Source: an uncultured bacterium
Lineage (GTDB): Bacteria; Omnitrophota; Omnitrophia; Omnitrophales; Aquincolibacteriaceae
Reading direction: 5' to 3'
Length of the DNA: 64,000 nt
Assembly (NCBI GenBank): GCA_964434115.1
Contig: CAYSSX010000001.1
Location: 165,855 to 229,854 of the forward strand
Shown here: in pieces, positions 1-64,000 of the stretch
Numbering within the stretch: the first letter of the stretch is position 1
Layout of the letters: each line of letters opens with the position of its first letter
The notes under the pieces: generated by a model
Database searches by the model: none
What the model saw: the letters and a program-made list of their open reading frames with translations, nothing else
What the model was told of the DNA's origin: nothing
Made by a program: the position numbers and the translations under genes

Positions 1-1327
1 TCAGATTCATGGTTTCCTGCATTTTGGCGGATCGGGCGTCGCCCAGAATCGAACGTCCGCCCAAAGCGCGCGGTCCGAATTCCATCCGGCCCTGAAACCA
101 GCCAATGACCTTCTCCTCCGCGATCAAATCCGCGGCGGTTTCCGCGATCTTGGCGTCCGGGACAAAGGTGTAAGGGATTTTTTCCTGTTCCAGAAAGGTT
201 TTGATTTCCTCCGGCGTGTATTCGGGCCCGAGATAAGAGCCTTTTAGAAAATCATGCTTTCCGTCCGCCTTGCGCGGGTGATCAAGGTACTGATACCAGG
301 CAAAGAGGGCCGCGCCCAGGGCGCCGCCGGCATCGCCTGCCGCGGGCTGGATCCAGATTTTTTCAAACGGTCCTTCGCGGAGAAGCCGCCCGTTGGCCAC
401 ACAATTGAGCGCCACGCCGCCGGCAAGGCAGAGGTTCTTCATGCCGGTTTTTTGATGAACATAGCGGGCAATCCTGAGCACGATTTCTTCGGTCACTTCC
501 TGAATGGAGCGCGCGATATCCATGTCTTTTTGCGTGACCTTGGTTTCGCTCTTCCGCGGCGGGCCGCCGAAAAGATCGTGAAAGGCCTTGGAAGTCATTT
601 CAAGACCCGCGGGAAAATTGAAATATTTCATGTTGAGCCGGAAAGACCCGTCATCTTTCAGTTCTACAATTTCCTTGAGAATAAGGTCTTTGTAGCGCGG
701 TTCGCCGTAAGGAGCGAGGCCCATGAGTTTGTATTCGCCGGAATTGACGCGGAACCCCGCGTAGTACGTGAACGCGGAATACAGAAGCCCGAGGGAATGC
801 GGAAAAATAATTTCTTCAAGAAGCGTGACGCGGTTATCTTTGCCAATGCCGAAGCTGGCCGTGGCCCATTCCCCCACGCCGTCCATGGTCAGTACCGCGG
901 CTTCCTGAAACGGGGAAGGAAAAAAAGCGGAGGCTGAATGCGATTCGTGATGCTCCGTGAAAAGGATTTTGCCTTTGTAGCCCCCCAGTTCTTCCCGGAT
1001 CACGTCCTTGGTCCAAAGCTTCCGCTTGATCCAGGTGGGCATGGCTTTGATGAAGGACTTGAGGCCGCGGGGCGTGTAAGCCATATAGGTTTGAAGCAGG
1101 CGCTCGAATTTGACCAAAGGCTTATCGTAAAACACCACGATATCAAGGTCTTCAGGCTTGAGTCCCCCGCCCGCCTTCAGGCAATAGTCCACGGCCTTGG
1201 CCGGAAATTCCGCGTCGTGTTTTTTCCGGGTAAAACGCTCCTCCTGGGCCGCGGCCACGAGATCGCCGTCGCGCACAAGGCAGGCCGCGCTGTCGTGATA
1301 AAAAGCGGAAATCCCAAGAATTTTCAT
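1..1327 (-). CDS. Carbamoyltransferase (NodU/CmcH family), partial; C-terminus lies beyond the left window edge
   Basis: Manual minus-strand translation from the ATG at 1327 is open to position 1 and is absent from the ORF track only because it has no in-window stop. It reads MKILGISAFYHDSAACLVRDGDLVAAAQEERFTRKKHD...LFTEHHESHSASAFFPSPF...GGVALNCVANGRLL..., which is typical of NodU/CmcH O-carbamoyltransferases. Confidence 0.85.
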   Translation of the reverse strand, partial: MKILGISAFYHDSAACLVRDGDLVAAAQEERFTRKKHDAEFPAKAVDYCLKAGGGLKPEDLDIVVFYDKPLVKFERLLQTYMAYTPRGLKSFIKAMPTWIKRKLWTKDVIREELGGYKGKILFTEHHESHSASAFFPSPFQEAAVLTMDGVGEWATASFGIGKDNRVTLLEEIIFPHSLGLLYSAFTYYAGFRVNSGEYKLMGLAPYGEPRYKDLILKEIVELKDDGSFRLNMKYFNFPAGLEMTSKAFHDLFGGPPRKSETKVTQKDMDIARSIQEVTEEIVLRIARYVHQKTGMKNLCLAGGVALNCVANGRLLREGPFEKIWIQPAAGDAGGALGAALFAWYQYLDHPRKADGKHDFLKGSYLGPEYTPEEIKTFLEQEKIPYTFVPDAKIAETAADLIAEEKVIGWFQGRMEFGPRALGGRSILGDARSAKMQETMNL

Positions 1328-1479
1328 GAAGCGTTAAGCCCTTGAAGTTGAAGGCGCTGAGACTGCTGGATGCCGGCCCTTTTTCCAGGATAAGGATTCC
1401 CGGAGGGGCGCGCAAAGCTTGTCTCTAACTATGGACTCTGAATAAACTTAGGTGAGATTACCCTCTTTTGGGGACGGGG

Positions 1480-2709
1480 TCAAGCGGGATTCTGGGAAGA
1501 GGACCTCTGCACAGCGGCTGCCAAAAGCCCGGCAAAAAACCAGAAATGCAGCACCGACTGCGGATTGTGAAGCAAGGTGTCGCTGGCCGCAAAGACAAGG
1601 AAACTGAGCAGGCTCGCGATAAGGCCGGCCGCGAGGTTTCTGTCCGGAGTGCTGAGGTCGCGGGATTTTTTAAAAGCCCCGGTGATGAGAAAAACGAGAA
1701 AGGCGAGAAAGGAAACCAAACCTGGGATGCCGATCTCGGCGCCCATCTGCAAATAACCATTATGCGCGTAGTACTCTTTCACCCGCCAGCTCTTCTGCCG
1801 GTCGTACTTTTCATGCGCCTTGGTGTAGGTGTTGATTCCCGTTCCGGTCAAAGGTTTGGCCTGAATCACATTGACCGCCCGCTGCCAGAGGTCAAAGCGC
1901 TCGACAATGGATTGTTCCTTGCGGTTGATGTCCAGGTGAATCAAAACGTTTTTGGGAAGCATCAGGCACCCGATGCCTGCGGCCAGCACAAGGGCCAGCG
2001 CGATTTTCCACTTGCGGTACAAAAGCAGCGTTAAAAAACTTCCGCCCAGAAGGCCGAGCCATGCCCCGCGCGAGCGTGTGAGGTAGAGACAGAACAAACC
2101 TTCAAAGGCCAGAATGAAAAGCAGGATTTGATAACGGGATTTTTTGACCGCGTTAAAGGCCAGAGCAAGAACCACCGGAACCGTGAGCACCAGAAAGGCC
2201 GCGAGCAGACCGTAGGATTTAAAAGAGGAAGTGATCCTAAGTCCAGTGGAGGCATCCACGGCCCGGAAATGGCGGACAAAATCCCAGCCGGTCACGTATT
2301 GAAACAGGCCGTCCGCCACCACCAGGCCATAGGAACAAAGAAGGACTTTTTCCGTCAGGGTCCAGGATTTCAAGTCCCGCGGAATCCGGGCCACTAAAAT
2401 GAACAGGGCCACCTGCTGAAGCACTTTGAAAATGCCGCGGAAACTTTGTTTGGGAAACTCCGACCAGGTGTACGAAAGCAGGACAATGCCCGTGTAGACC
2501 GCGAGCGCCGCCAAAGCAGGACGGTCAAGACCCGTGAAAGGGTTTCTTTTTTCCAGAACCAGCAAGAGGACGGTCACAAGAAGGGCCGCGACGGTGGCGA
2601 TTTCAATCAGCGCGGTGGAAAACGTAAAGGCCGCGAGAAGGGCGAGGAGCGAGTAAAGAAGAATTTTTTCCCATGGAAGCTGGCGGAAATTCAGCGGCGC
2701 TTTAAGCAT
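1480..2709 (-). CDS. O-antigen ligase/polymerase family (Wzy_C) polytopic membrane protein
   Basis: 409 aa with many transmembrane segments. It has the LTRSRGAWLGLLGG motif (S-R-x-A/G-W) and a large periplasmic loop, typical of the Wzy_C/WaaL family. Confidence 0.75.
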   Translation of the reverse strand: MLKAPLNFRQLPWEKILLYSLLALLAAFTFSTALIEIATVAALLVTVLLLVLEKRNPFTGLDRPALAALAVYTGIVLLSYTWSEFPKQSFRGIFKVLQQVALFILVARIPRDLKSWTLTEKVLLCSYGLVVADGLFQYVTGWDFVRHFRAVDASTGLRITSSFKSYGLLAAFLVLTVPVVLALAFNAVKKSRYQILLFILAFEGLFCLYLTRSRGAWLGLLGGSFLTLLLYRKWKIALALVLAAGIGCLMLPKNVLIHLDINRKEQSIVERFDLWQRAVNVIQAKPLTGTGINTYTKAHEKYDRQKSWRVKEYYAHNGYLQMGAEIGIPGLVSFLAFLVFLITGAFKKSRDLSTPDRNLAAGLIASLLSFLVFAASDTLLHNPQSVLHFWFFAGLLAAAVQRSSSQNPA

Positions 2710-2738
2710 CGGTCCCCTGTTCCTTTTTCCGGCCGGCT

Positions 2739-4028
2739 TCAGGCCGGGATGATTTCAAAACGCCGTTCCTGAATGGAGCTTTCCAGGGCGGTCTGCGGGC
2801 CGGGCAGCGGGAGAACGAAACGCACTCCCTTGTCTTTCCAATGGCCGATTTTTTTCAGGATCTCGCGGGCGAAATTCCACGCGAAAATAACAATGATGTC
2901 CACAGGCTGTTTTTCCAGTTCACTGCTCGGGCGGATGGGAATCTTGACGCCCGGCGTCAGGTAGTTCTGTTTCAGCGGATTGTCGTCCACCACGTAATCA
3001 ATATCGTTCGCGGTCAAACCGTAGAAATTGAGGATGGTGCTGGCCTTGGCCGGCGCGCCGTAACCCGCGATTTTTTTACCCGCAGCCTTCTCGCGCGCGA
3101 TCATGGCGCGGAAATCGTCCCGGATGCCCATCACCCGCTTGGCGAAATCCTGGTAAACCGCGCCGCTCAGATAGCCGCCGTCTTTTTCCTTCCGGAGAAA
3201 ATGCTCCACGGATTCGTGAACCGGGCGGCCGCCTGTTTTCTTCTGCATAAAGACCCTGAGCGATCCGCCGTGCGACGGGACAAAATCAATGCGGAAAATC
3301 TCAAGCCCGAATTTTTCCACGACATATTTCAGGGAATGAACCGCGATATAGGAAAGATGCTCGTGATAAATCATGTCGAAGAGCAGTTCTTCCACCATGG
3401 TGACGAGATAAGGAAACTCAATGACAAAAAGACCCTTGTCGTCCAGAAGATCGGAGACATTGCGAAGCACGCTGTGGATGTCGTCGATGTGCGCGAACAC
3501 ATTGTTGCCGCTGATGGCGTGGGCCTTGCCGTGCTGGGCGATGATCGTTTTCACGCATTCGGCGTCAAAATAACGGTTGAGCGTGGGAAAGCCGTTTTTG
3601 TTGGCCTGCTCCGCGAGGTTTTTCGCGGGGTCCACGCCGACCGAACGCATCCCCTCTTTCATGTAGCAGGAAACAAGAAGCCCGTCGTTGCTGCCGATGT
3701 CCACCGCCAGCGGAGAGTCCACGCCCGCGATTTTTTCACGCACCGAATGGGCGTAAGCGGCAAAGTGGTCCCGGAAAGTCTGGGTCGTGGAGCTGACATA
3801 AAGGTAATGCGAGAACATCAGGTCAGGCGGCACCACATGCGAGAGCTGGACCAGGCCTGATTCCGGCGACCAGACAAGGCTCAGCGGGCACGTGAACTCC
3901 GGCTTGTCTTTGTCTTCGGGCCGGACATAGGAATTGGCCAAAGCCATGGTTCCGAGTTCGAGAAACGGTTTACCAAGCGGTGCGCCGGAGTAACGGCAGG
4001 CTGTTTTTTTATAAGGGTCTTGAGGCAT
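2739..4028 (-). CDS. SAM-dependent NDP-hexose C-methyltransferase-like protein (TylCIII/NovU family)
   Basis: 429 aa with an N-terminal Cys-containing putative zinc-binding region. A class I methyltransferase core (VDIGSNDGLL) is followed by a C-methyltransferase-type C-terminal domain (GYGAPAKASTILNFYGL). Confidence 0.7.
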   Translation of the reverse strand: MPQDPYKKTACRYSGAPLGKPFLELGTMALANSYVRPEDKDKPEFTCPLSLVWSPESGLVQLSHVVPPDLMFSHYLYVSSTTQTFRDHFAAYAHSVREKIAGVDSPLAVDIGSNDGLLVSCYMKEGMRSVGVDPAKNLAEQANKNGFPTLNRYFDAECVKTIIAQHGKAHAISGNNVFAHIDDIHSVLRNVSDLLDDKGLFVIEFPYLVTMVEELLFDMIYHEHLSYIAVHSLKYVVEKFGLEIFRIDFVPSHGGSLRVFMQKKTGGRPVHESVEHFLRKEKDGGYLSGAVYQDFAKRVMGIRDDFRAMIAREKAAGKKIAGYGAPAKASTILNFYGLTANDIDYVVDDNPLKQNYLTPGVKIPIRPSSELEKQPVDIIVIFAWNFAREILKKIGHWKDKGVRFVLPLPGPQTALESSIQERRFEIIPA

Positions 4029-4042
4029 GATTTTCCTCGGGG

Positions 4043-4816
4043 TTAAGCCGTGGGCATGGGGTTGACTGCGAAAATTTTTCCGTGGCGGATCACGACATCG
4101 CTTCCCGAAGCTACCGGAAAACGGTCTTCCACAATATCCATAATGACGGAGGCCACGAAATCAGGGCTCTGCTGCTTGTCCGCGTCCTTTTGTCCAAAAA
4201 GAGCGGCGCGCATTTCCGTGTTCATGCCGCCCGGGCAGATGTTCAGGCACTTCAGCGAAGTGTCTGAGTTTTCTTTGGCCACGCACTGCGTCAAAGCGGC
4301 CATGCCGTATTTGGAGGCGGAGTAAGCAAAGAGTTTGGGGACGCCCCGGATTCCAGCCATGGAAGAAATATTGAGAATGAGTCCGCCATTGCCCTGCTTC
4401 CGGAAAACGGGAATCAAGTGTTTGGTAAGGAGAAAAGCGGAAGTGAGGTTGGAACGGATCATCTGCTCAAAATCCTTCAGCGGAGTCAAAGCCACGGGCT
4501 GAAGCGTTCCCCCGATGCCGGCATTGTTGATCAGGATATCGACGGGCTTCCCCTGGCGTGCCATTTTCTGGCAGAACGCCTTCACCTGGGCCTCCGAGGT
4601 CAAATCCACCTGGGCCATGGTCAGGCTTCCCGCGGAAGACGTTTTGCCCCCCGCCCGCGCCGGCATTTTCCCGGCGCCGGGAAAATCCGGAAGCGCTTTC
4701 CAGTTTTTGCGTGTCCGGCTGACGCCGATGACCTCGTCGCCGGCCGCGGCAAATTTCTCAGCCAAACTCCGGCCCAGGCCTCGGGAGGCGCCTGTGATAA
4801 TGACCCTGCGGTTCAT
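4043..4816 (-). CDS. SDR family oxidoreductase
   Basis: ITGASRGLGRSLA Rossmann motif, a YSASK catalytic motif and NNAG; 257 aa. Confidence 0.85.
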   Translation of the reverse strand: MNRRVIITGASRGLGRSLAEKFAAAGDEVIGVSRTRKNWKALPDFPGAGKMPARAGGKTSSAGSLTMAQVDLTSEAQVKAFCQKMARQGKPVDILINNAGIGGTLQPVALTPLKDFEQMIRSNLTSAFLLTKHLIPVFRKQGNGGLILNISSMAGIRGVPKLFAYSASKYGMAALTQCVAKENSDTSLKCLNICPGGMNTEMRAALFGQKDADKQQSPDFVASVIMDIVEDRFPVASGSDVVIRHGKIFAVNPMPTA

Positions 4817-4852
4817 GGAAATCCCCGGGTTGTGAAAGGTTGCAAGAAAAGG

Positions 4853-5269
4853 CTATTTCACGGAAGCGGTTTTCAATGCCGGATTAATATAGCCTTCCAC
4901 CACTTTATAGGCAATCGTGTCTTCCTCGTATTTTCCGCTTTCGCGTTCCAGCGTGGTGAACGCGAGAAACACCGAGTCCTGCGTGAATTTCTGGGCGTGC
5001 GCGATGTACGCCGGTGTTTCCACGATATCGCCGGGCTTGACCTGAAGCACCTGGCGCTTCGAGGTATCGCGGGTGTCCACGGAGTGGCTTTCATAGGCGC
5101 CGCTGATAAGGTAAATGTACTGGTGGTCTTTTTTGTGGTAGTGGTTCGCGCGCACCGTTCCGGCCTTGGAGGTAATCATGGCCACATGCCCCAAGTGACC
5201 TTCGAACAAATTGTGAATTTCCCCGCGGGCGTCGACGAATGCGGGATCAATGTGGCGGATGTTTTCCAT
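4853..5269 (-). CDS. Cupin-fold protein, probably sugar 3,4-ketoisomerase-like (FdtA/WxcM C-terminal domain family)
   Basis: 138 aa. It has an NHYHKKDHQY His cluster and the cupin size and context typical of dTDP-sugar isomerases in deoxysugar clusters. This is a family-level guess only. Confidence 0.45.
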   Translation of the reverse strand: MENIRHIDPAFVDARGEIHNLFEGHLGHVAMITSKAGTVRANHYHKKDHQYIYLISGAYESHSVDTRDTSKRQVLQVKPGDIVETPAYIAHAQKFTQDSVFLAFTTLERESGKYEEDTIAYKVVEGYINPALKTASVK

Positions 5270-5317
5270 GGTGGTTATCTCCTTGCTTGTTTGGGTGACT
5301 TATAAAAAGGTTTAGGG

Positions 5318-6679
5318 TTAACGGTCAGAGGCTTCAGAAAACCAGCGGACCGTACGGCGGACCCCTTCGGAAAGCGAAATCTTGGGTTCAAAGCCGGTGA
5401 TGCGCTGTAACTTTGAAATGTCCGGGCAGCGGCGTTTCGGGTCAGAGCTGGCGTAAACCGCGTGCGGCGGATCAATGCTGACCACTTCCACCTTGTGCGG
5501 CATGGCGTCGCGGACCAAATAGGCCAGATCGCGCACCGAGATTTCCGGTGACGGGTTGCCGATGTTGAAGTACTCCCCGCTTTCTTTCGCGAAAAGCACC
5601 CGGAAAATGGCTTCAACAGCGTCGCTGATATAACAAAAGGAGCGGGTGTTGCGTCCGTCCCCGTGAATCGGCAGCGGCTCTTTGCGGAGCGCGTGTTCAA
5701 TGAAGTTCGGCAGCACGCGGTAATCATCCGGCCGGATTCCGGGGCCGTAGACATTGAACGGGCGGACGATCTTGACCGGCACGTTGAAGGTTCTCCAGAA
5801 CGCCAGGCACATGGTTTCGCCGAAACGCTTGGACTCGTCATAGCAGGAGCGCGGCCCGGTAATCGATACATTGCCGTAATACTCTTCGTTCGTGGGCACG
5901 TGTTTGGGGTCCGGGTCGCCGTACACTTCGCTGGAACTGGTGAAAAGAAATCCCGAGACGTTCTTTTTATAAGCCAGCTCAAGCATGTGGCGTGTTCCCA
6001 CGGTGCCCACATCCATGGTCTCAATCGGGTATTTCGTGTAGTACGCGGGCGAAGCGATGCCTGCCGCGTGAATGATGTAATCCACCTCTTCCGGGGTTTC
6101 AAAGGGGTTGATCACATTGTGGCGGTGAAAAATAAGATTCTTGTCGGAGATCACGCGCTGTTCGTAGCCGGTCACAAAGTTGTCGAGAAGCAAGGCCCGG
6201 GTTTTTTCTTCCAGAACCGCCTCATTCAAATATTTCAGAAGATGCACCATGTAGCGGCCGAGAAAGCCGTAGGCGCCGGTGATCAAAAAGGTCTTTCCCG
6301 CGAAAAACTTATGGTACGGCCGCAGGGCCTCGGCCAGGTTTTGAATGTCTTCCCGGATGACTTTGGATTCCGTGAGCGCGGCCACATTGGCGCGTTTGCC
6401 CGCGGGAGCCTTGGTTTTGCGCGCGGGTTCTGCCGGCGCTTTCACAGCCGCGTTCTTTTTGGACTTTGAAGAGGCGGCCTGAACCGCGCCTTCTTCCGTG
6501 TCGAGTCCCTGGGTAATGTAGGTCTTGATCAGCTGCTGATAGCCCATGTCCCCTTTTTGTCCAGCCACGCCGCGGAGTTCTTCGATCATGCCCTTGGGCA
6601 TACGGATCGAGATCAGCTTGCTGTCCTTTTCCTGGGAAGCGGTCTTGTCTTTTTCTGAGGCTTTTGTTTTAGAGGGCAT
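5318..6679 (-). CDS. NAD-dependent epimerase/dehydratase (UXS/ArnA-decarboxylase-like extended SDR) with an N-terminal BrnA-like ribbon-helix-helix domain and a Lys/Ala/Pro-rich linker
   Basis: The track ORF starts at 6745. The likely start is the ATG at 6679, preceded by GAGGAA. The N-terminus (KLISIRMPKGMIEELRGVAGQKGDMGYQQLIKTYITQGL) matches the BrnA/CopG-type antitoxin ribbon-helix-helix motif (ISIRL...GKGYQT.IN). A KAPAEPARKTKAPAGKR linker follows. The catalytic part has TGAYGFLG, YDESKR and the extended-SDR C-terminal domain. Confidence 0.75.
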   Translation of the reverse strand: MPSKTKASEKDKTASQEKDSKLISIRMPKGMIEELRGVAGQKGDMGYQQLIKTYITQGLDTEEGAVQAASSKSKKNAAVKAPAEPARKTKAPAGKRANVAALTESKVIREDIQNLAEALRPYHKFFAGKTFLITGAYGFLGRYMVHLLKYLNEAVLEEKTRALLLDNFVTGYEQRVISDKNLIFHRHNVINPFETPEEVDYIIHAAGIASPAYYTKYPIETMDVGTVGTRHMLELAYKKNVSGFLFTSSSEVYGDPDPKHVPTNEEYYGNVSITGPRSCYDESKRFGETMCLAFWRTFNVPVKIVRPFNVYGPGIRPDDYRVLPNFIEHALRKEPLPIHGDGRNTRSFCYISDAVEAIFRVLFAKESGEYFNIGNPSPEISVRDLAYLVRDAMPHKVEVVSIDPPHAVYASSDPKRRCPDISKLQRITGFEPKISLSEGVRRTVRWFSEASDR

Positions 6680-6705
6680 AGTTCCTCGCTTTGACGTTAG
6701 GTCGT

Positions 6706-6745
6706 GTATATACGTTCTGAAGGCGTAGTAAAATTGTATATACAA
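6706..6745. promoter_or_regulatory. Two palindromic operator-like sites (GTATATAC at 6706-6713; TTGTATATACAA at 6734-6745) in the divergent intergenic region
   Basis: Perfect 8-bp and 12-bp palindromes share the GTATATAC core. Their centres are 30 bp apart, about three helical turns, and they lie between the divergent epimerase (minus) and GT2 (plus) genes. Confidence 0.5.
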
Positions 6746-6796
6746 AATTCAGGGGTGTCAAATATCTTTTTTCCGCGCCCCCGCCTGTCATGCGGC

Positions 6797-6825
6797 TTGA
6801 CAGAAAATGCCGCTTCCACTATCGT
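6797..6825 (+). promoter_or_regulatory. Sigma70-like promoter (TTGACA-N17-TATCGT) for the GT2 gene, predicting a leaderless mRNA
   Basis: -35 TTGACA at 6797-6802, a 17-nt spacer, and -10 TATCGT at 6820-6825. The ATG at 6832 is about 7 nt downstream, so the transcript would begin at or next to the start codon. No Shine-Dalgarno motif is present. Confidence 0.4.
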
Positions 6826-6831
6826 TTCCCC

Positions 6832-7617
6832 ATGACTTTTCAAAGCGCCCCCGAGCCGGACATCAGTTTTATTATTCCCGTTTACAACGAGGAACAGAAC
6901 ATCGTCGGAGTCTTCCGCGATCTGTTCGATGTGATTGCCAAAAACCCGTCCTGGAAAACCGAAGTCATCGTGATCGAGGACGGCAGTAAGGACCGCACCC
7001 GGGAAGTGGTCCTCAACCTGGCCAAGCAATACCCCACGGCCCGCCTTATCATGCACTTGAAAAACCAAGGGTACAATCAGTCCATGCGCGACGGCATCGC
7101 CGAGGCCCGCGGGCGTTACTTGATGTACATCGGGGCGGACGAGGAATTTGACTGTTCCGAAGTCCCATCTTTCGTGAACCCCTTGCTGGAAGAAGGCGAA
7201 GGGCATGCCGATGTGGTGCTGGGCGTGCGCTGGCAGCGGAATGCCTACAAACTCCACCGCTTTTTTATTTCCGTGATTTATATCTTTCTTCTGAACGCCA
7301 TGTTCAAGCTGAGGGTCAATGATTACAACTGGTCCCAGGCCTGGAGCCGTGACCTGATCCGTTCCATTGATCTGGAATCCCGCTCCCTTTTTATGCTTCC
7401 CGAAATGATTATCAAGGCCTTTGACCTTGGCTTTAAGGTTAAAGAGGTTCCTTCCAATCACCGCGGCCGCCGCTGGGGCAAATCATCCCTCAATATGAAA
7501 ATTATGGGGTTCGCGCTCTGGGAATCGATCCGGTTTTACTTTGCCCGGCAGTCGAAAAATTATACGCCCGGCCGTCGCCCCCGCGAAACGCCTGCTAAGT
7601 CTCCGGTAGCCGGCTAG
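6832..7617 (+). CDS. GT2 polyprenol-phosphate glycosyltransferase (GtrB/ArnC/DPM1-like) with C-terminal transmembrane helices
   Basis: ISFIIPVYNEE, EDGSKD and GADEEFD motifs (DXD-type). The C-terminal hydrophobic segment FFISVIYIFLLNAMF is typical of bactoprenol-phosphate sugar synthases. The track ORF begins at 6790, but that ATG lies inside the predicted -35 region, so the start is set at 6832. Confidence 0.8.
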   Translation: MTFQSAPEPDISFIIPVYNEEQNIVGVFRDLFDVIAKNPSWKTEVIVIEDGSKDRTREVVLNLAKQYPTARLIMHLKNQGYNQSMRDGIAEARGRYLMYIGADEEFDCSEVPSFVNPLLEEGEGHADVVLGVRWQRNAYKLHRFFISVIYIFLLNAMFKLRVNDYNWSQAWSRDLIRSIDLESRSLFMLPEMIIKAFDLGFKVKEVPSNHRGRRWGKSSLNMKIMGFALWESIRFYFARQSKNYTPGRRPRETPAKSPVAG

Positions 7618-9290
7618 TTTTTCAGCGCCGGTTTCCGGTACAGTACAAAATCCCCTTCTGAAAAAAGTTTCTCATACCCTGCCCCGTCAAAATCCGCCAG
7701 TGTGTCTTCAAAGCTCTTGGTCTTAGGTTCCCAAAAGGTTTTATCGAAGATCAGATAATCCGCCTTCAGCTTCCCGGCCTGTTCGAGTTTGGTGGGCGTT
7801 GGGTTGTATTCCAGCTGGTACACGGTTTTTCTCCGTGACACTTGCGGGATCCAATTGTTGTGCGTCAGGACCGAAGCGTCGGGAGGAATCTGTGAAAGCG
7901 CGGCGCGCTTCGCGGGCGTGACCACGCTCCCGTTTTTTAAGCTGTTGTAAAAATAGTAATACTCGGAGGGGCCGGACCTGAGCAGGCTTGAGAGGACCAA
8001 GGCCGCGGCCAGCCACGAAGTGCGGCGCTTGAGCGCGGGAAATTTTTCAAGCACCACCCCGCAGCCATAGATGGCCGAGATGAAAACGAATGGCGAAAGT
8101 CCCGCTGTGTAGTGATAGCCGAAAGAACGGGTCACCGGGTTATCGGAAAGCAGGTTCTGGATCAGCACCGGTGCGGTCAAGAGCAGGGTCGGAAAGTGGA
8201 AAAAAGACAGGAAGAGCAGCGGTGAAAAAAGTTTTGCCGTGTAAGACAAGGAATCCGGACTCAAAAAACGCAGGAAGGCCCCGGCCGGATTCTGGGCCGC
8301 GCTTTTGTAAAAACCGGAATACAGATAGGCGTGGCCGCTGATTTCCGGGATCACCCAATGGGTCATTAGAAAAAGGTAAACCACGGAAAACAAAACCAGG
8401 GCTGAGCCCAGCACCTTCTGCTTTTCAAAGAAGACCAGCGTCAGCCCGAAAAAGAAAAGGATGCCGGAGAAATTCTCTTTGGCGGAAAGCGCCACGGCCA
8501 GCGCCGCGGCAAAAGCCGGCCAGCGGCGTTCTTTCATAAAAAGGAAGGCCAGAATGAGGACCGGCTGAGCCATCACTTCCGGATGAAAATCCTCGTGGAG
8601 AGCGCTGCGTTCCGGGTAAAAAAGAAAAAAGGCAAAAGCAAAGCAAAGGGCCAGACGCGGATCTTTTAAATGTTTCACCGTCAGGCTGTAGAGCGCCGGA
8701 ATGCAGAGCGCCAAGGCCGCGGCCTGAAGGAAAAGCAAAGTCCGGGGATCCTGCCACAGGGCATAAAAAGGCGTGAGCAAAAGCAGGAACGGGCTGAAGT
8801 GGTCCCCCAGCAGGCAGGTGTTGTCCTTCAGAGAAGAAAGCAGAAGGTTTCCGTGCACGGTGTTCCAAAGCGCCTGGTCAAAAATACCCAGGTCAAAGGC
8901 GCGGGTCTGCAGGCCTTCATGCCGGAACCATCCGATGATCATAGCCGAGGCCGCGTAGCAGAGCGTCAGAAGCAGGACTCCGCGCCGGGCGGTCTTTTCG
9001 GTAAGGGCGTTCCAGAAGCGCACGAGGTGAAGTTCCGGAAAAATCCGGGGTTTCCAAAAACGGGCGAAGATCAGGAGAAGAAAAAAAACGAGCGTTCCCG
9101 CGCGCACAATATTTCCGTAACGGTTTTTGGATTTCAGCGGGTGCATCCATCCCAGCTGAACAAGCGGAATCAGGTTAGTCAAAAGCGCGGCGGTGAGAAA
9201 CGCCAAAGCTGTTAAAAGCAGAAAATTCAAAAAGGCCTTTTCGCGGGCCGGGGTCATTGGGAAACCTCCACGGGCGGAGCCTTTCGCCAA
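7614..9290 (-). CDS. DUF2079-family polytopic membrane protein (GT-C-like putative glycosyltransferase)
   Basis: 558 aa. It has the RAFDLGIFDQALWN...HG motif characteristic of DUF2079 and more than 10 transmembrane segments. Its stop overlaps the convergent GT2 stop by 4 bp. Confidence 0.65.
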   Translation of the reverse strand: MAKGSARGGFPMTPAREKAFLNFLLLTALAFLTAALLTNLIPLVQLGWMHPLKSKNRYGNIVRAGTLVFFLLLIFARFWKPRIFPELHLVRFWNALTEKTARRGVLLLTLCYAASAMIIGWFRHEGLQTRAFDLGIFDQALWNTVHGNLLLSSLKDNTCLLGDHFSPFLLLLTPFYALWQDPRTLLFLQAAALALCIPALYSLTVKHLKDPRLALCFAFAFFLFYPERSALHEDFHPEVMAQPVLILAFLFMKERRWPAFAAALAVALSAKENFSGILFFFGLTLVFFEKQKVLGSALVLFSVVYLFLMTHWVIPEISGHAYLYSGFYKSAAQNPAGAFLRFLSPDSLSYTAKLFSPLLFLSFFHFPTLLLTAPVLIQNLLSDNPVTRSFGYHYTAGLSPFVFISAIYGCGVVLEKFPALKRRTSWLAAALVLSSLLRSGPSEYYYFYNSLKNGSVVTPAKRAALSQIPPDASVLTHNNWIPQVSRRKTVYQLEYNPTPTKLEQAGKLKADYLIFDKTFWEPKTKSFEDTLADFDGAGYEKLFSEGDFVLYRKPALKN

Positions 9291-10885
9291 AGTGTAAAAC
9301 CACCCTGGTCCTGGATTTTTGTGTACCCCGTCTGAGTCAGCTCGGCATACGCCTGGGGTTCCTTGTCTCCGAGAAACATCCGGTCAAGGGCCGTGTATTC
9401 TGAGGCCAAGGCCTTGGCGGATCCGCCTTCCTTGGGGTGATGATTTTCAAAAATATGCAGCTCTTTGCGGTTCACGGCCTGCGGCGCCAGAAACTCGTGG
9501 GTGCGCAGCGACGCGGCCGGCGGAAGCGCGGCGAGCTCTCTTTGCACCCAGCGGGTATGCGCCGAGATTTTCGAGGCATGTTCTCCCAGAACATAAAACT
9601 CCGGGACGCCGGAAAAAAGAACGGCCGCGCCGATCAGGACATAGGGCGCGGATCTCCGTGACCTGACACGCTTCCAGCCAGCCAGCGCGGAGATGACGAC
9701 ATAGGGCGTGAGCAGCGCCGTGTATTGAAAAAAAATCGAACGGGTGGCGTCATTCCGGGAAATCAGATTCTGGGCCAGCATGGGCAGGGTCAGTAAAAAA
9801 GCCGCGGGGCTGAGAAAACTGAGAAACGCGAAAGGAGCGAAGATTTTAACAAGATAGGAAACCGAAGGCCCTGAAAGGAGCTGCTGAAAAAGGGCGCCTG
9901 TCCCCTCCTTTTTCCAGGCCAGAAAATTGCCGCCCAGATAAAAGTAATCCGCGCCGGAGAAATGCGGAATCCAGATCTTTATGGCGGCCGTGAGATACGC
10001 GGCTGAAAAAAACATCCAGAAAATGCCGAAAAGCTTTTTCTTTTGAAAAGCGGCCGCGTAAAACCCCGCCCCAAAAAGCACGAGCGCGGTATTTTCTTTT
10101 GCCGCGAGCGCGGTGAGCATGCAGAGACCGGCGAAAAAGAGTTTCCCGCTTTCCAGAAAATAAAAGGCCCAGAGCAGGAGCGGAAAGGCTAAAACTTCCG
10201 GGTGAAAATCAAAACGCACGGAATTTCGGAGCGGCAGATAAAGCGCCAGAGCCAGAACAAACAAGGCCGCTGTTTTTGCGTCCTGGCGGCGGGCCAGAAA
10301 ATAAACCGGAAACACGGCGGACGCGGCGCTGACGGCCTGAAGAAGCAAAAGGCAGCGCGGGTCGGGCCAAAGCGCGTAAGGCAGCGCCAGCACAGCCAGG
10401 AGCGGGCTGAAATGATCTCCCAGCAGGCAGATGCCGCCTTTGATCGAGGAGTAAAGAAAGTCGCCGTGAAGTGTGTTCCAGACCGCTTGAGCGAAAATCG
10501 CCAGGTCAAAACTGCTGTGCAAAGCGTCATGCCTGACGCAGGAAGAACTTGTCCAAAGCGCGGCCAGGAATAAAAAAAGGCCGCAGGTGAACAGGCCCGG
10601 ATGCTTTAAAACCCAGGCCGCGGCCCGGTAAGCAAGTGAGGGCTTCGCGTCCCCGCCCTTGGTTTGGACCGGACGAAGCCAGGCCCACAAAAGCGTGAAC
10701 ACGGGAAAGGCCGTGATGAAAACGCGGTGAATCCAGGGCTTTTGCTGAATGATTTCGTGCAGCGATCCCTGAAAAAGAAACCCGGCCCCGCTCAGGCTGA
10801 GAAAAAGACTGAGCCCGGCGGCGGCATCAAAAAGCCGGGACTCGGCGCTTCCCGTGCCGGCGGTGTTAGTCTGGGAGTTAACCAT
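9254..10885 (-). CDS. DUF2079-family polytopic membrane protein (paralog of 7614..9290)
   Basis: 543 aa. It has SSFDLAIFAQAVWNTLHG...CLLGDHFSP and the same architecture as the adjacent paralog. This is a tandem duplication. Confidence 0.65.
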   Translation of the reverse strand: MVNSQTNTAGTGSAESRLFDAAAGLSLFLSLSGAGFLFQGSLHEIIQQKPWIHRVFITAFPVFTLLWAWLRPVQTKGGDAKPSLAYRAAAWVLKHPGLFTCGLFLFLAALWTSSSCVRHDALHSSFDLAIFAQAVWNTLHGDFLYSSIKGGICLLGDHFSPLLAVLALPYALWPDPRCLLLLQAVSAASAVFPVYFLARRQDAKTAALFVLALALYLPLRNSVRFDFHPEVLAFPLLLWAFYFLESGKLFFAGLCMLTALAAKENTALVLFGAGFYAAAFQKKKLFGIFWMFFSAAYLTAAIKIWIPHFSGADYFYLGGNFLAWKKEGTGALFQQLLSGPSVSYLVKIFAPFAFLSFLSPAAFLLTLPMLAQNLISRNDATRSIFFQYTALLTPYVVISALAGWKRVRSRRSAPYVLIGAAVLFSGVPEFYVLGEHASKISAHTRWVQRELAALPPAASLRTHEFLAPQAVNRKELHIFENHHPKEGGSAKALASEYTALDRMFLGDKEPQAYAELTQTGYTKIQDQGGFTLWRKAPPVEVSQ

Positions 10886-11972
10886 GGCTTTTTAAAAACT
10901 CCAGCAGTGTCCGCGCCACAAGGTCATGCCCTTCGGCGGTCCAGTGCAGATCGTCGGGAATGTACCAGGCCTCAATGGGTTTGCGCGTGAGCCCTTCTTT
11001 AAAGACAGGCGTAAGGTCCACGGCCCGCACCTGGCTTTTTCCGGCAAGGCGGAGCATGGAATCCCGGACCGGCTCCACGGTTCCCGTAATCCAGCGCATG
11101 GGCGGAACAATGACGAGCACGGGTTCACTGCCGTTCTGTCTGACGGTTTCAAAAAGACGTTTCAGGATTTCCCGTCCGAGCACCCATTCCCTTCCGCTTT
11201 CCGGGTCTTCGAGGCCCGCCTTTTTGAGAACCCGCCCCGAGAGTTTCCCGCTCAGGCGCACGAGCGCGGAATGATCCAGAAGTTTGAGAAAGAAAGGCCT
11301 GCCCGGATTCAGGTCAAAAAACTGGCTTCCCTGATAATGTCTTGGCGGCGGCACCGGGACTTGATGCAATTTGAGTCCGCCGGCCTCCAGCGTAAAATAG
11401 GGCTTGCCGTAACCCGCATCCGTGAAGCTCCGCGTCGCGCGCCAAAAGTCTTCGGGGTAGACCGCGATAAAAGTCACGGCCGGTTTGCAGGCAAATCCAA
11501 AGTCTTCCACAAGCAAAGCCATTTGATCCACGCCATAACCGGCCACGCCCAGATTGAGAACGTCCAGGGAAGGCTGAAGGGTTTCCATGCGCGCAGCGAA
11601 AGTTTCTTCGTCCCGCACGCCGAAACCAAAGGTAAAACTGTCCCCCACGGCATAAATGCGTTTCTTTCCGCTGATTTCAAAAGGGGGGTATTCCCGTTTG
11701 CCGCGCAGTCCCCGCGAGTTGGTGGAGAGCGGAATCTTTAAGTTGTTTTTAACCAGAGAGGCTTGCTTGCTTTTTTGATGGAACCAGCCGAGACGCGGAT
11801 GGTATTCAATCCACTGCTCTTCGGGGATTTTGGCCCAATCCGCGGGCGGAGCCGGCAGCGGTTCCGCGGCAGGCATCAGGATTCTGGCTCCGGCTTCAAG
11901 GACGCCAAGGACCAGCGCCAAGGTGAGGCCGTAAAAGAGCATTTTTTTCCGGGTGGAAAGGACGGAGGTCAC
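10878..11972 (-). CDS. SGNH/GDSL hydrolase-family protein (putative polysaccharide O-acyl esterase/transferase)
   Basis: GDSFTFG block I motif, an N-terminal signal/anchor helix, and DxxH near the C-terminus (DDLHWTAEGH). Confidence 0.65.
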   Translation of the reverse strand: MTSVLSTRKKMLFYGLTLALVLGVLEAGARILMPAAEPLPAPPADWAKIPEEQWIEYHPRLGWFHQKSKQASLVKNNLKIPLSTNSRGLRGKREYPPFEISGKKRIYAVGDSFTFGFGVRDEETFAARMETLQPSLDVLNLGVAGYGVDQMALLVEDFGFACKPAVTFIAVYPEDFWRATRSFTDAGYGKPYFTLEAGGLKLHQVPVPPPRHYQGSQFFDLNPGRPFFLKLLDHSALVRLSGKLSGRVLKKAGLEDPESGREWVLGREILKRLFETVRQNGSEPVLVIVPPMRWITGTVEPVRDSMLRLAGKSQVRAVDLTPVFKEGLTRKPIEAWYIPDDLHWTAEGHDLVARTLLEFLKSHG

Positions 11973-12811
11973 GAAGACTTTTTCTCCTCCCTTTTTGGGG
12001 AAAAAGTAAAAGTTTCATCAAATTCTTCGTCGACCTTTTTCTTCACAATCACATAACTGTACTTGAGAAGCGTGATGGCAAGGATGACCGGGGCGTAATA
12101 AACAAAGGCAAGAAAGCGAAAATCAGCACCCTTGAAAATAAAAAGCTCAAGCACGGCGAGCACGGTCAGAGCATTCATCAGTACGTGAATCTCGCAGCTT
12201 TTATGGAGAAAGGAAAACAGGCGTTTGGGAATTCCCCGGGAAGGCGGCAGGGAATCTCCCCCGCTTGCCGGAGAAGGGCCGCTTTTTACGGCAAGCCCGA
12301 TGGCCCCGGCCTGCTCAAGCTTTTCGACAAAGGCCTTGCTCTTGATGTCGTGTAAAAGATTGAAAAGCGTCATGGAAAAAGCCGTAAGCACGGCCAGAAC
12401 GACTCCGGGCGCGTCGAGGCCTCCGGCCGCGGCAAAGGCCATCCCCAGTCCAAGAACAGCCGCGGCGTGCACCATGTGATGCATGAGAAAATCAAAAAAG
12501 CGTCCGGTCAGGCAGGCGGTTTTGCGGTACCGGGCAATCTGCCCGTCCACATGGTCCAGGTAATACCAAAGCTGGAGCAAAAAGACGGCCGCGAGAAAGC
12601 AGCCGCTTCCCGGCAAAGCCAGAAAAAGACAGGCCGCGAGTCCGGTGAGAAGAGCCGCGAGCGTGACCTGATCCGCGGTGACCGGTGTGTGCAGCAAGAG
12701 CCACGTGCAGGGAAGCGCGGCATCACGCAAAAAAGTGCGCACCATCCAGTTCCCTTTTTTCTTGTAGTCCGGTTTCTGGCAGATCTTACCGAGTTCAGAA
12801 AGAGATTCCAA
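11969..12811 (-). CDS. CDP-alcohol phosphatidyltransferase-family membrane protein
   Basis: The DHVDGQIAR...G...D motif (D-x2-D-G-x2-A-R) lies within a polytopic membrane protein of 280 aa. Confidence 0.6.
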   Translation of the reverse strand: MESLSELGKICQKPDYKKKGNWMVRTFLRDAALPCTWLLLHTPVTADQVTLAALLTGLAACLFLALPGSGCFLAAVFLLQLWYYLDHVDGQIARYRKTACLTGRFFDFLMHHMVHAAAVLGLGMAFAAAGGLDAPGVVLAVLTAFSMTLFNLLHDIKSKAFVEKLEQAGAIGLAVKSGPSPASGGDSLPPSRGIPKRLFSFLHKSCEIHVLMNALTVLAVLELFIFKGADFRFLAFVYYAPVILAITLLKYSYVIVKKKVDEEFDETFTFSPKREEKKSS

Positions 12812-12813
12812 AA

Positions 12814-14244
12814 TCAGGCTCCTTGCAAAGAGGGGCGTCCCGGAATTTCGTGCCCCCGCGCTGCTTTTAACTTTAAAAATTCATCATGGGTTTCAAGGTA
12901 AACCGTGCCGACAAGGACCGGTATCCAGACAAAGAACTGGAGGAAGTAGGACTCCATAAGCATGCTCAGAAACCAGGTCACGAGCGCGCACAAGGCCACG
13001 GCCGCCAGAGTTTCCTCGCGGCAGGAACTCGGACACCGGGAAGCCTTTCTCAGTTTCACGCCCAGACGGACGGCAAAAAACAGGAACAAGAAAAAGCCCG
13101 CACTTCCCGTGGCCCCGAGCAAAAGAAAAAACAGCCCGTGAAAATCCACAACCTGGGGCACAAAACCCACGCCGGTGAAGGGATGCTCCATCAGGATGGC
13201 CTTAAGCATGTGCAGATCACGCAGTCTGAAGATTCCGAGAAAACCGAAGTTCTGCTGGTCCTGCAGGGTGTATTGCCAATATCCCGGGTCGAAAATCTGC
13301 GGCATCTTGACCACGCGCGACATAATCGATTCATTGACCAGACACAAGGCGGTGGTCACGCCGATGAGGATCACGGCCAGAAAAGGCGCGAGCTGGAGGC
13401 CGCGGGTGCAGACATTGCTTTTCTTGGTGCGCCACAGCCACAGCGGAATCACGACAAGGAAACTGATCCAGGCCGTGCGCGAACACGTGGCCACAAGCGC
13501 TGAAAAGATGACCGTCACCACCGTGACTGAAATGGCGTGAGAAAAACGCCTTTGCGGAAAGCCGAAAAAATACAAGGCAAACCAAAGCGATAATGCGGTC
13601 AGGATGCCCAGGTGGTTATTATGGATAATGTCTGTTCTCCAAAGCGGCAGCACGGAAAGCTCGGGAATCACAATCGCGGCAATTTGTAAAAGCACGCCAA
13701 AAAGAAAAAAACGCAGAGCATCGCCGAGAATTTTGAGCCTTTGCTGGGGTTCAAAGCCAAGCAAAACGCCCCCGACCGCGGTAATCATCAAGATGACCAA
13801 AGAGAGGTTCGCGGGAATCATCAGGGCCTTCCTGTCCGCGCCCAGGTAGGAAAAATTCCAGAATCCGATGGCGATAATCCCGGCCAACGGCAGAAAATGC
13901 CGGACTATTTTCCCAGCCCTTCGAAGATCTCCGGGTAAATCCCCTTTCATGATGCGCACCAAAAGGAGAATGCCTAAGGAAAGGTGAAAGTGTTTCACCG
14001 TGAACCAGGCGTTTTCCAGAAAACCCGCGGGATTAAAAAAGGCGCTGTTAAAAAAGACCGCGTAGAGCGCGTAGCGGATATCGAGCACAAAGAGAATGGA
14101 TTGAAAAATCCATCCAATACGGGCAAAGGCCAAAAAGGAACCCTGAAAATGAACCACCACAAGCGAGGCCACAAAAAAAAGATCGAGAAGGATCCGGGTG
14201 CGGAATTTCTCCTGCGGTGCCGCGGATGGGATCGCCGGGTTCAT
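12814..14244 (-). CDS. O-antigen ligase/polymerase family (Wzy_C) membrane protein, second copy
   Basis: 476 aa and polytopic, with the CSRTAWISFLVVIPLWL motif typical of Wzy_C. Confidence 0.7.
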   Translation of the reverse strand: MNPAIPSAAPQEKFRTRILLDLFFVASLVVVHFQGSFLAFARIGWIFQSILFVLDIRYALYAVFFNSAFFNPAGFLENAWFTVKHFHLSLGILLLVRIMKGDLPGDLRRAGKIVRHFLPLAGIIAIGFWNFSYLGADRKALMIPANLSLVILMITAVGGVLLGFEPQQRLKILGDALRFFLFGVLLQIAAIVIPELSVLPLWRTDIIHNNHLGILTALSLWFALYFFGFPQRRFSHAISVTVVTVIFSALVATCSRTAWISFLVVIPLWLWRTKKSNVCTRGLQLAPFLAVILIGVTTALCLVNESIMSRVVKMPQIFDPGYWQYTLQDQQNFGFLGIFRLRDLHMLKAILMEHPFTGVGFVPQVVDFHGLFFLLLGATGSAGFFLFLFFAVRLGVKLRKASRCPSSCREETLAAVALCALVTWFLSMLMESYFLQFFVWIPVLVGTVYLETHDEFLKLKAARGHEIPGRPSLQGA

Positions 14245-15293
14245 AGAGCTGTCTTGCCCCGCAGAATGCTTTCATAGGCTTCGAGGTTTTTTTTAGCGGC
14301 CTGCGGCCAAAGGTAATGAGACTGAATATGAATTCTGAGGTCCGGGGTTTTGGGCAGAGCGAGCGCCTGCAAAACCGCGCGGCGGATACTTTCCGGATTT
14401 GACGGGGAAACGTAGTGCGCGAAATTCTGGAAATATTCCCGTGTCGCCCCTTCCTCGGTAATCACGACCTTGGCCCCCGCGAGACCGGCTTCCAAAGCCG
14501 CGAGGCCCGGGGTTTCAAGCCAGGTGCCGAGCACAAAGGTGTCGCAGGCCGCGTAGGCGGAACGCAGCAGTTCCGAGCCGTGAGGCAGTCCGCCGAGAAA
14601 GTGGATGTTCTTGTCCGCTTCGGCCTTGCACGCCGCTTCATAGGCTTCATACCCGGGAACGCAGTCTCCGATCATGACCACGGGTTTGGGCATTCCTTTG
14701 AGCGCGCGGATCACGTTGAGCTGGTTCTTGCGCGGCTCAATACGGCCCACGCACAAAATAAAATCCTTGAAACCGAACTTCTGGACAAAGGGTTCGGGAC
14801 TCGCATCCGCAAAGGCCGGGTCCGCGGCATTCGGAATGACTTTTATTTTATTGCTGGGAACTTGAAAGAAACTTTCCAGCTGGCAGGCTTCGCTTTCCGA
14901 ATTGGGCAAAAGAAGATCCGCAATTTGCATCATGCGTTTTCTTTCCGAGGGCAGAAAAGGCAGCCAGCACTTGGCGGCGTGGCGGGCTAGGGACAGCGCC
15001 CGGGTTTTGCAATCCGGGTAAGTTCCCCACGCGGATTTCCAGCTGTACCAGCACACGGTGGAAAGCACGTTCTTGGTTCCGGCGAGTTTTGCGGTTTCCA
15101 TCATCCGGAGCGCGTCTTTGACCGAGCCGAAGGTGTGAAGAATATCAAAGTTTTTCAGTTTGTCGTTCCAGGGGTCAAAGAGTTTGACCTCGGCGCCTTC
15201 TTTTTCAAGGTATTCCTTGGTTTTCAGGAGAAGGATTTCTCCCCCGCCCGGAGATTGAAAGGCCACCGGGTAAACGTAAAAGGCGATTCTCAT
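14241..15293 (-). CDS. GT4 family glycosyltransferase
   Basis: GT-B fold with the E-x7-E region (LETPGLAALEAGLAGAKVV); 350 aa. Confidence 0.75.
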   Translation of the reverse strand: MRIAFYVYPVAFQSPGGGEILLLKTKEYLEKEGAEVKLFDPWNDKLKNFDILHTFGSVKDALRMMETAKLAGTKNVLSTVCWYSWKSAWGTYPDCKTRALSLARHAAKCWLPFLPSERKRMMQIADLLLPNSESEACQLESFFQVPSNKIKVIPNAADPAFADASPEPFVQKFGFKDFILCVGRIEPRKNQLNVIRALKGMPKPVVMIGDCVPGYEAYEAACKAEADKNIHFLGGLPHGSELLRSAYAACDTFVLGTWLETPGLAALEAGLAGAKVVITEEGATREYFQNFAHYVSPSNPESIRRAVLQALALPKTPDLRIHIQSHYLWPQAAKKNLEAYESILRGKTAL

Positions 15294-16468
15294 CGCGCCC
15301 TTCTCTTTTCCACAAGGCGGGTCTTGGGAACAGGCCTGCTTTCGGTGTTCAGGCGGCCGGAATTAAGCTCGCGGTCCAGCACTGACAAGATACGTTTGCA
15401 GGATTTTCCGTCGCCGTAGGGATTGCGTTTGACCTGCATGGAGGCGTAAAGCCGGGGTGAAGCAAGAAGGCGGCTGGTTTCCCGCAGGATTTTATTTGCG
15501 TCCGTTCCCACCAGTTTGGCGCAGCCGGCCCGGATGCCTTCCCCTCGTTCCGTGACATTGCGGAGAATCAGCACGGGCTTTCCAAAAGACGGGGCTTCTT
15601 CCTGAATGCCGCCGGAGTCCGTCAACACCGCGTAGCAATTTTTTAAAATCCAGCACGTCTCTTCATAGGAAAACGGGCGCATGAGGTGAATGCGTTCACA
15701 GCCTCCCAGGGCTTCGTGCGCCGGTCCCGAGACATTCGGATTCAGATGAACCGGGTAAACAATTTCCACGTCTTTGTGCCTGGCCGCAATTTTTTTAAGG
15801 CCCAGAAAAATCTGCCTCAGCCCTTCGCCGAAACTTTCCCGGCGGTGCGCCGTGACAAAAAGGATTTTTTTGGCCTTGTCGATTTTCCGGAAAAGCGGAT
15901 AGGAGGCGCGTACGTTTTGGGCCGCGAGTTCCACGGTGTCGACAATGGTGTTGCCGATTTGAAAAATCGCGGCTTTAGGAATGCCTTCGTTGATCAGGTT
16001 GGAGGTGGCGGTGCGCGTCGGAGTAAAGTGAATGTCCGCCAAATGCGACAGCAGTTTGCGGTTCATTTCCTCGGGAAAGGGCTGAAACTTGTTCCAGGTC
16101 CGGAGCCCGGCTTCAAGATGCGCGATGGGAACCTTGGCGTAGAAACTCGCGATGCCGACCATCAGCGCGGTGGCCGTATCCCCCTGCACAAAAACAATGT
16201 CAGGCTGCGTTTTCCGGATGATTTGCCCAAAACGGGAAATCACGCGGCCGCTGACGTATTCCAGCGTCTGGTTCACGCGCATGAGTTTTAAATCCGCATG
16301 GACTTTGAATTGAAAAAAATCAATCACCTGGTCCAGCATCTGGCGGTGCTGGCCCGTGATGCAGACATACGGCTGATAACGGCCGGAGGTTTCCAGTGCC
16401 TTGATGAGCGGCGCGAATTTCAGCGCCTCAGGGCGCGTGCCAAAAGCAATCAGAACCCGTTTTTTCAT
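15290..16468 (-). CDS. wecB: UDP-N-acetylglucosamine 2-epimerase (WecB/NeuC family)
   Basis: KKRVLIAFGTRPEALKFAPLIKAL..., VTAHRRES and the DSGGIQEEAPSFGKPVLILR motif. The 38-aa N-terminal extension in the track is spurious, so the start is set at the internal ATG at 16468. Confidence 0.85.
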   Translation of the reverse strand: MKKRVLIAFGTRPEALKFAPLIKALETSGRYQPYVCITGQHRQMLDQVIDFFQFKVHADLKLMRVNQTLEYVSGRVISRFGQIIRKTQPDIVFVQGDTATALMVGIASFYAKVPIAHLEAGLRTWNKFQPFPEEMNRKLLSHLADIHFTPTRTATSNLINEGIPKAAIFQIGNTIVDTVELAAQNVRASYPLFRKIDKAKKILFVTAHRRESFGEGLRQIFLGLKKIAARHKDVEIVYPVHLNPNVSGPAHEALGGCERIHLMRPFSYEETCWILKNCYAVLTDSGGIQEEAPSFGKPVLILRNVTERGEGIRAGCAKLVGTDANKILRETSRLLASPRLYASMQVKRNPYGDGKSCKRILSVLDRELNSGRLNTESRPVPKTRLVEKRRAR

Positions 16469-16508
16469 GAAGGTGTCCGTTGTAAGGTCCGGTGCCGGGC
16501 CGGACGAA

Positions 16509-17681
16509 CTAAATAAAGAAAGGAATGACCCGGGCGGAAGACTCGGTTTCGTGGTCCGTGAGCCAAAGGGCTTGGGCCGCAAACATGGTCACCCAGGCGT
16601 TCAGGTGATAGTGAATGGATCCGTCCTGTTCCTGACCGTAAAAAAAGGCGCCGCGCATGGGACCCTGCTGAACCTGAAAAGAGAGAAGTTTATCGCGCAG
16701 TTTTTTCAACGACTCTTCCCGTCCGGTTAAAAGGCCTTCCTGCTGAAGCCGGACCGCGGTTCTTAAAGTCTGGGCGAGAACATCCGCGCGCGTGAACGGC
16801 TGAAGGGCGCCGTCCTTGAAAAATGAAAATACGGTTCCGTCCGCGCGCTGCCCTTTCAAGGCCCATTCCACGCCGCGCTGCGCGGCCTGAAGCGCGTCAT
16901 TGTTCCCGTGAAAAAGACCGTGCTGGAGAAGGCCTTCCACGGTGTAAAGGTGCGGGTGAAGATGCGTGCTGCCTTCACTGTCCTGCGTGATGAAACGGCC
17001 GTCGGGCTGCTGAAGCTGAAGCGTGGCCGTGAAAAGTTTCTTCGCGGCCGCCGTATAAGCCGGGTTTCCCGTGAGTTCCTGAAGTTTGTCGAGCGCCATC
17101 AAGGCCTTGGCGTGAAACCCGCCGCTTTGGCGTGACCATTTGTCGCCCGTGGCCTCCGGCTCCTTGCGGCCGATGTGATAGACGGGAAAAAAAAGACCGT
17201 TCGGGCGGACGGTTTCCTTCAAAAGAAAATCAGCCATCCTGCAGGCGTGGTTCAGATAGGTCTTGTCCTTGGCTGCTTCCGCGAGGCAGACCAGACCGTA
17301 AACAATGATCCACTGGTCAAACGTGAACACCCATTCTTCAAAATAAGGGGTCCGGAAATGATCGTGATTCACGCGCGTGCGGATCAGTCCGTTTTCCGGA
17401 AACTCCTGGCGGATCAGCCAGTCTGCCGCCATCCGGGCCGCCGCGAGATAAGCAGGCTCCCCGGTCTGGGTGTGGGCAAAGAGGTAGGCGTTGACCGCGT
17501 AACCCGTGATTTCAGAATAAAGAAAAGGGTAAGACTGGGTGCGGACGTCAAACCAGGCGTTCACGCCGCCTTTTTTCTCCGGGGCGGAAGAAAGGTCCTG
17601 AATTCCCGAATGAAGCATCCAGGCAAAGGCCGCGCGGGCCGGACTGAGTTGTTCTTTGGACACGGGTGAAGTTGTCAGCAT
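16509..17681 (-). CDS. (alpha/alpha)6-toroid protein, possibly an N-acylglucosamine-2-epimerase-like or prenyltransferase/terpene-cyclase-like repeat protein
   Basis: Repeated Q-x2-DG-x-F/W-like motifs (QQPDGRF, QRADGTVF, GQEQDGSI); 390 aa and soluble. Function is not resolved. Confidence 0.4.
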   Translation of the reverse strand: MLTTSPVSKEQLSPARAAFAWMLHSGIQDLSSAPEKKGGVNAWFDVRTQSYPFLYSEITGYAVNAYLFAHTQTGEPAYLAAARMAADWLIRQEFPENGLIRTRVNHDHFRTPYFEEWVFTFDQWIIVYGLVCLAEAAKDKTYLNHACRMADFLLKETVRPNGLFFPVYHIGRKEPEATGDKWSRQSGGFHAKALMALDKLQELTGNPAYTAAAKKLFTATLQLQQPDGRFITQDSEGSTHLHPHLYTVEGLLQHGLFHGNNDALQAAQRGVEWALKGQRADGTVFSFFKDGALQPFTRADVLAQTLRTAVRLQQEGLLTGREESLKKLRDKLLSFQVQQGPMRGAFFYGQEQDGSIHYHLNAWVTMFAAQALWLTDHETESSARVIPFFI

Positions 17682-17705
17682 ATTTTTATCCGGGGTTAAA
17701 AGAGA

Positions 17706-18287
17706 TTAGCGGCCTGGGCTGAATGCTTTTCCGCAGGCCTGACATTTTTCCGGTAATGGAACGGGTTGTGAATCTTTAAAGCGAATCGTTTCACCGCAAG
17801 GACATACCCAGGCGCGCTGGCGCGCCGGATTTCCTGAAACAAGGGCAAATGGCGGAACCGGTTTTGTGACCACCGAGCCCGCGCCAATGACCGCGAACGC
17901 CCCCAGGTTTAGATCCGGAAGAATCGTGGCGTTTGCGCCGATGGATGCGCCGCGTCCGACTTTCCACTGGACTCCGCGCATGTCGCGCGTGGCGCCGCTC
18001 CGGGGCCAAGGGTCATTGGTAAAGCAGACGCCCGGTCCGACAAACACATCGTCTTCGACGGTTACGCCGTGATACAGCAAAGCCTTGTTATGAATCCTTA
18101 CGCGGTCGCCGATGATCACATGCCGGTCAATGTAGGCGCCATTCCCGATCACGCAGTTCTCGCCGATCACGGCCGATTCCCCTACCTGGACAAAGGCCCA
18201 GACGCGTGTCCCCGCCCCGACTTTCGCGGTCGGCGCAATCAGCGCGGACGGTTCTATGAGCGGCTGCGAAGATGCTGACGGTGCCAT
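17706..18287 (-). CDS. Left-handed beta-helix (hexapeptide-repeat) sugar N-acetyltransferase with a C-terminal Cys4 zinc-ribbon tail
   Basis: Hexapeptide repeats (VIGENCVIGNGAYIDRHVIIGDRVRIHN...). The C-terminal CPCGE...CQACGK resembles WbpD/PglD-type acetyltransferases. Confidence 0.8.
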   Translation of the reverse strand: MAPSASSQPLIEPSALIAPTAKVGAGTRVWAFVQVGESAVIGENCVIGNGAYIDRHVIIGDRVRIHNKALLYHGVTVEDDVFVGPGVCFTNDPWPRSGATRDMRGVQWKVGRGASIGANATILPDLNLGAFAVIGAGSVVTKPVPPFALVSGNPARQRAWVCPCGETIRFKDSQPVPLPEKCQACGKAFSPGR

Positions 18288-19237
18288 GCGATGTTCTTCT
18301 TGAGGCCTTCCTCGAAACTGACTTCGGCTTTCCAGCCGAAAAGTTTTTTGGCAAGCGCCGGGTTGCAGCGAAGCTTGTGAACTTCCGCGAGTCTCTGCTT
18401 GATGTGCGTGATCTGAGTTTTGGTGCCGCAGTGTTTCACGATTAATTCCGCGGTCTTGTTCACGCTGATATCGGTCCCGGTTCCGAAATTCACGGCCTGT
18501 CCAATGGCTTTGGGATGGCTGCCCATCACAAGGAACGCGCGCACCATATCATCGACGTAGGTGAAATCGCGGCTTTGTTTGCCGGATCCGTAAACCGTCA
18601 AGGGCTGGCCTTTCAAGGCCAGATCAATGAACTTGGGAATCACGTCGTAGGTGTGGCGGGGGCCGAAGGTATTGAAGGGGCGGATGATCGCCACCGGAAG
18701 ACCGTAGGTCAGATAATACGAAAAGGCAAAGCGGTCGGCCGCGACTTTCGAAGCCGCGTAAGGTGAAGTGGGATTCAGGCCATGGGTTTCGGAAATTGAA
18801 GGCGTGAGAGCTGTCCCGTAAATTTCACTGGAAGAGGTGCAGACCACCCTCTCTAAATTAGTGAGCTTCATCGCCGCGTGAAGGACGTTCAGGGTGCCGT
18901 GCAGGTTTGTGGCCATGACTTCGAAAGGATGATCAAAGGAATACGGCACATAGGCATCGGCCGCGAGATGCAGAATGACTTCCGGCTTGTTCTTCTTAAT
19001 CAGCGCCGTGGTGTCCGGGCTTGAAATATTGACCGCGATAATCTGCTGAAGGTCTTTTTTAAGGTGAGGGATATTTTTGAGTTCATACTTGTAGGTTCCG
19101 CTGACCGAGGAACCGCGGACCAGAACCGACACCTTGGCCCCGAGAGAAACCAGTTTTTCCGTGAGATGCGAGCCCATAAAACCGTCTGCGCCCGTCACCA
19201 GAACTTTCTTGCCCTTCCACTGCTGTTTCGCACTCAC
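18254..19237 (-). CDS. NAD-dependent epimerase/dehydratase (extended SDR; NDP-sugar 4,6-dehydratase-like)
   Basis: VLVTGADGFMGSHL and a YAASK catalytic dyad. The GTG start at 19237 is preceded by AGGAAAGGA. Confidence 0.8.
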   Translation of the reverse strand: MSAKQQWKGKKVLVTGADGFMGSHLTEKLVSLGAKVSVLVRGSSVSGTYKYELKNIPHLKKDLQQIIAVNISSPDTTALIKKNKPEVILHLAADAYVPYSFDHPFEVMATNLHGTLNVLHAAMKLTNLERVVCTSSSEIYGTALTPSISETHGLNPTSPYAASKVAADRFAFSYYLTYGLPVAIIRPFNTFGPRHTYDVIPKFIDLALKGQPLTVYGSGKQSRDFTYVDDMVRAFLVMGSHPKAIGQAVNFGTGTDISVNKTAELIVKHCGTKTQITHIKQRLAEVHKLRCNPALAKKLFGWKAEVSFEEGLKKNIAWHRQHLRSRS

Positions 19238-19338
19238 GAGAGGATTCCTTTCCTGATAAAAAGCGTGATCAATAAAGAAGTGCCGGATCTAGAAAAATGA
19301 TTCAGGGATTTTATCAGAAGTCAAAGCGGGGAACAAGT

Positions 19339-20862
19339 TTAGCCTTCATTTGAGGAATTCCCGGAAGAAAGGTCTTTGGAGGCCTTTTTGGCGAAAAAAC
19401 CCGTGAGCATCTCCCAGGCGTGCCTCAGGATGCCGGTTTCCCTCTCGGCCAAAGCCAAAAGAGGCAAGGCAAAACCCGCAAAGAGCAGGGTTTGCAGAAA
19501 AGCGGTGCCCAGATGGGTCTCTTCTAAGCCGCGGGTGATCCAGGCCACGGCGAGGAGAGCCGCGAGCGTATAGACAAAGGACAAAACGACCTGAACATAA
19601 AACATCAGAACCCCCTGGCGGAGCTTCAAAATCTTGAAGGAGGCCGCGGAGAAGAAAATAAAATTCAGAAAAGCCGTGATCAGGGAGGCGATGGCCACGC
19701 CCTCAATCCCCCGTCCGGCGTGAAGAAACCACCCGGAAAAACCATAGGCCGAGGCGATTAAAAGAATCTGCAGAGGGATCAGCAGCCAGTGTTTTCGCAC
19801 CGTGATAAGAAAATTGGAAAACGGATGGGTTAAGGCCATAAAAAAAGATCCCAGGATCACCATCTCGAGCGCGCCGAGTCCGTCCCGGTACGCGGGAAGA
19901 AACGCGGGCACCAGCCAGTTTGAAAAAATCCAGACCACGGCGAGCGGCAGAGGAAAAAGAAAGGCCAGCCCGAGCGCGGGCTTCACAAGATACTTCACCA
20001 GATCCTGAGGGTTGTCCCTCTGGGCGTACAGCTCCTGAAAATGCGGAAACAGGATCACGCCGAACATGTTGGGCAAAGAATAAAGATAATTGTTGGCCAT
20101 GAGCGCCACGCTGTAAATGCCGAGCTGTTCAAAACTGAGAAATTTGGCAATCATGATCCTGTCCGCGGAGGTCAAAAAAGTCCTCAGCACATCGGACACC
20201 AGCATGGCAAAGCCCAGATCAAAAAGCGGCAGGATCTTTTTCCAGGAAAAAAGAAAAGAGAACCGGTACGGGGTTTTCCAATGAAGAATGGCCAAACAAA
20301 GCAGGTAGTTCAAAAGTACGGACGCGAAAAACCCAAAGAGTTTAAACGGCCACGCCATTCCGAGGGCCAGGACCAGCCCCAAAACGCTGGAGAAAAAATT
20401 CAGCAGCCCGGCAAACACAAAGGCCTTGTGCGCCCTGAGCAGAACCACGTAGAGGTTGTAAATTCTTTGAAGCAGGATAATGCCGGCCACCACGAGGAGC
20501 CCGATGAAAATTTCGCTGGAATAGGTATTCCTTTTAGCGAGCGCGAAAACGACCACCCCAAGGGAAGTCAGGCCCGCGGTCAAAACCGTGAAACTGAAAA
20601 CCAGGTTCTTGGTTTCCTCGGCCTTTTCCGTTTCCCCTTTTTTTAAATAATACGGAACGTCGCGGGTGGTCGCGGTGGTGATCCCAAGGCTGGCGTGTTT
20701 GGCGTAGTTGATGATGACTTGCAGAAAAGCCCACACCCCCATTTGCGCGGGGCCTAAAAAGCGGCGCAGCAGGATTCCGGTCAGGACATCAAAGAATTGC
20801 GCGGCATAGGAACTGAGCGAGTAAATGCCGGCGTCTTTGAGGATTTCTTTTTTTTTCGACAT
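19339..20862 (-). CDS. wzx: Wzx-type oligosaccharide flippase (MOP superfamily polysaccharide biosynthesis protein)
   Basis: 507 aa with about 12-14 transmembrane segments and an N-terminal region typical of PST-family flippases. Confidence 0.8.
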   Translation of the reverse strand: MSKKKEILKDAGIYSLSSYAAQFFDVLTGILLRRFLGPAQMGVWAFLQVIINYAKHASLGITTATTRDVPYYLKKGETEKAEETKNLVFSFTVLTAGLTSLGVVVFALAKRNTYSSEIFIGLLVVAGIILLQRIYNLYVVLLRAHKAFVFAGLLNFFSSVLGLVLALGMAWPFKLFGFFASVLLNYLLCLAILHWKTPYRFSFLFSWKKILPLFDLGFAMLVSDVLRTFLTSADRIMIAKFLSFEQLGIYSVALMANNYLYSLPNMFGVILFPHFQELYAQRDNPQDLVKYLVKPALGLAFLFPLPLAVVWIFSNWLVPAFLPAYRDGLGALEMVILGSFFMALTHPFSNFLITVRKHWLLIPLQILLIASAYGFSGWFLHAGRGIEGVAIASLITAFLNFIFFSAASFKILKLRQGVLMFYVQVVLSFVYTLAALLAVAWITRGLEETHLGTAFLQTLLFAGFALPLLALAERETGILRHAWEMLTGFFAKKASKDLSSGNSSNEG

Positions 20863-20871
20863 GGGGGGCTT

Positions 20872-21666
20872 TTACCAGGCTGTCCAGCCGCCGTCGACCA
20901 TTAAGTTGTGGCCTGTCACAAACGACGAGGCGCCGGAGGCGAGGTAAAGAACAGCGCCCTTGATTTCTTTGCGGTCCATCATCCGGCCAAGCGGCGTTTT
21001 GGCCGCGTAGCGCTCCAGAAATTCCTCAGGCTGGTCATTGAACACTCCGCCGGGTGAAACGCAGTTGACGCGAAGCCCGTGCTTGGCCCAGTAAGCCGCG
21101 AAATACCGCGTGAGGTTGACGATCGCGCCCTTGCTCGCGGCGTAAACCGCGGGCGAGTTGATGCCGGAATTGCCGTAAATCCTTTGATCCGCCCCTACCA
21201 CCCCGTAAATGGAGGCAATATTGATAATGCTTCCGCGGATGTCCTTACGGATCATGGAAGCCGCCACATGTCTTGTCATCAGAAAAGTCCCGTTCACGTT
21301 TACTTTCATGACCCGGTCCCAGTGGGCCATGTCGTATTTTTCAACGCTCGTGAAATGCGTGGTGCCCGAGGCAATGGCCGCGTTAATCAGAATGTCGATG
21401 CCGCCGGATTTTTTTTCCACCGCGGAGACCAGTTTTTTGATGGCCCCTTCGTTTGTCACGTCAAGCTGCTGAAACCGCACGCGTGTTTTCAAAGCCTTGG
21501 GAACTCCGGCAAGTGCCTTTTTCCCGTTGGCGGGGTTGATATCGCAAAGGTAAACCGCGGCGCCGGCCTCAGCCAACGCCATGCCGATATGCGGGCCGAG
21601 GAGTCCCGCGCCTCCGGTCACAAGCGCGGTTTTTCCCGATAAACTCCACTCTGAATTTTTACCCAT
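20872..21666 (-). CDS. SDR family oxidoreductase
   Basis: TALVTGGAGLLGPHI, NAA and YAASKGA. The true start is the ATG at 21666, preceded by GAGGAGG. The 79-aa upstream extension in the track is spurious. Confidence 0.8.
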   Translation of the reverse strand: MGKNSEWSLSGKTALVTGGAGLLGPHIGMALAEAGAAVYLCDINPANGKKALAGVPKALKTRVRFQQLDVTNEGAIKKLVSAVEKKSGGIDILINAAIASGTTHFTSVEKYDMAHWDRVMKVNVNGTFLMTRHVAASMIRKDIRGSIINIASIYGVVGADQRIYGNSGINSPAVYAASKGAIVNLTRYFAAYWAKHGLRVNCVSPGGVFNDQPEEFLERYAAKTPLGRMMDRKEIKGAVLYLASGASSFVTGHNLMVDGGWTAW

Positions 21667-21697
21667 AAAGCCTCCTCGTGACGGTTCGTGCCGGCCC

Positions 21698-22414
21698 TTA
21701 GAGCCAGAAATGATAAACAAAAGTTGAGGAATATTCCGTGAATCCCATTTTTTTATAAAGACCGCAGGCCGGCGCATTCTCTTTTTGAGTCGCCACAGAA
21801 AGAAAGCGGGCCTTTTTTGAAGCCGCCCAAGCCTGGGCTTCTCTGACCAGCGCGGCACCCAGGCCCTTTCCCCGGCTCTTCTTGTCGACCCCGATAAGAT
21901 CAATCACGGCTTCGTCCTTTTTTTTCTTGAGGGTCACAAAGCCCGTGGGCTTACCGGCGGGCGAAACAGAAACAAGAACCGCGTCCGCGATTTCCTTGCG
22001 CACGGATTTCTGGATCCACAAAGTATAAAGACGTTTGTAATCCGCGGCCCGGAACCCGGGGTCGCACTTAAAGCGGGAATAAACCCCGCTTTGCAAGGCC
22101 AGATCCACAAGCGTTTTGTCCGCGGCCGTTTTTTTATAGGGCAGGACCGGAATCAGCGGCAGTTCGGTTTGTCCGCCCCGAACCGGCATCCGGTAAACCA
22201 CCTTTTCATCCACCTTGCGTCCGCCGGCCGGGAGGATTTTCTCCGGCTTTGAAAGCGCAAACGGCGAAAAAACATAGAGAAGCCGGAACCCCTGTTTTTG
22301 GGCCTTGTTTAAAATTTCAGAGAGCTGCTGGCTGTCTTCTTTGTCTTGAAGAGACAGGCAAGCGATTTTGATTTTAAAGAATTTCGAATCCCAGGCAAGC
22401 GGCGTTAATTTCAC
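21698..22414 (-). CDS. wecD: dTDP-fucosamine (4-amino-4,6-dideoxy sugar) N-acetyltransferase WecD-like, two-domain GNAT
   Basis: The N-terminus LTPLAWDSKFFKIKIACLSL aligns with E. coli WecD ([20 protein letters not shown]). A C-terminal GNAT domain follows. The GTG start at 22414 overlaps the TGA of the upstream gene (GTGA). Confidence 0.65.
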   Translation of the reverse strand: MKLTPLAWDSKFFKIKIACLSLQDKEDSQQLSEILNKAQKQGFRLLYVFSPFALSKPEKILPAGGRKVDEKVVYRMPVRGGQTELPLIPVLPYKKTAADKTLVDLALQSGVYSRFKCDPGFRAADYKRLYTLWIQKSVRKEIADAVLVSVSPAGKPTGFVTLKKKKDEAVIDLIGVDKKSRGKGLGAALVREAQAWAASKKARFLSVATQKENAPACGLYKKMGFTEYSSTFVYHFWL

Positions 22415-23403
22415 GCGCGGGCTCCCGTGGAAAGCGGCTTGCTGTCGCGGGCGCACAAAGCCACTTCAAGCACCCGGCGCGCGTCTTCCAGCGTGTGAAT
22501 AGGCTGCTCTTTTTTGTCTAAGACCGCCAGAAAATGCCGCATTAAATCCAGAAACATATCATTGGTTTGAAACCCGGCAGGCTCTTCGTGGTAAGTCCAG
22601 GCGCCTTTGGATTTTTGAAAGCATTCCACCCTTTTTTGATTCGGATTCCAGACAATCGTCCCTTCCGTGCCCGCGACCGCGCAATACCGGGTTTCCGGGT
22701 ACTGAAAATAATTAAGGCTGACACTGCCCGCGGCGCGTGATTGAAATTTCAAAAGAATTTCAGCCAGGTCTTCGGTTTCAATTTCCAGGTCACTGAAGCG
22801 GCCGGTCACGGATTCCACGCGGTCGACATCCCCCATCAGCCAGTAAACATAATCCAGTTCATGGATCGCGTCCAGGATCACGCCGCCGCCCAGGTCTTTC
22901 CTGGAACTGTACATGCGCCGGTAATCTTCCCAGGGATGCCATTCTTTCAAACAGCCGCCGTAATGGGCGCGGATGTCGAGCGGACGGCCGATGGCGCCTT
23001 CCTGGATTAACTTTTTCATGAGCCTGACCGAAGGGTGAAAACGCATTTTGTACCCGAGAAGGACGGGAAGTTTTTTTTCAGTGCAAAGCCGGATGAAATC
23101 TTCCACGCCTTCAAGCGTGTGGGAAATGGGCTTTTCGATAAACAGAGGAATGCCGCGAAGCGCCGCTTGACGCGCGGTTTCAAGGTGGAGGCTGGTCGGG
23201 TTTGTGACAAACACGGCGTCAGGCTTTTGATCCAAGGCCTCTTCGTAAGACTTAAAACTTTCAAGGCCGGTTTCTTTTTCAAAGTCCCCGAGCGTTTCAT
23301 TGCGCACGCGCCAGGCCAGGATTCTGCATGGGGTGAGCTGCTTGAGATTTTTGATGTGACGGCGCCCAATGGATCCGCAGCCGGTAAAGAGAAAGATTTT
23401 CAT
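22411..23403 (-). CDS. Gfo/Idh/MocA family NAD(P)-dependent oxidoreductase (WbpB-like sugar dehydrogenase)
   Basis: MKIFLFTGCGSIGRRH Rossmann fold, an EKP motif and the C-terminal alpha/beta domain. Confidence 0.85.
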   Translation of the reverse strand: MKIFLFTGCGSIGRRHIKNLKQLTPCRILAWRVRNETLGDFEKETGLESFKSYEEALDQKPDAVFVTNPTSLHLETARQAALRGIPLFIEKPISHTLEGVEDFIRLCTEKKLPVLLGYKMRFHPSVRLMKKLIQEGAIGRPLDIRAHYGGCLKEWHPWEDYRRMYSSRKDLGGGVILDAIHELDYVYWLMGDVDRVESVTGRFSDLEIETEDLAEILLKFQSRAAGSVSLNYFQYPETRYCAVAGTEGTIVWNPNQKRVECFQKSKGAWTYHEEPAGFQTNDMFLDLMRHFLAVLDKKEQPIHTLEDARRVLEVALCARDSKPLSTGARA

Positions 23404-25298
23404 CGGGAGTTTCCTCCGGGGGTTGCTTGAATGAGTTCGAGCAGTTCTCGGGCCGCGGCGAAAGAGGCCCCGCCTTCGGGCTTTGTCAGGTATTGGGGAA
23501 TCACTTGCAGCGACCTTTCAATTTGCGCGTCCCTGTACGGGCTGTCATGCAGAAGCTTGTCCAAAGCCGAACGGAGGGATTCCAGGTCTTTGGCTCCGAT
23601 CGCCGCGCCGGTCTCCGCATGCGGCTGAAGGTCACGCCCGCCTTCCAGGTTAATGGTGATCACCGGCTTACGCAGCATCATGGCTTCAATCGCCACGGTG
23701 GAACAAGGCGTCATCAGGATATCACAGGCCAAAAGAAGATTGGGGGTTGAGTAAAGCCGGAGAAGTTTGACCCGGTCCTTGAGCCCGGAATTCAAAACCC
23801 TTTCTTTAGTATAAGCCTCATGCGGGTCCCTTGGGTGGAGTTTTACGGCCAGGCACACATCGTGAAAAGGTTCCAAAGCCCGGAAAACCGTATCCAGCAA
23901 GCGCTGAGTATTTTCCCGCGACAAATAATGTCCGACAAAATCGGCGCGGCCGTCTTCATGAAAAGGATCGGTGGCAAGCACCACAATTTTTTGATCCGGC
24001 GCCGCACCCAGATCGCGCAAAACCTTCTTCCGCGCGTCCTCCTGCCGTTTCAGAACCTCTTCAAACCGGTCGTAGCGCGGCACGCCGGTGAGTGAGATCT
24101 GGCGGTCCGGAATTCCCCAGCTGAGCAGGAGTTCCCGGGAATAAGGCCCCCAGGCCGCGATTTTGGAAGCCGTAACCGGAGCCAAAGCAATCGGGACTGT
24201 GCGGAATGGCGCGCCGTGCTGAATGACCAGGGAAGGAATTTTTAACTTTCGCGCCGCGGAGGCCAAGGTCTTGTTGTAGGGCGTGACATCTTCGTCGAAA
24301 AGAATTCCCGCGGTTTTTTCTTTTTGAAGAAAATCCAAGGCCTGCTCATAAAGAGCCGTGAGCGGCTGGAGACGAGAAAACAGGCGCGAACGGAACGAAG
24401 GTCTCATGAGGGGCCAAAGGTCCACCCCGCTGCGTTTAAAAACATCCGAGCGCGACAAGGCGCTGTCCAGCCGGTTCCAAAGGGCCTTGTTTTCGGCCTC
24501 TGCCGGCGGAAAAGGCAAAAATTTCATGCCCATCAAATAACGCAAGGCAAATTTCCAGAAGCGAATCCCCGCTTTTTGCCTGAGCAGGGTCAGACGGACC
24601 GAAGGGTTCTGAACAAGATAAGGAATCACGGTTTCGCAGTGTTTGAGATCCGAGCAGATTAAGACAGGGAGTTTCTTCTTGGATAAGCCAAGATCGAAAA
24701 GAAAATTCGCCGCGCGCCAAAGGGCCTGCAGGCTCTTTTCCTTAGCGCTGTTGTCCGGAGCCGCAAGCGGTTCCGCCGCATCTTCGATACGTTCCGCGGG
24801 CCACAAAAAACGCAGTCCGCTTTCCAAACTGTTTTCCTGTGTCTCCGTGCAGGACTCTTTTTGATAAAGGCAGACCCGTTTCACACCGAGCTGAGTCAAA
24901 AGACCGTTCAGGAGCGCCGTGTCTCTAAAGTAAGCCAGCAAAAAATACGTGAAAGGATGCTGAATCAGGGATGCTGTTTGAAGGCCTGAGGTTTCCAGAA
25001 TCCCTGCGAGCTCCGGGCGCAGATACCAGTCCCCCGCGGTTTTAAAAGCGTCGTCATTGACGCTTTGCATGAAGGTCTCCTGCTCAAAATTTTCTTCAAA
25101 TAAAAAAAGTCCGGTTTCGCGGAGCGCGGCTTTTTCTGGGTCGGGAAGGCCGATCACCGCGGCCCGGCTTTGGGGAGACAGTTCCTGGGAAAGTTTTTTT
25201 AGGGCTTGAAGGCGCGCTTCCGGATTTGAGGAATCCCGGCGCGAGATGAGAACCAGTAAGGCGATTTCAGTCAAGACACCGCCATCACTTCGCGGCAT
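23400..25298 (-). CDS. GT-B-fold protein of the TagF (CDP-glycerol glycerophosphotransferase) / capsule-biosynthesis (KpsC/KpsS-like) type
   Basis: 632 aa. The C-terminal region DILMTPCSTVAIEAMMLRKPVITI resembles the TagF/Capsule_synth donor-binding motif. Family assignment is tentative. Confidence 0.45.
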   Translation of the reverse strand: MPRSDGGVLTEIALLVLISRRDSSNPEARLQALKKLSQELSPQSRAAVIGLPDPEKAALRETGLFLFEENFEQETFMQSVNDDAFKTAGDWYLRPELAGILETSGLQTASLIQHPFTYFLLAYFRDTALLNGLLTQLGVKRVCLYQKESCTETQENSLESGLRFLWPAERIEDAAEPLAAPDNSAKEKSLQALWRAANFLFDLGLSKKKLPVLICSDLKHCETVIPYLVQNPSVRLTLLRQKAGIRFWKFALRYLMGMKFLPFPPAEAENKALWNRLDSALSRSDVFKRSGVDLWPLMRPSFRSRLFSRLQPLTALYEQALDFLQKEKTAGILFDEDVTPYNKTLASAARKLKIPSLVIQHGAPFRTVPIALAPVTASKIAAWGPYSRELLLSWGIPDRQISLTGVPRYDRFEEVLKRQEDARKKVLRDLGAAPDQKIVVLATDPFHEDGRADFVGHYLSRENTQRLLDTVFRALEPFHDVCLAVKLHPRDPHEAYTKERVLNSGLKDRVKLLRLYSTPNLLLACDILMTPCSTVAIEAMMLRKPVITINLEGGRDLQPHAETGAAIGAKDLESLRSALDKLLHDSPYRDAQIERSLQVIPQYLTKPEGGASFAAARELLELIQATPGGNSR

Positions 25299-26142
25299 AA
25301 ATGTGGAGGACGTTGTCGAAAAACGCGGGCGAAAGAAGACGGGTTGACGGATTAAGACGAAGCCGGATCATGTCGAGCGGGATCCGGAACGGGTCCGACC
25401 ACTTGGCGTACGGCGTGCCGATGTAAAAATATTTTTTGCACACAATTTTGAAACCGGCCTTGATCAGCATTTCGGTCATGGTGCGTGTCGAGAAATAATA
25501 AATATGGTACTTGGGTGTGACGAGATTGAACTTCTCTTTATAAAGCCGCGCACAAAGGCTTCCGATGTTCGGCGTGTTGATGGCCAGCATACCGCCCGGC
25601 TTCAGAATCCGGTAAGCGGTGGTCAGGTAGGAATAGGGGTCCTGAAAGTGTTCAATCACGCCGCGCATGTTGACCACATCAAAAGAATTGTCTTCGTAAT
25701 CCAGTTCCGGAAGCGGGCCGAGTTTTACTTCGAGGCCAAAACGGACCCTGGCGTCTTCCGCGGCCGCGGGATTGAATTCGGTGCCGTATTTCTCCCACCC
25801 CGGCCCCAGCCTTGAAAGAAAAAAACCTCCGCCGCATCCGACATCGAGAATCCTTCCCGGCTTCACGAGTTTCTGGAGTTCCTTCACTTCAATGTCATAC
25901 ATCTTGATGCGGAGCGCGCGGGCCTTGTCTTCGCCGTGCATCTGGTAGTAATCCACGCCGTAGACCTTTTGCAGGCCGGCGCGGTTCAGCCGCGGGTTCA
26001 CATAAACCAGTCCGCAATGACGGCACTCCACGATTTTAAAGCCTTCGGATTCCCCCCAAAGCCCGGTGTCTTCGGACCCGCAGAGGTTGCAGGGAATGGT
26101 TTCAAGAAATTCAGGGGTCAAAAGCGAGGTGTCGGTCTGCAT
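25285..26142 (-). CDS. Class I SAM-dependent methyltransferase with an N-terminal zinc ribbon
   Basis: CNLCGS...CRHCG ribbon and the ILDVGCGGGFFL motif I. The start is set at the internal ATG at 26142, 4 nt after the degT stop. Confidence 0.75.
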   Translation of the reverse strand: MQTDTSLLTPEFLETIPCNLCGSEDTGLWGESEGFKIVECRHCGLVYVNPRLNRAGLQKVYGVDYYQMHGEDKARALRIKMYDIEVKELQKLVKPGRILDVGCGGGFFLSRLGPGWEKYGTEFNPAAAEDARVRFGLEVKLGPLPELDYEDNSFDVVNMRGVIEHFQDPYSYLTTAYRILKPGGMLAINTPNIGSLCARLYKEKFNLVTPKYHIYYFSTRTMTEMLIKAGFKIVCKKYFYIGTPYAKWSDPFRIPLDMIRLRLNPSTRLLSPAFFDNVLHIYAAK

Positions 26143-26146
26143 GGGC

Positions 26147-27367
26147 TTAACGTTTGTAGTATTCAAGGACTTTGACCACCGCTTCAATGGCGTCTTCAAC
26201 GTCCTGAGGCGTCATTTTGGCTGAAAGCGGAAGCGAGACCACGCGGTCGGAAACAAATTCCGCGCTGGGGAAATCCCCGCGCTTGTAACCAAAGGTTTCG
26301 CGGTAGTACTTCTGAAAATGAATGGCCCGGTAATGCACGCCCACGCCGATGGCTTCCCGGTGCATGGCTTCAATGAACTGGTCGCGCGTAATGCGGAGCG
26401 CGTCCGGGTTGATCAGGATCGGATAAAGATGCCAGGCGTGTTTGCCCAAATCATGAAAGTCTGGAATGATCAGGGAGTCCAGATGGCTGAGCGCTTCTTT
26501 GAAGCGGGCCGCGTAACGGCCGCGTGTTTCTATGAAAGAATCCAATTTGCGCAGCTGAACCAGGCCAAGCGCCGCGGCAATGTCCGTCATGTTGTACTTA
26601 AAGCCAGGGTAAATAATTTCATAATGCTTGAAACCCTTGCTCGAGTACCTTTGCCAGGCGTCCTGGTCAAGGCCGTGAAGCGACATGACTTCGATTTTCT
26701 TGGCCTTGTCCGGGTCATCGGTGGTCACCATGCCCCCTTCCGCGGTGGTCATGTTCTTTGTCACGTAAAAGCTGAAGCAGGTAAAGTTCCCGATGCTGCC
26801 GATCTTCCGGCCTTTGTATTCACTGCCCACCGCGTGGGCGGCATCCTGAATCACGGGAATGCCGTGCTTGGCCGCGATTTCGTGGATCGGGTCGAGGTCG
26901 CAGGTCAAACCGGCAAAATGAACCGGAATAATGGCCTTGGTGCGCGGCGTGATTTTCTTTTCAATTTCTTTGGGGTCAATGTTGAACCATTTGTTTTGAA
27001 TATCCGCGAAAACGGGTTTCGCGCCTGTGTGCACAATCGTGTTCACGGTTGCGGCAAAAGTCATGGGGGTGGTAATCACTTCATCGCCGGGACCAATGTC
27101 GCAGGCTTTAAGGCACAAATGAAGGGACGCGGTGCAGGAATTTGTGGCAATGGAATGCTTGGAGCCCACGTATTCCCGGAACTCTTTGGCAAACTGAATG
27201 GAGCGGGGCCCGGTGCTGATCCAGCCGGAGCGCAGCGCGGCAACAACTTCTTCGATTTCTTCCTCGCCGATCAAAGGCTGGCCGAATACCAGATACTTGT
27301 CGCGTACGGGTGTTCCGCCTTCAACTGCCGGGATTTTTGAGGATTTGCTCACAGATTGGGTTTCCAT
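26147..27367 (-). CDS. DegT/DnrJ/EryC1/StrS family PLP-dependent sugar aminotransferase
   Basis: Conserved Lys region (FSFYVTKNMTTAEGG); 406 aa. It is similar to PseC/WbpE/ArnB-type enzymes. Confidence 0.9.
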   Translation of the reverse strand: METQSVSKSSKIPAVEGGTPVRDKYLVFGQPLIGEEEIEEVVAALRSGWISTGPRSIQFAKEFREYVGSKHSIATNSCTASLHLCLKACDIGPGDEVITTPMTFAATVNTIVHTGAKPVFADIQNKWFNIDPKEIEKKITPRTKAIIPVHFAGLTCDLDPIHEIAAKHGIPVIQDAAHAVGSEYKGRKIGSIGNFTCFSFYVTKNMTTAEGGMVTTDDPDKAKKIEVMSLHGLDQDAWQRYSSKGFKHYEIIYPGFKYNMTDIAAALGLVQLRKLDSFIETRGRYAARFKEALSHLDSLIIPDFHDLGKHAWHLYPILINPDALRITRDQFIEAMHREAIGVGVHYRAIHFQKYYRETFGYKRGDFPSAEFVSDRVVSLPLSAKMTPQDVEDAIEAVVKVLEYYKR

Positions 27368-27415
27368 GGCTTTGTCAGATCTTGAAGAGATCGGTTTGAA
27401 AAGGTTTCAGGGTGC

Positions 27416-28252
27416 TTATTTTCTTCTGAGCCATTCATACTGCGATTCGATTTTTCTCATTTTCACATCCGGAGATCCCAGAATGGCTTCAAGCCGTCTG
27501 CATTCGCGTGCCAGCCGCGCCATTTGATCGGGATCAATCGAAACCGGCGCGTCCACGCAAGCGGTGTCGTCTTTCAAACGAAAATGTTTTTCAAGAACGC
27601 GGGCCCCCGCCGCGACAGCGTAAAGCGGAACCTGAATGTCTGCGGTATGGTCCGACTGCCCGATCACCGTATCAAAATGCGAGCGGAGCGTGTAGATCGC
27701 GCTCAGATGGGCTTCTGTTTCCGGCATGGGATACGCCGTAATGCAGTGAAGCAGGATGGTTTCCGCCCCCCGGGAAGTCAGAATATTATAAGCCTTTTGA
27801 ATTTCCTCAAGGCTGGACATGCCCACGGAAAGAATGGACGGCTTCCCTGTGGCGGCAATCTTCGGTACAAGTTCGCTGTCCGTGAGGTAAAAAGAGGCGA
27901 TCTTATAAAAAGGGCAGTCAATGGATTCGAGATAATCCAGGCTTTCAACGTCAAAAGGCGTGCTGAAAAATTCTACGCCCAGGGAATCCGCGTAAGCCTT
28001 GATTTCCTGAAAGGCCTTAAACGGGAGTTCGCATTTTTTAAGGATTCCGTACAAAGGCGATGGTTCCGGCGCCCGCTTTTCGGTGATGTAGGTTTGAAAT
28101 TTAACGGCATCGGCGCCGGCCTTGGCCGCGGCCTCCACAAGCCGGAGCGCCTTCTTAAGATCGCCCTCGTGGTTGATGCCGATTTCCGCGATGATATAAA
28201 CCGGGCGTCCGTCCCCCACCTGCTTTTGGCCGATCTGAATTAACTTAGACAT
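27416..28252 (-). CDS. NeuB-family nonulosonic acid synthase (PseI/LegI/NeuB-like) lacking the C-terminal SAF domain
   Basis: IIAEIGINHEGDL, KFQ and ...VGMSS. It is only 278 aa, so the TIM-barrel domain is present but the roughly 60-aa SAF/antifreeze-like domain is absent. Confidence 0.75.
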   Translation of the reverse strand: MSKLIQIGQKQVGDGRPVYIIAEIGINHEGDLKKALRLVEAAAKAGADAVKFQTYITEKRAPEPSPLYGILKKCELPFKAFQEIKAYADSLGVEFFSTPFDVESLDYLESIDCPFYKIASFYLTDSELVPKIAATGKPSILSVGMSSLEEIQKAYNILTSRGAETILLHCITAYPMPETEAHLSAIYTLRSHFDTVIGQSDHTADIQVPLYAVAAGARVLEKHFRLKDDTACVDAPVSIDPDQMARLARECRRLEAILGSPDVKMRKIESQYEWLRRK

Positions 28253-29381
28253 GAACCCTCTTGTGAGGCAAACGGTAATGAATGGTTTGAATTTTGTTCC
28301 GGGTACAAAAGTTCTTCGTAAATCGTTGAACCGCCGGCGTTAATCGCTTTGCCCAAAGGGAAGCGTGCGGGCCCTTGGGGTCCCGCGTAATGACCTGAAG
28401 GATCTTCTCCACAGGGGCCGAAAACTCCAAAGAATCCCAGTATTGTATCGATTTTTTATGAAGTGTCGACCTCTTCTTTTTTTGGAGCAGAAGAGCCTTA
28501 AGCCGGGCTGAAAACCCCGGCGTTTCCACCTGTGTGAAATCTCCAAGCCTTTCAACGGCGCCGGCTTGACTCAGCTTCCGGATATTGCCCTTCTGATGAG
28601 CGCGCAATTCAACGATGCCGCTCACCAGACCCCGCTTGACGCCTTCAAACAAGGTCAGTCCGCCCCCTGTGAGAAGCGTGTCCGCGGAATCCAGAATTTT
28701 AAAAAAATCCCGCCCAAAATCATGAATCCGGGAGCTTTTGGCAAAGCCCCGAAGGTGTTCCCGCGACAAAAGTCCCTTTTCCCCGGCCCCGGGCCTGAAA
28801 ATTTGCAGATCCAAACGATGCGCTTCAGGCATCTTTCTGAGCTGCTCCAGGCATTGAAGGGTCAGTCCCTTGGGTTCATTGCCTCCAAAAGATAGGACAA
28901 TTCTTTTCGCTGTCGGCGGGCATTTCGCCTTTTTATGGCTTTCCGATAAGAGCAAATAACGGTAGCCCTTGAAATCCGAACGCCGGTTTTCAATCAAGGG
29001 ATTAAGGGACACATCCGCGAGTGCGGCTGAAGCACCGCCGTCATCCAGGAGAACAAGAACTTTGTCCAGCGTCTTCAGCTTGCGGATAAACGGCGCGGGC
29101 CAGTCAAGACGATCCAAAATAAGGATGTCGGCTTTTACAGACTCCACGGCTTTTTTTGTTTCATGGAAACTGAAGGACTTTCCTTTCAGGACCCGGGGTT
29201 TATGACCGGAGTGAACCAGGAAATCGATGCCCGCGGAGTCTTTCGGAATAAGAAAGTGGCAGGCGGCTTTGGGCGAACCGCGTTTGATTCTGTCCGCGCT
29301 CATCACACAGCGGGAGAGATGTCCGAAATTGTATTCCGGATGTTTTCCCCCGGCGGTTAAAAAAAGAAGGTTCGGAAACAT
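28245..29381 (-). CDS. SpsG/PseG-like GT-B fold protein (UDP-sugar hydrolase/glycosyltransferase of nonulosonic acid pathways)
   Basis: 378 aa with a MurG-like GT-B signature (LLTGGGLTLFEG). It sits between the NeuB-like and cytidylyltransferase genes, as in sps/pse loci. Confidence 0.55.
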   Translation of the reverse strand: MFPNLLFLTAGGKHPEYNFGHLSRCVMSADRIKRGSPKAACHFLIPKDSAGIDFLVHSGHKPRVLKGKSFSFHETKKAVESVKADILILDRLDWPAPFIRKLKTLDKVLVLLDDGGASAALADVSLNPLIENRRSDFKGYRYLLLSESHKKAKCPPTAKRIVLSFGGNEPKGLTLQCLEQLRKMPEAHRLDLQIFRPGAGEKGLLSREHLRGFAKSSRIHDFGRDFFKILDSADTLLTGGGLTLFEGVKRGLVSGIVELRAHQKGNIRKLSQAGAVERLGDFTQVETPGFSARLKALLLQKKKRSTLHKKSIQYWDSLEFSAPVEKILQVITRDPKGPHASLWAKRLTPAVQRFTKNFCTRNKIQTIHYRLPHKRVHV

Positions 29382-30121
29382 CAGGTTTTACCCTTATGTT
29401 TCAAATGAAACACATGGGCGTTGATGTCTTTCCAGGCGGGGTTCTTTTCAAAAAGATCGATGATTTGCTCGGCTCGGTAGGCCTGATCAGCGGGCAGGTT
29501 TTCCGCAAGCTTCTTCAGCAATTCATAATCCTCCGGAGTATCGATGCAGATCCGGTATTCCGGATGATGAAGTTTTTCCTCCGCGGTCACGGAAACGAGT
29601 TTGTATTTTTCCGGGTGCTCGTAGAAATACGGCGTCACGTGTTCCAGATAAAAGGATTCCGGATTCATGGCCAGAAGTTCTTTGAGGCGGTCCGTACGGA
29701 CAATTTCTGTGTCCAGTCCCCGGGGGTAAGTCCGCTCAATCACGTTGGAGGCAAGGTCGCAGGGCTGGGAGAGAAAGGCCTGTAAAACTTTTTCCACCAC
29801 AAAGGGGTCGCTGAAAGGACAATCGGACGTGATGCGTACCATGGCGTCGAGCCCAAAGGCCTGGGCCGCGCCGGTGTAACGCTGCAAAACGTTTTCTTCG
29901 CTGCCGCGGAAAACGTCAATGCCCTTTTCTTTGCAGAAAGCGGCCAGCGGCTCGTCCTTGGGCGAAGTCGTCGTGGCCACAACCACGGACTGAATCCCCC
30001 GTACCCGGCGCATGTTGTCCACGCCGTGTTCCAAAACTGTTTTTCCGGCCAGCGGTTTAAGAATCTTGGCCGGCAGCCGTGTGGAACCCAAACGCGCTTG
30101 AATCACGATGCCGAGCTTCAT
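29381..30121 (-). CDS. Acylneuraminate cytidylyltransferase-family protein (SpsF/PseF-like CMP-sugar synthetase)
   Basis: IQARLGSTRLPAKIL N-terminal motif; 246 aa. Confidence 0.8.
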   Translation of the reverse strand: MKLGIVIQARLGSTRLPAKILKPLAGKTVLEHGVDNMRRVRGIQSVVVATTTSPKDEPLAAFCKEKGIDVFRGSEENVLQRYTGAAQAFGLDAMVRITSDCPFSDPFVVEKVLQAFLSQPCDLASNVIERTYPRGLDTEIVRTDRLKELLAMNPESFYLEHVTPYFYEHPEKYKLVSVTAEEKLHHPEYRICIDTPEDYELLKKLAENLPADQAYRAEQIIDLFEKNPAWKDINAHVFHLKHKGKT

Positions 30122-30127
30122 AGGATT

Positions 30128-30856
30128 TTAAACCTTGACCGGTTTTGACTTGAATTTGTGAGCGGAAAACCGCAGTTTCCAGACCATCCACAACGCTTCC
30201 CGGACAATGCGCCTGGAAATTTTCGAATCGCCGGAGGTTCTGTCCGTGAAGGTAATTGGAATTTCAAAAACACTGAATCCCTTCATCAGGGATTGAAACT
30301 TCATTTCGATCTGAAAGGAATAACCGTCAGAACGGATGGCGTCAAGGTCAAGGGCTTCCAGGACTTCCCTTCGGTAGGCCGTGTACCCGCCCGTCAGGTC
30401 GTGAATGGGAACCCCCAAAATGATCCGCGCGTAGATGTTGGCCAGGCGGCTGAGCAGAACGCGGCGCATGGGCCAGTTCGCGATTCTTCCGCCCTTCATC
30501 CAGCGGGAACCCGCGGCCACGTCATGCTGTTTTAAGGTTTCAAAAAAAGCCGGAAGATAGCGCGGGCGGTGGGAAAGGTCGGCGTCCATCTCAACGATGA
30601 CGTCGTAGTCGCCTTTCAAGGCCCATTTAAAACCCGCGATGTAGGCTGGGCCAAGGCCCATTTTTCCGGGCCGTTTCAGGAGATGGATGCGCTTGTTTTC
30701 AAGAGTCCAGGATTCGACCAGCGTTCCCGTGCCGTCCGGAGAGTTGTCATCCACCACCAGAACGTGGAGGTCTGGACTGAGGTTCATGAGGCGTCCCACA
30801 AGCTTGGGGATGTTTTCACGTTCGTTGTAAGTCGGAATGACAATCAAAGGTTTCAA
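30128..30856 (-). CDS. GT2 polyprenol-monophosphomannose synthase-like (Ppm1/DPM1 family)
   Basis: PTYNERENI, VDDNSPDG and EMDADLSH (DXD). It is soluble, 242 aa. Its ATG at 30856 overlaps the TGA of the GT-C gene upstream of it (ATGA). Confidence 0.85.
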   Translation of the reverse strand: MKPLIVIPTYNERENIPKLVGRLMNLSPDLHVLVVDDNSPDGTGTLVESWTLENKRIHLLKRPGKMGLGPAYIAGFKWALKGDYDVIVEMDADLSHRPRYLPAFFETLKQHDVAAGSRWMKGGRIANWPMRRVLLSRLANIYARIILGVPIHDLTGGYTAYRREVLEALDLDAIRSDGYSFQIEMKFQSLMKGFSVFEIPITFTDRTSGDSKISRRIVREALWMVWKLRFSAHKFKSKPVKV

Positions 30857-32343
30857 AGTTTTTCCTTCAGGTGATAAATCCGGAAATCAATTTCCTCAGA
30901 ATCTTCAAACGCGTAATGAGCGTTCATGTAGGCCGCGAAATCCGCCCTCTTTTCCAAAGCCGCCCTGTCGGAGACCACGAATTTTGAGGCCCCTTCGGAG
31001 CGCAGATGCTCAAGCCATGCCTGCGGGTCGCCGTACCCTTCAGCCTTCATCCGCTGGTGACGCGCCTGAGCCGTCATATTTTCAGGCGCCATGCCAAGGT
31101 CAAAGGGCCAGCCGCTGCGCCGGGTGTAATACAAAAGCTCCGGAGAAGTGCCGCTTTGGGCGATGACCCGGTCTTCAGGCTGAGTCCTCAGCTGAACCGC
31201 TTCACCCACGGCCGCAAGATGCCGGGCCCCGGCGCTGAAAGAGGCGCTTACAGGGGGAATATAATAGCGAAAGGAGGCCAGAAAAAACACCCCTAAAATT
31301 AGAAGGCCCCAGGATTTACGGCGCAAGGCCAGAAAATCGCTAAGCCCCGCGGCCGCCAGAACCGCGGCTCCCGGAATGGCGGCGATTAAATAAAAAGGAT
31401 GGTCATAAACTTTTTGCGGCAGAAGAAGCGCGGTGAACAACGGGCAAACGCAGGCTGCGGCCGCCAAAAGAACGGGCGGCCTTACTTTCCGGAAAGCACC
31501 GGTCAGCGCAAAAGGAACAAGCACAGGCGTGAGCCAAAGCGTAAAAATAATCTGCAGAAACCGCTGCAGAAAATCTTTTGAAAAAAGAAGAGACCGGCTC
31601 ATGACCCTTCCCTCGCCTGCCTGCATAAATAAACTGGTCATCACCGACTCCGGATGCGCGGTTTGGATCAAAGCCGTGCAGCCAAACCATAGGCCGGCCG
31701 GAAGCAGGACGCCAGCGCCAAAAAGGAAAAGCCTTTTCCACCTGCCGGTCTGTTGCAGCACCAGCGGAACAAGCATCACCGGGATCAGGAGGATAAAATG
31801 CAGGCGGGCCAGCAGGACAAGTGAAAAGAAAATTCCCGCGCCTAAGGCCGGAAAAAGTCCGGGGCGAAGGGCCAAGGCAAACGCGGACAAAAGGAAAAAT
31901 AAGGCAGCGGCCTCATTCTGAAGCGCGACTCCGTAAATCAGCGCCATGGGAGAAAAGGTGAAAAATAAAACCGCAAGAAAAGATTCCTGCTCCGAGAAAA
32001 ATTTCCGGGTGATTTTCCGGAGGAGCACGCCGGACCCTGCCATCCAAAGCGCGGCCTGCACGCGTCCCCAGAAATCGAGCGAAACCACGGGGATGAGGCG
32101 TTCTAAAAGTGCGGCGGCAAAACTTCCAAAAGGGTAATAAATGAGATGAAGGGCGGGTTTGCCATGCATCAGGATTTGGGTCTGCGGCGCGAGCCAGGCT
32201 TCCCAGCCGCCTTCGGTCATGGCGCGGGCCATCATGGCGTTGACGATTTGATAACTTCCGAAATGCCCGATCAAGGGGGCAGAAAAAAAAGGAATCTTGA
32301 TAAGAAAACCGCTGAGGATGGCAAGAATCCAGAGCTGCGGCAT
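30853..32343 (-). CDS. GT-C fold membrane glycosyltransferase, ArnT/PMT_2 (GT39-like) family
   Basis: 496 aa and polytopic. The R-x-FSEQESFLAVLFFTFSPMALIYGVALQNEAAALFF region matches the ArnT/Pmt loop-helix signature. Confidence 0.65.
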   Translation of the reverse strand: MPQLWILAILSGFLIKIPFFSAPLIGHFGSYQIVNAMMARAMTEGGWEAWLAPQTQILMHGKPALHLIYYPFGSFAAALLERLIPVVSLDFWGRVQAALWMAGSGVLLRKITRKFFSEQESFLAVLFFTFSPMALIYGVALQNEAAALFFLLSAFALALRPGLFPALGAGIFFSLVLLARLHFILLIPVMLVPLVLQQTGRWKRLFLFGAGVLLPAGLWFGCTALIQTAHPESVMTSLFMQAGEGRVMSRSLLFSKDFLQRFLQIIFTLWLTPVLVPFALTGAFRKVRPPVLLAAAACVCPLFTALLLPQKVYDHPFYLIAAIPGAAVLAAAGLSDFLALRRKSWGLLILGVFFLASFRYYIPPVSASFSAGARHLAAVGEAVQLRTQPEDRVIAQSGTSPELLYYTRRSGWPFDLGMAPENMTAQARHQRMKAEGYGDPQAWLEHLRSEGASKFVVSDRAALEKRADFAAYMNAHYAFEDSEEIDFRIYHLKEKL

Positions 32344-32348
32344 GGTTT

Positions 32349-33248
32349 TTAAGCCTTCCGGGCAATCAGGAGTACCCTGTTTTGCAGGCCGAGAAGCCGT
32401 GCCGCGAAAAAAAGGGTTCGAAGAAGAATCGAAGTCAGAGGGGTAAACCGGTAACGCGCGAGATCGGTTTCAGTTTTCCATACCCTCGCGGTTTGCAGGC
32501 CGGATTGCCGGACCAGCTTATCCAGAGTTTCGGTTCCAAAATAAGTCACATGCTCAAGGATGTAGAGCTTTTCAAGAGGCCCCGTGATTTTGCCGCCGCT
32601 GAGCGCGCAGGCTGTTTCCGCGATTACGGTCAGAAGATTCGGATACTGAGGCGTCGCGATCAACAGCAGTCCCCCGGGGGCCAGGAGTTTTTTCGCCTTT
32701 TCCACGAACAGCACGGGGTCCTGCGGATGTTCAATTAAATCCCACAAAACCACGCAGTCGTAAACGTCGTTCCCTGCCATTTCAAGAAACCCGCTGCAAA
32801 TCCCCTTAAGGCCTGCTTCGCGGACCGCGCGGATGTTGGCATCTCCGGAATCAACGCCCGTCACATCCCAGCCTTGGGTTGCCGCGAACTTTAAAAAAGA
32901 GCCTGTGCCGCAGCCGGCTTCCAAAAGCCTGCGGCCAGACGTGAGTTTTGAAGCCTCCGTCAGGGCTTTTGAGTAGTCAGCGTAAGTCCGGCTTTTGGGG
33001 TTCAGGGTTTCGTATTCATAATAATTTTCCAGCGCGGGGTTAATCTCTTTGAGAAGCTCGGGGTCGTTATAAAGAAGCATTTGTGAAGCGCCGTCGAGGG
33101 ACGGATCCACGTAGCGCAGTCCGCACGCCGGACAAATGTAAACCGAGAAATGACGGAGCTTGAACCGCGGATTTTTCGCGGCCGTGCTTTTGCAGGCCGG
33201 GCAATTTCCAAGACGCGTTAGATTCAGTTTTTGCCGGGCGTCGATCAT
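32349..33248 (-). CDS. Class I SAM-dependent methyltransferase with an N-terminal zinc ribbon
   Basis: CPACKS...CPACG and the LLEAGCGTGSF motif I; 299 aa. It is a paralog-like relative of 25285..26142. Confidence 0.75.
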   Translation of the reverse strand: MIDARQKLNLTRLGNCPACKSTAAKNPRFKLRHFSVYICPACGLRYVDPSLDGASQMLLYNDPELLKEINPALENYYEYETLNPKSRTYADYSKALTEASKLTSGRRLLEAGCGTGSFLKFAATQGWDVTGVDSGDANIRAVREAGLKGICSGFLEMAGNDVYDCVVLWDLIEHPQDPVLFVEKAKKLLAPGGLLLIATPQYPNLLTVIAETACALSGGKITGPLEKLYILEHVTYFGTETLDKLVRQSGLQTARVWKTETDLARYRFTPLTSILLRTLFFAARLLGLQNRVLLIARKA

Positions 33249-33290
33249 AGAGGCATCTTACGGGATTTTAGAAATCTGTAAAAGGAGCTT

Positions 33291-35144
33291 TTAAACCAGT
33301 TCATAGACCTCATACGAAAAAGCGGCCTCCACTTTGTTGACCGAAGTCAGGGCGTGGAGAAGACGCGTGTAACGGCCGTCTTGAAGAAGCCTGTCTACGG
33401 CCTCCGTCCGCTCAAGGTCTTCGGGTCGTGCCGGCACCGCAGGCCGCGAAACGGCAGGGACCGCCTTGAGAAGATGCGTAAACCCTTTTTCCTTCAAAAG
33501 CCGGCTGATTTCCTCCGCGGATTTTTTCTGAATTTCGGGGTGGCGTTTGATAAACCAGATGTTCCGTACCATTTCCCGTTCAAAATAAAATTGCCGGATT
33601 TCTTCGGCATTATAAATTTTGGCATTCTTCGGAAGGTTCTGATTCACCCAGGACGCGGCAGACCAGGAACGTTCGCGCATCAAAAGGTAGGCGTTTTTAT
33701 CGAATCCTGAGAGGTAGCGAAAAGCAAAGCGGTCGTGATAAAGCCCGGCAAGCATTAAAAGGGACACAAGTCCGGCGGCCGCTGCCAGAAAAACCGGACG
33801 AAATTTCACGCCCTGCGCGGAAATCAGGAAATCGTGGACTCCTCTTCCAGCCAGCATCACAAACACGGGGAATACGGGAAGCAGGAAGCGCGCGTTGTGG
33901 AAGAAACAAAACCAGACTGTGGTGTAAGCCCAGATAAAAAAGCCGTAAGGCCGCGCGTCCGGGTGCTTACGGACAGCGGCTAAAACAAAAGGCAGCGCGA
34001 GTAAATAAAAGGGGCCGGCCCAGTAACCCCGGTCATAACCGCCGGGGTTGACCGTCATAAAAAAAGGCAGCAGCAGATAATGAAGCAGGTCTTTGGGCGG
34101 CCCCATTTCCTGAAAGTGTTTCACGAAACTGAATTCCTGAGTGCCGAAAATCTGGCCGAGAAAGGGAAAAACCGGGTTTCCTGTCAAAATCCAGTTGCGG
34201 GCAAACCAGAACCCGCAGCCGGCCGTGAAGCCGAGTGAAAACCAAAGGAAGTTTTTCAGGCCTTCGCCCCAGCGGCAAGGCTTCAGGTTTTTCCAGATAA
34301 GAAGACCGGCATACGCAGGCGCGGCAATTAAAATCAGGATCTTGCAGCTTACCGCAAAGCCCCAGAACAAACCTCCAAGAAACAAAAGGCTGCGCCTGCG
34401 GTTTTCATTCTCCCGGCCCTGGACAGTCATCAAAACAGAAAGAAAAAGAAAAAGCGAGGCCCCCACATCGACATAGGTGGTCGGCATTTCATTGTAGACC
34501 GTGGGTGTTAAAAGAAAAATCAGGCCCAGAATCAATCCCGTCTTCCGGCTGGCACTGAACCGGGCCGTGCTGTCGATTACCAGGAGACAAAGGACCAGGC
34601 CTGTCCCCCAATGAAAGAGTTTGGCCAGCGGAACGCTCTTAAAAATCAGCGCCGTGGTGTAGAGCGTGTTAAGAAAAACCGGGAAATAAGAATTCAGGTC
34701 ATAGGGCTCCGGCCGCATGGAATGACGCCAGGCGAAAAACTTCGGAATGTTCAGCTGGTAACAAAGAGAGTCATTGGCGGTTTCGGGTACTGCGCAGAGG
34801 ACGAGGAGCAGTCCAAGGACAAAAAGCGTCACACACGAGGCGGTTTTTTCAACCGCGCTTTTTCCCGGAACCAAGGGTGAAAAGAAATCCCTCATTCCCC
34901 CCGCCAGCTTCAGCCGCGCCGCCAGCGCCGCGGCCAGAACAAGGAGAGGAAAACTTAAAATCAGAACCGGGGTCAAAAGTCCGGCATGGCCCAAAGCCGC
35001 TGTGAACAGGACGAAAAGGCCGCAGCCAAGGGTCCAGGAAACACACGCGCGCGTGACGGGCGGTAAAACGTCCAGATTCCGTGTGAATCCAAGCCCGGCG
35101 GCAAGAAACGAGAAAAAGAAAAGAGGAAACAAAAGTTCCGGCAT
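33291..35144 (-). CDS. Large polytopic membrane protein, putative GT-C-like glycosyltransferase
   Basis: 617 aa with about 12 N-terminal transmembrane segments and a C-terminal soluble domain. It is embedded among GT-C genes in the same operon. No specific family motif was recognised. Confidence 0.4.
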   Translation of the reverse strand: MPELLFPLFFFSFLAAGLGFTRNLDVLPPVTRACVSWTLGCGLFVLFTAALGHAGLLTPVLILSFPLLVLAAALAARLKLAGGMRDFFSPLVPGKSAVEKTASCVTLFVLGLLLVLCAVPETANDSLCYQLNIPKFFAWRHSMRPEPYDLNSYFPVFLNTLYTTALIFKSVPLAKLFHWGTGLVLCLLVIDSTARFSASRKTGLILGLIFLLTPTVYNEMPTTYVDVGASLFLFLSVLMTVQGRENENRRRSLLFLGGLFWGFAVSCKILILIAAPAYAGLLIWKNLKPCRWGEGLKNFLWFSLGFTAGCGFWFARNWILTGNPVFPFLGQIFGTQEFSFVKHFQEMGPPKDLLHYLLLPFFMTVNPGGYDRGYWAGPFYLLALPFVLAAVRKHPDARPYGFFIWAYTTVWFCFFHNARFLLPVFPVFVMLAGRGVHDFLISAQGVKFRPVFLAAAAGLVSLLMLAGLYHDRFAFRYLSGFDKNAYLLMRERSWSAASWVNQNLPKNAKIYNAEEIRQFYFEREMVRNIWFIKRHPEIQKKSAEEISRLLKEKGFTHLLKAVPAVSRPAVPARPEDLERTEAVDRLLQDGRYTRLLHALTSVNKVEAAFSYEVYELV

Positions 35145-37534
35145 TAAGCCTTCTTCCCCTTCAGATTAAAGAGCGAAGGGATGCTGTATTGAAAATTCAG
35201 ATAATAGGTTCCGGGCTGGTCGAGATAAACCGCTTGAAAAAGGCCGTAGGCCTTTTCGACCGGCTGTTTTTTGCCGTTCACCGTGACGCTCCATCCGGAA
35301 TCCCAGGTCTGCATCCAGACAAAAAAGCCGGGTTCGGATACCGCCACCTGCCACGCCTCATTCAACGGCGAGGCGGGAATGAAATGCTGAATCACAGGAC
35401 GGACCCCGGATGCGGATCCCCGGCCCGGTCCGCTTTCCGGGAAATTTCTTTCAAAAAGCACCACATCCCGGGGGTCATATTCCGCGCTCAGGAGGCGGTT
35501 TTTAATTTCCTGCCACGACATGTCTCCCCGGTACTGGGAAGTAAAAAAATACGGCGGGTAGGCCTGAAGATTGCGGTAAAGAAAATAGTCCGGTCCCTTG
35601 GAAAGAAGGTCGAGTTTGGGACTGCGCATTTCGGCCGTGGAAAGGATGTGGGAAACGCCCATGGCGGAAAGAAGCGGAATCCTTTCGGCAACAAAGCCCG
35701 GTGTCGGCGTTAAGGCTTGATTCGAATCATTGATGTTCCCGAATAACCCCAGGGTTTCGTAATACCGCCCGGAGATCAACGGGGAATACGCACCGATGTC
35801 TTCAATCCCAAGCAGCATATTGACACTGGGGACCGTCGGGAGAGATTCATCCGGTTTACGAAACCCGTAGAGCCGGTTCAAAAGACCTGCTGCCTGTTCT
35901 TTCTGAAGCGCCTGAATGGCGGGGTGATGAAGGTTCTCTTCAATTCTCGCCGTGGGCAGGAAATCGGTCCGCAAATCCCCGTAAGAAAAAACATAAAGAT
36001 CCAAAAGAATGAGAAGCCCTGCCGCGGGAATAAAAAAACGGCGGCCGCGGAAAAAAAGAACCAGAAGAAGCGACGCCGTGATGATGAGAAAAATCCAGAG
36101 GTTCCAGCTGTAGAGCGGAGAAAAAATCTGTGCCGCGTAATCCAGATAGGCGTTTAATTTCTCCATATAAAAGGACAGATCATGCGGGTGGCCGGGCTGA
36201 CCGAGAACGAATTTTTCAACAAGTCCCCGGCCCGCGTTCTCAAACGCTGAACGGTAATGACGAACCGCGAATCCGGCGGTAAACAAGGTCCCGGCAGCGC
36301 CGCCCAATAAGCATGCGAAGGCTGCGGCTGTCCCTTGTGTTTTCCGTTCCCGCCGGGCCTCTTCGATTCTGAGATAGGCCTCAAGCCCCGCGGCCGCTAG
36401 CATGGCAAAGGCGAAGTTGATAAAAACAAGGAACTTGGCCGGTGTGCGGAAGGCGTGAAAACCCGTCAGCTTAATGAGCCCCACATAAAGCGGACTCCAG
36501 CGTCCGAGCGCCATGAGCAGCGCGAAAATTCCCATCGCGGCCCAAAGCTTGAAGAAAAGACTTTTGCGGATTTCGGCACGGGAAAAAGCGATCGCGGCAA
36601 AAAAAAGCGGAAGGATTCCGTTGTACAGGCAATGCCCGCGGAACAGGCCCTGAAAATGCGGGAAAATCCAGGTTGAAAACACCAGGGGCGAAAGGGACCC
36701 CGCGTAAGCATAACCTTCCGCAGCGCCGGAGCGGTTAGAAGCCAGCGCCAGCGGATACGTCAGCAAAAGCTGGGGGAAAATTAAAAGACCGATTCCGAGA
36801 GCCGAAACAAACAAGCCCCCCAAGGTTTGATAAGGATAGTTGCGGAAATGCGGGGTTTCGTCGCGTAGAAAAGTAAGCCGGAGCAAGGTGTAAAAGAAAA
36901 CCATCAGTCCGCCCAGGACCGCGACTTGCAGATACCCTGCCACCATCGACAGCGCTCCTGCCGCGGCGAGTCCGGCCAGCGCGCTCCGCGTGCCCCGCTG
37001 CAAGTAGCGCTCCAGTTGAAACAGCATGAAAGGAAACCAGCACAGTGTTTTCAGGGAAGTGACGTTGTAATACGCCCCGCCATAAGCCGTGCCAAAGACA
37101 AAAAGGCATGCCCCGAGAAACGAGCTCATTTTTTTCATCCCCATTTCGCGAAGATAGGCGTACGTGCTCCATCCCCCAATCCAGAAATGAAGCGGCAGCT
37201 GCCAGGCAAAGGCCTGTTTGACCGGGAATAATCCGAAGAGCGCCAGGTTGGGAAGATAGAAAATCCCGATCTGGCTTTCCGCGGCAATGGGAAATCCGCA
37301 TTGGATAGCGGTCGTCCAAAGCGGAAGCATGCCCTGCTTAAGAGAGCTGGCGAGAAGCGCGGCCCAGGGGTAATGCTGCTCCCAATGATCGCCGACAAGC
37401 GGCGCGGAACGGGCCAGAAAAAGTTCCGGATAAAAACCAAACAGAAGCAGCGCAAAAGTTAACGGGAAAAACCATGCGGACTCCGTGAAGGTCAGGCTTG
37501 ATGTTTTGGACGCCCTGCTTTTTTTCGCGGTCAT
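35144..37534 (-). CDS. YfhO-family membrane protein (GT-C-like, lipid-linked sugar transferase candidate)
   Basis: 796 aa and polytopic. The C-terminal periplasmic domain (WDSGWSVTVNGKKQPVEKAYGLFQAVYLDQPGTYYLNF) resembles the YfhO family. Confidence 0.55.
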   Translation of the reverse strand: MTAKKSRASKTSSLTFTESAWFFPLTFALLLFGFYPELFLARSAPLVGDHWEQHYPWAALLASSLKQGMLPLWTTAIQCGFPIAAESQIGIFYLPNLALFGLFPVKQAFAWQLPLHFWIGGWSTYAYLREMGMKKMSSFLGACLFVFGTAYGGAYYNVTSLKTLCWFPFMLFQLERYLQRGTRSALAGLAAAGALSMVAGYLQVAVLGGLMVFFYTLLRLTFLRDETPHFRNYPYQTLGGLFVSALGIGLLIFPQLLLTYPLALASNRSGAAEGYAYAGSLSPLVFSTWIFPHFQGLFRGHCLYNGILPLFFAAIAFSRAEIRKSLFFKLWAAMGIFALLMALGRWSPLYVGLIKLTGFHAFRTPAKFLVFINFAFAMLAAAGLEAYLRIEEARRERKTQGTAAAFACLLGGAAGTLFTAGFAVRHYRSAFENAGRGLVEKFVLGQPGHPHDLSFYMEKLNAYLDYAAQIFSPLYSWNLWIFLIITASLLLVLFFRGRRFFIPAAGLLILLDLYVFSYGDLRTDFLPTARIEENLHHPAIQALQKEQAAGLLNRLYGFRKPDESLPTVPSVNMLLGIEDIGAYSPLISGRYYETLGLFGNINDSNQALTPTPGFVAERIPLLSAMGVSHILSTAEMRSPKLDLLSKGPDYFLYRNLQAYPPYFFTSQYRGDMSWQEIKNRLLSAEYDPRDVVLFERNFPESGPGRGSASGVRPVIQHFIPASPLNEAWQVAVSEPGFFVWMQTWDSGWSVTVNGKKQPVEKAYGLFQAVYLDQPGTYYLNFQYSIPSLFNLKGKKA

Positions 37535-39237
37535 GACGGACTGCCCTCAAGAAGTTCCAGCACCGGGCTTTTCCGTGAGCGGTCATAATAACCGCGGAAA
37601 TACAGGCGGCCAGGCATGGCCTTCATCAAAGCGGTGTTTTTTTCCGCGCCCAGATCATGGGCGTAAAGAATCCGTCCGTCCAGAAAAGGACTATTCCGCA
37701 CCGCGTCTTCCTCACCCATGACAAGTGTGTCTCCCAAAAATCCATGCACAAAAACAATGGAAGGCGTTTGAAGGTTTTTTTCAGCCAGCGCGTAAAGCGC
37801 TTTGCGTTCAGCCGCGGCCTTGCCATGAAAAGCCGCCTGCTTTTGAAACAGGAAACCCTGGGCAAAAAAAGAAACCAAGAGGACGGCGAAGAGACTCCCC
37901 CGCCACTCGGGCCATTTTTTCCAGAGCCCGAGAAGAGTGACTGCGGCGGTGACGGTTAAAAACGGAAAGGCTTCATAATAATACCGGGGTCCCCATTGGT
38001 TGCCGCCCCAGGAAAAATAAAGGAAGTACGCCAAAGCCAGGCTGACCGGGGCCAAACGGAAACTCTTTTGGAGCGGTGTGAGCTTGAACCCGCTGAAAAA
38101 AGAAAGAAAATAAAAAATCACGAGGGCCGGGGCGGTCCAATCCATGAGGTAAAAAATCCGGGCCGCGATAAACCAGAAACCGTCCAAGGGTGTGTAGTCG
38201 CTCCGGAAACCCAGACGTTCCCAGGATTTGTCAAATTGATTAGGCGCTTTAAAAGGTTTTCCGGAAATCGTGAAATTCTGCCAAAGAATCAGGATAAAAA
38301 AGATCAGAAGAACCGCGGCCGCCGCCATTTCGTCCCGGGTGAGGCGTCTGCGTTTTATGATTGTGGTCAGGGGCGGAATCAAAAAAGGCAGTGCCAAGGC
38401 CGCGGTCGTGAGATAGCGCGTCATGAGTCCGTAGCCTATGGCGGCGGCGCAAAGCATGGCCCAGCCGGTTTTTTGATCGTTCCCTGCCTCGTTCCACCGG
38501 AGGAAGCTGTAAAGAAAAAGAGAGGACATGAGAAGGGCCGCAGGGTGGGAAAAATAAGCCGCGCCCGTGAACAGGAAGAAAGGGGCCGTGAGCGCGAGAA
38601 GAAGTCCGAGGACCGCAGCGCTGCGGTCAAAAATCCGGCGCGCGGAAGCGAGAAAGAGCGGCAGGCTGAGGGCCGTCAAAACGGGATTCACCCAGTGGGT
38701 CAACCCTGCCGAAATTCCAAACGACCAGATCAGCGGCCAGCCCGGCGGATAAACACTGAACCATTTCCCCGCTTTGTTTCCAATATGGGTCACATTAAAA
38801 AATTCGGATAAGGCGTGCGGCGGCACCCACAATTTCCCTTTTCTCAGGCATTCGGCAAGAAAATAACAGGAATGTTCATCCGCGGAACTCATGAAACCGT
38901 GAAGCACGGCCTGATTGACCCCGTAAAGGACAAAGGCTGCGGCCGGCACTGCGGCAAAAGAAAAAAGCATGAAAAGCCCTTTGGGAAATTCGCCTTCCAA
39001 GGGATGCGTTTTGAAAAAGCCCGAAAGGAAAAAACCCAGAGCCGCGGCCAGAAGCGACAGTCCTAAGAAAAGCATGGCGTCAGAAGTGATGAAACTATGC
39101 CGGCCTAAAATGATTTCCCAGTTTGGGACCGACGGGCTCAGAACCGTGAAAAAGACTCCGGCAAGAGAAAGCACCGCAAGCAGAAATCCATTTTTTCCGG
39201 ATTTTTTTTTCTCAAGAAGATCCTTAGGCGTCATCAC
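37531..39237 (-). CDS. GT-C fold membrane glycosyltransferase, ArnT/PMT_2 (GT39-like) family
   Basis: 568 aa. An Asp-Glu pair (ADEH) lies in the first loop, and ArnT-like transmembrane architecture follows. The 4-bp overlap with the gene after it suggests translational coupling. Confidence 0.6.
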   Translation of the reverse strand: MMTPKDLLEKKKSGKNGFLLAVLSLAGVFFTVLSPSVPNWEIILGRHSFITSDAMLFLGLSLLAAALGFFLSGFFKTHPLEGEFPKGLFMLFSFAAVPAAAFVLYGVNQAVLHGFMSSADEHSCYFLAECLRKGKLWVPPHALSEFFNVTHIGNKAGKWFSVYPPGWPLIWSFGISAGLTHWVNPVLTALSLPLFLASARRIFDRSAAVLGLLLALTAPFFLFTGAAYFSHPAALLMSSLFLYSFLRWNEAGNDQKTGWAMLCAAAIGYGLMTRYLTTAALALPFLIPPLTTIIKRRRLTRDEMAAAAVLLIFFILILWQNFTISGKPFKAPNQFDKSWERLGFRSDYTPLDGFWFIAARIFYLMDWTAPALVIFYFLSFFSGFKLTPLQKSFRLAPVSLALAYFLYFSWGGNQWGPRYYYEAFPFLTVTAAVTLLGLWKKWPEWRGSLFAVLLVSFFAQGFLFQKQAAFHGKAAAERKALYALAEKNLQTPSIVFVHGFLGDTLVMGEEDAVRNSPFLDGRILYAHDLGAEKNTALMKAMPGRLYFRGYYDRSRKSPVLELLEGSPS

Positions 39238-40985
39238 AAGGGGTCCTTATCCAGAGAAAGCTTGTAAACTTCAAGAAGCGGGCCGGCCAGACGGCGGGCA
39301 CTTAACTCTTTGCTTAAAAAAGGCGCTCCGGTCATGGCGTAAGGATCAAAAGACGCGGCAATTAAAGAATCCCGGAAGGGCGTGAAACGGGCTACGGGCT
39401 CCAAAGCCGGAAGCGTTTTGAGAAATGCGGAAAGCCTCGCCTCATCATGGCCTCTTTCCACCACCACGTAGGAAATGCCCAGGCCTCGGAGTTTTTCAGC
39501 GTCATACGGCACGGGTTCAGGAGCCAGCACAAAAACCGGCCCGGGATTTTCATCGTGAGTGAGCTGGTACAGCCTGTAACCCGGCCGCTGGCCGGCCTTG
39601 TCCCAAAGAAATTGAAGACGTCTTTTCTGGACTTCAGGAAACGCGCCTGAAGATTCAATCCGGCTGAGTTTTTCCCGCAGGGAATCTTCGGACCAGGCAA
39701 GGCGGGGTCCGTAAAAAGGCACACTCAAAGCAACCCCCGAGTTTTTGGGAAGATGCCTTTCTATCCAGTTTTTTGCGTCTGTCCGGGTGTCCCCCGCTGT
39801 AAGAATGCCGCCCAGCTGAATGGATTTTTGAAGCGGCTGAAAAAGGGCTGCAAGCAAAAAGCCCGTGGTCAGAAGTGTTTTAAAAAACGGTTTCTGAACT
39901 GCCGCGGTTAAAGAGAAAATGGAATCCGCGGCAAAAAAGGCAATGAAAGGAGTGAGCGGGAGAGTGTAACGGTCATACAATTGTCCTCCCAGAACAAGAA
40001 CAACATAATAGGAAAGAACGAAAGACAGAAGAACAAAACGGGCCTTGATGGAAACCGGGGCTCCTTGGGGGCGGATTAAAGAGACCATTCCGGCAAGCGC
40101 AAACCCCAGCATCAGTGAGCCTGTCCCTTCCAGGGCTGAGTAAAGCAAGGGGTGCATCCAGGGAACTCCCCCGGCATGCGCGGCGCCTTCCGCCGCTAAC
40201 TCGTTGCAGAAAAACTGAAAATCAAGCGCGGCAAACGGGTTCAAAATAATAAAGACGGCCAAGGAACACAGGCCCGCTAAAAAAATTCCGGCGAGCGGAA
40301 TTTTCTTTGATTCAGCGGCTTGAAACAGGCACGCGGCCCCATAAGGCACGACGAGAAACACCCCGTTGTATTTGAAGGCCGCCGCGAGGCCTATCCAAAA
40401 ACCGCAAAGCAAATGCCTTTTCAGGGAAGAAGCTTCCGGCTTGGCGTCCAGCAGATTAAAAAAAGATCCCATGGCCGCGGTCAGAACAGCAAGAAGCGGC
40501 ATATCCGTGTAAATATAATGAGAGTCGCGCACATGAAGAAAACATACCGCGAGAAGTAAAGCCGCGGCCAAGGCCCTGCCCTCGCCAAAAATCCTCATGG
40601 TCACGCGGTACAGAAAAAAGATGCCAAGGACGCCGGGCAGAACACCGAGGACGACGCGCCCTATCCAATAAAACGCCGTGGGGTCCGAGTAAAAAAGCCG
40701 CTCAAAGTCAGACGGTGCGTAGAAAACCCCGGACAGCTTTCCCGCCAGAAAAAAAAGTCCGTAAAAAAGAAAAAGGAGGTAACTCGTGAGCGGCGGAATC
40801 CGGAAAAAATGCGGGTGAAGGTCGCCTGAGCCGTAAGCCAGGGCGTGATTGACGACAATGGGTTCATCCGCGTGATACAGGTCAGGCAGGCCGAAGGAGA
40901 TTCCCCAGATCCGAAGTGCGAATCCCAGGAGAAGAATGGCCGTTAAAGCAAGCGTGATTGAGCCCGAGGACCGGATTGAGTTCAT
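39234..40985 (-). CDS. GT-C fold membrane glycosyltransferase, ArnT/PMT_2 (GT39-like) family
   Basis: LYHADEPIVVNHAL DE-motif loop and R...F...A..LLLAV helix. The internal ATG at 40985 shares a base with the TGA of the GT2 gene (TGATG). The 32-aa extension in the track is spurious. Confidence 0.7.
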   Translation of the reverse strand: MNSIRSSGSITLALTAILLLGFALRIWGISFGLPDLYHADEPIVVNHALAYGSGDLHPHFFRIPPLTSYLLFLFYGLFFLAGKLSGVFYAPSDFERLFYSDPTAFYWIGRVVLGVLPGVLGIFFLYRVTMRIFGEGRALAAALLLAVCFLHVRDSHYIYTDMPLLAVLTAAMGSFFNLLDAKPEASSLKRHLLCGFWIGLAAAFKYNGVFLVVPYGAACLFQAAESKKIPLAGIFLAGLCSLAVFIILNPFAALDFQFFCNELAAEGAAHAGGVPWMHPLLYSALEGTGSLMLGFALAGMVSLIRPQGAPVSIKARFVLLSFVLSYYVVLVLGGQLYDRYTLPLTPFIAFFAADSIFSLTAAVQKPFFKTLLTTGFLLAALFQPLQKSIQLGGILTAGDTRTDAKNWIERHLPKNSGVALSVPFYGPRLAWSEDSLREKLSRIESSGAFPEVQKRRLQFLWDKAGQRPGYRLYQLTHDENPGPVFVLAPEPVPYDAEKLRGLGISYVVVERGHDEARLSAFLKTLPALEPVARFTPFRDSLIAASFDPYAMTGAPFLSKELSARRLAGPLLEVYKLSLDKDPL

Positions 40986-41698
40986 CAACGAAGGTGCATA
41001 AGGCGGATCTTCAAAATATCGAGAAACATCAGCATGGGGTCTAGCAGAAGGCGGACACGCGTCTGCGCCGAATGCCTCCACACCACGGGTTTCTCAAAAA
41101 CTTTGTAGCCGCATTTTTGCGCTAAATAAATGATTTCCACGTCAAAACTGAAACCCTCGATTTTTTGCAGGGTAAATAATTTGTGGGCCGCTTCCCTGCG
41201 AAAACACTTAAAGCCGCACTGGGAATCCTCAATGCCTTTGAAGGTCAAAAAACGGGCGATGCGGTTGAAGACCTTGCCCATCCACTCCCTGAAAAATTCC
41301 TGACGCACTTCAATCTTCGACCGGTCAAGCGCGCGGGAACCGATCACAACGTCCTGATCTTTTTTCAGAAGCTCAAGAAATCCCATGATTTCTTCGATCG
41401 GGGTCGAGAGGTCGGCATCGGAAAATAAAATATAATTTCCCCTGCCGGCAAGCATGCCCAGTTTAACCGCGTGGCCTTTGCCCCGGTTGGGACGGGTTTC
41501 GATGATTTTGTGCTCAATGTTCTGGAGACAGCGGCGGGCCACTTCGACGGTACCGTCGGAACTGCCGTCATCGGAAACAATGATTTCGTAGCGCAGCCCC
41601 TGCGAGTTCAGGAAATGGATAATCTCGCGAAGCGTTTTTTCAATGCGCTTCTCTTCATTGTATGCGGGGATAACGACGGAAAGGTCGAGTTCTGACAC
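40985..41698 (-). CDS. GT2 polyprenol-phosphate glycosyltransferase (ArnC/GtrB/dolichyl-phosphate glucosyltransferase-like)
   Basis: SVVIPAYNEE, SDDGSSDGT and SDADLS (DXD); 237 aa. Confidence 0.85.
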   Translation of the reverse strand: MSELDLSVVIPAYNEEKRIEKTLREIIHFLNSQGLRYEIIVSDDGSSDGTVEVARRCLQNIEHKIIETRPNRGKGHAVKLGMLAGRGNYILFSDADLSTPIEEIMGFLELLKKDQDVVIGSRALDRSKIEVRQEFFREWMGKVFNRIARFLTFKGIEDSQCGFKCFRREAAHKLFTLQKIEGFSFDVEIIYLAQKCGYKVFEKPVVWRHSAQTRVRLLLDPMLMFLDILKIRLMHLR

Positions 41699-41729
41699 CG
41701 CAGCTCACCTGGAGGTTAAGAGGTTGAGA

Positions 41730-42683
41730 TTAAGCCGGACTTACAGGCTGTTTTTGACGAAAATACTCAATCGTGGATTTGAGACCGTCCTGCAATGCGA
41801 TTTTGGGTTCCCAGCCAAAAGCCTTCCGGGCCTTGGTGATATCGGGCTGGCGGATTTTGGGATCATCGACGGGCAGCGGTTTGTAATCAATGCGGCTCTG
41901 ACTGCCGGTCATACGGATAATGGTTTCCGCAAGCTGAAGAATCGTCATTTCATTGGGGTTCCCCAGATTAACGGGGTCGTTGATATCGGAAAAAAGGACA
42001 TGGGTCAAACCTTCGACCAGGTCCGAGACATAACAAAAACTGCGTGTCTGGTTTCCGCTTCCAAAAACGGGAATGGCTTCATTTTTCAACGCGGCTGAAA
42101 TAAATTCAGGAATCGCGCGGCCGTCACGAAGGCGCATGCGGGGGCCGTACGTATTGAAAATACGGATGATTTTGGTATTCAGTCCATGGTAGGTGTGATA
42201 GGCCATGGTCATGGCCTCGGCAAAGCGTTTGGCCTCGTCATACACGCCGCGGGGACCTACGGGATTCACATTCCCCCAGTAAGTCTCTTTCTGCGGGTGA
42301 ACCAGCGGATCGCCGTAAACTTCCGAAGTCGAGGCGATCAGAAACGTCGCCTTCTTGGCCTTGGCAAGTCCCAAAGCATTGTGGGTTCCGAGCGCGCCGA
42401 CTTTCAACGTAGGAATCGGGTATTGAAGGTAATCCACGGGGCTTGCCGGAGACGCGAAATGAAGAACGTAATCCACCGGCCCGGCATAGTCGATGTGGTC
42501 ACTGACATTTTGCTCCAGCAGCGTGAAGCGGGGCTCTGTTTTCAGATGCGCGATATTGTCGCGGTTACCTGTCAAAAAGTTGTCCACGCAGACCACGCGG
42601 AAGCCTTTGTTCAAATAAAAATCACACAAATGGGAGCCGATAAAGCCTGCTCCCCCTGTAATTAAAACAATCTTTTCAGACAT
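41730..42683 (-). CDS. uxs: UDP-glucuronate decarboxylase (UDP-xylose synthase / ArnA-decarboxylase-like extended SDR)
   Basis: [32 protein letters not shown] and [10 protein letters not shown]. This is a strong UXS signature. Confidence 0.85.
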
Positions 42684-42711
42684 AATTCCTCTTAATGGGG
42701 GCTGATGGGGT

Positions 42712-44022
42712 TTATTTCTTGCTGCTTCGCCCTATGCCGTAATAGTCGAAGCCGAGGTTTTTAATTTCTTCCGGATCGTAGAGATTACGTCCGTCAAAAA
42801 TGACCGGTGACTTCAGAAGACGTTTGATTTTTTTCATGTCCAGCGTTTTGAATTCTTTCCAGTCCGTCAGTACGGCGAGCGCATCCGCTCCGCGGCAGAC
42901 TTCGTAAGCGCTCGAAGTAAACTGAACACCCTTGAAAAGCGGCTTCGCCTTTTCCATGGCTTCAGGGTCATAGGCGCGGATTTTCACACCTTCCTTCTGA
43001 AGGGCTTCAATGATTTCGATAGACGGCGCAAAACGCATATCGTCTGTATTGCCTTTGAAGGCCAAACCCAGAACACCGATTGTTTTTCCGCGCAGATTCC
43101 AGAGAACCCGCTCGATCAGCTGAACATAGTAAAGCTTCTGGGTGTCATTGATTTCGAGGACTTCTTTAAGCATGTTGAAAGGGACGCCCAGGGATTTGGA
43201 CATGTGGTAGAAAGCGGCAAGGTCTTTCGGAAAACAGAATCCGCCAAAACCGATTCCGGCTTTAAGGAAACTGGCCCCAATGCGCGGGTCAAGGCCCATA
43301 CCCCTTGAAACCTGCTCAATGTCCGCGCCCACAGCATCACAGACGCGGGCGACCATATTAATGAAAGAGATTTTTGTAGCGAGAAAGGAATTAGAGGCAT
43401 GTTTGATGATTTCCGCGCTCTTGATGTCTGTCACCACTAAAGGGGCCTTCACCGGCGCGTAGAGTTTGCGGAGCAGATCCTCAGCGCGGCGGCTGGAAAC
43501 GCCGACCACGATGCGGTCCGGTTTCAAAAAATCTTCAATGGCCGACCCTTCGCGGAGAAACTCGGGGTTGGAGGCAACGTCAAAATCGACTTTGCGGCGG
43601 TGATTGGCCTTGATCGTTTTGTAAACCCGTTCCCCGGTTTGCACAGGGACCGTGCTTTTTTCAACCACCAGGCAGTAATGCGTGAGGTTGCGCGCGATTT
43701 CCCGGGAAACATTTTCCACATAGGAGAGATCCGCGCCGCCGTCATCCCGCGGCGGGGTATTGACGCAGATGAAAATGACTTCGGAAGTTTTAACGGCATC
43801 GGCAATCGAGCTGGTAAAAGTGATTTTTTTCTTTTTCCGGGCCGCCTTGATCATTTCAGAGAGTCCCGGTTCGTAAATCGGAACTTTCCCTTTTCTGAGG
43901 ATCGCGAGTTTTTTCGGGTCGTTATCCACGCAGGTGACCTGGTGTCCGAGATGCGCGAAACAGGCTCCCGTTACAAGCCCGACATAACCCGATCCGATAA
44001 TTCCGACTTTAATACTGGCCAT
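42712..44022 (-). CDS. ugd: UDP-glucose 6-dehydrogenase
   Basis: [13 protein letters not shown] and the [10 protein letters not shown] catalytic Cys motif. The start is set at the internal ATG at 44022, just after the lptD stop. Confidence 0.9.
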
Positions 44023-46303
44023 AACTAAAATTTCCCCCATCCTCAAGGTTGGTATAACCCATGTCTTGGTTGGCTCCCGCTACAGTTTCGCCGATTCTGG
44101 GGGGAGAAAAGGACGAACGGGAACCGCTTTTTAAGTTGATTTGCGGATACTGCTTCATACGAAGCTGAAAAAAGATTTCTTTATTGGAGTCAGCAATTTG
44201 AGAATTGCGGACGTTGTAACCAAAATCAAAAAGCAGGCAGTACATGTCGCGCGTGGCCATGAGCTGCCACTCGTCGATCTGGGCGCCTTCGGCGTTCCAG
44301 CGGATGTACCCGCCCAGGTTCCAGTATTCATTCAGTTTGTAATGGCCGTCAAAAATGAACTGCGTGCTGCCCTCAATTTCCTGGTCCGGAATGTCCGTGA
44401 TATAGCGGTGCCCGAAAATAAGGTAAAGCTTGTCCGTCGCGTGAATGAGGAGGTCTTGATTAAACACGCTGAGTTCGGAGGTGAGAAAGTTGTATTCCGC
44501 GCGGACTTGAAATTGAAGCCAGTTGTAGGGGCGCAGTGTCAATTCCTGTTCAAGCGTTGTGAAAGAAGCGCCTTTTTCAACATTGTGGGGGTTTGGCGAA
44601 AAATTGAGAAAGGTGTTATAGCTCACGATGTCAACGCGATGGGTGCGGCCGTTAATGACCCTTTTGGTCTGCAGGCGGTTTTCCAGGCCCAAAGTCACAA
44701 CATCCGCGTCATCAATGGTGTCAATATGATCGAAGCGGTGCAGGGTTTCATCGCTGACGGTTGAACGCACGGCATTATACGCGAGAACGGGCTCCATCAC
44801 GTGACGGAGGCGGTTCACTTCAACGCCCCATTTGTCAAAAGTGGATTCGTAGGTCTTGTAATACTGATTGCGGATGTCAACCCCCGCGCCGCCGACCATG
44901 CGGAAAGTGTCATCGCCTTCGTCGCGCTGCCGGCTGTAATAGGTTCCCCGGCTGTTCACGTAGGGTGTGACTTTAAAATCATTCAGTTTGAACGGGTAGG
45001 AAATTTCACTCCAGTGGTCCGCGCGGTTCACATCTTCGCTGTAACGGCTCCGGCGAAGGGTCTTTTCAAGGTTTGCGTAGCTTGTCTCGTTTTCATAATA
45101 AAGCCCCTTGTTTCCAAGAGGCTGGTTCTTCCAGTTGACGCGCACTTCCGGAAGACGTTCCACCGTGGATTCAAAGCTGTTCATCTTCTTAGTGGCATGA
45201 ATAAGGGCACCGTAACGCTCCCCGTTTTTGGTCAGGGTCACAAAGGAGCTTGGTTCCACTTCGCTGCGGTGTTCTTTCTGAAAAAATTCCTGGAGGAAAT
45301 ATTCGTCGGCAAGCCTGTGATAGCGGAGCTGAATGTTGGAGTATTCATCCAGGTCTGTCCGGTGCCACCAGGACAAGCGTCCTCTGGCGCGGTCTTCTCT
45401 TTCGCTGAAAGGATCTTCCAGTCCTGGGCTGGGCGCGCGCTTATCCTGGGTCGCGTACCCTTTGATCAAACCGTGCCCGAATTTACCGAAATTGTAATTC
45501 AGGTCCGCTCCGCCGCCGAACCCGCGCCGGGCGCGCCAGTCAAAATGAAGTTTTCCATAAATATTCTTCGTGATGCTGAAGCCTTTGGAGGTTTCGATGT
45601 AGGCGCCGAATTCTGATTTGTAGCCGGCCGACACCTGCAAGGGGGCGTTCTTCTGCTGCAGCGGAATCACCAGGTAAGGCCACCAGAAAATCGGCTTTCC
45701 AAGCGAGTAAATCGTAACGTTCCGCGCCACCATTTTATCGTCTTGATGAATGGTGACTTTCTTGGCGTGGATTTCATACGGCGGGTTCTCCCCTTTACAT
45801 GTCGTGAAGGCCGTGTCGGTCGCGACGGAAGTCGTGGCGTTTTGTTTGTCAATTTGCTGGGCTTTACAATGCCAGGGGTAGGCGAGGATGGTCCCCTGCG
45901 GGAAACTGCCGGAGTCGGTATTGAAATCGTAATAAACGTCTTCACCCTTCGCGGTCGGCGTATCGCCGCTGAAAATAATGACGTGTCCGCGGGCATAGGC
46001 CTTTTTGGTTTCAGTTTCGACCTCGGCGTAGTCGGCCGTGATCTTCTGAGAACCGTAGGTGATGACAACGTTCCCCTTTGCCACCACTTTGTTTTCCTGT
46101 TTCAGGTATTCCAGTGTGTCGGCAACGGTTTCAACTTTCGGCTGCACTTCTTCAAACTTATCCTTTACAGGCAGTGCCCGGGCCGAAGAGGTTTCGGGAG
46201 GTTCATCCGCGAAGGCTGGAATGGAAAAGGATAAACTTGAAAGAATCAAAAAAACAAAAAACTCGGGGGAACGTTTCAAAAACCGAAAGAATGATAGTGT
46301 CAT
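44009..46303 (-). CDS. lptD: LPS-assembly outer membrane protein LptD (OstA family)
   Basis: 764 aa with a signal peptide, an N-terminal OstA-like domain and a large C-terminal beta-barrel-type region rich in Y/W/G alternation. Confidence 0.75.
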   Translation of the reverse strand: MTLSFFRFLKRSPEFFVFLILSSLSFSIPAFADEPPETSSARALPVKDKFEEVQPKVETVADTLEYLKQENKVVAKGNVVITYGSQKITADYAEVETETKKAYARGHVIIFSGDTPTAKGEDVYYDFNTDSGSFPQGTILAYPWHCKAQQIDKQNATTSVATDTAFTTCKGENPPYEIHAKKVTIHQDDKMVARNVTIYSLGKPIFWWPYLVIPLQQKNAPLQVSAGYKSEFGAYIETSKGFSITKNIYGKLHFDWRARRGFGGGADLNYNFGKFGHGLIKGYATQDKRAPSPGLEDPFSEREDRARGRLSWWHRTDLDEYSNIQLRYHRLADEYFLQEFFQKEHRSEVEPSSFVTLTKNGERYGALIHATKKMNSFESTVERLPEVRVNWKNQPLGNKGLYYENETSYANLEKTLRRSRYSEDVNRADHWSEISYPFKLNDFKVTPYVNSRGTYYSRQRDEGDDTFRMVGGAGVDIRNQYYKTYESTFDKWGVEVNRLRHVMEPVLAYNAVRSTVSDETLHRFDHIDTIDDADVVTLGLENRLQTKRVINGRTHRVDIVSYNTFLNFSPNPHNVEKGASFTTLEQELTLRPYNWLQFQVRAEYNFLTSELSVFNQDLLIHATDKLYLIFGHRYITDIPDQEIEGSTQFIFDGHYKLNEYWNLGGYIRWNAEGAQIDEWQLMATRDMYCLLFDFGYNVRNSQIADSNKEIFFQLRMKQYPQINLKSGSRSSFSPPRIGETVAGANQDMGYTNLEDGGNFSYGQY

Positions 46304-46315
46304 AACCTCTTCCGT

Positions 46316-47692
46316 TTACAAATCCTGGTAACGAACCACCCTGTTCCGGCCTTCTTCTTTGGCGCGGTACAGGGCGGCGTCAGCTTTGCTGATGAGTTCA
46401 TTTGATAGATTGAGTGTGTCGCCGCTTTTCTTATCCAAATCAGGACAATCTGCGGGAAACACGGAAACACCCACACTGGCTGTGACTTTGGTGTTCACGT
46501 CATAAACTTTGTAAATATGTCTCGCTATACTCGAGCGGATTCTTTCCGCAACTTCCAAGGCTCCGGCGGCACCGGTTTCGGGCATCGCCATAATAAATTC
46601 TTCCCCTCCAAAACGGGCCACAAGGTCTACTTTCCGGAGATTCGAACGAAGAATTCCCGCCACCTCACGCAGGGTTGCGTCCCCCACCAGGTGACCGAGT
46701 TCGTCATTATATCTTTTGAAGTGATCAATGTCTAACATTAATAATGCCAATGAGAAGCCGTGTTTTAGACTGCGCCGCAATTCATCTTCAAAGAGCACCA
46801 TAAAGTGGCGGCGTACGAAAACCTGGGTTAAATCATCAATGATTGACAGGGCTTTGACCGTGTCATAAAGGCGTATTTTTTTAATCTGAAGCACGAGGTG
46901 GGCAACCAGGACTTCGAATTTCGCTAAATCCGATACCTTGGCCCCAGAGACCGCCAAATAGGCCAGGGATTCCTGCTGAATGGTCAAATGAAACAGCCAT
47001 CGCGACTCCGAGACTTGAGGGAGGCGGTCTTTTTTGACCGAAAGGACGTCTTTTTTCTCCTGGTCCGTGAGCGGCCGTTCGGACTCCAGAACGCCGGATT
47101 CCTTGATCGCAAAAACGTGATGAGCGGAGTCTTCCGTGCTTCCGGCTCCGGAGGGTACGAGAAGCAGGTCCATTTCCTCAAAGGGAAGTTCCGGACGGAC
47201 TTTTTTATGCAAAGCCTCAGCGAGCGTGGAGTAGCTGAGGCATTCGCTGAAATCACGGGCAATTTCAAAAAGGTCCATCAGGCTGGCGGCCTGTTTTTCA
47301 AGGTGCTGCAAATTGTCAAGACGATGCTGGTGTTTGTGTTTGAGAATTTCCCAGTCCCGCAAAATCTCTTTATTTTTTTCACTTTCGAAAGCGACCTGGC
47401 TCTCCCATCTTTTATGATAAAAAATCAAAGAAGCAATCAATGCGAAATGGCCGGCGCATAAAAGCACCATTTCGGGTTCATAATCCCGGACGATATAAAA
47501 AAGTTCGGAGAGAAAAAACAGCGAGAGGCCGGAGAAGAAAAGTGTGCGGTTCCGTTCCAGATAAAAGTAGAACAATGGAAAAACAAGGAGCGACGAGAAA
47601 ACGTAATATGCCAGGTGCAGATCCCGCGTCTTGAAGTAGACCGCAGGCATCATAATAAGGAAGACCGCGAAGATCAGGTTTCGCTTGAGCAT
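46316..47692 (-). CDS. Membrane-anchored diguanylate cyclase (GGDEF domain)
   Basis: RFGGEEF active-site motif and DIDHFKRYND; N-terminal transmembrane helices. Confidence 0.85.
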   Translation of the reverse strand: MLKRNLIFAVFLIMMPAVYFKTRDLHLAYYVFSSLLVFPLFYFYLERNRTLFFSGLSLFFLSELFYIVRDYEPEMVLLCAGHFALIASLIFYHKRWESQVAFESEKNKEILRDWEILKHKHQHRLDNLQHLEKQAASLMDLFEIARDFSECLSYSTLAEALHKKVRPELPFEEMDLLLVPSGAGSTEDSAHHVFAIKESGVLESERPLTDQEKKDVLSVKKDRLPQVSESRWLFHLTIQQESLAYLAVSGAKVSDLAKFEVLVAHLVLQIKKIRLYDTVKALSIIDDLTQVFVRRHFMVLFEDELRRSLKHGFSLALLMLDIDHFKRYNDELGHLVGDATLREVAGILRSNLRKVDLVARFGGEEFIMAMPETGAAGALEVAERIRSSIARHIYKVYDVNTKVTASVGVSVFPADCPDLDKKSGDTLNLSNELISKADAALYRAKEEGRNRVVRYQDL

Positions 47693-49119
47693 ACCCGGTT
47701 CCTTCCCCCGCGCTTGGCTTTATACAGGGCTTCATCGGCTTTCTGGACGAGCATTTCCAGATCAAGGGTGTCCTGCGGCAGTGTTGCGACCCCGATGGAA
47801 ACGGTCATGGAAACCTGTTCGCGCCGGATCACGAAAGGTTTGCTTTCGACTTCTGAACGAACTCTTTCCGCGGTTCTTATAGCTTCCTCACGCGGACACT
47901 CCGGTAAAAGCACGGAAAATTCTTCACCGCCATAGCGCGCGACAACGGCATTGTCGCAGACCCCTTTAAGGATCTCCGAAAACCGCATCAGCATCAGATC
48001 GCCGCCGCCATGGCCGAAACGGTCATTGCATTCTTTAAAGTGATCAATGTCGCACATCAGCACCGAAAGCGGACGTTTGGTCAGAAGGGCCCGGCCGTGT
48101 TCTTGTTTAAGGCGGTCAAAGAAATAGCGTCTGACGTAAAGGCCCGTCAGGGAATCCTTGATCGCCAGCTCTTCGGTTTTCTCATAAAGCATGGCATTGG
48201 AAATAGCGGAAGAAGAAAGAGCCGCGATGGCGTCAATCAAGCGCAAGTCATCATTGGCGAACGTATTGGGCTCATGCGAGTTGACGCGGAGGGTTCCGAT
48301 GACGCGCCCTTCATGAAGCACCGGGGCAATGATCAAACTCCGGATGTCTTCCTGGCGCGCGGTTTCCGTGACGTCAAAGCGAAAGTCCTGGTGCGAGTCG
48401 GAAACGATAAAGCGCTTCCGGTTTTTGATGGACCACTGGTCAAAGAGATCGCCTTGTTTGGCCGCCGAGGCGGTCGTGTTTCGATGGCTCTTTTTGGAGG
48501 CCACCACGGACAGGTTCTTCCCCTCCGGATCGGCGAGGCTGAGCAGCGTGATGTCGCCGCGGGGAATAAAGTCATTAGTTCTTTCAGCCACCATTTTCCC
48601 CAGTTCACTCACCGACATGGTGGTCGCGAGTTCCTCGGCAAGCTTTCTGAGGTTGTAGTAGGTAGAGTATTTTTCGAAAAGAATACTGATCCCCTCGCCT
48701 TTGACTTTATAGGAAACCTCGAGGTCGTTTCTTTCGTTTTGAAATTTTTCGCGGTCCACCAGAAAATCCGCGATCCTGTTTTCAAAGCTTTCATCCATGC
48801 GGTAAAGCAGCAGGCACAAAATGGCGTAGGCCCCGAGAAACCAGACCACGACCGGGGATTCGGCAACGCCGTAAACAAAAAAGACGAGGATCGCGGCAAA
48901 GGATGCGAAGAGTCCCCCGCCGATAATCCGGAAAGCGATCCAGCCGCCGACAATGGGAAAGAAAAAACCGGAAAGGGCAAGAAAACAGCGCCTGAGATAA
49001 ACTTCGGGAATCAGGGTGTTTTCAAGCGCAGAAAGGGCGTGGATGATTTGATGCGTGAGAATAAAAGACAGAATGACAGATAGGACAAGACTAACGTGAC
49101 GACGGGTTGTTGAACCCAT
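47674..49119 (-). CDS. Diguanylate cyclase with N-terminal transmembrane helices and a GAF-like sensor domain (GGDEF)
   Basis: RYGGEEF and DIDHFKECND. A GAF-like region (LIIAPVLHEGRVIGTLRVNS) is present. Confidence 0.85.
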   Translation of the reverse strand: MGSTTRRHVSLVLSVILSFILTHQIIHALSALENTLIPEVYLRRCFLALSGFFFPIVGGWIAFRIIGGGLFASFAAILVFFVYGVAESPVVVWFLGAYAILCLLLYRMDESFENRIADFLVDREKFQNERNDLEVSYKVKGEGISILFEKYSTYYNLRKLAEELATTMSVSELGKMVAERTNDFIPRGDITLLSLADPEGKNLSVVASKKSHRNTTASAAKQGDLFDQWSIKNRKRFIVSDSHQDFRFDVTETARQEDIRSLIIAPVLHEGRVIGTLRVNSHEPNTFANDDLRLIDAIAALSSSAISNAMLYEKTEELAIKDSLTGLYVRRYFFDRLKQEHGRALLTKRPLSVLMCDIDHFKECNDRFGHGGGDLMLMRFSEILKGVCDNAVVARYGGEEFSVLLPECPREEAIRTAERVRSEVESKPFVIRREQVSMTVSIGVATLPQDTLDLEMLVQKADEALYKAKRGGRNRVCSSET

Positions 49120-49126
49120 AGTCCTC

Positions 49127-50230
49127 TCAGACGATGGCTTTATCCGTTACAGGATCGAAGAAATGAGCTTTGCTCATGTCGAATACAACCTGAAGATCCT
49201 GATTCACGGCAGCCGTATCCTGGTTAGAAACCCGTGCCACAAAACTGTTCCGTCCCACATTGAGGTAGAGATAAATTTCTGACCCCATGGGTTCCACCAC
49301 GTCAACAGTTCCCGTGATGGTGAACTCAGGACGGGCGTCCTGGGCGAAAATTTTGTCGTAGATGTCTTCAGGGCGGATTCCCAAGATAACTTCCTTGTCT
49401 TTGTAAGGAGCAATTCTCGGGTAAGACTGCGGCAGCATGCGAAGCTTGATTCCCTTGTCCTGAAAAAAGTATTCCGCCTGCTCCTTCACCACCTTCCCCT
49501 GAAGGAAGTTCATGGGAGGCGAGCCGATAAATCCCGCCACAAAACGGCTCGCGGGGTTTTCATACAGGTTGACGGGATCCGCCACCTGAAGAATATGGCC
49601 GCCGCGCATAACCACAATGCGGTCCCCCAGCGTCAGGGCTTCCACTTGATCGTGGGTCACATAAATCATGGTGCACTGAAGGCGGTTGTGAAGTTTGTGG
49701 ATTTCTTTTCTCATTTGGATGCGGAGTTTCGCATCCAGGTTGCTCAAAGGTTCATCAAAAAGAAAGACTTTCGGCTTGCGCACAATCGCACGTCCTACGG
49801 CCACGCGCTGGCGTTCACCGCCGGAGAGTTCTTTGGGCTTGCGCTTCAGCATATCCGTCAGGCCGAGAATTTCCGCAGCTTCCATCACGCGGCGTTCGAT
49901 TTCTTTGCTGGGGTACTTGCGGAGTTTCAAGGCAAAAGCGAGATTTTCATAAACCGACATATGCGGATAAAGGGCGTAATTTTGAAAAACCATGGCGATG
50001 TCCCTGTTTTTGGCGGGCACATCATTGACCAAATTGCCGTCGATGTAAATTTCTCCGGAGGAGATTTCTTCAAGACCGGCGATCATACGCAGGGTCGTCG
50101 ATTTTCCGCAGCCGGAAGGACCCACAAAAACCATAAATTCCTTGTCTTTAATTTCAAGGCTGACCTTGTCCACGGCCGGCGCATTATTGCCGTAAACTTT
50201 CGAGAGATTTTTCAATACTACGGTTGCCAA
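49127..50230 (-). CDS. ABC transporter ATP-binding protein, MalK/UgpC/MsmK sugar-importer type
   Basis: Walker A GPSGCGKST, the LSGGERQRVA signature and a C-terminal TOBE domain. The likely start is the TTG at about 50230, preceded by GGAGA. No permease gene is present in the window. Confidence 0.85.
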   Translation of the reverse strand: MATVVLKNLSKVYGNNAPAVDKVSLEIKDKEFMVFVGPSGCGKSTTLRMIAGLEEISSGEIYIDGNLVNDVPAKNRDIAMVFQNYALYPHMSVYENLAFALKLRKYPSKEIERRVMEAAEILGLTDMLKRKPKELSGGERQRVAVGRAIVRKPKVFLFDEPLSNLDAKLRIQMRKEIHKLHNRLQCTMIYVTHDQVEALTLGDRIVVMRGGHILQVADPVNLYENPASRFVAGFIGSPPMNFLQGKVVKEQAEYFFQDKGIKLRMLPQSYPRIAPYKDKEVILGIRPEDIYDKIFAQDARPEFTITGTVDVVEPMGSEIYLYLNVGRNSFVARVSNQDTAAVNQDLQVVFDMSKAHFFDPVTDKAIV

Positions 50231-50253
50231 AGGAATTCTCCTTTTTTGTGAAG

Positions 50254-51120
50254 TTACAGCACGGACTCGAGGATTTTCTGCAAACAATCCTTCAGGTCTT
50301 TTCGCGGCACAACTTTGTCAATCATGCCATGCTGGAGTAGAAATTCGGAAGTTTGAAAATCCGCTGGAAGTTTCTGGCGGATCGTTTGCTCGATGACACG
50401 GGGGCCGGCAAAACCGATCAAGGCTTTAGGTTCCGCAAGAATAATATCCCCTAAGGAAGAAAAGCTCGCCATCACACCGCCCATGGTCGGGTTGGTTAAA
50501 ATGGAAATGTACGGCCGGTGTCCTCTTTGATAACGCGCAAGGGCCACAGAGGTTTTGGCCATCTGCATGAGGCTGAGTGCGCCTTCATACATACGTGCCC
50601 CGCCGCCGGAACCCGAAATGATGATCAGCGGAAGTTTTTTTTCAGCGGCCAGCTCCACGAGTCGCGTCAGTTTTTCACCCACCACCGAACCCATGGACCC
50701 CATGATGAAACGCGAGTCCGTGACGCCGAAAGCAACGTTCATGCCCGCGATTTTACCTTCACCGGTGACACAGGCCTCTTTAAGACCGGTCTTTTTCTGG
50801 TCCTGCTTCAGCTTTTCAAAATAGGATTTTGTTCCTTCGAAGCCCAGCGGGTCCAGGGACGCAAGGTCAGCATTTATTTCTTTAAAAGATTTGGGATCCA
50901 GAACATGCTGAATACGGTCCTGGGCGCCCATGATGAAATGGTATTCGCATTTCTGGCAAACCAGGAGATTTTCTCTAAGGGATTTATTGAACATCACATT
51001 CTGGCAGGCCGGACACTTGGTCCAGAGCCCCGCAGGGATGCTCTTCTTTTTAAGGCCGCTTGTGACTGGAGGCGCTGGCGCTTCTACGTTCATATCCCGT
51101 TTTGGTTCTTCTGCGGCCAT
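50254..51120 (-). CDS. accD: Acetyl-CoA carboxylase carboxyltransferase beta subunit
   Basis: N-terminal zinc ribbon (CPACQ...CQKCEYH) and a carboxyltransferase domain. Confidence 0.9.
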   Translation of the reverse strand: MAAEEPKRDMNVEAPAPPVTSGLKKKSIPAGLWTKCPACQNVMFNKSLRENLLVCQKCEYHFIMGAQDRIQHVLDPKSFKEINADLASLDPLGFEGTKSYFEKLKQDQKKTGLKEACVTGEGKIAGMNVAFGVTDSRFIMGSMGSVVGEKLTRLVELAAEKKLPLIIISGSGGGARMYEGALSLMQMAKTSVALARYQRGHRPYISILTNPTMGGVMASFSSLGDIILAEPKALIGFAGPRVIEQTIRQKLPADFQTSEFLLQHGMIDKVVPRKDLKDCLQKILESVL

Positions 51121-51248
51121 GGTTTCTTTCTAGGTTCGGGCCGGCTTGGTCGGCGAATCGCGTGATTGGATGCCTGAAAAAATCGTTGCATTATAAAAAA
51201 ACACATGCGGCAGTGTCAATCTCTTTCTAACCATTGGTTGTGGAAGCC

Positions 51249-51277
51249 TTTACAACAAAAATGATTCATGGTATGGT
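51249..51277 (+). promoter_or_regulatory. Putative sigma70 promoter of rpoN (TTTACA-N17-TATGGT), predicting a near-leaderless transcript
   Basis: -35 at 51249-51254 and -10 at 51272-51277. The ATG at 51284 lies about 7 nt downstream, with no Shine-Dalgarno motif. Confidence 0.3.
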
Positions 51278-51283
51278 TTTTGT

Positions 51284-52738
51284 ATGGAACAGAGGCAATT
51301 TCAACATCAAACTCAAAAGCTCATCCTATCACCTCAGATCCGCCAATACCTAAGGCTTTTGCAAATGCCTATCGCGGAACTTTCTCAGGCGGTGGAAGCG
51401 GAAATGGTTGAGAACCCGCTTCTCGAGGAACAGGTCCGGGACGAAATGGAAGAAGCCGGGCTGGAGAGTGATGTTCCCGTTGTGGATCTTCCCAAGCCGG
51501 CCACGGATGAAGTGCGTCCGGGAGAGAGCTTTGAAGCCCTTCCTGATTGGGACAACGCGGATGACAGTTACGGGACATACTCCGCCGGTCCCACCCACTC
51601 GGATGATATTGATGACGCGCAAAGGAACAAAGACTACCAGCAGGGACTTTTAACAAAGCCTGAAGCCCTCTCCGACTACCTTTGCTGGCAGATCCGCTTC
51701 CTGGATTTAACGGCGGAAGAAAAAAACATCGCCGAAGAAATCGTCGGCAATCTGGATGAACAGGGTTTTTTGAAAGCCGAGCTTTCCGAAATCGCCCAGG
51801 CGTGTAAAACCACGGAAGAAAACGTTGCCAGGATTCTGGAACGGGTCCAGCAGCTGGAGCCTCCCGGGATCGGCGCCCGGACCCTTCAGGAAGCACTTCT
51901 TCTCCAGCTTGCCCGCAAAAGTGATCCTGAAACCGAGACCGCACGCACGATTATCCGCGACCATCTTCCCCTTTTAGAAAAACGCGACTGGAATCAGCTT
52001 TCGAAGCTCCTGATGTGCGATGTTGAGAAAATCCGCAAAGCCGCGGACCTGATCATGCGCCTGGAACCCCGGCCCGGCCGGAGCTTTTACGCGGAAGAAG
52101 CCATTGCCGTCACTCCGGATGCCATTGTCACCTTAAATGAGAACAATTCTCCGCGTCTGAAAGTTGAAATTGTGAACGAAAAAATTCCGGAACTCCGGAT
52201 CAATTCCTATTACCGGAATATGCTCCGGAAAAAGGATCTGGATGAAAAGACACGGCTTTTTCTCAAAGAGAAACTTCAAGGCGCGCTTGATTTCATTAAA
52301 GCCGTCCAGCAGCGCAAGTCCACCCTGCATGGGATCACGGATGAACTCGTCAAGGAGCAGGCGGAGTTTTTCGAAAAAGGCTTCTCTCATTTAAAACCGC
52401 TCCGGCTGAAGGACATTGCCCAAAATATGGGGATTCATGAGTCGACGGTAAGCCGCGCGATCAGCGGCAAGCATATTCAAACGCCTCAGGGCACCATTCC
52501 CTACCGGAGTTTTTTCTCTTCTAAACTTGAAACGACCTCCGGCGAAGCGGAGTCCCAGAAAAGCATTATGTCTAAAATCAAGAACCTCATCTCCCAGGAA
52601 GATCCCGCCAATCCGATGAGTGATCAGGACATTGTGGAAAAAATGAAAACAGACGGAATTCAGATTGCCCGCCGCACGGTCGCCAAGTACAGGGATTTGC
52701 TCAAAGTACTCCCCTCGCACCTCCGCCGGAAACGTTAA
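51284..52738 (+). CDS. rpoN: RNA polymerase sigma-54 factor
   Basis: The N-terminal Gln/Leu-rich region I (LILSPQIRQYLRLLQMP) and the C-terminal RpoN box (ARRTVAKYR). Confidence 0.9.
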   Translation: MEQRQFQHQTQKLILSPQIRQYLRLLQMPIAELSQAVEAEMVENPLLEEQVRDEMEEAGLESDVPVVDLPKPATDEVRPGESFEALPDWDNADDSYGTYSAGPTHSDDIDDAQRNKDYQQGLLTKPEALSDYLCWQIRFLDLTAEEKNIAEEIVGNLDEQGFLKAELSEIAQACKTTEENVARILERVQQLEPPGIGARTLQEALLLQLARKSDPETETARTIIRDHLPLLEKRDWNQLSKLLMCDVEKIRKAADLIMRLEPRPGRSFYAEEAIAVTPDAIVTLNENNSPRLKVEIVNEKIPELRINSYYRNMLRKKDLDEKTRLFLKEKLQGALDFIKAVQQRKSTLHGITDELVKEQAEFFEKGFSHLKPLRLKDIAQNMGIHESTVSRAISGKHIQTPQGTIPYRSFFSSKLETTSGEAESQKSIMSKIKNLISQEDPANPMSDQDIVEKMKTDGIQIARRTVAKYRDLLKVLPSHLRRKR

Positions 52739-52761
52739 GCACAACTTTCGAAAGGTCTCTG

Positions 52762-53319
52762 ATGGCTAAAAAAGAATCGTACCGCGTCAAAAGCCGCAAG
52801 GTTGTTTTTTCAAAAGGCCCCATTCACCTTGTGGACTGCGAAGTGAGGCTGGCTTCCGGACGGATTCTCTCCCGCCAGATCATCGAGCATCCGGGGTCGG
52901 TGGTTATTATCCCGCGCTTTGAGGACGGCCGGTTTGGGCTGATTCGTCAATTCCGCTTTGCGGCCCGCCAGAACCTCTGGGAATTTCCTGCCGGAGGGAT
53001 TGAGCCCGGGGAAAACCTTCGTCAGGCCGCGGCCCGTGAACTTTCTGAAGAAATCGGACAGCATCCGCGAAAACTCCGCAAGCTTTTGGGGTTCTTCCCT
53101 TCGCCCGGCGTTTCCGGAGAAGTGATGCACCTCTTCCTTGCGGAATCGATGATTCCAAGGCAGGGCATTCAGGACGAGGATGAGGAAATCGAACTCCGTC
53201 TTTTCAGCGCCAAAGAGATCCTTTCCCAGATTCGGCGAGGAAAAATCATCGACGCCAAAACAATTCTCGGCATTTATTATCTTCAAGGACTGGGGATGCT
53301 TGGCTCAGGTAAGAAATAA
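52762..53319 (+). CDS. NUDIX hydrolase (ADP-ribose pyrophosphatase-like)
   Basis: Nudix box GGIEPGENLRQAAARELSEEIG. Confidence 0.8.
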   Translation: MAKKESYRVKSRKVVFSKGPIHLVDCEVRLASGRILSRQIIEHPGSVVIIPRFEDGRFGLIRQFRFAARQNLWEFPAGGIEPGENLRQAAARELSEEIGQHPRKLRKLLGFFPSPGVSGEVMHLFLAESMIPRQGIQDEDEEIELRLFSAKEILSQIRRGKIIDAKTILGIYYLQGLGMLGSGKK

Positions 53320-53322
53320 CGC

Positions 53323-53350
53323 TTGGATGAAGTTCGAGGTTTGTTATAAT
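53323..53350 (+). promoter_or_regulatory. Strong sigma70-like promoter upstream of tRNA-Thr (TTGGAT-N16-TATAAT)
   Basis: -35 TTGGAT at 53323-53328 and a perfect -10 TATAAT at 53345-53350, about 25 nt upstream of the tRNA 5' end. Confidence 0.5.
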
Positions 53351-53375
53351 ACGCGTCTTCTGAACAGCTTCTTTT

Positions 53376-53451
<76 letters not shown>

Positions 53452-53453
53452 TA

Positions 53454-54746
53454 TTACTTTCTCTCCTGAGTTTTCAGCCAATCTTCCAGACTCATAATTT
53501 TTCTCTCGTCCGGATCAAAGATATGCGTGCAGTTTCTTCCTTGGCGCTTGGATTCCAGAAGCGCAGCGTCTACCCACTTGATCAAAAAGTCGGAGTCGAT
53601 GGAATGAGCGGCTGTTTCCATGGTCACCCCGATGCTGATGGTGATGTGAAGGCCTTCCCCGGAAGACAGAGCCACATAAAGATTCGGATCGGTTTCCATG
53701 TATTGCCTCAGCCGTTCAGCAATTAAGGTGGCCTCATAGAGCTCAACGCCGGGAAGCACGACGCAGAATTCGTCGCCGCCGTAACGGAAAACCAGGGACT
53801 GGCCCGTCACGGTTTCTTTAACGTTCTGAGTCACCAGCTGTAGAATTCTGTCCCCCTGCTGATGCCCCGCCTTGTCGTTGATGGTTTTAAAACCGTCAAC
53901 GTCGAACATAATGATGGAAAAAAAATCCTGGCAGTTTTTATCTTTATAAACATCGGTCGACAGCCAGCGCGTCATGTAGCTTCGGTTGAAGGCGCCGCTG
54001 AGTGTGTCGATCAGGGCCAGGTTTTCCATCCGCTCATAAGCTCTTTTTAAGCGCACCTGATAATCCTGCAGCAGCCGGTTTTCACCTTCCATGCGCTTTT
54101 TAAGTGAAAATTCTTTAAAGCGCATGGTCTCGTTCATTTTGGCGGCGATGACGGCCACCGCGATGTAGAGAGCCAAAAAGGTGTTCGACTTCAGCATCCA
54201 GTCAGACTCGACGGATTCCCGGAGCATGAGGAGTCCCAACGGGTAGAAAAGATAAATGGAAAGACAGATGCAGGTGGTGGCAAAAGCTCCCCACGGCATC
54301 AGGAAACCCATCATGATGAAAAACAAGGTGTAGGTTCCCAGATGATCAATGCTGGTCGGATTTCCGGTAAGCTGAATAAGCGCCGTTGAAGCCCCCACAA
54401 AAATCGCGAGCATCATCGTGAACGCGTAACAGCTTTTTCTGAATTGCGGCAAAAAGCTGAGCGCCCCAAAAAAGAGAAGGACTCCGCTCGCGCAAATCCT
54501 TATTTTGGAAGCGGCTGTCAGCAAATAGTGCCCGCCTCCCTGGGTTAGAAAATCCGAAACCGCGGTGAAGGCAAACAGGGAAAACAAAATGGCCACGCAC
54601 AGGCGGAAGCGAGGGACGGCCAAACGGTCTGTTTCCAATTCAAAAAAGGATTTCAAATCATCCTGCGGAGCGGAATGATCCTTAATGAACCGAACCAGTT
54701 CCTCGCCGACCTTCCCCTCGTCCTTGGCGCGCTTGTTTTTTCCCAT
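53454..54746 (-). CDS. Membrane-anchored diguanylate cyclase (GGDEF domain)
   Basis: RYGGDEF and FDVDGFKTIND with multiple N-terminal transmembrane helices. Its stop codon lies 2 nt from the 3' end of the convergent tRNA-Thr. Confidence 0.85.
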   Translation of the reverse strand: MGKNKRAKDEGKVGEELVRFIKDHSAPQDDLKSFFELETDRLAVPRFRLCVAILFSLFAFTAVSDFLTQGGGHYLLTAASKIRICASGVLLFFGALSFLPQFRKSCYAFTMMLAIFVGASTALIQLTGNPTSIDHLGTYTLFFIMMGFLMPWGAFATTCICLSIYLFYPLGLLMLRESVESDWMLKSNTFLALYIAVAVIAAKMNETMRFKEFSLKKRMEGENRLLQDYQVRLKRAYERMENLALIDTLSGAFNRSYMTRWLSTDVYKDKNCQDFFSIIMFDVDGFKTINDKAGHQQGDRILQLVTQNVKETVTGQSLVFRYGGDEFCVVLPGVELYEATLIAERLRQYMETDPNLYVALSSGEGLHITISIGVTMETAAHSIDSDFLIKWVDAALLESKRQGRNCTHIFDPDERKIMSLEDWLKTQERK

Positions 54747-54751
54747 GGAGC

Positions 54752-54988
54752 TTAGGCGGCTTTCTTCATTGGTGCGGGTTTTGCCTGCGAGGCAAGTAAC
54801 ACGTTTCTTTGCTCCAGCAAAAAAAGAGCATGCTTGGAATAAAGCCCGCCCATGTGCTTCTGGGCGTTTTCAAGCGCGGCGTCCAGTTCGCTCAGGCTTA
54901 ACTTGCTGACCTTGGTGTGATGCTTTTGATGATCTGAAATTTTTACGGGCGCTTCGCTTTCCTGGCTCTTTTCTTTTTCCTTACCCAT
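54752..54988 (-). CDS. Small hypothetical protein (78 aa, K/E-rich N-terminus)
   Basis: ATG at 54988 preceded by GGAGGG. No recognisable domain. It lies upstream of the GGDEF gene in the same orientation. Confidence 0.35.
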   Translation of the reverse strand: MGKEKEKSQESEAPVKISDHQKHHTKVSKLSLSELDAALENAQKHMGGLYSKHALFLLEQRNVLLASQAKPAPMKKAA

Positions 54989-55146
54989 AGTCCCTCCACC
55001 AGCTATCAAGGTTAATCAAGATTGATCAAAATAGACTTCTTTTATGAATATAACCTCTATTTGCTTTTTTTCAAGGGTGGAGAAAGTAAAAGAATCCGAA
55101 AGTCAGATTTTAACTCTATATATTGAAAGGAGTTAGAAATGGCTTC

Positions 55147-55962
55147 TTAAGAGACAGAAGCAAAAGAAAAGGGATACGGAGGGTTTCCAAAGCAAAGAAA
55201 ACCGGGGTTTGTTAAGTCCGGCTTATTATAGAGGAACTCTTTTTTGTCCCATTGAAGGACGCTTCCCCCGGATTCATTGACAATGCAATGGGCGGCGGCG
55301 GTGTCCCATTCCATGGTGGGTCCGATTCTTGGATAAAAATGAGCGGAGCCTTCTGCGACAAGTCCCATTTTGAGGGCGCTTCCCACATTCAGGACCTTGA
55401 CCGGCTTCCATTCCGCAAGCAGACGGTCCATTTTATCCCGGTCGTGGGAGCGGCTTGCCGCCACAATAAGTCCCCCGGCCCGGTAATCTGCGGCGCGGAT
55501 CTTCTGGGTTTGTCCCGAAGGCCCTTTCTTGAATGCGCCCCCTCCGGAAAAAGCCGAGTACACAAAATGGAGTGCGGGCGCGAGCATAACGCCTAAAACA
55601 GGGCGGCTTTTGTGAATCAAACCGATGTTAACCGAAAACTCACCATTGCGATTCACGAATTCTTTGGTGCCGTCCAAGGGATCCACGAGCCAAAAGCTTT
55701 CCCAGTTTTTGCGCTCCTCAAAAGGCGGCGGGGCCGATTCTTCTGAGATCACGGGAATTGCCGGGGTCAATTGCTGTAGACCTTCGGAGATGATTTGATG
55801 GGATTGAGCATCGGCTAGCGTTAACGGAGACCGGTCTTCTTTATAAGTCACGGCAAAATCAGGATGGTGATAAACATCCAGGATGGCGGCACTGGCACGC
55901 TCTGCCAGCTGAACAACTGAGGGAAGGAGCTGGGCGAGAAACTGAGAATCGGGCGCTGCCAT
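55147..55962 (-). CDS. cysQ: 3'(2'),5'-bisphosphate nucleotidase CysQ (inositol monophosphatase family)
   Basis: WLVDPLDGTKEF metal-binding motif. The N-terminus aligns with CysQ. The track ORF starts with a TTG inside the repeat region, so the start is set at the ATG at 55962. Confidence 0.75.
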   Translation of the reverse strand: MAAPDSQFLAQLLPSVVQLAERASAAILDVYHHPDFAVTYKEDRSPLTLADAQSHQIISEGLQQLTPAIPVISEESAPPPFEERKNWESFWLVDPLDGTKEFVNRNGEFSVNIGLIHKSRPVLGVMLAPALHFVYSAFSGGGAFKKGPSGQTQKIRAADYRAGGLIVAASRSHDRDKMDRLLAEWKPVKVLNVGSALKMGLVAEGSAHFYPRIGPTMEWDTAAAHCIVNESGGSVLQWDKKEFLYNKPDLTNPGFLCFGNPPYPFSFASVS

Positions 55963-55996
55963 CACTGCGGCTTCTTTCTCAAAACAGAATTGAATC

Positions 55997-56188
55997 GGGA
56001 TACGGCCGTAAGCCAAATGCTTACGGCATTCCGCTCGGCCCTGACGGCCTTCGCTTCAGGAACCTTCGATTCCCTTTAAAAATAAATGGAGCGGGATACG
56101 GCCGTAAGCCAAATGCTTACGGCATTCCGCTCGGCCCTGACGGCCTTCGCTTCAGGAACCTTCGATTCCCTTTAAAAATAAATGGAGC
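55997..56188. repeat. Two perfect tandem copies of a 96-bp unit directly abutting tRNA-Gly, each ending with a 15-nt copy of the tRNA 3' end plus an 8-bp-stem hairpin
   Basis: The unit is gggatacggccgtaagccaaatgcttacggcattccgctcggccctgacggccttcgcttcaggaaccttcgattccctttaaaaataaatggagc, at 55997-56092 and 56093-56188. It contains the hairpin ccgtaagc-caaat-gcttacgg. In minus orientation it ends in CCGTATCCCGCTCCA, identical to the tRNA-Gly 3' terminus. Confidence 0.9.
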
Positions 56189-56257
56189 GGGATACGGGAA
56201 TCGAACCCGTCTGACCAGCTTGGGAAGCTGGGACATTACCACTATGCTAATCCCGCA
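56184..56257 (-). tRNA. tRNA-Gly (anticodon CCC), 74 nt with encoded CCA
   Basis: Manual fold: acceptor GCGGGAT/ATCCCGC, anticodon stem CCAGC/GCTGG with loop TTCCCAA, T-arm ACGGG-TTCGATT-CCCGT, and CCA. Confidence 0.85.
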
Positions 56258-56301
56258 TGGAGCCTATCTTACACGCCTCGAAAAGAATTGAAAAATGAAA
56301 T

Positions 56302-57231
56302 TTAAAAGGCGCTGGTATGACGGAAAAGTTCAAGCCTCTCATCAAGATCCCGGCGGGAGATCTTGCGGAGCTTTTCCAGCCCAAACTCTTCCACGGCAAA
56401 AGACGCGACAATCGTTCCGTAAGCCGCGGCGCGTTTGATATTCTCAAAAGAGGTATCACCTGTCGAAGCCAAATAGCCCATAAGCCCCCCGGCAAAACTG
56501 TCACCCGCGCCTGTCGGGTCAAAAACACTTTCAAGCGGATAGGCGGGTAAAGCAAAAAAGCGGTTTCCGGCGATGAGCAGAACCCCGTGTTCGCCTTTTT
56601 TAATCACCACGCATTCCGGGCCGTAACCGCGGATGATTTGAGCGGCCCGAACGAGGTTGGGTTCCCCGGTCAGCTGCCGAGCCTCCCCGTCGTTTAACAC
56701 AAACCCGTCAACGCGGGATAAAACTTTGAGCAACTCTTCCTTTTTGCTCGCGATCCAGTAGTTCATGGTGTCGCAGGCGACAAATTTAAGGCGCGGCTTT
56801 GAAAGCTGATCCAAAACCTTGAGCTGAAGAACCGGATCAATGTTCGCGAGAAAAACAAATTCGGGTTCCTGTTTTAAGCTGATTTTGGGGTTAAAGGCCG
56901 CTAAAACGTTCAAATGCGTTTCCAGAGTATTGGCGGAGTTCATGTCGTTTTCATAAAAACCTTTCCAGGCAAAAGTCTTTCCTGAAACGGTTTCGAGGTT
57001 TGACAAATCAATCGGGCGCTCCCCGAGAATGCGGCGGTATTCTTCAGGGAAATCCTCCCCGACCACGCCGACCAGCGCGACTTTCTGAAAAAAACTTGCG
57101 GCGTAAGAAAAATAGGAGGCGGATCCCCCAAAAACTTTTTCGCGGGATCCGAAAGGGGTTCGTATCGAATCAATCGCAACGGTTCCGACCACGACCAAAG
57201 GTTTGCTTGCGACCAGGGTTTCAGCGCTCAT
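56302..57231 (-). CDS. PfkB-family carbohydrate kinase (candidate heptose-7-phosphate kinase, HldA / HldE domain I equivalent)
   Basis: DPTGAGDSFAGG anion-hole motif and a ribokinase-like fold. The start is set at the internal ATG at 57231, 7 nt after the upstream stop. It lies directly downstream of the adenylyltransferase-ThiE gene and gmhA. Confidence 0.75.
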   Translation of the reverse strand: MSAETLVASKPLVVVGTVAIDSIRTPFGSREKVFGGSASYFSYAASFFQKVALVGVVGEDFPEEYRRILGERPIDLSNLETVSGKTFAWKGFYENDMNSANTLETHLNVLAAFNPKISLKQEPEFVFLANIDPVLQLKVLDQLSKPRLKFVACDTMNYWIASKKEELLKVLSRVDGFVLNDGEARQLTGEPNLVRAAQIIRGYGPECVVIKKGEHGVLLIAGNRFFALPAYPLESVFDPTGAGDSFAGGLMGYLASTGDTSFENIKRAAAYGTIVASFAVEEFGLEKLRKISRRDLDERLELFRHTSAF

Positions 57232-58387
57232 GACGGTAAATCCTTTCTGAAAGTTGATGAGCCGCCTGGGCGGGGTTTTTCGCGTCAAAAACGGCGCGCA
57301 CCACAGCCACCCGGACAGCGCCTGCATCCAGCACGCTTTTAAGATTTGATTCGTTAATACCGCCGATGGCGACAAAAGGTTTCTTTATTTCCCGGGCCGC
57401 CTGACGAACAAGCTTGAGTCCGACGGGAATATATCCGGGTTTGGTTGGAGTTGTGAAAACCGGCCCTACGCCGATGTAGTCAACTTCTTCCCGGGCCGTT
57501 TTACGCGCCTGAACAAGACTATGAGTAGACTTCCCAAGATACAGTTTGTGTCCGGCCTTTTTTAAAAGACCGCGAATCGCAGGGACGGGCAGATCATCCT
57601 GACCGATATGCAAACCGTCTGCATGACAGGCCAACGCGATATCGAGACGGTCATTGACGAAAAAAAGCTTTTGATAGCGGTCCGCGAGACGTCTGAGTCC
57701 GATACCCGCGGCCGCGAGTTCTTTATCGGAAATATTTTTTCCCCGCAGCTGGATAATGTCCGCGCCGCCTCGATAGACCGCCTCAGCCTTTTTGAGGAAG
57801 CCCGGAATGGAGTCACCCTGTTTCAGGTCTGAAACAGCGTAAAGGCGGAAATTTTTAAAAACAGTTTCGCGCCAGTCGCTCATTTGCCGGTTTATTTTCT
57901 GCCCGGCTTCGGGATGGGCCAAAATCTTTTCAATCACGCCCGTTGTGGACCGGCCTTTTAAAAAAGTAATGCGTTTTACTTTGCCGCCCCAGGAAAGCAC
58001 TTCCTTGCCGCCGACGATGTCGCCGGTTTTCCAATCCGCTCCCTTGACAAGCACATCGGGACGGGAAGCCAGGATCAGACGGAGGGGGGTCGGATCAGAA
58101 AAAAGCACTACGTAATCCACGCAGGAAAGAGCCGCCAGCACCGCCAGGCGGTCCTTTTCGGAGTTTACGGGCCGATGCGGCCCCTTGTAAGAACGGACCG
58201 AAGCGTCCGTGTTGATTCCGAGGATTAAGACATCACCCAGGGAGCGGGCTTTTTCAAGATACTGAACATGGCCCGCGTGGAGAATGTCGAAGGCCCCGTT
58301 TGTGAAAACAATTTTCTTCTTTTGCTTATGGAGGCGTGCTGCCGTTTTTTGAAGACTTGCGAGGGTGAGAACTTTCAGCTTATTCAT
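57221..58387 (-). CDS. Fusion protein: heptose-1-phosphate adenylyltransferase domain (HldE domain II / RfaE-II, cytidylyltransferase fold) plus thiamine-phosphate synthase domain (ThiE)
   Basis: N-terminus: IVFTNGAFDILHAGHVQYLEKARSLGD...VNSEKDR...VKGADW...GGKV, which matches RfaE domain II. C-terminus: LYAVSD...GADIIQLR...ADGLHIGQDDLP...LGKSTHSL...VDYIGVGPVFTTPTK, which matches ThiE. Confidence 0.8.
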   Translation of the reverse strand: MNKLKVLTLASLQKTAARLHKQKKKIVFTNGAFDILHAGHVQYLEKARSLGDVLILGINTDASVRSYKGPHRPVNSEKDRLAVLAALSCVDYVVLFSDPTPLRLILASRPDVLVKGADWKTGDIVGGKEVLSWGGKVKRITFLKGRSTTGVIEKILAHPEAGQKINRQMSDWRETVFKNFRLYAVSDLKQGDSIPGFLKKAEAVYRGGADIIQLRGKNISDKELAAAGIGLRRLADRYQKLFFVNDRLDIALACHADGLHIGQDDLPVPAIRGLLKKAGHKLYLGKSTHSLVQARKTAREEVDYIGVGPVFTTPTKPGYIPVGLKLVRQAAREIKKPFVAIGGINESNLKSVLDAGAVRVAVVRAVFDAKNPAQAAHQLSERIYRHER

Positions 58388-58959
58388 GAGGCGAAAAGCT
58401 TTTGCTCCACGACTTCCGAAACTGCGTGAAGCGCAGTGATGTGAACCTCTTGAATGTGAGGGGTCTTCGGCGTCTGGGCTTTAAAACAAAGGTCGCAGAT
58501 TTTGGCCAGCTCCCCGCCCGCTTCCCCGGTCAGGCCGATCGTAATGACGCCCTGACTTTTGGCTTGCCGGACCGCCTCAAGAACATTCTTCGAGTTGCCG
58601 CTTGTGGAAATTCCGATCAGCACGTCGCCTTTTTCTCCGAGCCCTTCCACCTGACGGGAAAAAACCCGTTCAAAGCAATAGTCATTGGCCACGGCTGTGA
58701 GAATGGAGGTGTCGGTGGTCAGCGCGATCGCGGGCAGGCTTTTGCGCTCGAGCTTGAAGCGGGCGATAAATTCCGCGGCAATATGCTGGGAATCCGCCGC
58801 GCTTCCGCCGTTACCGCAAAGAAGCAGTTTCCGTCCCTTGCGGAAAGCTTCCACAAGAACCTCGGCAACGGCTTCCAGCGTTTTCATCTGCTCGGGAGTG
58901 AAACTTCTCTCCACGGCCTCGCGGTGATACCCGATGATGCTTTCAAGAGATTTGATCAA
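58384..58959 (-). CDS. gmhA: D-sedoheptulose-7-phosphate isomerase GmhA (SIS domain)
   Basis: LLLCGNGGSAADSQHIAAEF...GDVLIGISTSGNSKNV...IHITALH aligns closely with E. coli GmhA. The start is uncertain; a TTG after the pfk stop or the internal ATG at 58887 are the candidates. Confidence 0.8.
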   Translation of the reverse strand: MIKSLESIIGYHREAVERSFTPEQMKTLEAVAEVLVEAFRKGRKLLLCGNGGSAADSQHIAAEFIARFKLERKSLPAIALTTDTSILTAVANDYCFERVFSRQVEGLGEKGDVLIGISTSGNSKNVLEAVRQAKSQGVITIGLTGEAGGELAKICDLCFKAQTPKTPHIQEVHITALHAVSEVVEQKLFAS

Positions 58960-58963
58960 GCAC

Positions 58964-59989
58964 TCACCCAAAGAAGATTTTAGCCATCTCGTAAAGATCC
59001 GGCGGAACGGTTTTAAGCTTTCCGACAGCTTCTTCAAGACAGACATCCACGACATTGCGGCCTTGCAGACTGACCATGTGGCCGTATTTTTCTGACTTCA
59101 CGAGCTCTACCGCTTTGACTCCGAAGCGTGTTCCGAGAACGCGGTCAAAGGCCGTCGGTGTTCCGCCGCGCTGAATGTGGCCCAGCACAGTGACACGGGT
59201 TTCAAAACCTGTTTTCGCTTCGATGATATCGCCCAGCGTGTTACCGATCCCGCCGAGACGGACATGCCCGAACGCGTCCAGCTTTTCTTCGACAACGACA
59301 TTTTGATTTTGAATCACGGCGCCTTCGGCAACGGCCACAATACTGAAAGTCTTGCCGCGTTGATGGCGCTTTTTAATCAGCTCGCAGACCTGCTCCACAT
59401 CAATGGGAACCTCAGGAATCAAAATCACATCGGCTCCTCCGGCAATCCCTGCTTCAAGAGCAATCCAGCCTGCGTGGCGGCCCATGATCTCAACCACCAT
59501 GACGCGGTTGTGAGATTCGGCCGTGGTGTGCAGACGGTCAATGCATTCCGTAGCGATATTCAATGCCGTGTCGAATCCAAACGTGTAATCCGTGGCGTTG
59601 AGGTCATTGTCGATCGTTTTAGGAACACCGATGACGCGGACGCCTTCTTTATGAAGCTTGTTGGCGGCACCCAGCGTGTCTTCGCCGCCGATGGCAATCA
59701 AGGCGTGAAGATTGTTTTTTGCCATGGTCTCTTTGACCTTGGCGATGTTTTCGGGGGATTTGCAGGGGTTTGTCCGGGATGTGCCGAGAATCGTTCCGCC
59801 CTTCGGAAGAATGCCGGATACGGAGTTCTGATCCAGAATCACGAAATCATTTTCAATCATTCCCCGCCAGCCGTAGCGGAAGCCCAAGGTTTTCCAGTTG
59901 TACATCTGCGCAGTTTTCACAACAGCCCGAATGACCGCGTTTAATCCCGGGCAATCACCACCGCCTGTGAGCACACCAATCTGAGTCAT
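58964..59989 (-). CDS. pfkA: 6-phosphofructokinase (PfkA family; ATP- or PPi-dependent not resolved)
   Basis: GVLTGGGDCPGLNAVIR, IGGEDTLGAA, MGRHAG and GHIQRGG motifs. Confidence 0.9.
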   Translation of the reverse strand: MTQIGVLTGGGDCPGLNAVIRAVVKTAQMYNWKTLGFRYGWRGMIENDFVILDQNSVSGILPKGGTILGTSRTNPCKSPENIAKVKETMAKNNLHALIAIGGEDTLGAANKLHKEGVRVIGVPKTIDNDLNATDYTFGFDTALNIATECIDRLHTTAESHNRVMVVEIMGRHAGWIALEAGIAGGADVILIPEVPIDVEQVCELIKKRHQRGKTFSIVAVAEGAVIQNQNVVVEEKLDAFGHVRLGGIGNTLGDIIEAKTGFETRVTVLGHIQRGGTPTAFDRVLGTRFGVKAVELVKSEKYGHMVSLQGRNVVDVCLEEAVGKLKTVPPDLYEMAKIFFG

Positions 59990-60022
59990 GACAACATCCT
60001 CCTTAAATAAAGTAATGAGAAA

Positions 60023-60604
60023 TTATACTGAAACAGGTTTATCGTTTTTATCTTCTTGGCTCTGACGGTCACCCTCATAATCCTCGATGCGCTGAACGTC
60101 ACAGAGAATTTCAAAGCGGTTATCCGGGCCGAGCATCTTGCGCAGGCGGTCTCCAATTTCATCCTGAATTTCCGCCAAAAGCTTGGGAACCCCGCCGCCT
60201 GACCAAAGCACCAGACGGAGTTTGATTTCCAGATCTTTTCCGTGGATCAACGTTTTGGCCTTCCACTCCTTGACCATGTGGATCCGCTTCAAAACCTTTT
60301 TGATGACGTCTTCAACGGCCGTCACGGAAATGATCATCGGGCCCGATTCGCCCTGATAGATAATCGCGTCTGATTCGCGCCCTTTTTTGACCAGCATCCT
60401 TGAAAAGATCAAGCCCACGGTAATAAACAAAATCCCGATAAATCCAAGATGCAGGGATTGGACGGGATTTTCATAAACTTCCCGAAGTTTGAAAATCGCA
60501 TCTTCCAGACTCAGGACATGGAGCGCGACAATCATCAAGAGACTGCCCAGCGTCAAAAAAGCAAAGATGGCAAAGATCTGAGCAAAAACATTAATCACTT
60601 TCAT
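60023..60604 (-). CDS. Asp23/AmaP-like membrane-anchored stress protein (tentative)
   Basis: N-terminal transmembrane helices followed by an Asp23-like region (VTAVEDVIKKVLKRI...). Low-confidence family call. Confidence 0.35.
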   Translation of the reverse strand: MKVINVFAQIFAIFAFLTLGSLLMIVALHVLSLEDAIFKLREVYENPVQSLHLGFIGILFITVGLIFSRMLVKKGRESDAIIYQGESGPMIISVTAVEDVIKKVLKRIHMVKEWKAKTLIHGKDLEIKLRLVLWSGGGVPKLLAEIQDEIGDRLRKMLGPDNRFEILCDVQRIEDYEGDRQSQEDKNDKPVSV

Positions 60605-60613
60605 AAGCGCACA

Positions 60614-61996
60614 TTACCCCGTCTTCTTGTCGTGCGGCTTTGGCTTATCGTGGTGATCCATAAGATGGGTCTCAATAAAGTTGGTGCTCACAGCGCCTTG
60701 TCTGAAACGCGGACGGTTCAGGATTTTTTCATGGATCGGAACGGTAGTTTTAATGGGGCCGATTGTGGTCTCTTTGAGCGCCCGCAGCATGACCTGGATC
60801 GCCTCGGTTCTGTCTTTCCCGTAGGCGATAAATTTGGCCAGCATGGAATCATAAAACGGCGGCATGTTGTAACCCGCGTAACCGTGGCTGTCGACGCGGA
60901 TATGCGGTCCGCCCGGAACAATCCAGGTATCGATTTTCCCCGGCGAGGGGCGGAAATCGTTGTCGGGATCTTCCGCATTAATGCGGCATTCGATCGCATG
61001 CCCTTTGAATTGGACCTTGTCCTGAGTAAAGCTTAATTTTTCACCGGCCGCGATCCGGATTTGTTCTTTGACAATGTCGATTCCGGTAATCATTTCCGTG
61101 ACCGGATGCTCCACCTGCAAACGGGTATTTATTTCCATGAAATAGAATTCGCCGCCTTCATCCACGAGAAACTCGACAGTTCCGGCGTTTTCATACTTGA
61201 ACGCCTTCGCGGCTTTGATCGCGGCTTCTCCGATTCTTTTGCGCAGCTTGGGATCAAACCCCATGGCCGGAGCTTCTTCAATCAGTTTTTGATGGCGGCG
61301 TTGAACCGAGCAATCGCGCTCCCCTAAGTGGACGACATTCCCTTTGCTGTCGGCAATGATCTGAACTTCGATGTGGCGTGGATTTTTGATCAGCTTTTCA
61401 ATATAGACTTCACGGTTTCCGAAAGCAGCCTCGGCTTCTGCCTGGGCTGTGAGAAATGCACTGATGAGTTTGCCGTCGTTGTGCGCCGGTTTAATCCCCT
61501 TGCCGCCGCCGCCCGCCGCGGCCTTGACCATGACGGGATAACCGATTTTTTTAGCCAGGCGAAGGGCCTCTTCCTGGTCTTTAACGCCGCCTTGGCTCCC
61601 GGGAATAATCGGAACTCCGACCTTCCGCATTTCTTCGCGGGCAATGGACTTGTGTCCGGCCATGCGGATGGAGTTGGGTTTTGGGCCAATGAATTTGATC
61701 TGGCAAGATTCACAGATTTCGGCGAAGTGCGCGTTTTCCGCCAAAAAACCATAGCCGGGATGAATCGCTTCAACGTCGGCAATTTCGGCGGCGGAAATCA
61801 AGGAGGGAATGTTGAGGTAGCTCTGGCTCGAGGGGGCTTCTCCGATGCAGATCGCTTCATCAGCGAGTTTTACATGAAGGGATTCCCGGTCTGCTTTTGA
61901 AAAAACGGCGACCGTGCGGATTCCCATCTCACGGCACGCGCGGATGATTCGCACTGCGACTTCACCGCGGTTGGCAATCATAATTTTATGAAACAT
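60614..61996 (-). CDS. accC: Acetyl-CoA carboxylase biotin carboxylase subunit
   Basis: [26 protein letters not shown]..., the ATP-grasp domain and [14 protein letters not shown]. Confidence 0.95.
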
Positions 61997-62054
61997 GGCA
62001 CCCTATTAGGTTGGTGGTTTTCAAGAAAGTCGAAATGGAAAACAAAAGCGGCCG

Positions 62055-62519
62055 TTAGGATGTCTTCCGGATACGGAACAGCGGCTGATCAAATTCAAGA
62101 GGCTCCCCGTTTTTAACCAGGATTTCCTCGATCACACCGCCGACGTCTGATTTGATTTCATTCATCAACTTCATGGCTTCCACAATACAGAGGACATCGC
62201 CGGGCTTAATGGTCTGCCCCGCAGTGATGTAAGCGGGCTGATCCGGGGCCGGTGATGCGTAAAAGGTCCCAACCATGGGTGATTTAATGAAGGTCCCCCC
62301 GGCGTTACCCGCGGCGGGAGCTTCGGATGGGGCTGGAGAGTCCTGAACCTGGGGAATCCTGGCTGCTGTGCGGACAGCCTGAAGAACAGGTTCCGCGATA
62401 ATCTGCCCCGCAGCATTCTTCTTCAGTTTGAGCTTAATGCCCTCTTTTTCGATTTCAATTTCGCAAAGATCATGCTCTTTCATCAAAGCGAGAATTTCTT
62501 TAATTTCCTTAATGTTCAT
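62055..62519 (-). CDS. accB: Acetyl-CoA carboxylase biotin carboxyl carrier protein
   Basis: EAMKLMNEI biotinyl-Lys motif and an Ala/Pro-rich linker. The start is the ATG at 62519, preceded by AGGGGA. The track's N-terminal extension is spurious. Confidence 0.9.
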   Translation of the reverse strand: MNIKEIKEILALMKEHDLCEIEIEKEGIKLKLKKNAAGQIIAEPVLQAVRTAARIPQVQDSPAPSEAPAAGNAGGTFIKSPMVGTFYASPAPDQPAYITAGQTIKPGDVLCIVEAMKLMNEIKSDVGGVIEEILVKNGEPLEFDQPLFRIRKTS

Positions 62520-62630
62520 TTCAAATCCCCTGTTGGGCCAAGTTGATCTAAAACACAAATGAGAACGTTGTTTACGAAACTCCTTAAAACTTCCTCCAGG
62601 TCCTTAGCGACAGCTCTAAGGTATCTCTTC

Positions 62631-62659
62631 ATACTAATGACTTTGGGGATAGACGTCAA
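62631..62659 (-). promoter_or_regulatory. Putative sigma70 promoter of accBC (TTGACG-N17-TAGTAT, minus strand) with a roughly 110-nt 5' UTR containing a hairpin
   Basis: The reverse complement of 62654-62659 is TTGACG and that of 62631-62636 is TAGTAT, with a 17-nt spacer. The inverted repeat ccttagcgacagctctaagg at 62602-62621 lies in the leader. Confidence 0.35.
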
Positions 62660-62673
62660 AAAAAATTTGTTCC

Positions 62674-63123
62674 CTATTCGCCAAAAGCCCCTAATAAGGA
62701 ACATGCGGCCCTGAGGCCAAGCCGGTAGCTTTCCTTGCCGAATCCCGAGATTTGTCCCACGCAGGCCGGTGCCGTGACCGATTGGCGCCGGAATTCCTCT
62801 CTTTTGTGAATGTTCGACAAATGCACTTCCACACAGGGAATCGCACACGCCAAAATGGCATCGCGGAGAGCCACACTGGTATGGGTATAGGCCGCCGGGT
62901 TGATCACAATCGCGGTGTATTTTTTCCGCGCGGAACCGATCACGTCCAGAAGGTCCCCTTCATGGTTGGATTGATAAAAATCCACCTGAACTTTAAGGGC
63001 CTTGGCTTCTTCAAGAAGCAGCTGGTTAATTTCTTCCAAAGTCAGCTTCCCGTAGATTTCCACCTCTCGCTGCCCCAAAAGATTGAGGTTGGGACCGTGA
63101 ATCACCAGGATTTTCTTTTTCAT
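62674..63123 (-). CDS. aroQ: Type II 3-dehydroquinate dehydratase
   Basis: [16 protein letters not shown], the HLSNIH motif; 149 aa. Confidence 0.9.
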
Positions 63124-64000
63124 GCAGGGTCTCCTTGCTGAACCGTTTCAATATCGTGCAGGGTTTGACTTTTAAGACCGCCGGCAAAGGCGAACCACAA
63201 ACCGGACAGGAATCCAAATCCGTAAATAAGGAAATCGGTTAAGAGCGAAAGAGCCAGGGCCCTTTCCGGAGGCATGTAGTGCGAAAAGAAATAAACAGAC
63301 CCGGCTTCCCGCACACCGAGGCCGCCCAAAGAAGGCGCCATACTAATAATGGAAACCAGAGGGATGATCACAAAGTAAATGCCGGGATGAATGTCAACGC
63401 CCAGGCTTTCCCCCATCCAGTAGTTAAGAAGAATCACGATGGACTGGCCGGTGATCGAAATCAGAAGACAGGCGGCCAATGTTCCTTTGTGGTTCTTGCA
63501 GGTGTAGAAGGCGTGGTAAAGCTCAGTCAGTTTATCCCGCAGTTTTCCCGCGGGAATTAAAAAATCCAGAAATTTGAAAGCCTTGGCAAAGCGGCGGCTG
63601 GCAAAAAAAAGCGTAATTCCGCCAATGAGCGCAAGAAAAGCATAAAACACGAGCGAAACCCGGGGGTCTTCAAATTCCTTATGGAAAAAAAGCATCCCCA
63701 CCATGGCGATGATCATAATCGCGATAAGGCCTAGAAGCCGGTCAAGAATGACGGAGGTCGCGGCCGGGATTTTTTTTCCGGAATACTTGGAAGCGTAATA
63801 AATTTTGGCCACATCCCCGCCTACCGCGGACGGCAGGAAGAGATTAAAAAAAAGGCCCACCACACAGAGGTAGAGGGTTTTAGCGTAGGAAACATGGACT
63901 CCCTGAATCAAAAAAATGCGCCAGAGACGAACCGCCATGATGACCTGCACGGCGGCGAAGGCCGCGACCGCGAGGCCGAACCACTCCCAATTGACTTCCG
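63120..64000 (-). CDS. Lysylphosphatidylglycerol-synthase-like transmembrane domain protein (UPF0104 / flippase-like), partial; N-terminus beyond the right window edge
   Basis: Polytopic membrane protein with [13 protein letters not shown] motifs. The reading frame stays open from 63950 to 64000, so the gene continues past the window. Confidence 0.5.

What the first reader, a model, noticed from the sequence alone, without database searches (positions are those of the whole stretch)
30128..41698. Translationally coupled operon of two polyprenol-phosphate-sugar synthases and five GT-C-fold membrane glycosyltransferases
Gene order on the minus strand is GT2 (40985-41698), ArnT/PMT_2-like, ArnT/PMT_2-like, YfhO-like, large GT-C-like membrane protein, zinc-ribbon methyltransferase, ArnT/PMT_2-like, and GT2 Ppm1-like (30128-30856). 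Stop and start codons overlap at 40985 (TGATG), 39234-39237, 37531-37534, 35144 and 30853-30856 (ATGA). A GT2 that loads sugars onto undecaprenyl/polyprenyl phosphate, placed next to GT-C enzymes that use such lipid-linked donors on the periplasmic side, is the architecture of ArnC/ArnT (lipid A Ara4N), GtrB/GtrC (O-antigen glucosylation) and Ppm1/Pmt (actinobacterial protein O-mannosylation). Five distinct GT-C enzymes in one operon, in a diderm, suggests a multi-step periplasmic glycosylation machine whose acceptor is unknown. Candidates are protein O-glycosylation, lipid A or core decoration, or a surface-glycan side chain. I do not know of a described operon with this composition.
Basis: partly seen in the sequence, partly recalled or inferred. 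Interest (0 to 1): 0.75.

Follow-up and report, generated by a model that had tools for sequence, protein, structure and literature searches.

The report
Operon of five membrane sugar-transferases
An uncultured Omnitrophota bacterium carries a tightly packed operon with two enzymes that probably load sugars onto a membrane lipid carrier and five different membrane enzymes that probably move those sugars onto a cell-surface molecule outside the cytoplasm. Versions of this locus occur across the whole phylum, but its target molecule is unknown.

Summary
Eight minus-strand genes (30128-41698) encode GT2, GT-C, GT-C, YfhO-like GT-C, GT-C, zinc-ribbon methyltransferase, GT-C and GT2. Five of seven junctions overlap; the last is TTGA, not ATGA.

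- **GT2s:** Both are closest to solved polyprenyl-phosphate glycosyltransferases (DPMS, ArnC, GtrB) and lack membrane helices.
- **GT-Cs:** All five membrane proteins are supported as GT-C by Pfam, profile comparison, or confident AlphaFold models matching only GT-C enzymes.

New findings:
- The organism is Candidatus Omnitrophota.
- The block sits in a roughly 45 kb minus-strand envelope-glycan cluster (LptD, Ugd, UDP-xylose synthase, nonulosonic-acid genes, Wzx, Wzy-like, two further DUF2079 GT-C genes).
- A core of Ugd, UXS, GT2a, GTC1, YfhO-like and GTC4 recurs in dozens of Omnitrophota species, usually with 3-4 GT-C-type proteins.
- Both terminal pairs (GT2a-GTC1, GT2b-GTC5) exist elsewhere as single fused proteins.

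Best reading: an expanded multi-component periplasmic glycosylation system without its own flippase. The acceptor is unresolved; LPS or a polysaccharide is favoured over protein. I rate it a new variant of a known kind, of moderate interest.

The parts
40985..41698 (-). GT2a: soluble or peripheral GT2 of 237 aa, a predicted polyprenyl-phosphate sugar synthase (Alg5/ArnC/GtrB-like). It is the partner of GTC1.
   Evidence: - PF00535 at 2.4e-30.
- Best solved relatives: P. furiosus DPMS 2.5e-20, ArnC 3e-16, GtrB 2e-15.
- No TM segment.
- DAD motif D94-A95-D96 conserved in 57 orthologues.
- 56% identical over its full length to the N-terminal domain of the natural GT2-GT-C fusion P0110.
- A GT2a-type gene lies directly upstream of GTC1 in 38 of 56 species-level loci.
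39234..40985 (-). GTC1: PMT/GT39-like GT-C glycosyltransferase of 583 aa, roughly 9 TM (crude hydropathy count), with a C-terminal periplasmic domain.
   Evidence: - PMT_2 at 8.7e-13 and PMT at 4.4e-8, both above cut-off.
- A profile of 35 orthologues hits yeast Pmt1 (6p25) at 1.2e-7.
- Invariant H38-A39-D40-E41-P42 in the first external loop.
- Orthologues in 76 genome loci, by record title mostly Omnitrophota.
37531..39237 (-). GTC2: PMT_2-type GT-C glycosyltransferase of 568 aa.
   Evidence: - PMT_2 at 1.4e-8, 35.5 bits against a cut-off of 26.1.
- NCBIfam LA_3751/LA_3752 putative glycosyltransferase family at 2.8e-14, below its cut-off.
- Invariant D120-E121 motif.
- Only weak profile similarity to GTC1: 58% probability, E 1e-4.
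35144..37534 (-). YfhO-like GT-C glycosyltransferase of 796 aa, with a C-terminal, mostly beta-strand periplasmic domain.
   Evidence: - PF09586 at 1.2e-6, 27.6 bits against a cut-off of 28.5.
- AF2 model with pLDDT 89.7.
- Foldseek: ArnT 6.9e-7, AftD, PglB, AftA.
- Invariant D49 in the motif GDHxEQHYPW.
- Present in 39 of 44 loci with enough downstream flank.
33291..35144 (-). GTC4: PMT_2-type GT-C glycosyltransferase of 617 aa.
   Evidence: - PMT_2 at 26.4 bits against a cut-off of 26.1.
- NCBIfam LIC_10190 family at 4.5e-9, below its cut-off.
- Profile-profile comparison with GTC1: 98.4% probability, E 5e-15.
- Invariant D125.
- Present in 25 of 56 loci.
32349..33248 (-). Zinc-ribbon class I SAM methyltransferase of 299 aa, cytoplasmic. 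Its role in the pathway is not established.
   Evidence: - Methyltransf_23 at 1e-21.
- Conserved C16, C19, C39, C42 and GxGxG motif.
- No TM segment.
- A 25%-identical paralogue lies at 25285-26199.
- Homologues in 16 of 56 related loci.
30853..32343 (-). GTC5: GT-C-fold membrane protein of 496 aa from an unannotated family. It is the partner of GT2b.
   Evidence: - PMT_2 at only 20.6 bits, below cut-off; no NCBIfam hit.
- AF2 model with pLDDT 91.9.
- Foldseek: STT3 8.8e-11, ArnT 1.6e-8 (TM 0.67), AglB, PglB, DPY19, ALG9/12, AftA/B/D.
- 290 50%-identity clusters at E<=1e-30.
- No conserved acidic residue in the first loop. Invariant residues include N143, E144, R180, K311 and D314.
- Fused to a GT2b-like domain in P0373.
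30128..30856 (-). GT2b: DPM1/Ppm1-like GT2 of 242 aa with a TTG start, a predicted polyprenyl-phosphate hexose (mannose-type) synthase without a membrane anchor.
   Evidence: - PF00535 at 1.4e-29.
- P. furiosus DPMS 5mlz at 2.5e-37 over residues 1-228; ArnC at 1e-12.
- DAD motif D91-A92-D93 conserved.
- TTGA overlap with GTC5.
- 32% identical over its full length to the N-terminal domain of fusion protein P0373.
41730..42683 (-). UDP-glucuronate decarboxylase (UDP-xylose synthase), 31 nt upstream of GT2a. It is a possible donor-precursor supplier; this is inferred only.
   Evidence: - Human UXS1 (4gll) at 6.5e-101 over the full length, against ArnA at about 1e-24.
- A true orthologue lies within 10 kb upstream of GTC1 in 37 of 53 loci.
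42712..44046 (-). UDP-glucose 6-dehydrogenase (Ugd), which makes the UXS substrate.
   Evidence: - All three UDPG_MGDP_dh domains, at 1e-67, 3e-38 and 9e-35.
- TuaD model at 544 bits, below its cut-off of 700; NDP-sugar dehydrogenase subfamily model above cut-off.
- Present in 34 of 56 loci.
44009..46303 (-). LptD (outer-membrane LPS insertase). It marks a diderm with LPS and is a conserved upstream neighbour.
   Evidence: - LptD_N at 8.8e-8.
- Orthologues in related loci carry PF04453 LptD.
- Present in 24 of 56 loci, limited by the length of flank available.
7614..10885 (-). Two further GT-C-clan genes (DUF2079; 7614-9290 and 9254-10885) in the same minus-strand cluster.
   Evidence: - PF09852 at 3.7e-67 and 2.3e-52.
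- 38% identical to each other.
- A DUF2079 homologue sits inside the GT-C block of 2 other loci.

Best explanation
The block is an expanded multi-component transmembrane (periplasmic) glycosylation system.

**Proposed steps**
- On the cytoplasmic face, the two anchor-less GT2 enzymes transfer a sugar from a nucleotide sugar to polyprenyl (undecaprenyl) phosphate. GT2b probably makes a mannose-type hexose-P-lipid. The sugar of GT2a is unknown. It may derive from the UDP-GlcA/UDP-xylose made by the adjacent Ugd and UXS.
- Each GT2 is probably held at the membrane by its partner GT-C (GT2a with GTC1, GT2b with GTC5). The partner genes are translationally coupled here and fused into one polypeptide in other organisms.
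- After the lipid-linked sugar is flipped by a protein not encoded in the block, the five GT-C enzymes transfer single sugars to an acceptor on the periplasmic face.
- GTC1, GTC2, the YfhO-like protein and GTC4 would use conserved Asp/Glu residues in their first external loop. GTC5 lacks such a residue there.

**Acceptor**
I favour LPS or the polysaccharide made by the surrounding cluster (about 0.45) over proteins (about 0.25) or a separate lipoglycan (about 0.15).

**Shown versus inferred**
- Shown: gene content, folds, homology, motifs, synteny and fusions.
- Inferred: enzyme activities, donor sugars, GT2/GT-C docking, acceptor, and co-transcription.
For: - **GT2 homology:** best solved relatives are polyprenyl-phosphate glycosyltransferases, with conserved DAD motifs.
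- **Catalytic motifs:** conserved first-loop acidic residues in four of five.
- **Rosetta-stone fusions:** P0110 is GT2a plus GTC1 (56% and 41% identity). P0373 is a GT2b-like domain plus a GTC5-family domain. A YfhO+GT2 fusion, P0242, also exists.
- **Packing:** overlapping stop and start codons at both pairs.
- **Conservation:** GT2a-type gene directly upstream of GTC1 in 38 of 56 species-level loci; YfhO-like in 39 of 44; 3-4 large polytopic proteins per locus is typical.
- **Envelope-glycan context:** LptD, Ugd, UXS, nonulosonic-acid genes, Wzx, Wzy_C/O-antigen-ligase-like genes, an SGNH/AlgX-like gene and ADP-heptose genes. SGNH/AlgX-like homologues lie in the GTC1 locus of 15 other loci, directly downstream of GTC1 in the examples listed.
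- **Precedent:** anchor-less GT-A enzymes working with a separate membrane protein, Wzx-type flippases, and systems with more than three components are described in PMC8035078.
Against: - No enzyme activity, lipid intermediate, transcript or glycan was measured.
- No GtrA, SMR or MATE flippase lies in the block. The only candidates are a Wzx-like gene 9 kb away and an LPG_synthase_TM gene 21 kb away.
- GTC5 lacks the usual first-loop acidic residue and could be non-catalytic or use another site.
- NCBIfam equivalog models for ArnC, PgfS, AglJ and PpgS all score far below their cut-offs, so donor sugars are unassigned.
- LptD/Ugd adjacency may only reflect a conserved chromosomal backbone. The upstream GGDEF genes and an ABC ATPase are syntenic too, which weakens the LPS inference.
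- The GTC1 profile's only solved-structure hit is a protein O-mannosyltransferase; it did not reach ArnT.
- YfhO-family enzymes can glycosylate proteins (PMC12041528).
Confidence: 0.7

Rival explanations
1. Protein O-glycosylation machine. GTC1 (PMT-like) and the YfhO-like enzyme would transfer sugars from polyprenyl-phosphate donors onto Ser/Thr of secreted or membrane proteins, as in actinobacterial Ppm1/Pmt or streptococcal PgfS/PgfM and GtrB/PgtC2. The other GT-Cs would extend the glycan.
For: - GTC1 passes the Pfam PMT cut-off, and its profile hits only yeast Pmt1 among solved structures.
- It carries an invariant DE motif like that of PMTs (the PMT DE motif is from established knowledge).
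- GT2b is DPM1/DPMS-like.
- YfhO-family GT-Cs glycosylate Ser/Thr-rich regions in streptococci (PMC12041528).
- The core is conserved across a phylum, unlike typical strain-variable O-antigen decoration.
Against: - The DPM1-like GT2b is coupled to GTC5, not to the PMT-like GTC1.
- No candidate acceptor protein gene lies in the block.
- The block is embedded among polysaccharide/LPS genes: Wzx, Wzy_C, nonulosonic acid, and an SGNH/AlgX-like O-acetyltransferase-type gene.
- The PMT_2 and PMT families also contain lipid A and polysaccharide transferases, so the family does not fix the acceptor.
Confidence: 0.25
2. Arn-like lipid A or core modification by the conserved module Ugd-UXS-GT2a-GTC1. 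UDP-GlcA would be decarboxylated to a UDP-pentose, loaded on undecaprenyl phosphate by GT2a, and transferred by GTC1 to lipid A or core. This is a sub-hypothesis of the best explanation and concerns one of the two pairs.
For: - The gene order Ugd, UXS-type decarboxylase, GT2, GT-C mirrors PmrE/ArnA/ArnC/ArnT.
- A true UXS orthologue lies upstream of GTC1 in 37 of 53 loci, and Ugd is in 34 of 56.
- ArnC is the top NCBIfam match of GT2a.
- LptD is the next gene upstream.
- The cluster's DegT aminotransferase scores best against the ArnB model (408 bits).
Against: - The SDR is a UXS (6.5e-101 to human UXS1), not ArnA-like (1e-24).
- No formyltransferase, ArnD deformylase or ArnE/F genes were seen in the window ORFs scanned with Pfam.
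- GT2a scores 70.7 bits against an ArnC cut-off of 529.
- The aminotransferase lies 14 kb away beside NeuB and PseG-like genes, and also matches PseC.
- No polyprenyl-phosphate xylose donor was found in the literature searched.
- GT2a-GTC1 occurs without a nearby UXS in 16 of 53 loci.
Confidence: 0.2
3. Periplasmic assembly line for a separate lipid-anchored glycan. Several GT-Cs would act in sequence, using polyprenyl-phosphate sugars to build or elongate a glycan de novo on the outer face of the inner membrane. This resembles mycobacterial LM/LAM (PimE, MptA-C, Aft/Emb) or the ER-lumenal ALG steps.
For: - Five non-paralogous GT-Cs lie in one block, with two more DUF2079 GT-C-clan genes nearby.
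- There are two different donor synthases.
- The best structural neighbours of the YfhO-like protein are the arabinofuranosyltransferases AftD and AftA.
- A multi-GT-C battery is the phylum norm.
Against: - No primer-forming or anchor-forming gene was identified in the block.
- Nothing distinguishes sequential elongation from independent decoration.
- The surrounding cluster already has Wzx/Wzy-type machinery for a conventional polymer.
Confidence: 0.15
4. Not one functional unit. The genes would be neighbours through compact genome packing and inherited synteny, the GT-Cs would serve unrelated pathways, and some (for example GTC5) could be catalytically inactive.
For: - Overlapping junctions are common throughout this cluster, not only in the block.
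- GTC2, GTC5, GT2b and the methyltransferase are found in only a minority of related loci.
- A 42-nt gap with two weak promoter-like matches splits the block.
- GTC5 lacks the first-loop acidic residue.
Against: - The two GT2/GT-C pairs recur as fused proteins.
- GT2a, GTC1, the YfhO-like protein and GTC4 co-occur across many species.
- Promoter-like hits are no more frequent than in shuffled sequence, and all terminator-like hits fall inside coding sequence, none in an intergenic gap.
- GTC5 has many invariant polar residues, which implies selection.
Confidence: 0.1

Closest known systems
Three-component / multi-component transmembrane glycosylation systems (GtrA/B/C; CsbB/GtcA/YfhO; GacI/J/K/L; Citrobacter GT136 system). 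Sources: PMC8035078, PMC11127046.
   Same: - A GT2/GT-A enzyme makes a polyprenyl-phosphate monosaccharide, and a polytopic GT-C transfers it outside the cytoplasm.
- A YfhO-type member is present.
- An anchor-less GT-A variant and a possible Wzx-type flippase both have precedents.
   Different: - Five non-paralogous GT-Cs and two synthases sit in one block instead of one of each.
- No GtrA, SMR or MATE flippase gene lies in the block.
- Neither synthase has TM helices or a small GacJ-like partner; instead each pairs with, or elsewhere is fused to, a GT-C.
- A methyltransferase is included.
- The core is conserved across a phylum rather than being serotype-specific.
Arn pathway (Ugd/PmrE, ArnA, ArnB, ArnC, ArnD, ArnT, ArnE/F) for lipid A aminoarabinose.
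   Same: - The gene logic is the same: Ugd, a UDP-GlcA decarboxylase, a GT2 and a GT-C, in a diderm.
- ArnC is among the best matches of both GT2s, and ArnT is among the best structural matches of GTC5 and the YfhO-like protein.
   Different: - The decarboxylase is a true UXS, not ArnA.
- No formyltransferase, deformylase or ArnE/F genes were seen.
- All Arn equivalog scores are far below their cut-offs.
Rhizobium/Mesorhizobium Rgt system (RgtE GT2; RgtA, B, C, D and F GT-C galacturonosyltransferases acting on LPS core and lipid A). Source: PMC7663294 and established literature.
   Same: - One lipid-linked donor synthase serves several GT-C enzymes that decorate LPS core and lipid A.
- The pathway depends on a UDP-GlcA-derived sugar.
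- From my own knowledge, the Pfam PMT_2 family that matches GTC1, GTC2 and GTC4 is named RgtA/B/C/D-like in InterPro.
   Different: - The Rgt GT-Cs are related ArnT-like paralogues, whereas these five are mutually dissimilar.
- No UDP-GlcA 4-epimerase was identified here.
- Direct sequence comparison with Rgt proteins was not possible with the tools.
Actinobacterial Ppm1/Pmt protein O-mannosylation and the LM/LAM GT-C set (PimE, MptA-C, AftA-D, EmbA-C).
   Same: - GT2b is an anchor-less DPM1/Ppm1-type synthase.
- GTC1 is PMT-like with a DE motif.
- Many GT-Cs draw on shared polyprenyl-phosphate donors.
   Different: - The host is a diderm Omnitrophota.
- The DPM1-like synthase pairs with GTC5, not with the PMT-like enzyme.
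- No Lnt-like Ppm2 anchor is present.
- Sequence identities to the solved enzymes are only 9-15%.
Streptococcal Pgf (PgfS, PgfE, PgfM1, PgfM2) and GtrB/PgtC2 protein glycosylation. Source: PMC12041528.
   Same: - One operon holds a GT-A synthase plus more than one YfhO-type GT-C.
- PgfS is the second-best NCBIfam match of GT2a.
   Different: - The Pgf system is in Gram-positive hosts, and its operon also encodes the adhesin substrates.
- Only YfhO-type GT-Cs are involved there.
- GT2a scores 67 bits against a PgfS cut-off of 500.
Eukaryotic ER-lumenal N-glycan steps (DPM1, ALG5 synthases; ALG3/9/12/6/8/10 GT-Cs).
   Same: - Two lipid-phosphate-sugar synthases, one DPM1-like and without a TM helix, feed a series of distinct GT-C enzymes.
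- ALG9 and ALG12 are among the structural matches.
   Different: This is an analogy of logic only. There is no sequence-level orthology, no OST-type oligosaccharyltransferase gene in the block, and no evidence of sequential assembly.

Membership tests
Multi-component (three-component) transmembrane glycosylation system | A GT-A/GT2 enzyme that makes a polyprenyl-phosphate monosaccharide | tested here: met
   Met by homology only. The closest solved relatives of both GT2s are DPMS, ArnC and GtrB, and the DAD motifs are conserved. Activity was not measured.
Multi-component (three-component) transmembrane glycosylation system | A polytopic GT-C-fold transferase with an acidic motif in an extracytoplasmic loop | tested here: met
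   GT-C is supported for all five. Four of five have a conserved first-loop Asp or Asp-Glu. GTC5 has none there.
Multi-component (three-component) transmembrane glycosylation system | A dedicated flippase (GtrA, SMR, MATE or Wzx type) encoded with the system | tested here: not met
   The eight genes leave gaps of at most 42 nt, so there is no room for another gene. Candidates exist only at a distance: Wzx-like at 19339-20862 and LPG_synthase_TM at 63120-63950. The latter type lies in the GTC1 locus of 5 other loci.
Arn (lipid A L-Ara4N) pathway | ArnA-type bifunctional decarboxylase/formyltransferase | tested here: not met
   The SDR at 41730-42683 is a UXS (6.5e-101 to human UXS1, against about 1e-24 to ArnA). 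It has 317 aa and no formyltransferase domain.
Arn (lipid A L-Ara4N) pathway | ArnC and ArnT equivalogs | tested here: not met
   GT2a scores 70.7 bits and GT2b 50.7 bits against an ArnC cut-off of 529. No ArnT NCBIfam hit was found for any GT-C.
Arn (lipid A L-Ara4N) pathway | ArnB aminotransferase | tested here: inconclusive
   The DegT protein at 26147-27367 scores 408 bits on ArnB (cut-off 631) and 361 bits on PseC (cut-off 423). It lies beside NeuB and PseG-like genes.
Ppm1/Pmt protein O-mannosylation (GT39) | A DPM1-type polyprenyl-phosphate mannose synthase | tested here: met
   Met by homology. GT2b matches P. furiosus DPMS at 2.5e-37 over residues 1-228. Sugar specificity was not tested.
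Ppm1/Pmt protein O-mannosylation (GT39) | A PMT-family GT-C with a DE motif in loop 1 | tested here: met
   GTC1 scores 33.4 bits on PF02366 (cut-off 22.7). Its profile hits Pmt1 at 1.2e-7. D40-E41 are invariant.
Ppm1/Pmt protein O-mannosylation (GT39) | Ser/Thr protein acceptors; synthase and PMT act as a pair | not testable with these tools
   The acceptor cannot be read from sequence. Gene coupling and fusions pair GTC1 with GT2a and GT2b with GTC5, which is not the expected Ppm1-Pmt pairing.
YfhO family (PF09586) | Pfam gathering score for the whole protein | tested here: inconclusive
   The score is 27.6 bits against a cut-off of 28.5, covering residues 25-605. Many orthologues, and the identical database entry, carry a precomputed PF09586 hit. 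The fold is GT-C.
Rgt LPS galacturonosylation system | Sequence relationship to RgtE and RgtA-F, and a UDP-GalA supply (UDP-GlcA 4-epimerase) | not tested
   No Rgt reference sequences or models were available in the tools. Ugd is present, but the adjacent SDR is a decarboxylase.
GT-C superfamily | GT-C membrane fold, shown by structure or profile | tested here: met
   - GTC5: pLDDT 91.9; the first 45 PDB hits are all GT-C-fold membrane proteins, and 28 reach E<=1e-3.
- GTC1, GTC2 and GTC4: supported by Pfam and profiles.

The most novel reading that the evidence does not exclude
Omnitrophota may share a conserved envelope-glycosylation pathway with three unusual features.
- Anchor-less DPM1/Alg5-like synthases would work as physical complexes with specific GT-C transferases. 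In some lineages they are literal fusions.
- Making the lipid-linked sugar on the inside would then be coupled to using it on the outside without a dedicated flippase, perhaps with the GT-C partner assisting translocation.
- One donor would be a previously undescribed polyprenyl-phosphate pentose (xylose or a derivative) made from the Ugd/UXS product.

The battery of 3-7 GT-Cs would build a conserved periplasmically assembled LPS-core or lipoglycan structure.
Probability: 0.15. Interest if true: 0.7.

Novelty: new variant of a known kind. Interest (0 to 1): 0.5.

Why it matters
Omnitrophota are abundant, mostly uncultured, very small bacteria, many thought to depend on hosts or prey. Their surface chemistry is essentially unknown.

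- **A defined starting point:** A locus recurring in dozens of Omnitrophota species with up to five or seven GT-C enzymes and two lipid-sugar synthases points to substantial glycan chemistry on the outer face of the inner membrane. It gives a defined gene set for heterologous reconstitution.
- **A testable mechanism:** The synthase/GT-C fusions suggest physical coupling between donor synthesis and donor use. This bears on the long-standing question of how polyprenyl-phosphate sugars cross the membrane.
- **A possible new donor:** If GT2a uses a UDP-GlcA-derived pentose, this would add a new lipid-linked donor.
- **If none of this holds:** The locus is still a useful but ordinary addition to the known family of multi-component glycosylation systems.

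Tried and rejected
- **Exact look-ups:** Look-ups of GTC1 and the YfhO-like protein by translated window coordinates found nothing, although identical proteins are in the homology database. Cluster look-up gave no accession or name.
- **PDB sequence searches:** Single-sequence searches for GTC1, GTC2 and GTC4 found nothing meaningful. Profiles of GTC2 and GTC4 also found nothing. Only the GTC1 profile reached Pmt1.
- **NCBIfam:** It could not assign a donor sugar to either GT2, because all equivalog scores are far below their cut-offs.
- **Promoters and terminators:** The promoter-like count did not exceed shuffled controls, and the terminator-like hits all fall inside coding sequence; the scan cannot settle operon structure.
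- **AFDB fold library:** It was unavailable.
- **Literature:** Searches found no description of this locus or of a polyprenyl-phosphate xylose donor.
- **Recent paralogues rejected:** The five GT-Cs are not recent paralogues, as they show no significant pairwise BLAST similarity.
- **Horizontally acquired island rejected:** GC content of the block is 0.52-0.545 against 0.49-0.57 elsewhere in the window, and the core is syntenic across the phylum.
- **Rare GTC5 family rejected:** The word-indexed search found 19 homologues, but the exhaustive search found 290 clusters at E<=1e-30.
- **Arn operon membership rejected:** See the membership rows.

Full report
**1. Observation**

The eight minus-strand ORFs exist at the stated coordinates. 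The junctions, read directly, are as follows.
- GT2a/GTC1 is TGATG at 40983-40987.
- GTC1/GTC2 is GTGA at 39234-39237, with an ATG immediately after.
- GTC2/YfhO-like is ATGA at 37531-37534.
- YfhO-like/GTC4 is TAATG at 35142-35146.
- GTC5/GT2b is TTGA at 30853-30856.
- The remaining two junctions are gaps of 42 nt and 5 nt.

Purine-rich SD-like stretches precede six of the eight starts. Such overlaps are also frequent among the flanking genes. They indicate compact operon packing rather than anything special. A promoter/terminator scan found no more promoter-like sites than in shuffled sequence, and the terminator-like hits all lie inside coding sequence. Two weak promoter-like matches lie in the 42-nt gap. 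Co-transcription is therefore plausible but unproven.

**2. What the proteins are**

The two GT2s:
- Both hit PF00535 strongly, at 2e-30 and 1e-29.
- Their closest solved relatives are all polyprenyl-phosphate glycosyltransferases. For GT2a these are P. furiosus DPMS (2.5e-20), ArnC and GtrB. For GT2b it is DPMS at 2.5e-37 over almost its full length.
- Both are short (237 and 242 aa) and have no TM helix. The solved DPMS, ArnC and GtrB chains are 322-374 residues long. From established knowledge, this resembles human DPM1 and mycobacterial Ppm1 catalytic domains.
- DAD motifs are conserved in orthologues.
- NCBIfam equivalog models (ArnC, PgfS, AglJ, PpgS and others) all score far below their cut-offs, so the sugars are not assignable.

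The five membrane proteins:
- GTC1 passes both PMT_2 and PMT. GTC2 passes PMT_2. GTC4 just passes PMT_2.
- The YfhO-like protein is 0.9 bit under the PF09586 cut-off, and GTC5 is clearly below the PMT_2 cut-off.
- I modelled the two weakest with alignments of homologues. The GTC5 model (pLDDT 91.9) matches STT3, ArnT (TM 0.67), AglB, PglB, DPY19, ALG9/12 and AftA/B/D.
- A GTC1 orthologue profile reaches yeast Pmt1 at 1.2e-7. The GTC4 and GTC1 profiles are homologous at 98.4% probability. GTC2 against GTC1 is weak, at 58%.
- The five share no significant pairwise BLAST similarity, so they are distinct families rather than recent duplicates.
- Conserved acidic residues lie in the first external loop of four of them: GTC1 D40-E41, GTC2 D120-E121, YfhO-like D49 and GTC4 D125.
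- GTC5 has none there (its motif is GHFGSYQ). Its invariant polar residues include N143, E144, R180, K311 and D314.

The methyltransferase is a cytoplasmic class I enzyme with a four-Cys zinc ribbon.

**3. Context in the window**

The block is the middle of a minus-strand cluster running from about 1480 to 46303.
- Upstream lie LptD, UDP-glucose 6-dehydrogenase, and a bona fide UDP-xylose synthase (6.5e-101 to human UXS1, against about 1e-24 to ArnA).
- Downstream lie a CMP-sugar-type cytidylyltransferase, a PseG-like protein, NeuB, a DegT aminotransferase, a paralogous zinc-ribbon methyltransferase, a GT1/glycerophosphotransferase-like protein, Gfo/Idh, GNAT and SDR genes, and a Wzx-type flippase.
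- Further downstream lie a 4,6-dehydratase, a hexapeptide acyltransferase, UDP-GlcNAc 2-epimerase, a GT4, Wzy_C-like proteins, a CDP-alcohol phosphatidyltransferase, an SGNH/AlgX-like protein, and two DUF2079 GT-C-clan proteins.
- ADP-heptose-type genes and an LPG_synthase_TM protein lie further upstream.
- GC content of the block is unremarkable.

The organism is therefore a diderm with LPS. The block sits among genes for a Wzx/Wzy-type surface polysaccharide containing a nonulosonic acid.

**4. Organism and conservation**

Named homologues are from Candidatus Omnitrophota, apart from one YfhO-like hit labelled Verrucomicrobiae. Identical proteins come from a 517,562-bp NCBI contig. A related species (68-84% identical proteins) has the identical gene order.

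A scan of one genome per species with a GTC1 profile returned 76 loci; by record title most are Omnitrophota, the rest 'uncultured bacterium' or, in a few cases, other phyla. Among the 56 species-level loci of at least 12 kb:
- a GT2a-type gene is present in 49, and directly upstream of GTC1 in 38;
- a YfhO-like gene is in 39 of the 44 loci with enough downstream flank;
- Ugd is in 34, GTC4 in 25 and LptD in 24 (limited by flank length);
- GT2b is in 22, the methyltransferase in 16, GTC2 in 10 and GTC5 in 7.

A true UXS orthologue lies within 10 kb upstream of GTC1 in 37 of 53 loci. Counting large polytopic proteins within ±10 kb of GTC1 gives mostly 3 or 4 and at most 5. A multi-GT-C battery is thus the phylum norm, and this genome is at the upper end.

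Homologues of the window's SGNH/AlgX-like protein and of an unknown 254-aa protein (6697-7461) lie in the GTC1 locus of 15 and 11 other loci, directly downstream of GTC1 in the examples listed. LPG_synthase_TM homologues lie in the GTC1 locus of 5. The window's arrangement therefore looks like a rearranged version of a common gene set.

One caveat applies. The upstream GGDEF genes and an ABC ATPase are also syntenic. LptD adjacency may therefore reflect a conserved chromosomal backbone rather than function.

**5. Fusions**

- P0110 (863 aa) is GT2a (56% identity over all 236 residues) fused to GTC1 (41% identity).
- P0373 (737 aa) is a GT2b-like domain fused to a GTC5-family domain. The GT2 domain is 32% identical over its full length and scores 94.7 bits against GT2b, compared with 69.3 bits against GT2a. 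The GT-C domain matches at 6e-60.
- A YfhO+GT2 fusion, P0242, also exists, with the GT2 at the C-terminus.

Both gene pairs at the two ends of the operon are therefore translationally coupled here and covalently joined elsewhere. This is the strongest evidence that each GT2 supplies, and probably docks on, its neighbouring GT-C. It would also explain how TM-less synthases reach the membrane.

**6. Mechanism**

The best-supported model has three steps.
- GT2a and GT2b make polyprenyl-phosphate monosaccharides at the cytoplasmic face.
- An unidentified flippase moves them across the membrane. None is in the block, and only Wzx and PF03706 candidates are nearby.
- The five GT-Cs transfer the sugars to an acceptor on the periplasmic face.

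This is the logic of the three-component or multi-component systems reviewed in PMC8035078 and PMC11127046, which explicitly allow anchor-less GT-A enzymes and Wzx-type flippases.

Donor identity is inferred. GT2b is DPMS-like and so probably uses mannose or another hexose. The sugar of GT2a may derive from the adjacent Ugd/UXS products, an Arn-like logic. However, all Arn membership features that were tested failed or were inconclusive, and no polyprenyl-phosphate xylose precedent was found.

The acceptor is unresolved.
- The polysaccharide/LPS context and the SGNH/AlgX-like partner favour a glycan or LPS.
- The GTC1 profile's only solved-structure hit is a PMT, and protein glycosylation by YfhO-type enzymes in streptococci is proven (PMC12041528). 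Protein O-glycosylation therefore stays open.
- Sequential LAM-like or ALG-like assembly is also possible.

**7. Novelty and score**

No paper in the searchable library describes this locus. Conceptually it belongs to a known kind of system, and multi-GT-C precedents exist (Rgt, per PMC7663294; mycobacterial Aft/Emb/Mpt; Pgf).

The differences are these:
- the number and diversity of GT-Cs in one block;
- two anchor-less synthases, each paired or fused with a specific GT-C;
- no flippase gene in the block;
- recurrence of the core across dozens of Omnitrophota species;
- a conserved link to Ugd and UXS.

I rate it a new variant of a known kind, with interest 0.5. It is still notable because of the fusion and docking evidence and the open questions of donor and acceptor.

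Noticed in passing
window 7614-9290 and 9254-10885 (minus strand): Two DUF2079 (PF09852, GT-C-clan) membrane proteins, 38% identical to each other, lie in the same minus-strand cluster. This brings the GT-C-type count to seven. They are flanked by an SGNH/AlgX-like gene (10878-11972) and a CDP-alcohol phosphatidyltransferase (11969-12811).
   Followed up: partly
window 26147-30121 (minus strand): A nonulosonic-acid-type gene set lies directly downstream of GT2b: CTP_transf_3 cytidylyltransferase, a PseG-like 378-aa protein (no Pfam hit; TIGR03590 at 1e-13), NeuB, and a DegT aminotransferase that scores better on the ArnB model than on PseC. NeuB has only 278 aa, and its matches to the NeuB_NnaB and PseI models stop at about position 272 of 327-329, so the C-terminal part of those models is missing.
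   Followed up: partly
window 56302-59055 (minus strand): ADP-heptose-type genes are present: a PfkB kinase, a protein joining a cytidylyltransferase-like domain to a TMP-TENI (thiamine-phosphate synthase) domain, and a SIS/GmhA-like isomerase. The cytidylyltransferase+TMP-TENI combination is odd.
   Followed up: no
window 63120-63950 (minus strand): An LPG_synthase_TM (PF03706) membrane protein lies here. Homologues lie in the GTC1 locus of 5 other Omnitrophota loci, so it is a candidate flippase or accessory membrane partner.
   Followed up: partly
window 46316-49119 (minus strand): Two tandem GGDEF diguanylate cyclases lie immediately upstream of LptD; their homologues in related loci pair a GAF+GGDEF protein with a GGDEF-only one. 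This GGDEF-GGDEF-LptD-Ugd order recurs in many Omnitrophota loci.
   Followed up: partly
L001/L006 8804-11299 (related species, contig CAYRBY010000021.1): The YfhO-like gene is split into two ORFs (460 and 269 aa) separated by about 300 nt. This could be a frameshift, a pseudogene or an assembly error in the otherwise fully syntenic relative.
   Followed up: no
P0110 (L002/L003 10001-12592), P0373, P0242: Natural single-polypeptide fusions of a GT2 synthase domain with a GT-C exist for three different GT-C families (GTC1-type, GTC5-type and YfhO-type). In P0242 the GT2 is C-terminal, which needs an extra membrane crossing to be cytoplasmic.
   Followed up: partly
window 6697-7461 (minus strand): A 254-aa protein with no Pfam hit has homologues (E 1e-34 to 1e-42) in the GTC1 locus of 11 other Omnitrophota loci, directly downstream of GTC1 in several. 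It is an uncharacterised conserved member of the gene set.
   Followed up: no
window 23400-25298 (minus strand): A 632-aa protein has a C-terminal region matching GT1, CDP-glycerol glycerophosphotransferase and capsule-synthesis families (BFO_1060 family domain). The first roughly 380 residues matched none of the listed Pfam or NCBIfam families.
   Followed up: no
window 1480-2709 and 12814-14244 (minus strand): Two Wzy_C-domain proteins are present (1e-27 and a weak 1e-5), of O-antigen ligase or polymerase type. No homologues were found in the ±10 kb GTC1 loci of other species.
   Followed up: partly

What the first reader, a model, noticed from the sequence alone, without database searches (positions are those of the whole stretch)
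55963..56260. tRNA-Gly(CCC) followed by two perfect 96-bp tandem repeats, each re-copying the tRNA 3' terminus plus a hairpin
Downstream of tRNA-Gly, in its transcriptional direction, lie two identical 96-bp units at 56093-56188 and 55997-56092. Each ends with CCGTATCCCGCTCCA, the last 15 nt of the tRNA including CCA. Each also contains a perfect 8-bp-stem hairpin (ccgtaagc-N5-gcttacgg) positioned where a T-arm would sit. The units are therefore tRNA 3'-half mimics. Duplicated tRNA 3' ends are the classic scars of integrase-mediated insertion at tRNA genes, but here the repeat spacing is only 96 bp and no integrase or cargo is present. Possible explanations are tandem duplication by slippage, relics of serial integration and excision, a processing or termination cassette, or a small structured RNA. 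The upstream gene cysQ has its annotated TTG start inside the repeat.
Basis: seen in the sequence. Interest (0 to 1): 0.55.

Follow-up and report, generated by a model that had tools for sequence, protein, structure and literature searches.

The report
Structured repeat array behind tRNA-Gly
Between a glycine tRNA gene and the next gene (cysQ) of an uncultured Omnitrophota bacterium lies a conserved ~96-base folded RNA module, present in 0 to 3 copies in relatives and ending in a copy of the tRNA's tail. It has the same layout as the E. coli tyrT/RtT repeats but is unrelated in sequence, so it is a modest curiosity rather than a new kind of system.

Summary
The core observation holds. tRNA-Gly(CCC) lies at 56256..56183 on the minus strand and is followed by a perfect 96-bp tandem repeat (55996-56197, 2.1 copies).

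Three details are wrong:
- Only the first downstream copy of the tRNA tail is exact; the second matches 13 of 15 bases and has no CCA.
- The hairpin stem is 9 bp, not 8.
- cysQ starts at ATG 55962, outside the repeat.

The unit is neither an artefact nor an integrase scar. Homologous units occupy the same tRNA-Gly–cysQ spacer in related Omnitrophota assemblies, in one to three copies. Two relatives have none.

Units are 85-90% identical across genomes whose cysQ DNA is only 63-65% identical. Each of the three hairpins keeps its pairing through one compensatory change. No other copy exists in the window, and none was found in the genome, metagenome or viral scans. No Rfam family matches.

My best reading is a transcribed tRNA-trailer / cysQ-leader module. 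The array expands and contracts by unequal recombination between the tRNA-tail copies. It probably acts as a processing and termination/attenuation cassette.

This layout matches the E. coli tyrT–RtT locus, which I verified here, but there is no homology. The function remains inferred.

The parts
56183..56256 (-). tRNA-Gly(CCC) gene with encoded CCA. Its last 15 nt, CCGTATCCCGCTCCA (56197..56183), form the first copy of the repeated tail.
   Evidence: ARAGORN; Rfam tRNA 61.1 bits; sequence
56266..56271 (-). Putative -10 element (TAAGAT) of the tRNA-Gly promoter, about 10 nt upstream of the mature 5' end. This is inferred.
   Evidence: Relatives have TAAAAT or TAGAAT at the same position. L001 has the promoter-like site TTTCCA-17-TAAAAT. 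The strict scan did not call a promoter in the window.
56087..56182 (-). Unit 1 (96 nt). It has a U-rich start UUUAUUUUUAAA, then hp1 at 56170..56154, hp2 at 56145..56133 and hp3 at 56123..56101. It ends in an exact copy of the tRNA's last 15 nt (56101..56087).
   Evidence: TRF; fold (z -3.7); covariance model hit of 111.5 bits
55991..56086 (-). Unit 2 (96 nt), identical to unit 1 down to 55996. It has hp1 at 56074..56058, hp2 at 56049..56037 and hp3 at 56027..56005. The tail copy is degenerate: CCGTATCCCGATTCA.
   Evidence: TRF; covariance model hit of 107.8 bits
55963..55990 (-). Short cysQ leader. Its first bases (ATTCTGTTT...) resemble a diverged start of a further unit. A purine-rich stretch (GAGAAAGAAG) precedes the ATG.
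   Evidence: Direct-repeat families D1/D2; sequence
55147..55962 (-). cysQ (3'(2'),5'-bisphosphate nucleotidase, 271 aa). It lies on the same strand directly downstream and is probably co-transcribed with the tRNA.
   Evidence: P0001 is 100% identical over 271 aa, Pfam PF00459. Relatives without units have only 25-43 nt between the tRNA and cysQ.

Best explanation
The array consists of a lineage-specific ~96-nt structured module in the spacer between tRNA-Gly(CCC) and cysQ of a Candidatus Omnitrophota bacterium. That spacer is inferred to be transcribed, from the conserved tRNA promoter and the 25-43 nt tRNA-cysQ gap in relatives without units. Each module has a U-rich linker, two short conserved hairpins and a 9-bp hairpin with a variable loop. 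It ends in a copy of the last 10-15 nt of the tRNA. That tail can pair back onto GAGCGG(AAU) just 5' of the third hairpin.

Shown:
- The module is conserved at this one locus across related genomes.
- It varies from 0 to 3 copies.
- It is much better conserved than its flanks.
- Its hairpins are kept by compensatory changes.

Inferred:
1. The array grows and shrinks by unequal recombination or slippage between the tRNA-tail copies. The window's two perfect copies are a recent expansion.
2. The units are transcribed from the tRNA promoter as tRNA 3' trailer and cysQ leader.
3. The 3' domain is followed 2 nt later by the next unit's U-tract. It serves as a processing and termination/attenuation signal.
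4. This signal uncouples cysQ from the strong tRNA promoter. It may also release a small stable RNA, as the E. coli tyrT operon releases RtT RNA.
For: Anatomy:
- Searches give the sequence, repeat and fold of the unit.

Same locus in relatives:
- The order PFK, SIS, RfaE/ThiE, PfkB, tRNA-Gly, units, CysQ, GGDEF, tRNA-Thr is shared.
- L001, L002 and L009, from three independent data sources, carry two units at 85% identity plus a degenerate third.
- L015 and L017 carry one unit each.
- Contigs L010, L013, L014, L016, L102 and L103 break inside or at the unit. L102 and L014 overlap by 30 nt, as expected for a repeat.
- L004 and L006 have no unit.

Selection:
- Units are 85-90% identical between the window and group B. 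By comparison, cysQ DNA is 63-65% identical and the region upstream of the tRNA is 60% identical.

Structure:
- 95.7% of cells are paired.
- Five pairs changed on both sides, one in each helix.
- No shuffle reached the observed covariation score, and slid controls score far lower.

Terminator geometry:
- The 3' domain of unit 1 folds at -25.3 kcal/mol and closes 2 nt before UUUAUUUUU.
- In L005 the terminal unit's hp3 followed by T6 is a canonical terminator.

Co-transcription:
- A conserved -10 element lies upstream of the tRNA.
- No promoter-like site lies in the array.
- Only 25-43 nt separate the tRNA from cysQ where units are absent.

Precedent:
- The E. coli tyrT/tyrV locus has a 178-bp repeat in 3.1 copies. 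Each copy ends with the last 19 nt of tRNA-Tyr.
- That tail pairs back onto an internal GGGGAAGGAU.
Against: - There are no expression data of any kind, so transcription, processing and termination are all inferred.
- Only seven distinct full units were available, giving one compensatory pair per helix. Related sequences can beat the shuffle controls without any structure.
- In single-unit genomes no usable U-tract follows the unit. L017 has none, and in L015 it lies 9 nt away. The terminator role therefore cannot be the conserved function of a single unit.
- The helix that involves the tRNA-derived tail is the least supported. The acceptor-like register is 79% paired with no compensation. The tail copy next to cysQ decays in L005, L010, L014, L001 unit 3 and window unit 2.
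- The closest relative by CysQ (L004, 75-77%) does without the module entirely.
Confidence: 0.5

Rival explanations
1. The repeat is essentially neutral. One ancestral trailer served only as the tRNA's terminator region and happened to end in a short tail-like sequence. The two perfect copies are a recent slippage event with no added function.
For: - The two copies are 100% identical, which points to a recent event.
- Copy number varies freely from 0 to 3, and the closest relative has none.
- The terminal tail copies decay.
- The hp3 loop is not conserved, as in ordinary terminator hairpins.
Against: - Units are 85-90% identical where the flanks are 60-65% identical.
- hp1, hp2 and their purine-rich linkers are conserved and are not terminator-like.
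- Units 1 and 2 of L001 have diverged to 85% yet keep all their hairpins. That array is old and has been maintained.
Confidence: 0.2
2. The unit is a trans-acting small RNA that mimics the tRNA acceptor end. tRNA-processing enzymes cut it from the trailer, and it has its own target or protein partner.
For: - In the window, GCGGAAU can pair with AUCCCGC and leave a free UCCA tail. This resembles a tRNA-Gly acceptor stem stacked on a hairpin.
- A U-rich single-stranded linker separates the units.
- The E. coli RtT precedent shows such an RNA released from the same kind of repeat (PMC3318445 citing Bosl and Kersten 1991).
Against: - The acceptor-like helix shows no compensatory change and is broken in L001, L015 and L017.
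- The CCA is lost in window unit 2, L010 and L014.
- The alternative pairing GGAAU/GCUCC is better supported and buries the tail.
Confidence: 0.13
3. The unit is a cis-regulatory leader of cysQ, such as a riboswitch or a protein-binding element. The tail pairing would act as the expression platform.
For: - The unit sits directly upstream of cysQ on the same strand.
- Two mutually exclusive pairings use the GCGG segment: an hp2 extension or the closing helix.
- Loops and linkers in hp1 and hp2 are conserved.
Against: - No Rfam family matches, even at E <= 10.
- The element is dispensable in L004 and L006.
- Free variation in copy number and perfect duplicates are unusual for an aptamer.
- The unit's position is tied to the tRNA end rather than to the cysQ start.
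Confidence: 0.08
4. The units are scars of integrase-mediated integration and excision at the tRNA 3' end: attL/attR remnants or a tiny non-autonomous element.
For: - The tRNA 3' end is duplicated, and units are present or absent among relatives.
- The segment between the tail copies has no detectable similarity to the tRNA body. It could therefore have come from elsewhere.
Against: - There is no integrase or cargo. Neighbouring genes are housekeeping and syntenic in every relative.
- The unit was found nowhere else in the window or the loci.
- The unit pattern was absent from the genome and viral collections. In metagenomes it hit only the orthologous locus. The three viral hits to a shorter pattern are chance matches.
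- The sequence after each tail copy is similar, which fits tandem duplication rather than element-host junctions.
- The unit is under strong purifying selection and carries compensatory changes.
Confidence: 0.06
5. The perfect duplication is an assembly artefact: a mis-resolved loop in the assembly graph.
For: - A perfect 202-bp repeat is hard to size with short reads.
- Many relatives' contigs break exactly here.
Against: - Arrays with diverged copies, which cannot be assembly artefacts, exist in L001, L002 and L009 from three independent sources.
- At least one unit is certainly real. Only the exact copy number in the window is uncertain.
Confidence: 0.03

Closest known systems
E. coli tyrT/tyrV operon repeats encoding RtT RNA (rttR, Rfam RF00391) and the Tpr peptide
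   Same: - A tRNA gene is followed on the same strand by tandem repeats, and each repeat ends in the tRNA's 3' terminus including CCA. I verified this here: period 178 bp, 3.1 copies, 95% matches, tail AATCCTTCCCCCACCACCA.
- In both, the tRNA-derived tail pairs back onto an internal complementary segment and closes a structured domain.
- Copy number varies by recombination between the tail copies.
   Different: - There is no sequence or structure homology. RF00391 hits all four E. coli units at 133-137 bits but nothing in the window, even at E <= 10.
- The unit is 96 nt rather than 178 nt.
- The tRNA is Gly(CCC) rather than Tyr.
- There is no conserved peptide ORF.
- The phylum is different (Omnitrophota).
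- The downstream partner is cysQ.
- In the predicted fold, the closing helix encloses only the third hairpin.
tRNA 3' external transcribed spacers that act as small RNAs (for example 3'ETS-leuZ of E. coli; recalled from my own knowledge, not checked here)
   Same: Both are structured RNA encoded directly after a tRNA, made by tRNA-processing cleavage of the precursor.
   Different: Those spacers are single-copy and do not re-copy the tRNA tail. No target or sponge function can be proposed here.
att-site duplications left by tRNA-targeting integrases, including cis-mobilizable elements without an integrase (recalled from my own knowledge)
   Same: Both show direct repeats of the 3' part of a tRNA gene that flank inserted DNA, with presence or absence among relatives.
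   Different: - Only 81 nt lie between the copies.
- There is no integrase or cargo anywhere in the 64 kb.
- The sequence following each copy is similar.
- The unit is conserved and structured, and it is confined to one locus.
Rho-independent (intrinsic) terminators and tandem terminators after stable-RNA genes
   Same: A GC-rich helix (-25 kcal/mol) ends 2 nt before UUUAUUUUU at the internal unit junction. L005's terminal unit is a textbook terminator.
   Different: - The helix is interrupted by an asymmetric internal loop.
- Single-unit arrays lack the U-tract.
- Half of the unit (hp1, hp2 and their linkers) is not explained by a terminator.

Membership tests
RtT RNA / tyrT-type repeats (Rfam RF00391) | Match to the RF00391 covariance model at or above its gathering score (45 bits) | tested here: not met
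   No hit in the window at gathering score or at E <= 10 over 55940-56200. As a positive control, four E. coli units score 133-137 bits.
RtT RNA / tyrT-type repeats (Rfam RF00391) | Tandem units directly downstream of a tRNA gene on the same strand, each ending with the tRNA's 3'-terminal nucleotides | tested here: met
   for the window; for E. coli. The last unit's tail is degenerate (13 of 15).
RtT RNA / tyrT-type repeats (Rfam RF00391) | A discrete RNA released from the tRNA operon transcript by processing | not testable with these tools
   No expression data are available for this uncultured lineage.
Integrase att-site scar / integrative element at a tRNA gene | A tyrosine or serine integrase, or other element genes, between or next to the repeated tRNA 3' segments | tested here: not met
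   The ORFs around the locus are housekeeping and syntenic with relatives. Only 81 nt lie between the copies.
Integrase att-site scar / integrative element at a tRNA gene | The same element sequence is found at other sites, in other genomes, or in mobile or viral DNA | tested here: not met
   The covariance model finds no other copy in 110 kb of held sequence. Pattern scans gave 0 hits in genomes, only the orthologous locus in metagenomes, and 0 in viral contigs. The scans need exact matches to a pattern built from two species, so sensitivity is limited.
Intrinsic terminator | A GC-rich stem-loop immediately followed by a U-tract | tested here: inconclusive
   Met at the unit 1/unit 2 junction only if a helix with an internal loop is accepted. 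The simple scan does not call it. Met canonically in L005. Not met after window unit 2, or after the single units of L015 and L017.
tRNA or tRNA pseudogene | A cloverleaf detectable by tRNA models, or residual similarity to the tRNA body | tested here: not met
   ARAGORN and the Rfam tRNA model hit only the true tRNA. The first 81 nt of the unit show no similarity to the tRNA's 5' 59 nt beyond shuffles.
Conserved structured RNA (general) | Base pairs maintained by compensatory substitutions across homologues | tested here: met
   Five pairs changed on both sides, one per helix. 95.7% of cells are paired, against 22-50% in slid controls. Power is limited, with only seven sequences.

The most novel reading that the evidence does not exclude
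The units may be a new family of small RNAs that mimic the tRNA acceptor end. RNase P, RNase E or RNase Z would cut them from the tRNA-Gly trailer. Their GCGGAAU/AUCCCGC helix with a UCCA tail would carry what I recall to be the acceptor-stem identity elements of tRNA-Gly (G1-C72, C2-G71, G3-C70, U73). That could let them engage tRNA-handling enzymes such as the CCA-adding enzyme or GlyRS, or act in trans on translation or stress responses. If so, unit copy number would be a dosage control.
Probability: 0.12. Interest if true: 0.65.

Novelty: new variant of a known kind. Interest (0 to 1): 0.35.

Why it matters
The E. coli tyrT/RtT arrangement has been known for decades, as I recall it. It consists of tandem repeats behind a tRNA gene, each re-copying the tRNA's tail. 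[quoted passage not shown]

An independent, non-homologous example in a distant uncultured phylum suggests the layout is a recurrent solution rather than a one-off. This example is conserved and structured, and its copy number varies.

Two explanations for the recurrence seem possible. The tRNA tail may be a convenient recombination handle. Alternatively, a tRNA-like 3' end may be a useful processing and stability signal for a trailer RNA.

The finding also has two practical consequences:
- The repeat breaks short-read assemblies of these genomes exactly at this locus.
- It misleads gene callers into extending cysQ into the repeat. One relative is annotated with a 294-aa product.

Tried and rejected
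1. Looking up the window's own CysQ (289-aa and 271-aa forms, and P0001) in the contig index found nothing. Copy number in the source assembly or its strains could not be checked.
2. The genome-contig scan with the unit pattern gave 0 hits. The protein-based scan of the same collection returned only distant CysQ relatives at <= 51% identity. That collection therefore gave neither a close relative nor a taxon name.
3. The cluster look-up gave no names. Taxonomy came instead from named AccC homologues, all Candidatus Omnitrophota.
4. Three viral-contig hits to the pattern GCTTNCGGCNCGTATCCCG share nothing with the unit beyond the pattern, so they are chance matches.
5. The pseudo-tRNA origin is not supported. 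The unit body shows no similarity to the tRNA body.
6. An antisense 29-codon ORF (MERDTAVSQMLTAFRSALTAFASGTFDSL) lies in each window unit. It starts on the complement of CCA-T. I rejected it because the frame is broken by stops and indels in L015, and the substitutions follow RNA pairing.
7. The weak Rfam matches PYLIS_3 and SMAD5-AS1_3 (E 2-4, 11 bits) are noise.
8. The original RtT paper (PMC329039) is not held. I checked the E. coli facts directly on NC_000913 instead.

Full report
**1. What is in the sequence**

On the minus strand, ARAGORN and Rfam both call tRNA-Gly(CCC) at 56256..56183 with an encoded CCA. Tandem Repeats Finder reports a 96-bp period over 55996-56197: 2.1 copies, 100% matches, score 404.

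Read in the tRNA's direction, the layout is as follows:
- the tRNA, ending ...CCGTATCCCG|CTCCA
- unit 1 (56182..56087): TTTATTTTTAAAGGGAATCGAAGGTTCCTGAAGCGAAGGCCGTCAGGGCCGAGCGGAATGCCGTAAGCATTTGGCTTACGGCCGTATCCCGCTCCA
- unit 2 (56086..55991): identical to unit 1 up to CCGTATCCCG, then ATTCA
- 28 nt of leader
- the cysQ ATG at 55962

The exact 15-mer tail therefore occurs twice, and a third copy matches 13 of 15 without CCA. The hairpin is 9 bp with a 5-nt loop.

The TTG at 56016 only opens the longest ORF. The database protein identical to this gene and its homologues are about 271 aa and start at ATG 55962. Similarity continues weakly beyond the perfect repeat (55982-56005, 79%), so the array ends in an older, diverged partial unit.

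**2. It is a conserved feature of a clade, not an artefact**

Named AccC homologues place the organism in Candidatus Omnitrophota. I used CysQ homologues to fetch syntenic contigs. These all share the gene order PFK, SIS, RfaE/ThiE fusion, PfkB, tRNA-Gly(CCC), CysQ, small ORF, GGDEF, tRNA-Thr.

| Locus | CysQ identity to window | Units found |
|---|---|---|
| L001 = L002 = L009 (ENA, Logan and JGI assemblies) | 65% | tRNA plus a 95-bp repeat, 2.5 copies at 85%, then a degenerate third unit |
| L015 | – | exactly one unit, followed by about 17 nt that again resemble a unit start |
| L017 | – | exactly one unit |
| L005, L010, L013, L014, L016 | – | contigs start inside a unit |
| L102, L103 | – | contigs end 30 nt into a unit; L102 overlaps L014 by those 30 nt, the signature of a repeat that breaks a short-read assembly |
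| L004 (closest relative by CysQ) | 75-77% | none; only 25 nt between the tRNA and cysQ |
| L006 | 60-63% | none; only 43 nt between the tRNA and cysQ |

On a CysQ neighbour-joining tree, the simplest history is one gain after L006 branched off, followed by loss in L004. Loss is easy here: recombination between the tail copies deletes units precisely and leaves an intact tRNA.

**3. It is under selection and structured**

Units from the window and from group B are 85-90% identical. In the same genome pairs, cysQ DNA is 63-65% identical and the 80 nt upstream of the tRNA are 60% identical.

A single unit folds well below its shuffles (-39.9 kcal/mol, z -3.7). RNAalifold on seven distinct units gives these elements:
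- hp1: GGGAAUC-GAA-GRUUCCY
- hp2: GGCC-GUCAR-GGCC, with a 2-bp extension
- hp3: 9 bp with a variable loop
- a closing helix that involves the tRNA-derived tail

Each helix has one pair that changed on both sides. Across the structure, 95.7% of cells are paired, against 22-50% when the partners are slid. No shuffle reached the observed covariation score. This evidence is suggestive but thin. There are only seven sequences, two of which differ only in the tail.

The tail pairing is ambiguous. An acceptor-like register, (GA)GCGGAAU with AUCCCGC(UC), is 79% paired and shows no compensation. The alternative, GGARU with GYUCC, is 88.6% paired and has one covarying pair.

The tail copy next to cysQ decays in several lineages:

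| Unit | Tail sequence next to cysQ |
|---|---|
| L005 | GTTTTTTGTTCCA |
| L001 unit 3 | GTATTTTGTTCCA |
| L010 | GTATCTTATTCGA |
| Window unit 2 | GTATCCCGATTCA |

The tail is therefore not conserved as a strict tRNA mimic.

**4. It is confined to this locus and matches no known family**

A covariance model built from the units (R1) finds only the units themselves. It was run on the 64-kb window and on 47 kb of related loci.

A degenerate 22-base pattern from the unit's 5' half gave these results:
- genome collection: 0 hits
- JGI metagenomes: only the orthologous contig
- viral contigs: 0 hits

Three viral hits to a shorter pattern are chance matches.

Rfam gives nothing at gathering score, and only 11-bit noise at E <= 10. 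ARAGORN sees no tRNA-like gene in the units. The unit body has no similarity to the tRNA body.

There is no integrase or cargo. Every neighbouring gene is housekeeping and syntenic.

**5. How it most likely works**

*Shown.* The anatomy, the conservation, the copy-number variation and the hairpins are all direct results.

*Inferred, step a: co-transcription.*
- A conserved -10 element lies about 10 nt upstream of the tRNA. It reads TAAGAT in the window and TAAAAT or TAGAAT in relatives. L001 has TTTCCA-17-TAAAAT.
- This lineage uses recognisable sigma-70-type promoters. An example is TTGAAA-17-TATAGT upstream of the next gene.
- No promoter-like site lies between the tRNA and cysQ.
- Genomes without units leave only 25-43 nt there.
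- Taken together, tRNA-Gly and cysQ are probably co-transcribed. The units would then be both tRNA trailer and cysQ leader.

*Inferred, step b: array dynamics.* The array has the form A-x-A-x-A', where A is the tail. This is what unequal recombination or slippage between A copies produces. The window's perfect pair is recent, and L001's pair at 85% is old.

The sequence after each A is similar. In the window it is TTTATTTTTAAAGG twice, then ATTCAATTCTGTTT. In L015 it is TTCATTTTTAAGGGAA and then ATCACTTTTTAAGGAA. This fits tandem duplication and does not fit integrase junctions.

*Inferred, step c: function.*
- The 3' domain of an internal unit folds at -25.3 kcal/mol and closes 2 nt before the next unit's UUUAUUUUU.
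- In L005 the terminal hp3 followed by T6 is a canonical terminator.
- The module therefore probably terminates or attenuates read-through from the tRNA promoter into cysQ.
- Together with the U-rich linkers, it probably also provides processing sites.
- A processed small RNA is possible.

*Weak points.* Single-unit arrays (L015, L017) lack a well-placed U-tract. hp1, hp2 and their conserved purine-rich linkers are not explained by a terminator. The closest relative lacks the module.

**6. Comparison with what is known**

The closest precedent is the E. coli tyrT/tyrV locus. I checked it directly on NC_000913. Downstream of tyrV lies a 178-bp repeat in 3.1 copies at 95% identity. Each unit ends with the last 19 nt of tRNA-Tyr (AATCCTTCCCCCACCACCA). 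The small RNA RttR and the peptide gene tpr are annotated inside it.

In the predicted fold, the tRNA-derived tail pairs with an internal GGGGAAGGAU and closes a multi-hairpin domain. [quoted passage not shown] RtT may modulate the stringent response, but its mode of action is unknown (bioRxiv 10.1101/2024.07.17.603846).

The present array has the same layout but is not a member of that family. RF00391 hits all four E. coli units at 133-137 bits and nothing here. The unit size, tRNA, phylum and downstream gene all differ, and no peptide ORF is conserved.

Other partial analogues are tRNA 3'ETS small RNAs, att-site duplications and tandem terminators. The first two are from my own knowledge and were not tested here.

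**7. Verdict**

This is a real, conserved and structured repeat module whose copy number varies, sitting behind tRNA-Gly in an Omnitrophota clade. It is a non-homologous variant of the tyrT/RtT type of tRNA-linked repeat.

The integrase-scar reading is not supported, and the function remains inferred. Interest is modest. The independent recurrence of this odd layout is worth noting and is testable, but it does not define a new kind of system.

Noticed in passing
window 56196-56205 versus 56161-56170 and 56065-56074: The 5' strand of hp1 in each unit (GGGAATCGAA) is a perfect 10-nt reverse complement of the tRNA's T-loop and T-stem (TTCGATTCCC). In the precursor transcript it could compete with folding of the T-arm, or hp1 may descend from an inverted T-arm. 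The segment is conserved in most relatives' units.
   Followed up: partly
window 54980-55150 (minus strand); L001 5812-5965 and equivalents: The spacer between cysQ and the next small ORF holds a strongly conserved promoter-like CTTGAAAAAA-N-TATAGT/TATATT. It is followed by repeated TTGAT(A/C) motifs in the leader. Both are invariant across genomes whose coding DNA is about 65% identical, which suggests a regulated promoter or operator.
   Followed up: partly
window 54752-55009 (minus strand): A small lysine- and glutamate-rich ORF (78-85 aa, MGKEKEK...) with no Pfam hit lies directly after cysQ. It is conserved in every syntenic relative.
   Followed up: no
window 57221-58387 (minus strand): A 388-aa protein fuses a cytidylyltransferase-like domain (RfaE domain II type, PF01467) to a thiamine-phosphate synthase domain (TMP-TENI, PF02581). 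This unusual fusion is conserved in all relatives.
   Followed up: no
L005 1-60 and 120-1004: The NCBI contig JAHZTO010005651.1 starts with about 45 nt unrelated to the tRNA and then joins at ...ATTCCCGTATCCCGCTCCA, which is probably an assembly join at the repeat. Its CysQ is annotated as 294 aa because the call was extended into the unit. This is the same kind of over-extension as the TTG ORF in the window.
   Followed up: partly
window 56087-56182 and 55996-56086, plus strand: Each unit carries an antisense 29-codon ORF (MERDTAVSQMLTAFRSALTAFASGTFDSL) that starts on the complement of CCA-T. It stays open in L001, L005 and L017 but is broken in L015, so it is probably spurious.
   Followed up: yes
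window 46316-49119 and 53454-54746 (minus strand): Three GGDEF diguanylate cyclase genes lie within 9 kb, one of them with a GAF domain. That is a dense cyclic-di-GMP signalling neighbourhood next to rpoN.
   Followed up: no

What the first reader, a model, noticed from the sequence alone, without database searches (positions are those of the whole stretch)
57221..58387. ADP-heptose adenylyltransferase domain fused to thiamine-phosphate synthase (HldE-II::ThiE), with the kinase half split off downstream
The N-terminal 160 aa match RfaE/HldE domain II (FTNGAFDILHAGH...VNSEKDR...VKGADW). The C-terminal 220 aa are a complete ThiE (ADGLHIGQDD, GKSTHS, VDYIGVGPVF). The PfkB kinase that is normally fused as HldE domain I is a separate gene, with the next gene down being 56302-57231, and gmhA lies just upstream. 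A cytidylyltransferase-fold nucleotidyltransferase fused to ThiE is not an architecture I recognise. It could be an accident of operon fusion, or a functional link between heptose nucleotide activation and thiamine phosphate synthesis. Alternatively the nucleotidyltransferase may have been recruited to thiamine metabolism.
Basis: partly seen in the sequence, partly recalled or inferred. Interest (0 to 1): 0.6.

Follow-up and report, generated by a model that had tools for sequence, protein, structure and literature searches.

The report
HldC–ThiE fusion from neighbouring genes
A small group of uncultured Omnitrophota bacteria has welded two unrelated, well-known enzymes (one activates an LPS heptose sugar, the other assembles vitamin B1) into one protein, because their genes sat side by side and the gene between them was deleted; it is real and rare, but probably has no new chemistry.

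Summary
Window 57221-58387 (-) is one 388-aa ORF. Its N-terminal half passes the curated HldC/RfaE-domain-II cut-off. Its C-terminal half passes the ThiE cut-off.

The fusion is not an assembly artefact:
- It occurs in 7 protein clusters (57-100 % identity), in independent assemblies and in two GTDB species genomes.
- The linker is always in frame and is conserved through synonymous changes.
- Both halves are under purifying selection.

Its origin can be read from synteny. Every Omnitrophota locus recovered has PFK-gmhA-hldC followed directly by thiamine genes (thiD2, thiE, thiC) and then a PfkB kinase. One clade lost thiC from the cluster. Several lineages then lost thiD2, which left hldC and thiE abutting. 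One clade, including this window, fused them.

The AlphaFold model shows two confident domains joined by a disordered linker of about 9 residues.

It scores 39 bits against a cut-off of 345 and belongs to a different (3kd6-like) subfamily.

The most likely reading is a bifunctional enzyme with two independent activities, made by fusion of neighbouring genes. The architecture is rare and apparently undescribed. Interest is modest. The residual puzzle is what replaces ThiD2, and why hldC and thiamine genes are linked across the phylum.

The parts
57221..58387 (-). Fused hldC::thiE gene (388 aa plus stop codon)
   Evidence: ORF. Both domains are above curated cut-offs. It recurs in 7 clusters and 2 GTDB species genomes.
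57920..58342 (-). HldC (RfaE domain II) heptose-1-phosphate adenylyltransferase domain, residues 16-156. Carries the HxGH motif (H37-A-G-H40) and the RSTT motif (R146-T149).
   Evidence: TIGR02199 scores 196.5 bits against a cut-off of 181.5. 5x9q matches at E 5.6e-38. Fold TMt to 5xf2 is 0.85-0.89. 38 of 40 positions that are >=95 % conserved in free HldC are kept in all fused proteins.
57881..57907 (-). Inter-domain linker, residues 161-169 (…EAGQKINRQM). It ends at the retained former thiE start codon, ATG 57881-57883 (M169).
   Evidence: This is the only segment with pLDDT < 50 in a model with mean pLDDT 92. It is in frame in all six fused genes, and HPExGxKxN is conserved through synonymous changes. 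The former start codon is ATG in three lineages but GTT, GTC or ATC in three others.
57251..57847 (-). ThiE thiamine-phosphate synthase domain, residues 181-379
   Evidence: TIGR00693 scores 186.4 bits against a cut-off of 145.1, and PF02581 matches at E 3.5e-53. Catalytic residues align with B. subtilis ThiE. 52 of 62 strongly conserved positions are kept, including every 100 %-conserved one. Fold TMt is 0.82-0.90.
58384..58971 (-). gmhA-type sedoheptulose-7-phosphate isomerase (SIS_2). Its probable 195-aa form overlaps the fusion's start by 4 bp.
   Evidence: TIGR00441 scores 205.2 bits, just under the 209.45 cut-off, and PF13580 matches at E 1.4e-30. The gene is 191-195 aa in relatives and in the gene call of L089.
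58964..59989 (-). 6-phosphofructokinase (PFK_mixed), the first gene of the conserved cluster
   Evidence: TIGR02483 scores 479.5 bits against a cut-off of 430.55. It is syntenic in all Omnitrophota loci.
56302..57231 (-). PfkB-family sugar kinase of the 3kd6-like subfamily. It overlaps the fusion's end by 11 bp. It is not a canonical HldA/HldE-I.
   Evidence: PF00294 matches at E 2.9e-26. rfaE_dom_I scores 39 bits against a cut-off of 345. 3kd6 matches at E 7e-94 and no HldA is among the top 60 PDB matches. blastp against HldE kinase domains gives only a local match. Sources name its relatives 'sugar kinase'.
56183..56256 (-). tRNA-Gly(CCC), which closes the cluster
   Evidence: A tRNA follows PfkB in 12 of 18 related loci.

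Best explanation
The gene encodes a bifunctional protein made by in-frame fusion of two neighbouring, functionally unrelated genes.

How it arose (inferred from comparative data):
- In Omnitrophota the ancestral cluster is PFK-gmhA-hldC-thiD2-thiE-thiC-pfkB-tRNA, tightly packed.
- One large clade lost thiC from the cluster.
- Several lineages then lost thiD2, which left the hldC stop codon 0-8 nt from the thiE start.
- In one clade, which includes this window, the hldC stop was lost. The former 3' end and spacer now encode a linker of roughly 10 residues.

How it works (inferred from family membership, not assayed):
- The N-terminal domain most likely still converts D-glycero-beta-D-manno-heptose 1-phosphate plus ATP to ADP-heptose.
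- The C-terminal domain most likely still couples HMP-PP with thiazole phosphate to give thiamine phosphate.
- The two domains fold independently on a flexible tether and share no substrate. The only functional consequence is obligatory 1:1 co-expression.
For: Fusion is real:
- 7 clusters of 387-388 aa at 57-100 % identity.
- Independent assemblies and GTDB genomes L009 and L010.

Origin:
- L007/L008 have separate 157-aa hldC and 216-aa thiE genes 8 nt apart in identical synteny.
- 45 GTDB Omnitrophota loci have gmhA-hldC. In all 44 that extend past hldC it is followed by thiD2, thiE and/or thiC. ThiD2 and ThiC were confirmed by Pfam.
- An NJ tree puts the fused genes in one clade, nested inside the thiD2-thiE-pfkB clade.

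Both halves are constrained:
- For WIN-L009, pS is 0.72-0.73 (saturated), against pN of 0.05 for HldC and 0.18 for ThiE.
- The linker is kept in frame with synonymous changes. The former thiE start codon is no longer a start codon in L001, L003 and L006, so ThiE there exists only as the fusion.

Active sites:
- 38 of 40 HldC positions and 52 of 62 ThiE positions that are >=95 % conserved in free-standing proteins are kept in all fused proteins.
- ThiE residues align to B. subtilis Q57/R59/K61, N92/D93, D112, S130, T156/T158/K159 and G188 (the residue roles are from my memory of the 2TPS literature).

Structure:
- Mean pLDDT is 92, only residues 161-169 fall below 50, and pTM is 0.61. That indicates two independent domains.
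- Each domain matches its solved counterpart, and no solved chain covers both.
Against: - No enzymology: both activities are inferred.
- thiD2 and thiC are absent from the 64-kb window and from all fused loci. Canonical thiD is reported in only 3 of 176 complete Omnitrophota genomes. The source of HMP-PP for the ThiE half is therefore unknown.
- The ThiE half evolves markedly faster than the HldC half only in the fused clade. The identity gap is 18.7 points there against 2.6 points in unfused pairs. A pyrophosphate-contact lysine (K217) is H or R in three fused clusters. This could mean relaxed constraint or altered function.
- No canonical heptose kinase, GmhB or heptosyltransferase was found in the window, so the heptose pathway is incomplete as far as can be seen.
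- The phylum-wide hldC-thiamine linkage is more persistent than simple chance adjacency would predict.
Confidence: 0.75

Rival explanations
1. Functional recruitment. In the clade that lost thiD2, the HldC-type adenylyltransferase tethered to ThiE activates HMP-P, for example by adenylylation to ADP-HMP that ThiE then uses with ADP as the leaving group. More broadly, HldC may be metabolically coupled to thiamine synthesis in Omnitrophota.
For: - In 41 of the 45 GTDB Omnitrophota loci with gmhA-hldC, hldC is followed directly by thiD2.
- The fusion sits exactly where ThiD2-ThiE fusions normally carry ThiD2. The NF002727 model matches only its ThiE part.
- thiD2 and thiC are absent from the window, and canonical thiD is rare in the phylum.
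- The ThiE half is accelerated in the fused clade, and the K217 pyrophosphate contact is changed to H or R in some members.
- There is a second fusion of hldC, to thiD2, in L017.
Against: - The HldC half keeps 38 of 40 family-conserved residues and is the slower-evolving half.
- It is 52-65 % identical to HldC/HldE-II from other phyla that have no thiamine neighbours.
- It overlaps gmhA by 4 bp.
- Unfused relatives carry hldC and thiD2 together, so HldC is not a ThiD2 substitute there.
- The L017 fusion is a singleton and may be an error.
- thiD2 may simply lie elsewhere in the genome, as thiC must in the large clade that lacks it in the cluster.
Confidence: 0.07
2. Artefact: a sequencing or assembly frameshift or a missed stop codon joins two separate genes.
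For: Metagenome-assembled genomes do contain indel errors. The analogous HldC-ThiD2 ORF in L017 is seen only once.
Against: - The same fused ORF occurs in 7 protein clusters down to 57 % identity, from different samples and assemblers.
- An identical protein is found in two assemblies.
- All six fused genes analysed are in frame, with a conserved linker peptide encoded by different codons.
Confidence: 0.02
3. Decaying passenger. After thiD2 and thiC were lost, the ThiE half is no longer needed and is degenerating. The protein is effectively an HldC with a vestigial C-terminal barrel.
For: - ThiE identity is 57-76 % in fused-fused pairs, against 67-97 % in unfused pairs at the same PFK divergence.
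- Substitutions occur at 10 of 62 conserved positions, including K217.
- There are no thiD2 or thiC genes nearby.
Against: - pN/pS is about 0.25 with saturated synonymous sites.
- Every position that is 100 % conserved in 112 free ThiE proteins is retained in all 7 fused clusters.
- There are no stops or indels in any of the 7 clusters.
- The barrel is modelled at pLDDT of about 95.
- thiE is present in at least 167 of 176 complete Omnitrophota genomes.
Confidence: 0.12

Closest known systems
HldC (stand-alone D-glycero-beta-D-manno-heptose-1-phosphate adenylyltransferase, e.g. Burkholderia pseudomallei, PDB 5x9q/5xf2) and domain II of E. coli-type HldE
   Same: The N-terminal 158 residues align without gaps over about 137 residues, with 47-48 % structural-alignment identity. 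The HxGH and RSTT motifs, the fold and the gmhA neighbour are all shared.
   Different: Here the domain is fused C-terminally to ThiE rather than standing alone or being fused N-terminally to a PfkB heptose kinase. No canonical HldA partner is visible.
ThiE thiamine-phosphate synthase (B. subtilis 2TPS, M. tuberculosis 3O63, P. furiosus 1XI3)
   Same: It has the full TIM-barrel domain and conserved catalytic residues, and it scores above the curated ThiE cut-off. It does not score as TenI.
   Different: It carries an N-terminal nucleotidyltransferase. It has lost its usual Omnitrophota neighbours thiD2 and thiC, and it evolves faster than in unfused relatives.
Known ThiE fusions: ThiD2-ThiE (NF002727/PRK02615 type), yeast THI6 (ThiE-ThiM), plant TH1 (ThiD-ThiE), Nudix-TenI/ThiE-like (PRK08999)
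   Same: ThiE is joined in one chain to another small enzyme. In ThiD2-ThiE the extra domain sits N-terminal to ThiE, as it does here.
   Different: In ThiD2-ThiE, THI6 and TH1 the partner is another thiamine-pathway enzyme; here the partner belongs to LPS sugar-nucleotide synthesis. NF002727 matches only over its ThiE part (210 bits against a cut-off of 335).
Split-gene Omnitrophota cluster gmhA-hldC-thiD2-thiE(-thiC)-pfkB
   Same: The neighbourhood and the orthologous genes are the same; this is the ancestor of the fusion.
   Different: thiD2 (and thiC) have been deleted, and the hldC stop codon has been lost.

Membership tests
HldC / RfaE domain II (TIGR02199) | Scores above the curated equivalog-domain cut-off | tested here: met
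   196.5 bits against a cut-off of 181.5, over residues 16-156.
HldC / RfaE domain II (TIGR02199) | Nucleotidyltransferase HxGH motif and C-terminal RSTT-type phosphate-binding motif, plus family-conserved residues | tested here: met
   H37-A-G-H40 and R146-S-T-T149 are invariant in the fused clade. 38 of 40 positions that are >=95 % conserved in free HldC are kept.
HldC / RfaE domain II (TIGR02199) | Fold matches a solved HldC | tested here: met
   5xf2 gives TMt 0.85-0.89, rmsd 1.6-2.8 Å and 47-48 % identity. The model's mean pLDDT is 92.
HldC / RfaE domain II (TIGR02199) | Pathway partners are present (GmhA, heptose-7-P kinase HldA, GmhB phosphatase, heptosyltransferase) | tested here: inconclusive
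   A GmhA-type gene is adjacent, scoring 205.2 bits against a cut-off of 209.45. No canonical HldA, GmhB or Glyco_transf_9 was found among the window ORFs scanned. Only 64 kb of the genome is visible.
HldC / RfaE domain II (TIGR02199) | Catalyses ADP-heptose formation | not testable with these tools
   Needs an enzyme assay.
Bifunctional HldE (NF008454/PRK11316) | An N-terminal PfkB heptose-7-P kinase domain in the same chain, with a score above cut-off | tested here: not met
   184 bits against a cut-off of 521. Only model positions 320-472 are matched.
HldA / RfaE domain I (TIGR02198), tested on the downstream PfkB gene 56302-57231 | Full-length similarity to heptose-7-P kinase domains above the curated cut-off | tested here: not met
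   39.3 bits against a cut-off of 345. The best blastp match to 10 HldE kinase domains is E 5e-7 over 103 aa. No heptose kinase is among the top 60 PDB hits.
ThiE thiamine-phosphate synthase (TIGR00693 / PF02581) | Scores above the curated cut-off and is distinguished from TenI | tested here: met
   TIGR00693 scores 186.4 bits against a cut-off of 145.1. TenI NF005819 scores 102.8 bits against a cut-off of 251.
ThiE thiamine-phosphate synthase (TIGR00693 / PF02581) | Catalytic and substrate-binding residues (B. subtilis Q57, R59, K61, N92, D93, D112, S130, T156, T158, K159, G188) | tested here: met
   They align to Q213, R215, K217, N245, D246, D265, S287, T313, T315, K316 and G343. All are invariant in the fused clade except K217, which is H or R in 3 of 7 clusters. 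The residue roles are recalled from the literature.
ThiE thiamine-phosphate synthase (TIGR00693 / PF02581) | Co-occurrence with enzymes that supply HMP-PP (ThiC plus ThiD or ThiD2) | tested here: inconclusive
   They are present next to thiE in unfused relatives. They are absent from this window and from all fused loci.
ThiD2-ThiE fusion (NF002727/PRK02615) | An N-terminal ThiD2 (PF17792) domain | tested here: not met
   210.5 bits against a cut-off of 335, with only model positions 141-346 matched. There is no PF17792 hit.

The most novel reading that the evidence does not exclude
In the Omnitrophota clade that deleted thiD2 (the phylum's usual HMP-P kinase), the HldC-type adenylyltransferase now covalently attached to ThiE has taken over activation of HMP-P. 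It would make an ADP-linked pyrimidine that ThiE condenses with thiazole phosphate. That would be a nucleotidyl-activated variant of the last assembly step of thiamine synthesis. It would also explain why hldC is glued to thiamine genes across the phylum.
Probability: 0.06. Interest if true: 0.75.

Novelty: new variant of a known kind. Interest (0 to 1): 0.3.

Why it matters
If the ordinary reading is right, this is a clean, datable example of a 'Rosetta-stone' fusion that joins functionally unrelated enzymes only because they were operon neighbours in a compact genome. That is a useful caution for function prediction by domain fusion, and for automatic annotation, which would otherwise call this protein only ThiE or only HldC.

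It also exposes three small open questions about Omnitrophota metabolism:
- The phylum relies on ThiD2, not ThiD. That would explain why KEGG-based surveys report thiD as missing.
- Some lineages have lost thiD2 while keeping a constrained ThiE.
- The heptose kinase of the phylum is unidentified, with a conserved 3kd6-type PfkB as the obvious candidate.

If the novel reading were right, it would be a new activation chemistry in vitamin B1 synthesis.

Tried and rejected
- **TPP riboswitch in the gap.** I suspected that the roughly 400-nt gap between hldC and thiE in most relatives held a TPP riboswitch. Rfam at gathering thresholds found only tRNAs in 18 loci and in the window. The gap is the thiD2 gene.
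- **P0009.** I suspected that P0009 (316 aa) was an HldC-ThiD2 fusion. It is a tandem cytidylyltransferase.
- **L017.** The HldC-ThiD2 fusion in L017 was followed up as a possible second independent fusion. It is a singleton cluster, so it is not used as evidence.
- **Representative search.** The exhaustive search at 50 % identity did not list the fusion family itself. The family is presumably hidden behind a single-domain representative. The search therefore shows only that no strongly scoring independent fusion is present, not that none exists. Its two-stretch hits were ThiE-ThiE, ThiE-ThiF and nitrilase-cytidylyltransferase proteins.
- **Alignment A3.** Alignment A3, which mixed single-domain and fused proteins, was misaligned by MAFFT and discarded.
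- **First AlphaFold run.** The run with 7 sequences gave a poor HldC half. It was repeated with a deeper alignment.
- **Promoter and terminator scan.** The scan gave counts close to those from shuffled sequence and was not used.
- **dN/dS ratios.** Proper ratios could not be computed for most pairs because synonymous sites are saturated.
- **PfkB as thiazole kinase.** A ThiM-like thiazole-kinase role for the PfkB was considered. Pfam gives only PF00294 over the full length, with no hit to the HK family, so this is left as an untested idea.
Full report
**Observation**

The window carries an uninterrupted 388-aa ORF at 57221-58387 on the minus strand.
- Pfam finds CTP_transf_like (residues 29-121) and TMP-TENI (residues 183-366).
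- The curated NCBIfam models are both passed. TIGR02199, the RfaE domain II / heptose-1-phosphate adenylyltransferase model, scores 196.5 bits (cut-off 181.5) over residues 16-156. TIGR00693, the ThiE model, scores 186.4 bits (cut-off 145.1) over residues 181-379. The TenI model and the bifunctional HldE model are not reached.
- The nearest solved proteins are Burkholderia pseudomallei HldC for the first half and M. tuberculosis, P. furiosus and B. subtilis ThiE for the second.
- A GmhA-type SIS gene overlaps the start of the ORF by 4 bp. A PfkB kinase gene overlaps its end by 11 bp.

**Is the fusion real?**

Yes.
- A search of 5.8 billion protein clusters returned seven clusters of 387-388 aa. 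They are 57-100 % identical to the query and all carry both Pfam domains.
- They come from different sequencing projects and sit in the same gene neighbourhood.
- The identical protein occurs on an NCBI contig of 517,562 bp and in an independent Logan assembly.
- Two GTDB species-representative genomes also carry the fused ORF: L009, and L010 (Candidatus Omnitrophota bacterium ZLKRG04).
- In a codon alignment of six fused genes the junction is always in frame. The linker peptide HPExGxKxN is conserved while its codons differ (CAT/CAC, CCC/CCG/CCT, GAA/GAG, GGG/GGT/GGA).
- The former thiE start codon is still ATG in three lineages. It is GTT, GTC or ATC in three others, so ThiE there can only be made as part of the fusion.

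A frameshift artefact is excluded for practical purposes.

**Where it came from**

The closest ThiE-only relatives are from Omnitrophota.
- One relative (L007/L008) has exactly the same neighbourhood (DUF1844, LPG_synthase_TM, DHquinase_II, AccB, AccC, a conserved 191-aa ORF, PFK, GmhA). It carries a separate 157-aa hldC and a 216-aa thiE that are 8 nt apart, followed by the PfkB gene.
- The protein alignment shows that the fused proteins contain the complete HldC, including its C-terminal helix. A short linker follows, and then the complete ThiE starting at its old initiator position.

A scan of one genome per GTDB species recovered 45 Omnitrophota loci with gmhA-hldC. In all 44 that extend past hldC, it is followed directly by thiamine genes:

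| Arrangement after gmhA | GTDB loci |
|---|---|
| hldC-thiD2-thiE-pfkB | 17 |
| hldC-thiD2-thiE-thiC-pfkB | 10 |
| fused hldC::thiE-pfkB | 2 |
| hldC-thiE(-pfkB), no thiD2 (L016, L018, L023) | 3 |
| smaller variants (including some without thiE) | 13 |

- The inserted genes were confirmed as ThiD2 (PF17792, E 1e-34 to 1e-38) and ThiC (PF01964).
- No TPP riboswitch is present.
- L018 has a 227-nt non-coding spacer where thiD2 sits in relatives.
- A neighbour-joining tree of PFK+GmhA+HldC places the five fused genes included in it (L006 was left out because its PFK is partial) in one clade nested within the thiD2-thiE-pfkB group. It suggests that thiD2 was lost more than once.

The sequence of events is therefore: loss of thiC from the cluster, loss of thiD2, abutting hldC and thiE, then loss of the hldC stop codon.

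**Are both halves working?**

- Synonymous sites between the window and its closest relative are saturated (pS 0.72-0.73). Non-synonymous differences are 0.05 per site in the HldC half and 0.18 in the ThiE half.
- In the HldC half, 38 of 40 positions that are at least 95 % conserved in 39 free-standing HldC proteins are kept in all seven fused clusters.
- In the ThiE half, 52 of 62 such positions (from 112 free ThiE proteins) are kept, including every position that is 100 % conserved.
- The ThiE residues that align with the B. subtilis active site are present. K217 (= K61) is H or R in three clusters. The functional roles of these residues are from my recollection of the 2TPS/1G4T literature, not from a tool.
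- An AlphaFold model built from a 46-sequence alignment has mean pLDDT 92. Only residues 161-169 fall below 50, and pTM is 0.61. This is the signature of two well-folded domains with no fixed mutual orientation.
- Foldseek matches each domain to its solved counterpart (TMt 0.82-0.90), and no solved chain covers both.

One asymmetry is worth recording. At equal PFK divergence (at least 89 % identity), the ThiE half is on average 18.7 identity points more diverged than the HldC half in fused-fused pairs. In unfused pairs the difference is 2.6 points. The pairs are not phylogenetically independent, so this is descriptive. It does suggest relaxed or altered constraint on ThiE after thiD2 and thiC left the locus.

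**The kinase claim**

The downstream PfkB gene is not the missing HldE kinase half in any sense that sequence can show.
- It scores 39 bits against a 345-bit cut-off for rfaE_dom_I.
- It has only a 103-residue local match (E 5e-7) to ten real HldE kinase domains. Those domains align with each other over their full length at E 1e-27 to 1e-110.
- Its only close solved relative is the uncharacterised Chlorobium-type PfkB 3kd6 (E 7e-94). No heptose kinase is among its 60 best PDB matches.
- Sources call its relatives 'sugar kinase'.

It is nevertheless a conserved member of the cluster, even where thiE is absent. A role as a non-orthologous heptose-7-phosphate kinase remains possible but untested.

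No canonical HldA, GmhB or heptosyltransferase was seen among the window ORFs scanned. The rest of the window is otherwise a large surface-polysaccharide/LPS region that includes LptD.

**Mechanism**

The best-supported reading is a bifunctional enzyme whose two domains act independently.
- HldC makes ADP-heptose from heptose-1-phosphate and ATP.
- ThiE makes thiamine phosphate from HMP-PP and thiazole phosphate.

These are established reactions of the two families. Their assignment here rests on family membership, not on an assay. The fusion has no obvious catalytic logic, and its origin from abutting genes explains it fully.

**What remains unexplained**

- Why is hldC glued to thiamine genes throughout a phylum?
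- What supplies HMP-PP in the fused clade? thiD2 and thiC are absent from the window and from all fused loci.
- A preprint on 176 complete Omnitrophota genomes reports canonical thiD in only 3 genomes, thiG in 38, and thiE/thiC/thiL in at least 167 (10.64898/2026.06.07.730766).
- Seymour et al. report thiamine synthesis in more than 75 % of species (PMC10066038).
- ThiD2 phosphorylates HMP-P but not HMP (PMC12345177, citing the original ThiD2 study).

The simplest answer is that thiD2 has moved elsewhere in the genome, as thiC must have in the large clade that lacks it in the cluster. The most novel answer is that the tethered adenylyltransferase activates HMP-P. The evidence does not exclude this, but the canonical and slowly evolving HldC half argues against it. 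I give it about 6 %.

**Novelty and rarity**

- Apart from the seven clusters, no protein combining the two domains appeared among the best 120 hits of the word-indexed searches, or among the best 150 of the exhaustive search of 1.84 billion representatives. The caveat is that the fusion family itself is hidden there behind a single-domain representative.
- Full-text searches for HldC with thiamine, and for thiamine phosphate synthase with heptose and fusion, returned nothing. The rfaE/thiE co-mentions listed are unrelated by title.
- Known ThiE fusions such as ThiD2-ThiE, THI6 and TH1 join it to other thiamine enzymes, which this one does not.

I rate this a new variant of a known kind. It is a rare, real and apparently undescribed architecture built from two ordinary enzymes by a traceable neighbour fusion. 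Interest is modest.

Noticed in passing
L009-L088 (Omnitrophota loci); window 56302-59989: There is a phylum-wide conserved cluster, PFK-gmhA-hldC-thiD2-thiE-thiC-pfkB-tRNA. In all 44 of the 45 Omnitrophota species loci that extend past hldC, it is followed directly by thiamine genes. This persistent linkage of an LPS sugar-nucleotide gene with vitamin B1 genes is unexplained.
   Followed up: partly
L017:5926-6888 (GTDB MAG contig CAYMUZ010000213): HldC and ThiD2 lie in one ORF, with both Pfam domains strong. This is a second, different fusion of hldC to its thiamine neighbour. It is a singleton protein cluster (P0392), so it may be a frameshift error.
   Followed up: yes
window 57224-57877 compared with L001, L003, L009, L010: The ThiE half diverges much faster than the HldC half only within the fused clade. 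The mean identity gap is 18.7 points there, against 2.6 points in unfused pairs at the same PFK divergence. K217, the pyrophosphate-contact lysine, is H or R in three fused clusters.
   Followed up: partly
window 56302-57231: The PfkB kinase is a close relative (E 7e-94) of the uncharacterised structural-genomics protein 3kd6 and is very conserved (82-90 % within the clade). It is a candidate non-orthologous heptose-7-phosphate kinase, or a thiamine-salvage kinase. Its function is unknown.
   Followed up: partly
window 56183-56256 (-); L011-L027 and others: tRNA-Gly(CCC) directly follows the PfkB gene, and a tRNA occupies this position in 12 of 18 related loci scanned. Several short-read contigs (L001, L003, L089) end about 120 bp after PfkB, which suggests an assembly break or a variable region at this tRNA.
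   Followed up: no
L018:6484-6690: A 227-nt non-coding spacer lies between hldC and thiE where relatives have thiD2. Rfam finds nothing and no ORF is present. It may be a remnant of the thiD2 deletion.
   Followed up: partly
L043, L061, L074, L085; window 55147-56016: hldC is immediately followed by a CysQ-type (inositol-monophosphatase family) phosphatase in four deltaproteobacterial genomes. The window and L010 also have CysQ just beyond PfkB and the tRNA. A bisphosphate phosphatase next to hldC could stand in for GmhB, but here it passes the CysQ equivalog cut-off (295 bits against 229).
   Followed up: no
window 60023-60604 (-): A 193-aa ORF with no Pfam hit is conserved in the same position, between accC and PFK, in L001, L003 and L007 (190-193 aa). 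Its N-terminal stretch is hydrophobic by eye (not tested).
   Followed up: no
window 1480-46303: There is a large surface-polysaccharide/LPS region. It contains an O-antigen ligase (Wzy_C), two DUF2079 paralogues, NeuB, a CMP-sugar cytidylyltransferase, a DegT aminotransferase, a flippase, GT1/GT2/GT4 transferases, three ArnT-like PMT_2 proteins, a YfhO-like protein, UDP-glucose dehydrogenase and an LptD-like protein. No heptosyltransferase (Glyco_transf_9) was seen.
   Followed up: partly
window 46316-49119 and 53454-54746: There are three GGDEF diguanylate cyclase genes within 9 kb, one of them with GAF domains.
   Followed up: no
P0123, P0125, P0127, P0133, P0146, P0167, P0247 (representative library): Tandem ThiE-ThiE (double TMP-TENI) proteins of 376-462 aa, and a ThiE-ThiE-ThiF-rhodanese protein (P0131, 716 aa), exist in public metagenomes.
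   Followed up: no
literature: bioRxiv 10.64898/2026.06.07.730766: The reported near-absence of thiD (3 of 176) in complete Omnitrophota genomes is probably explained by ThiD2 (PF17792). ThiD2 sits next to hldC in most species loci examined here and is not covered by the KEGG thiD orthologue.
   Followed up: partly
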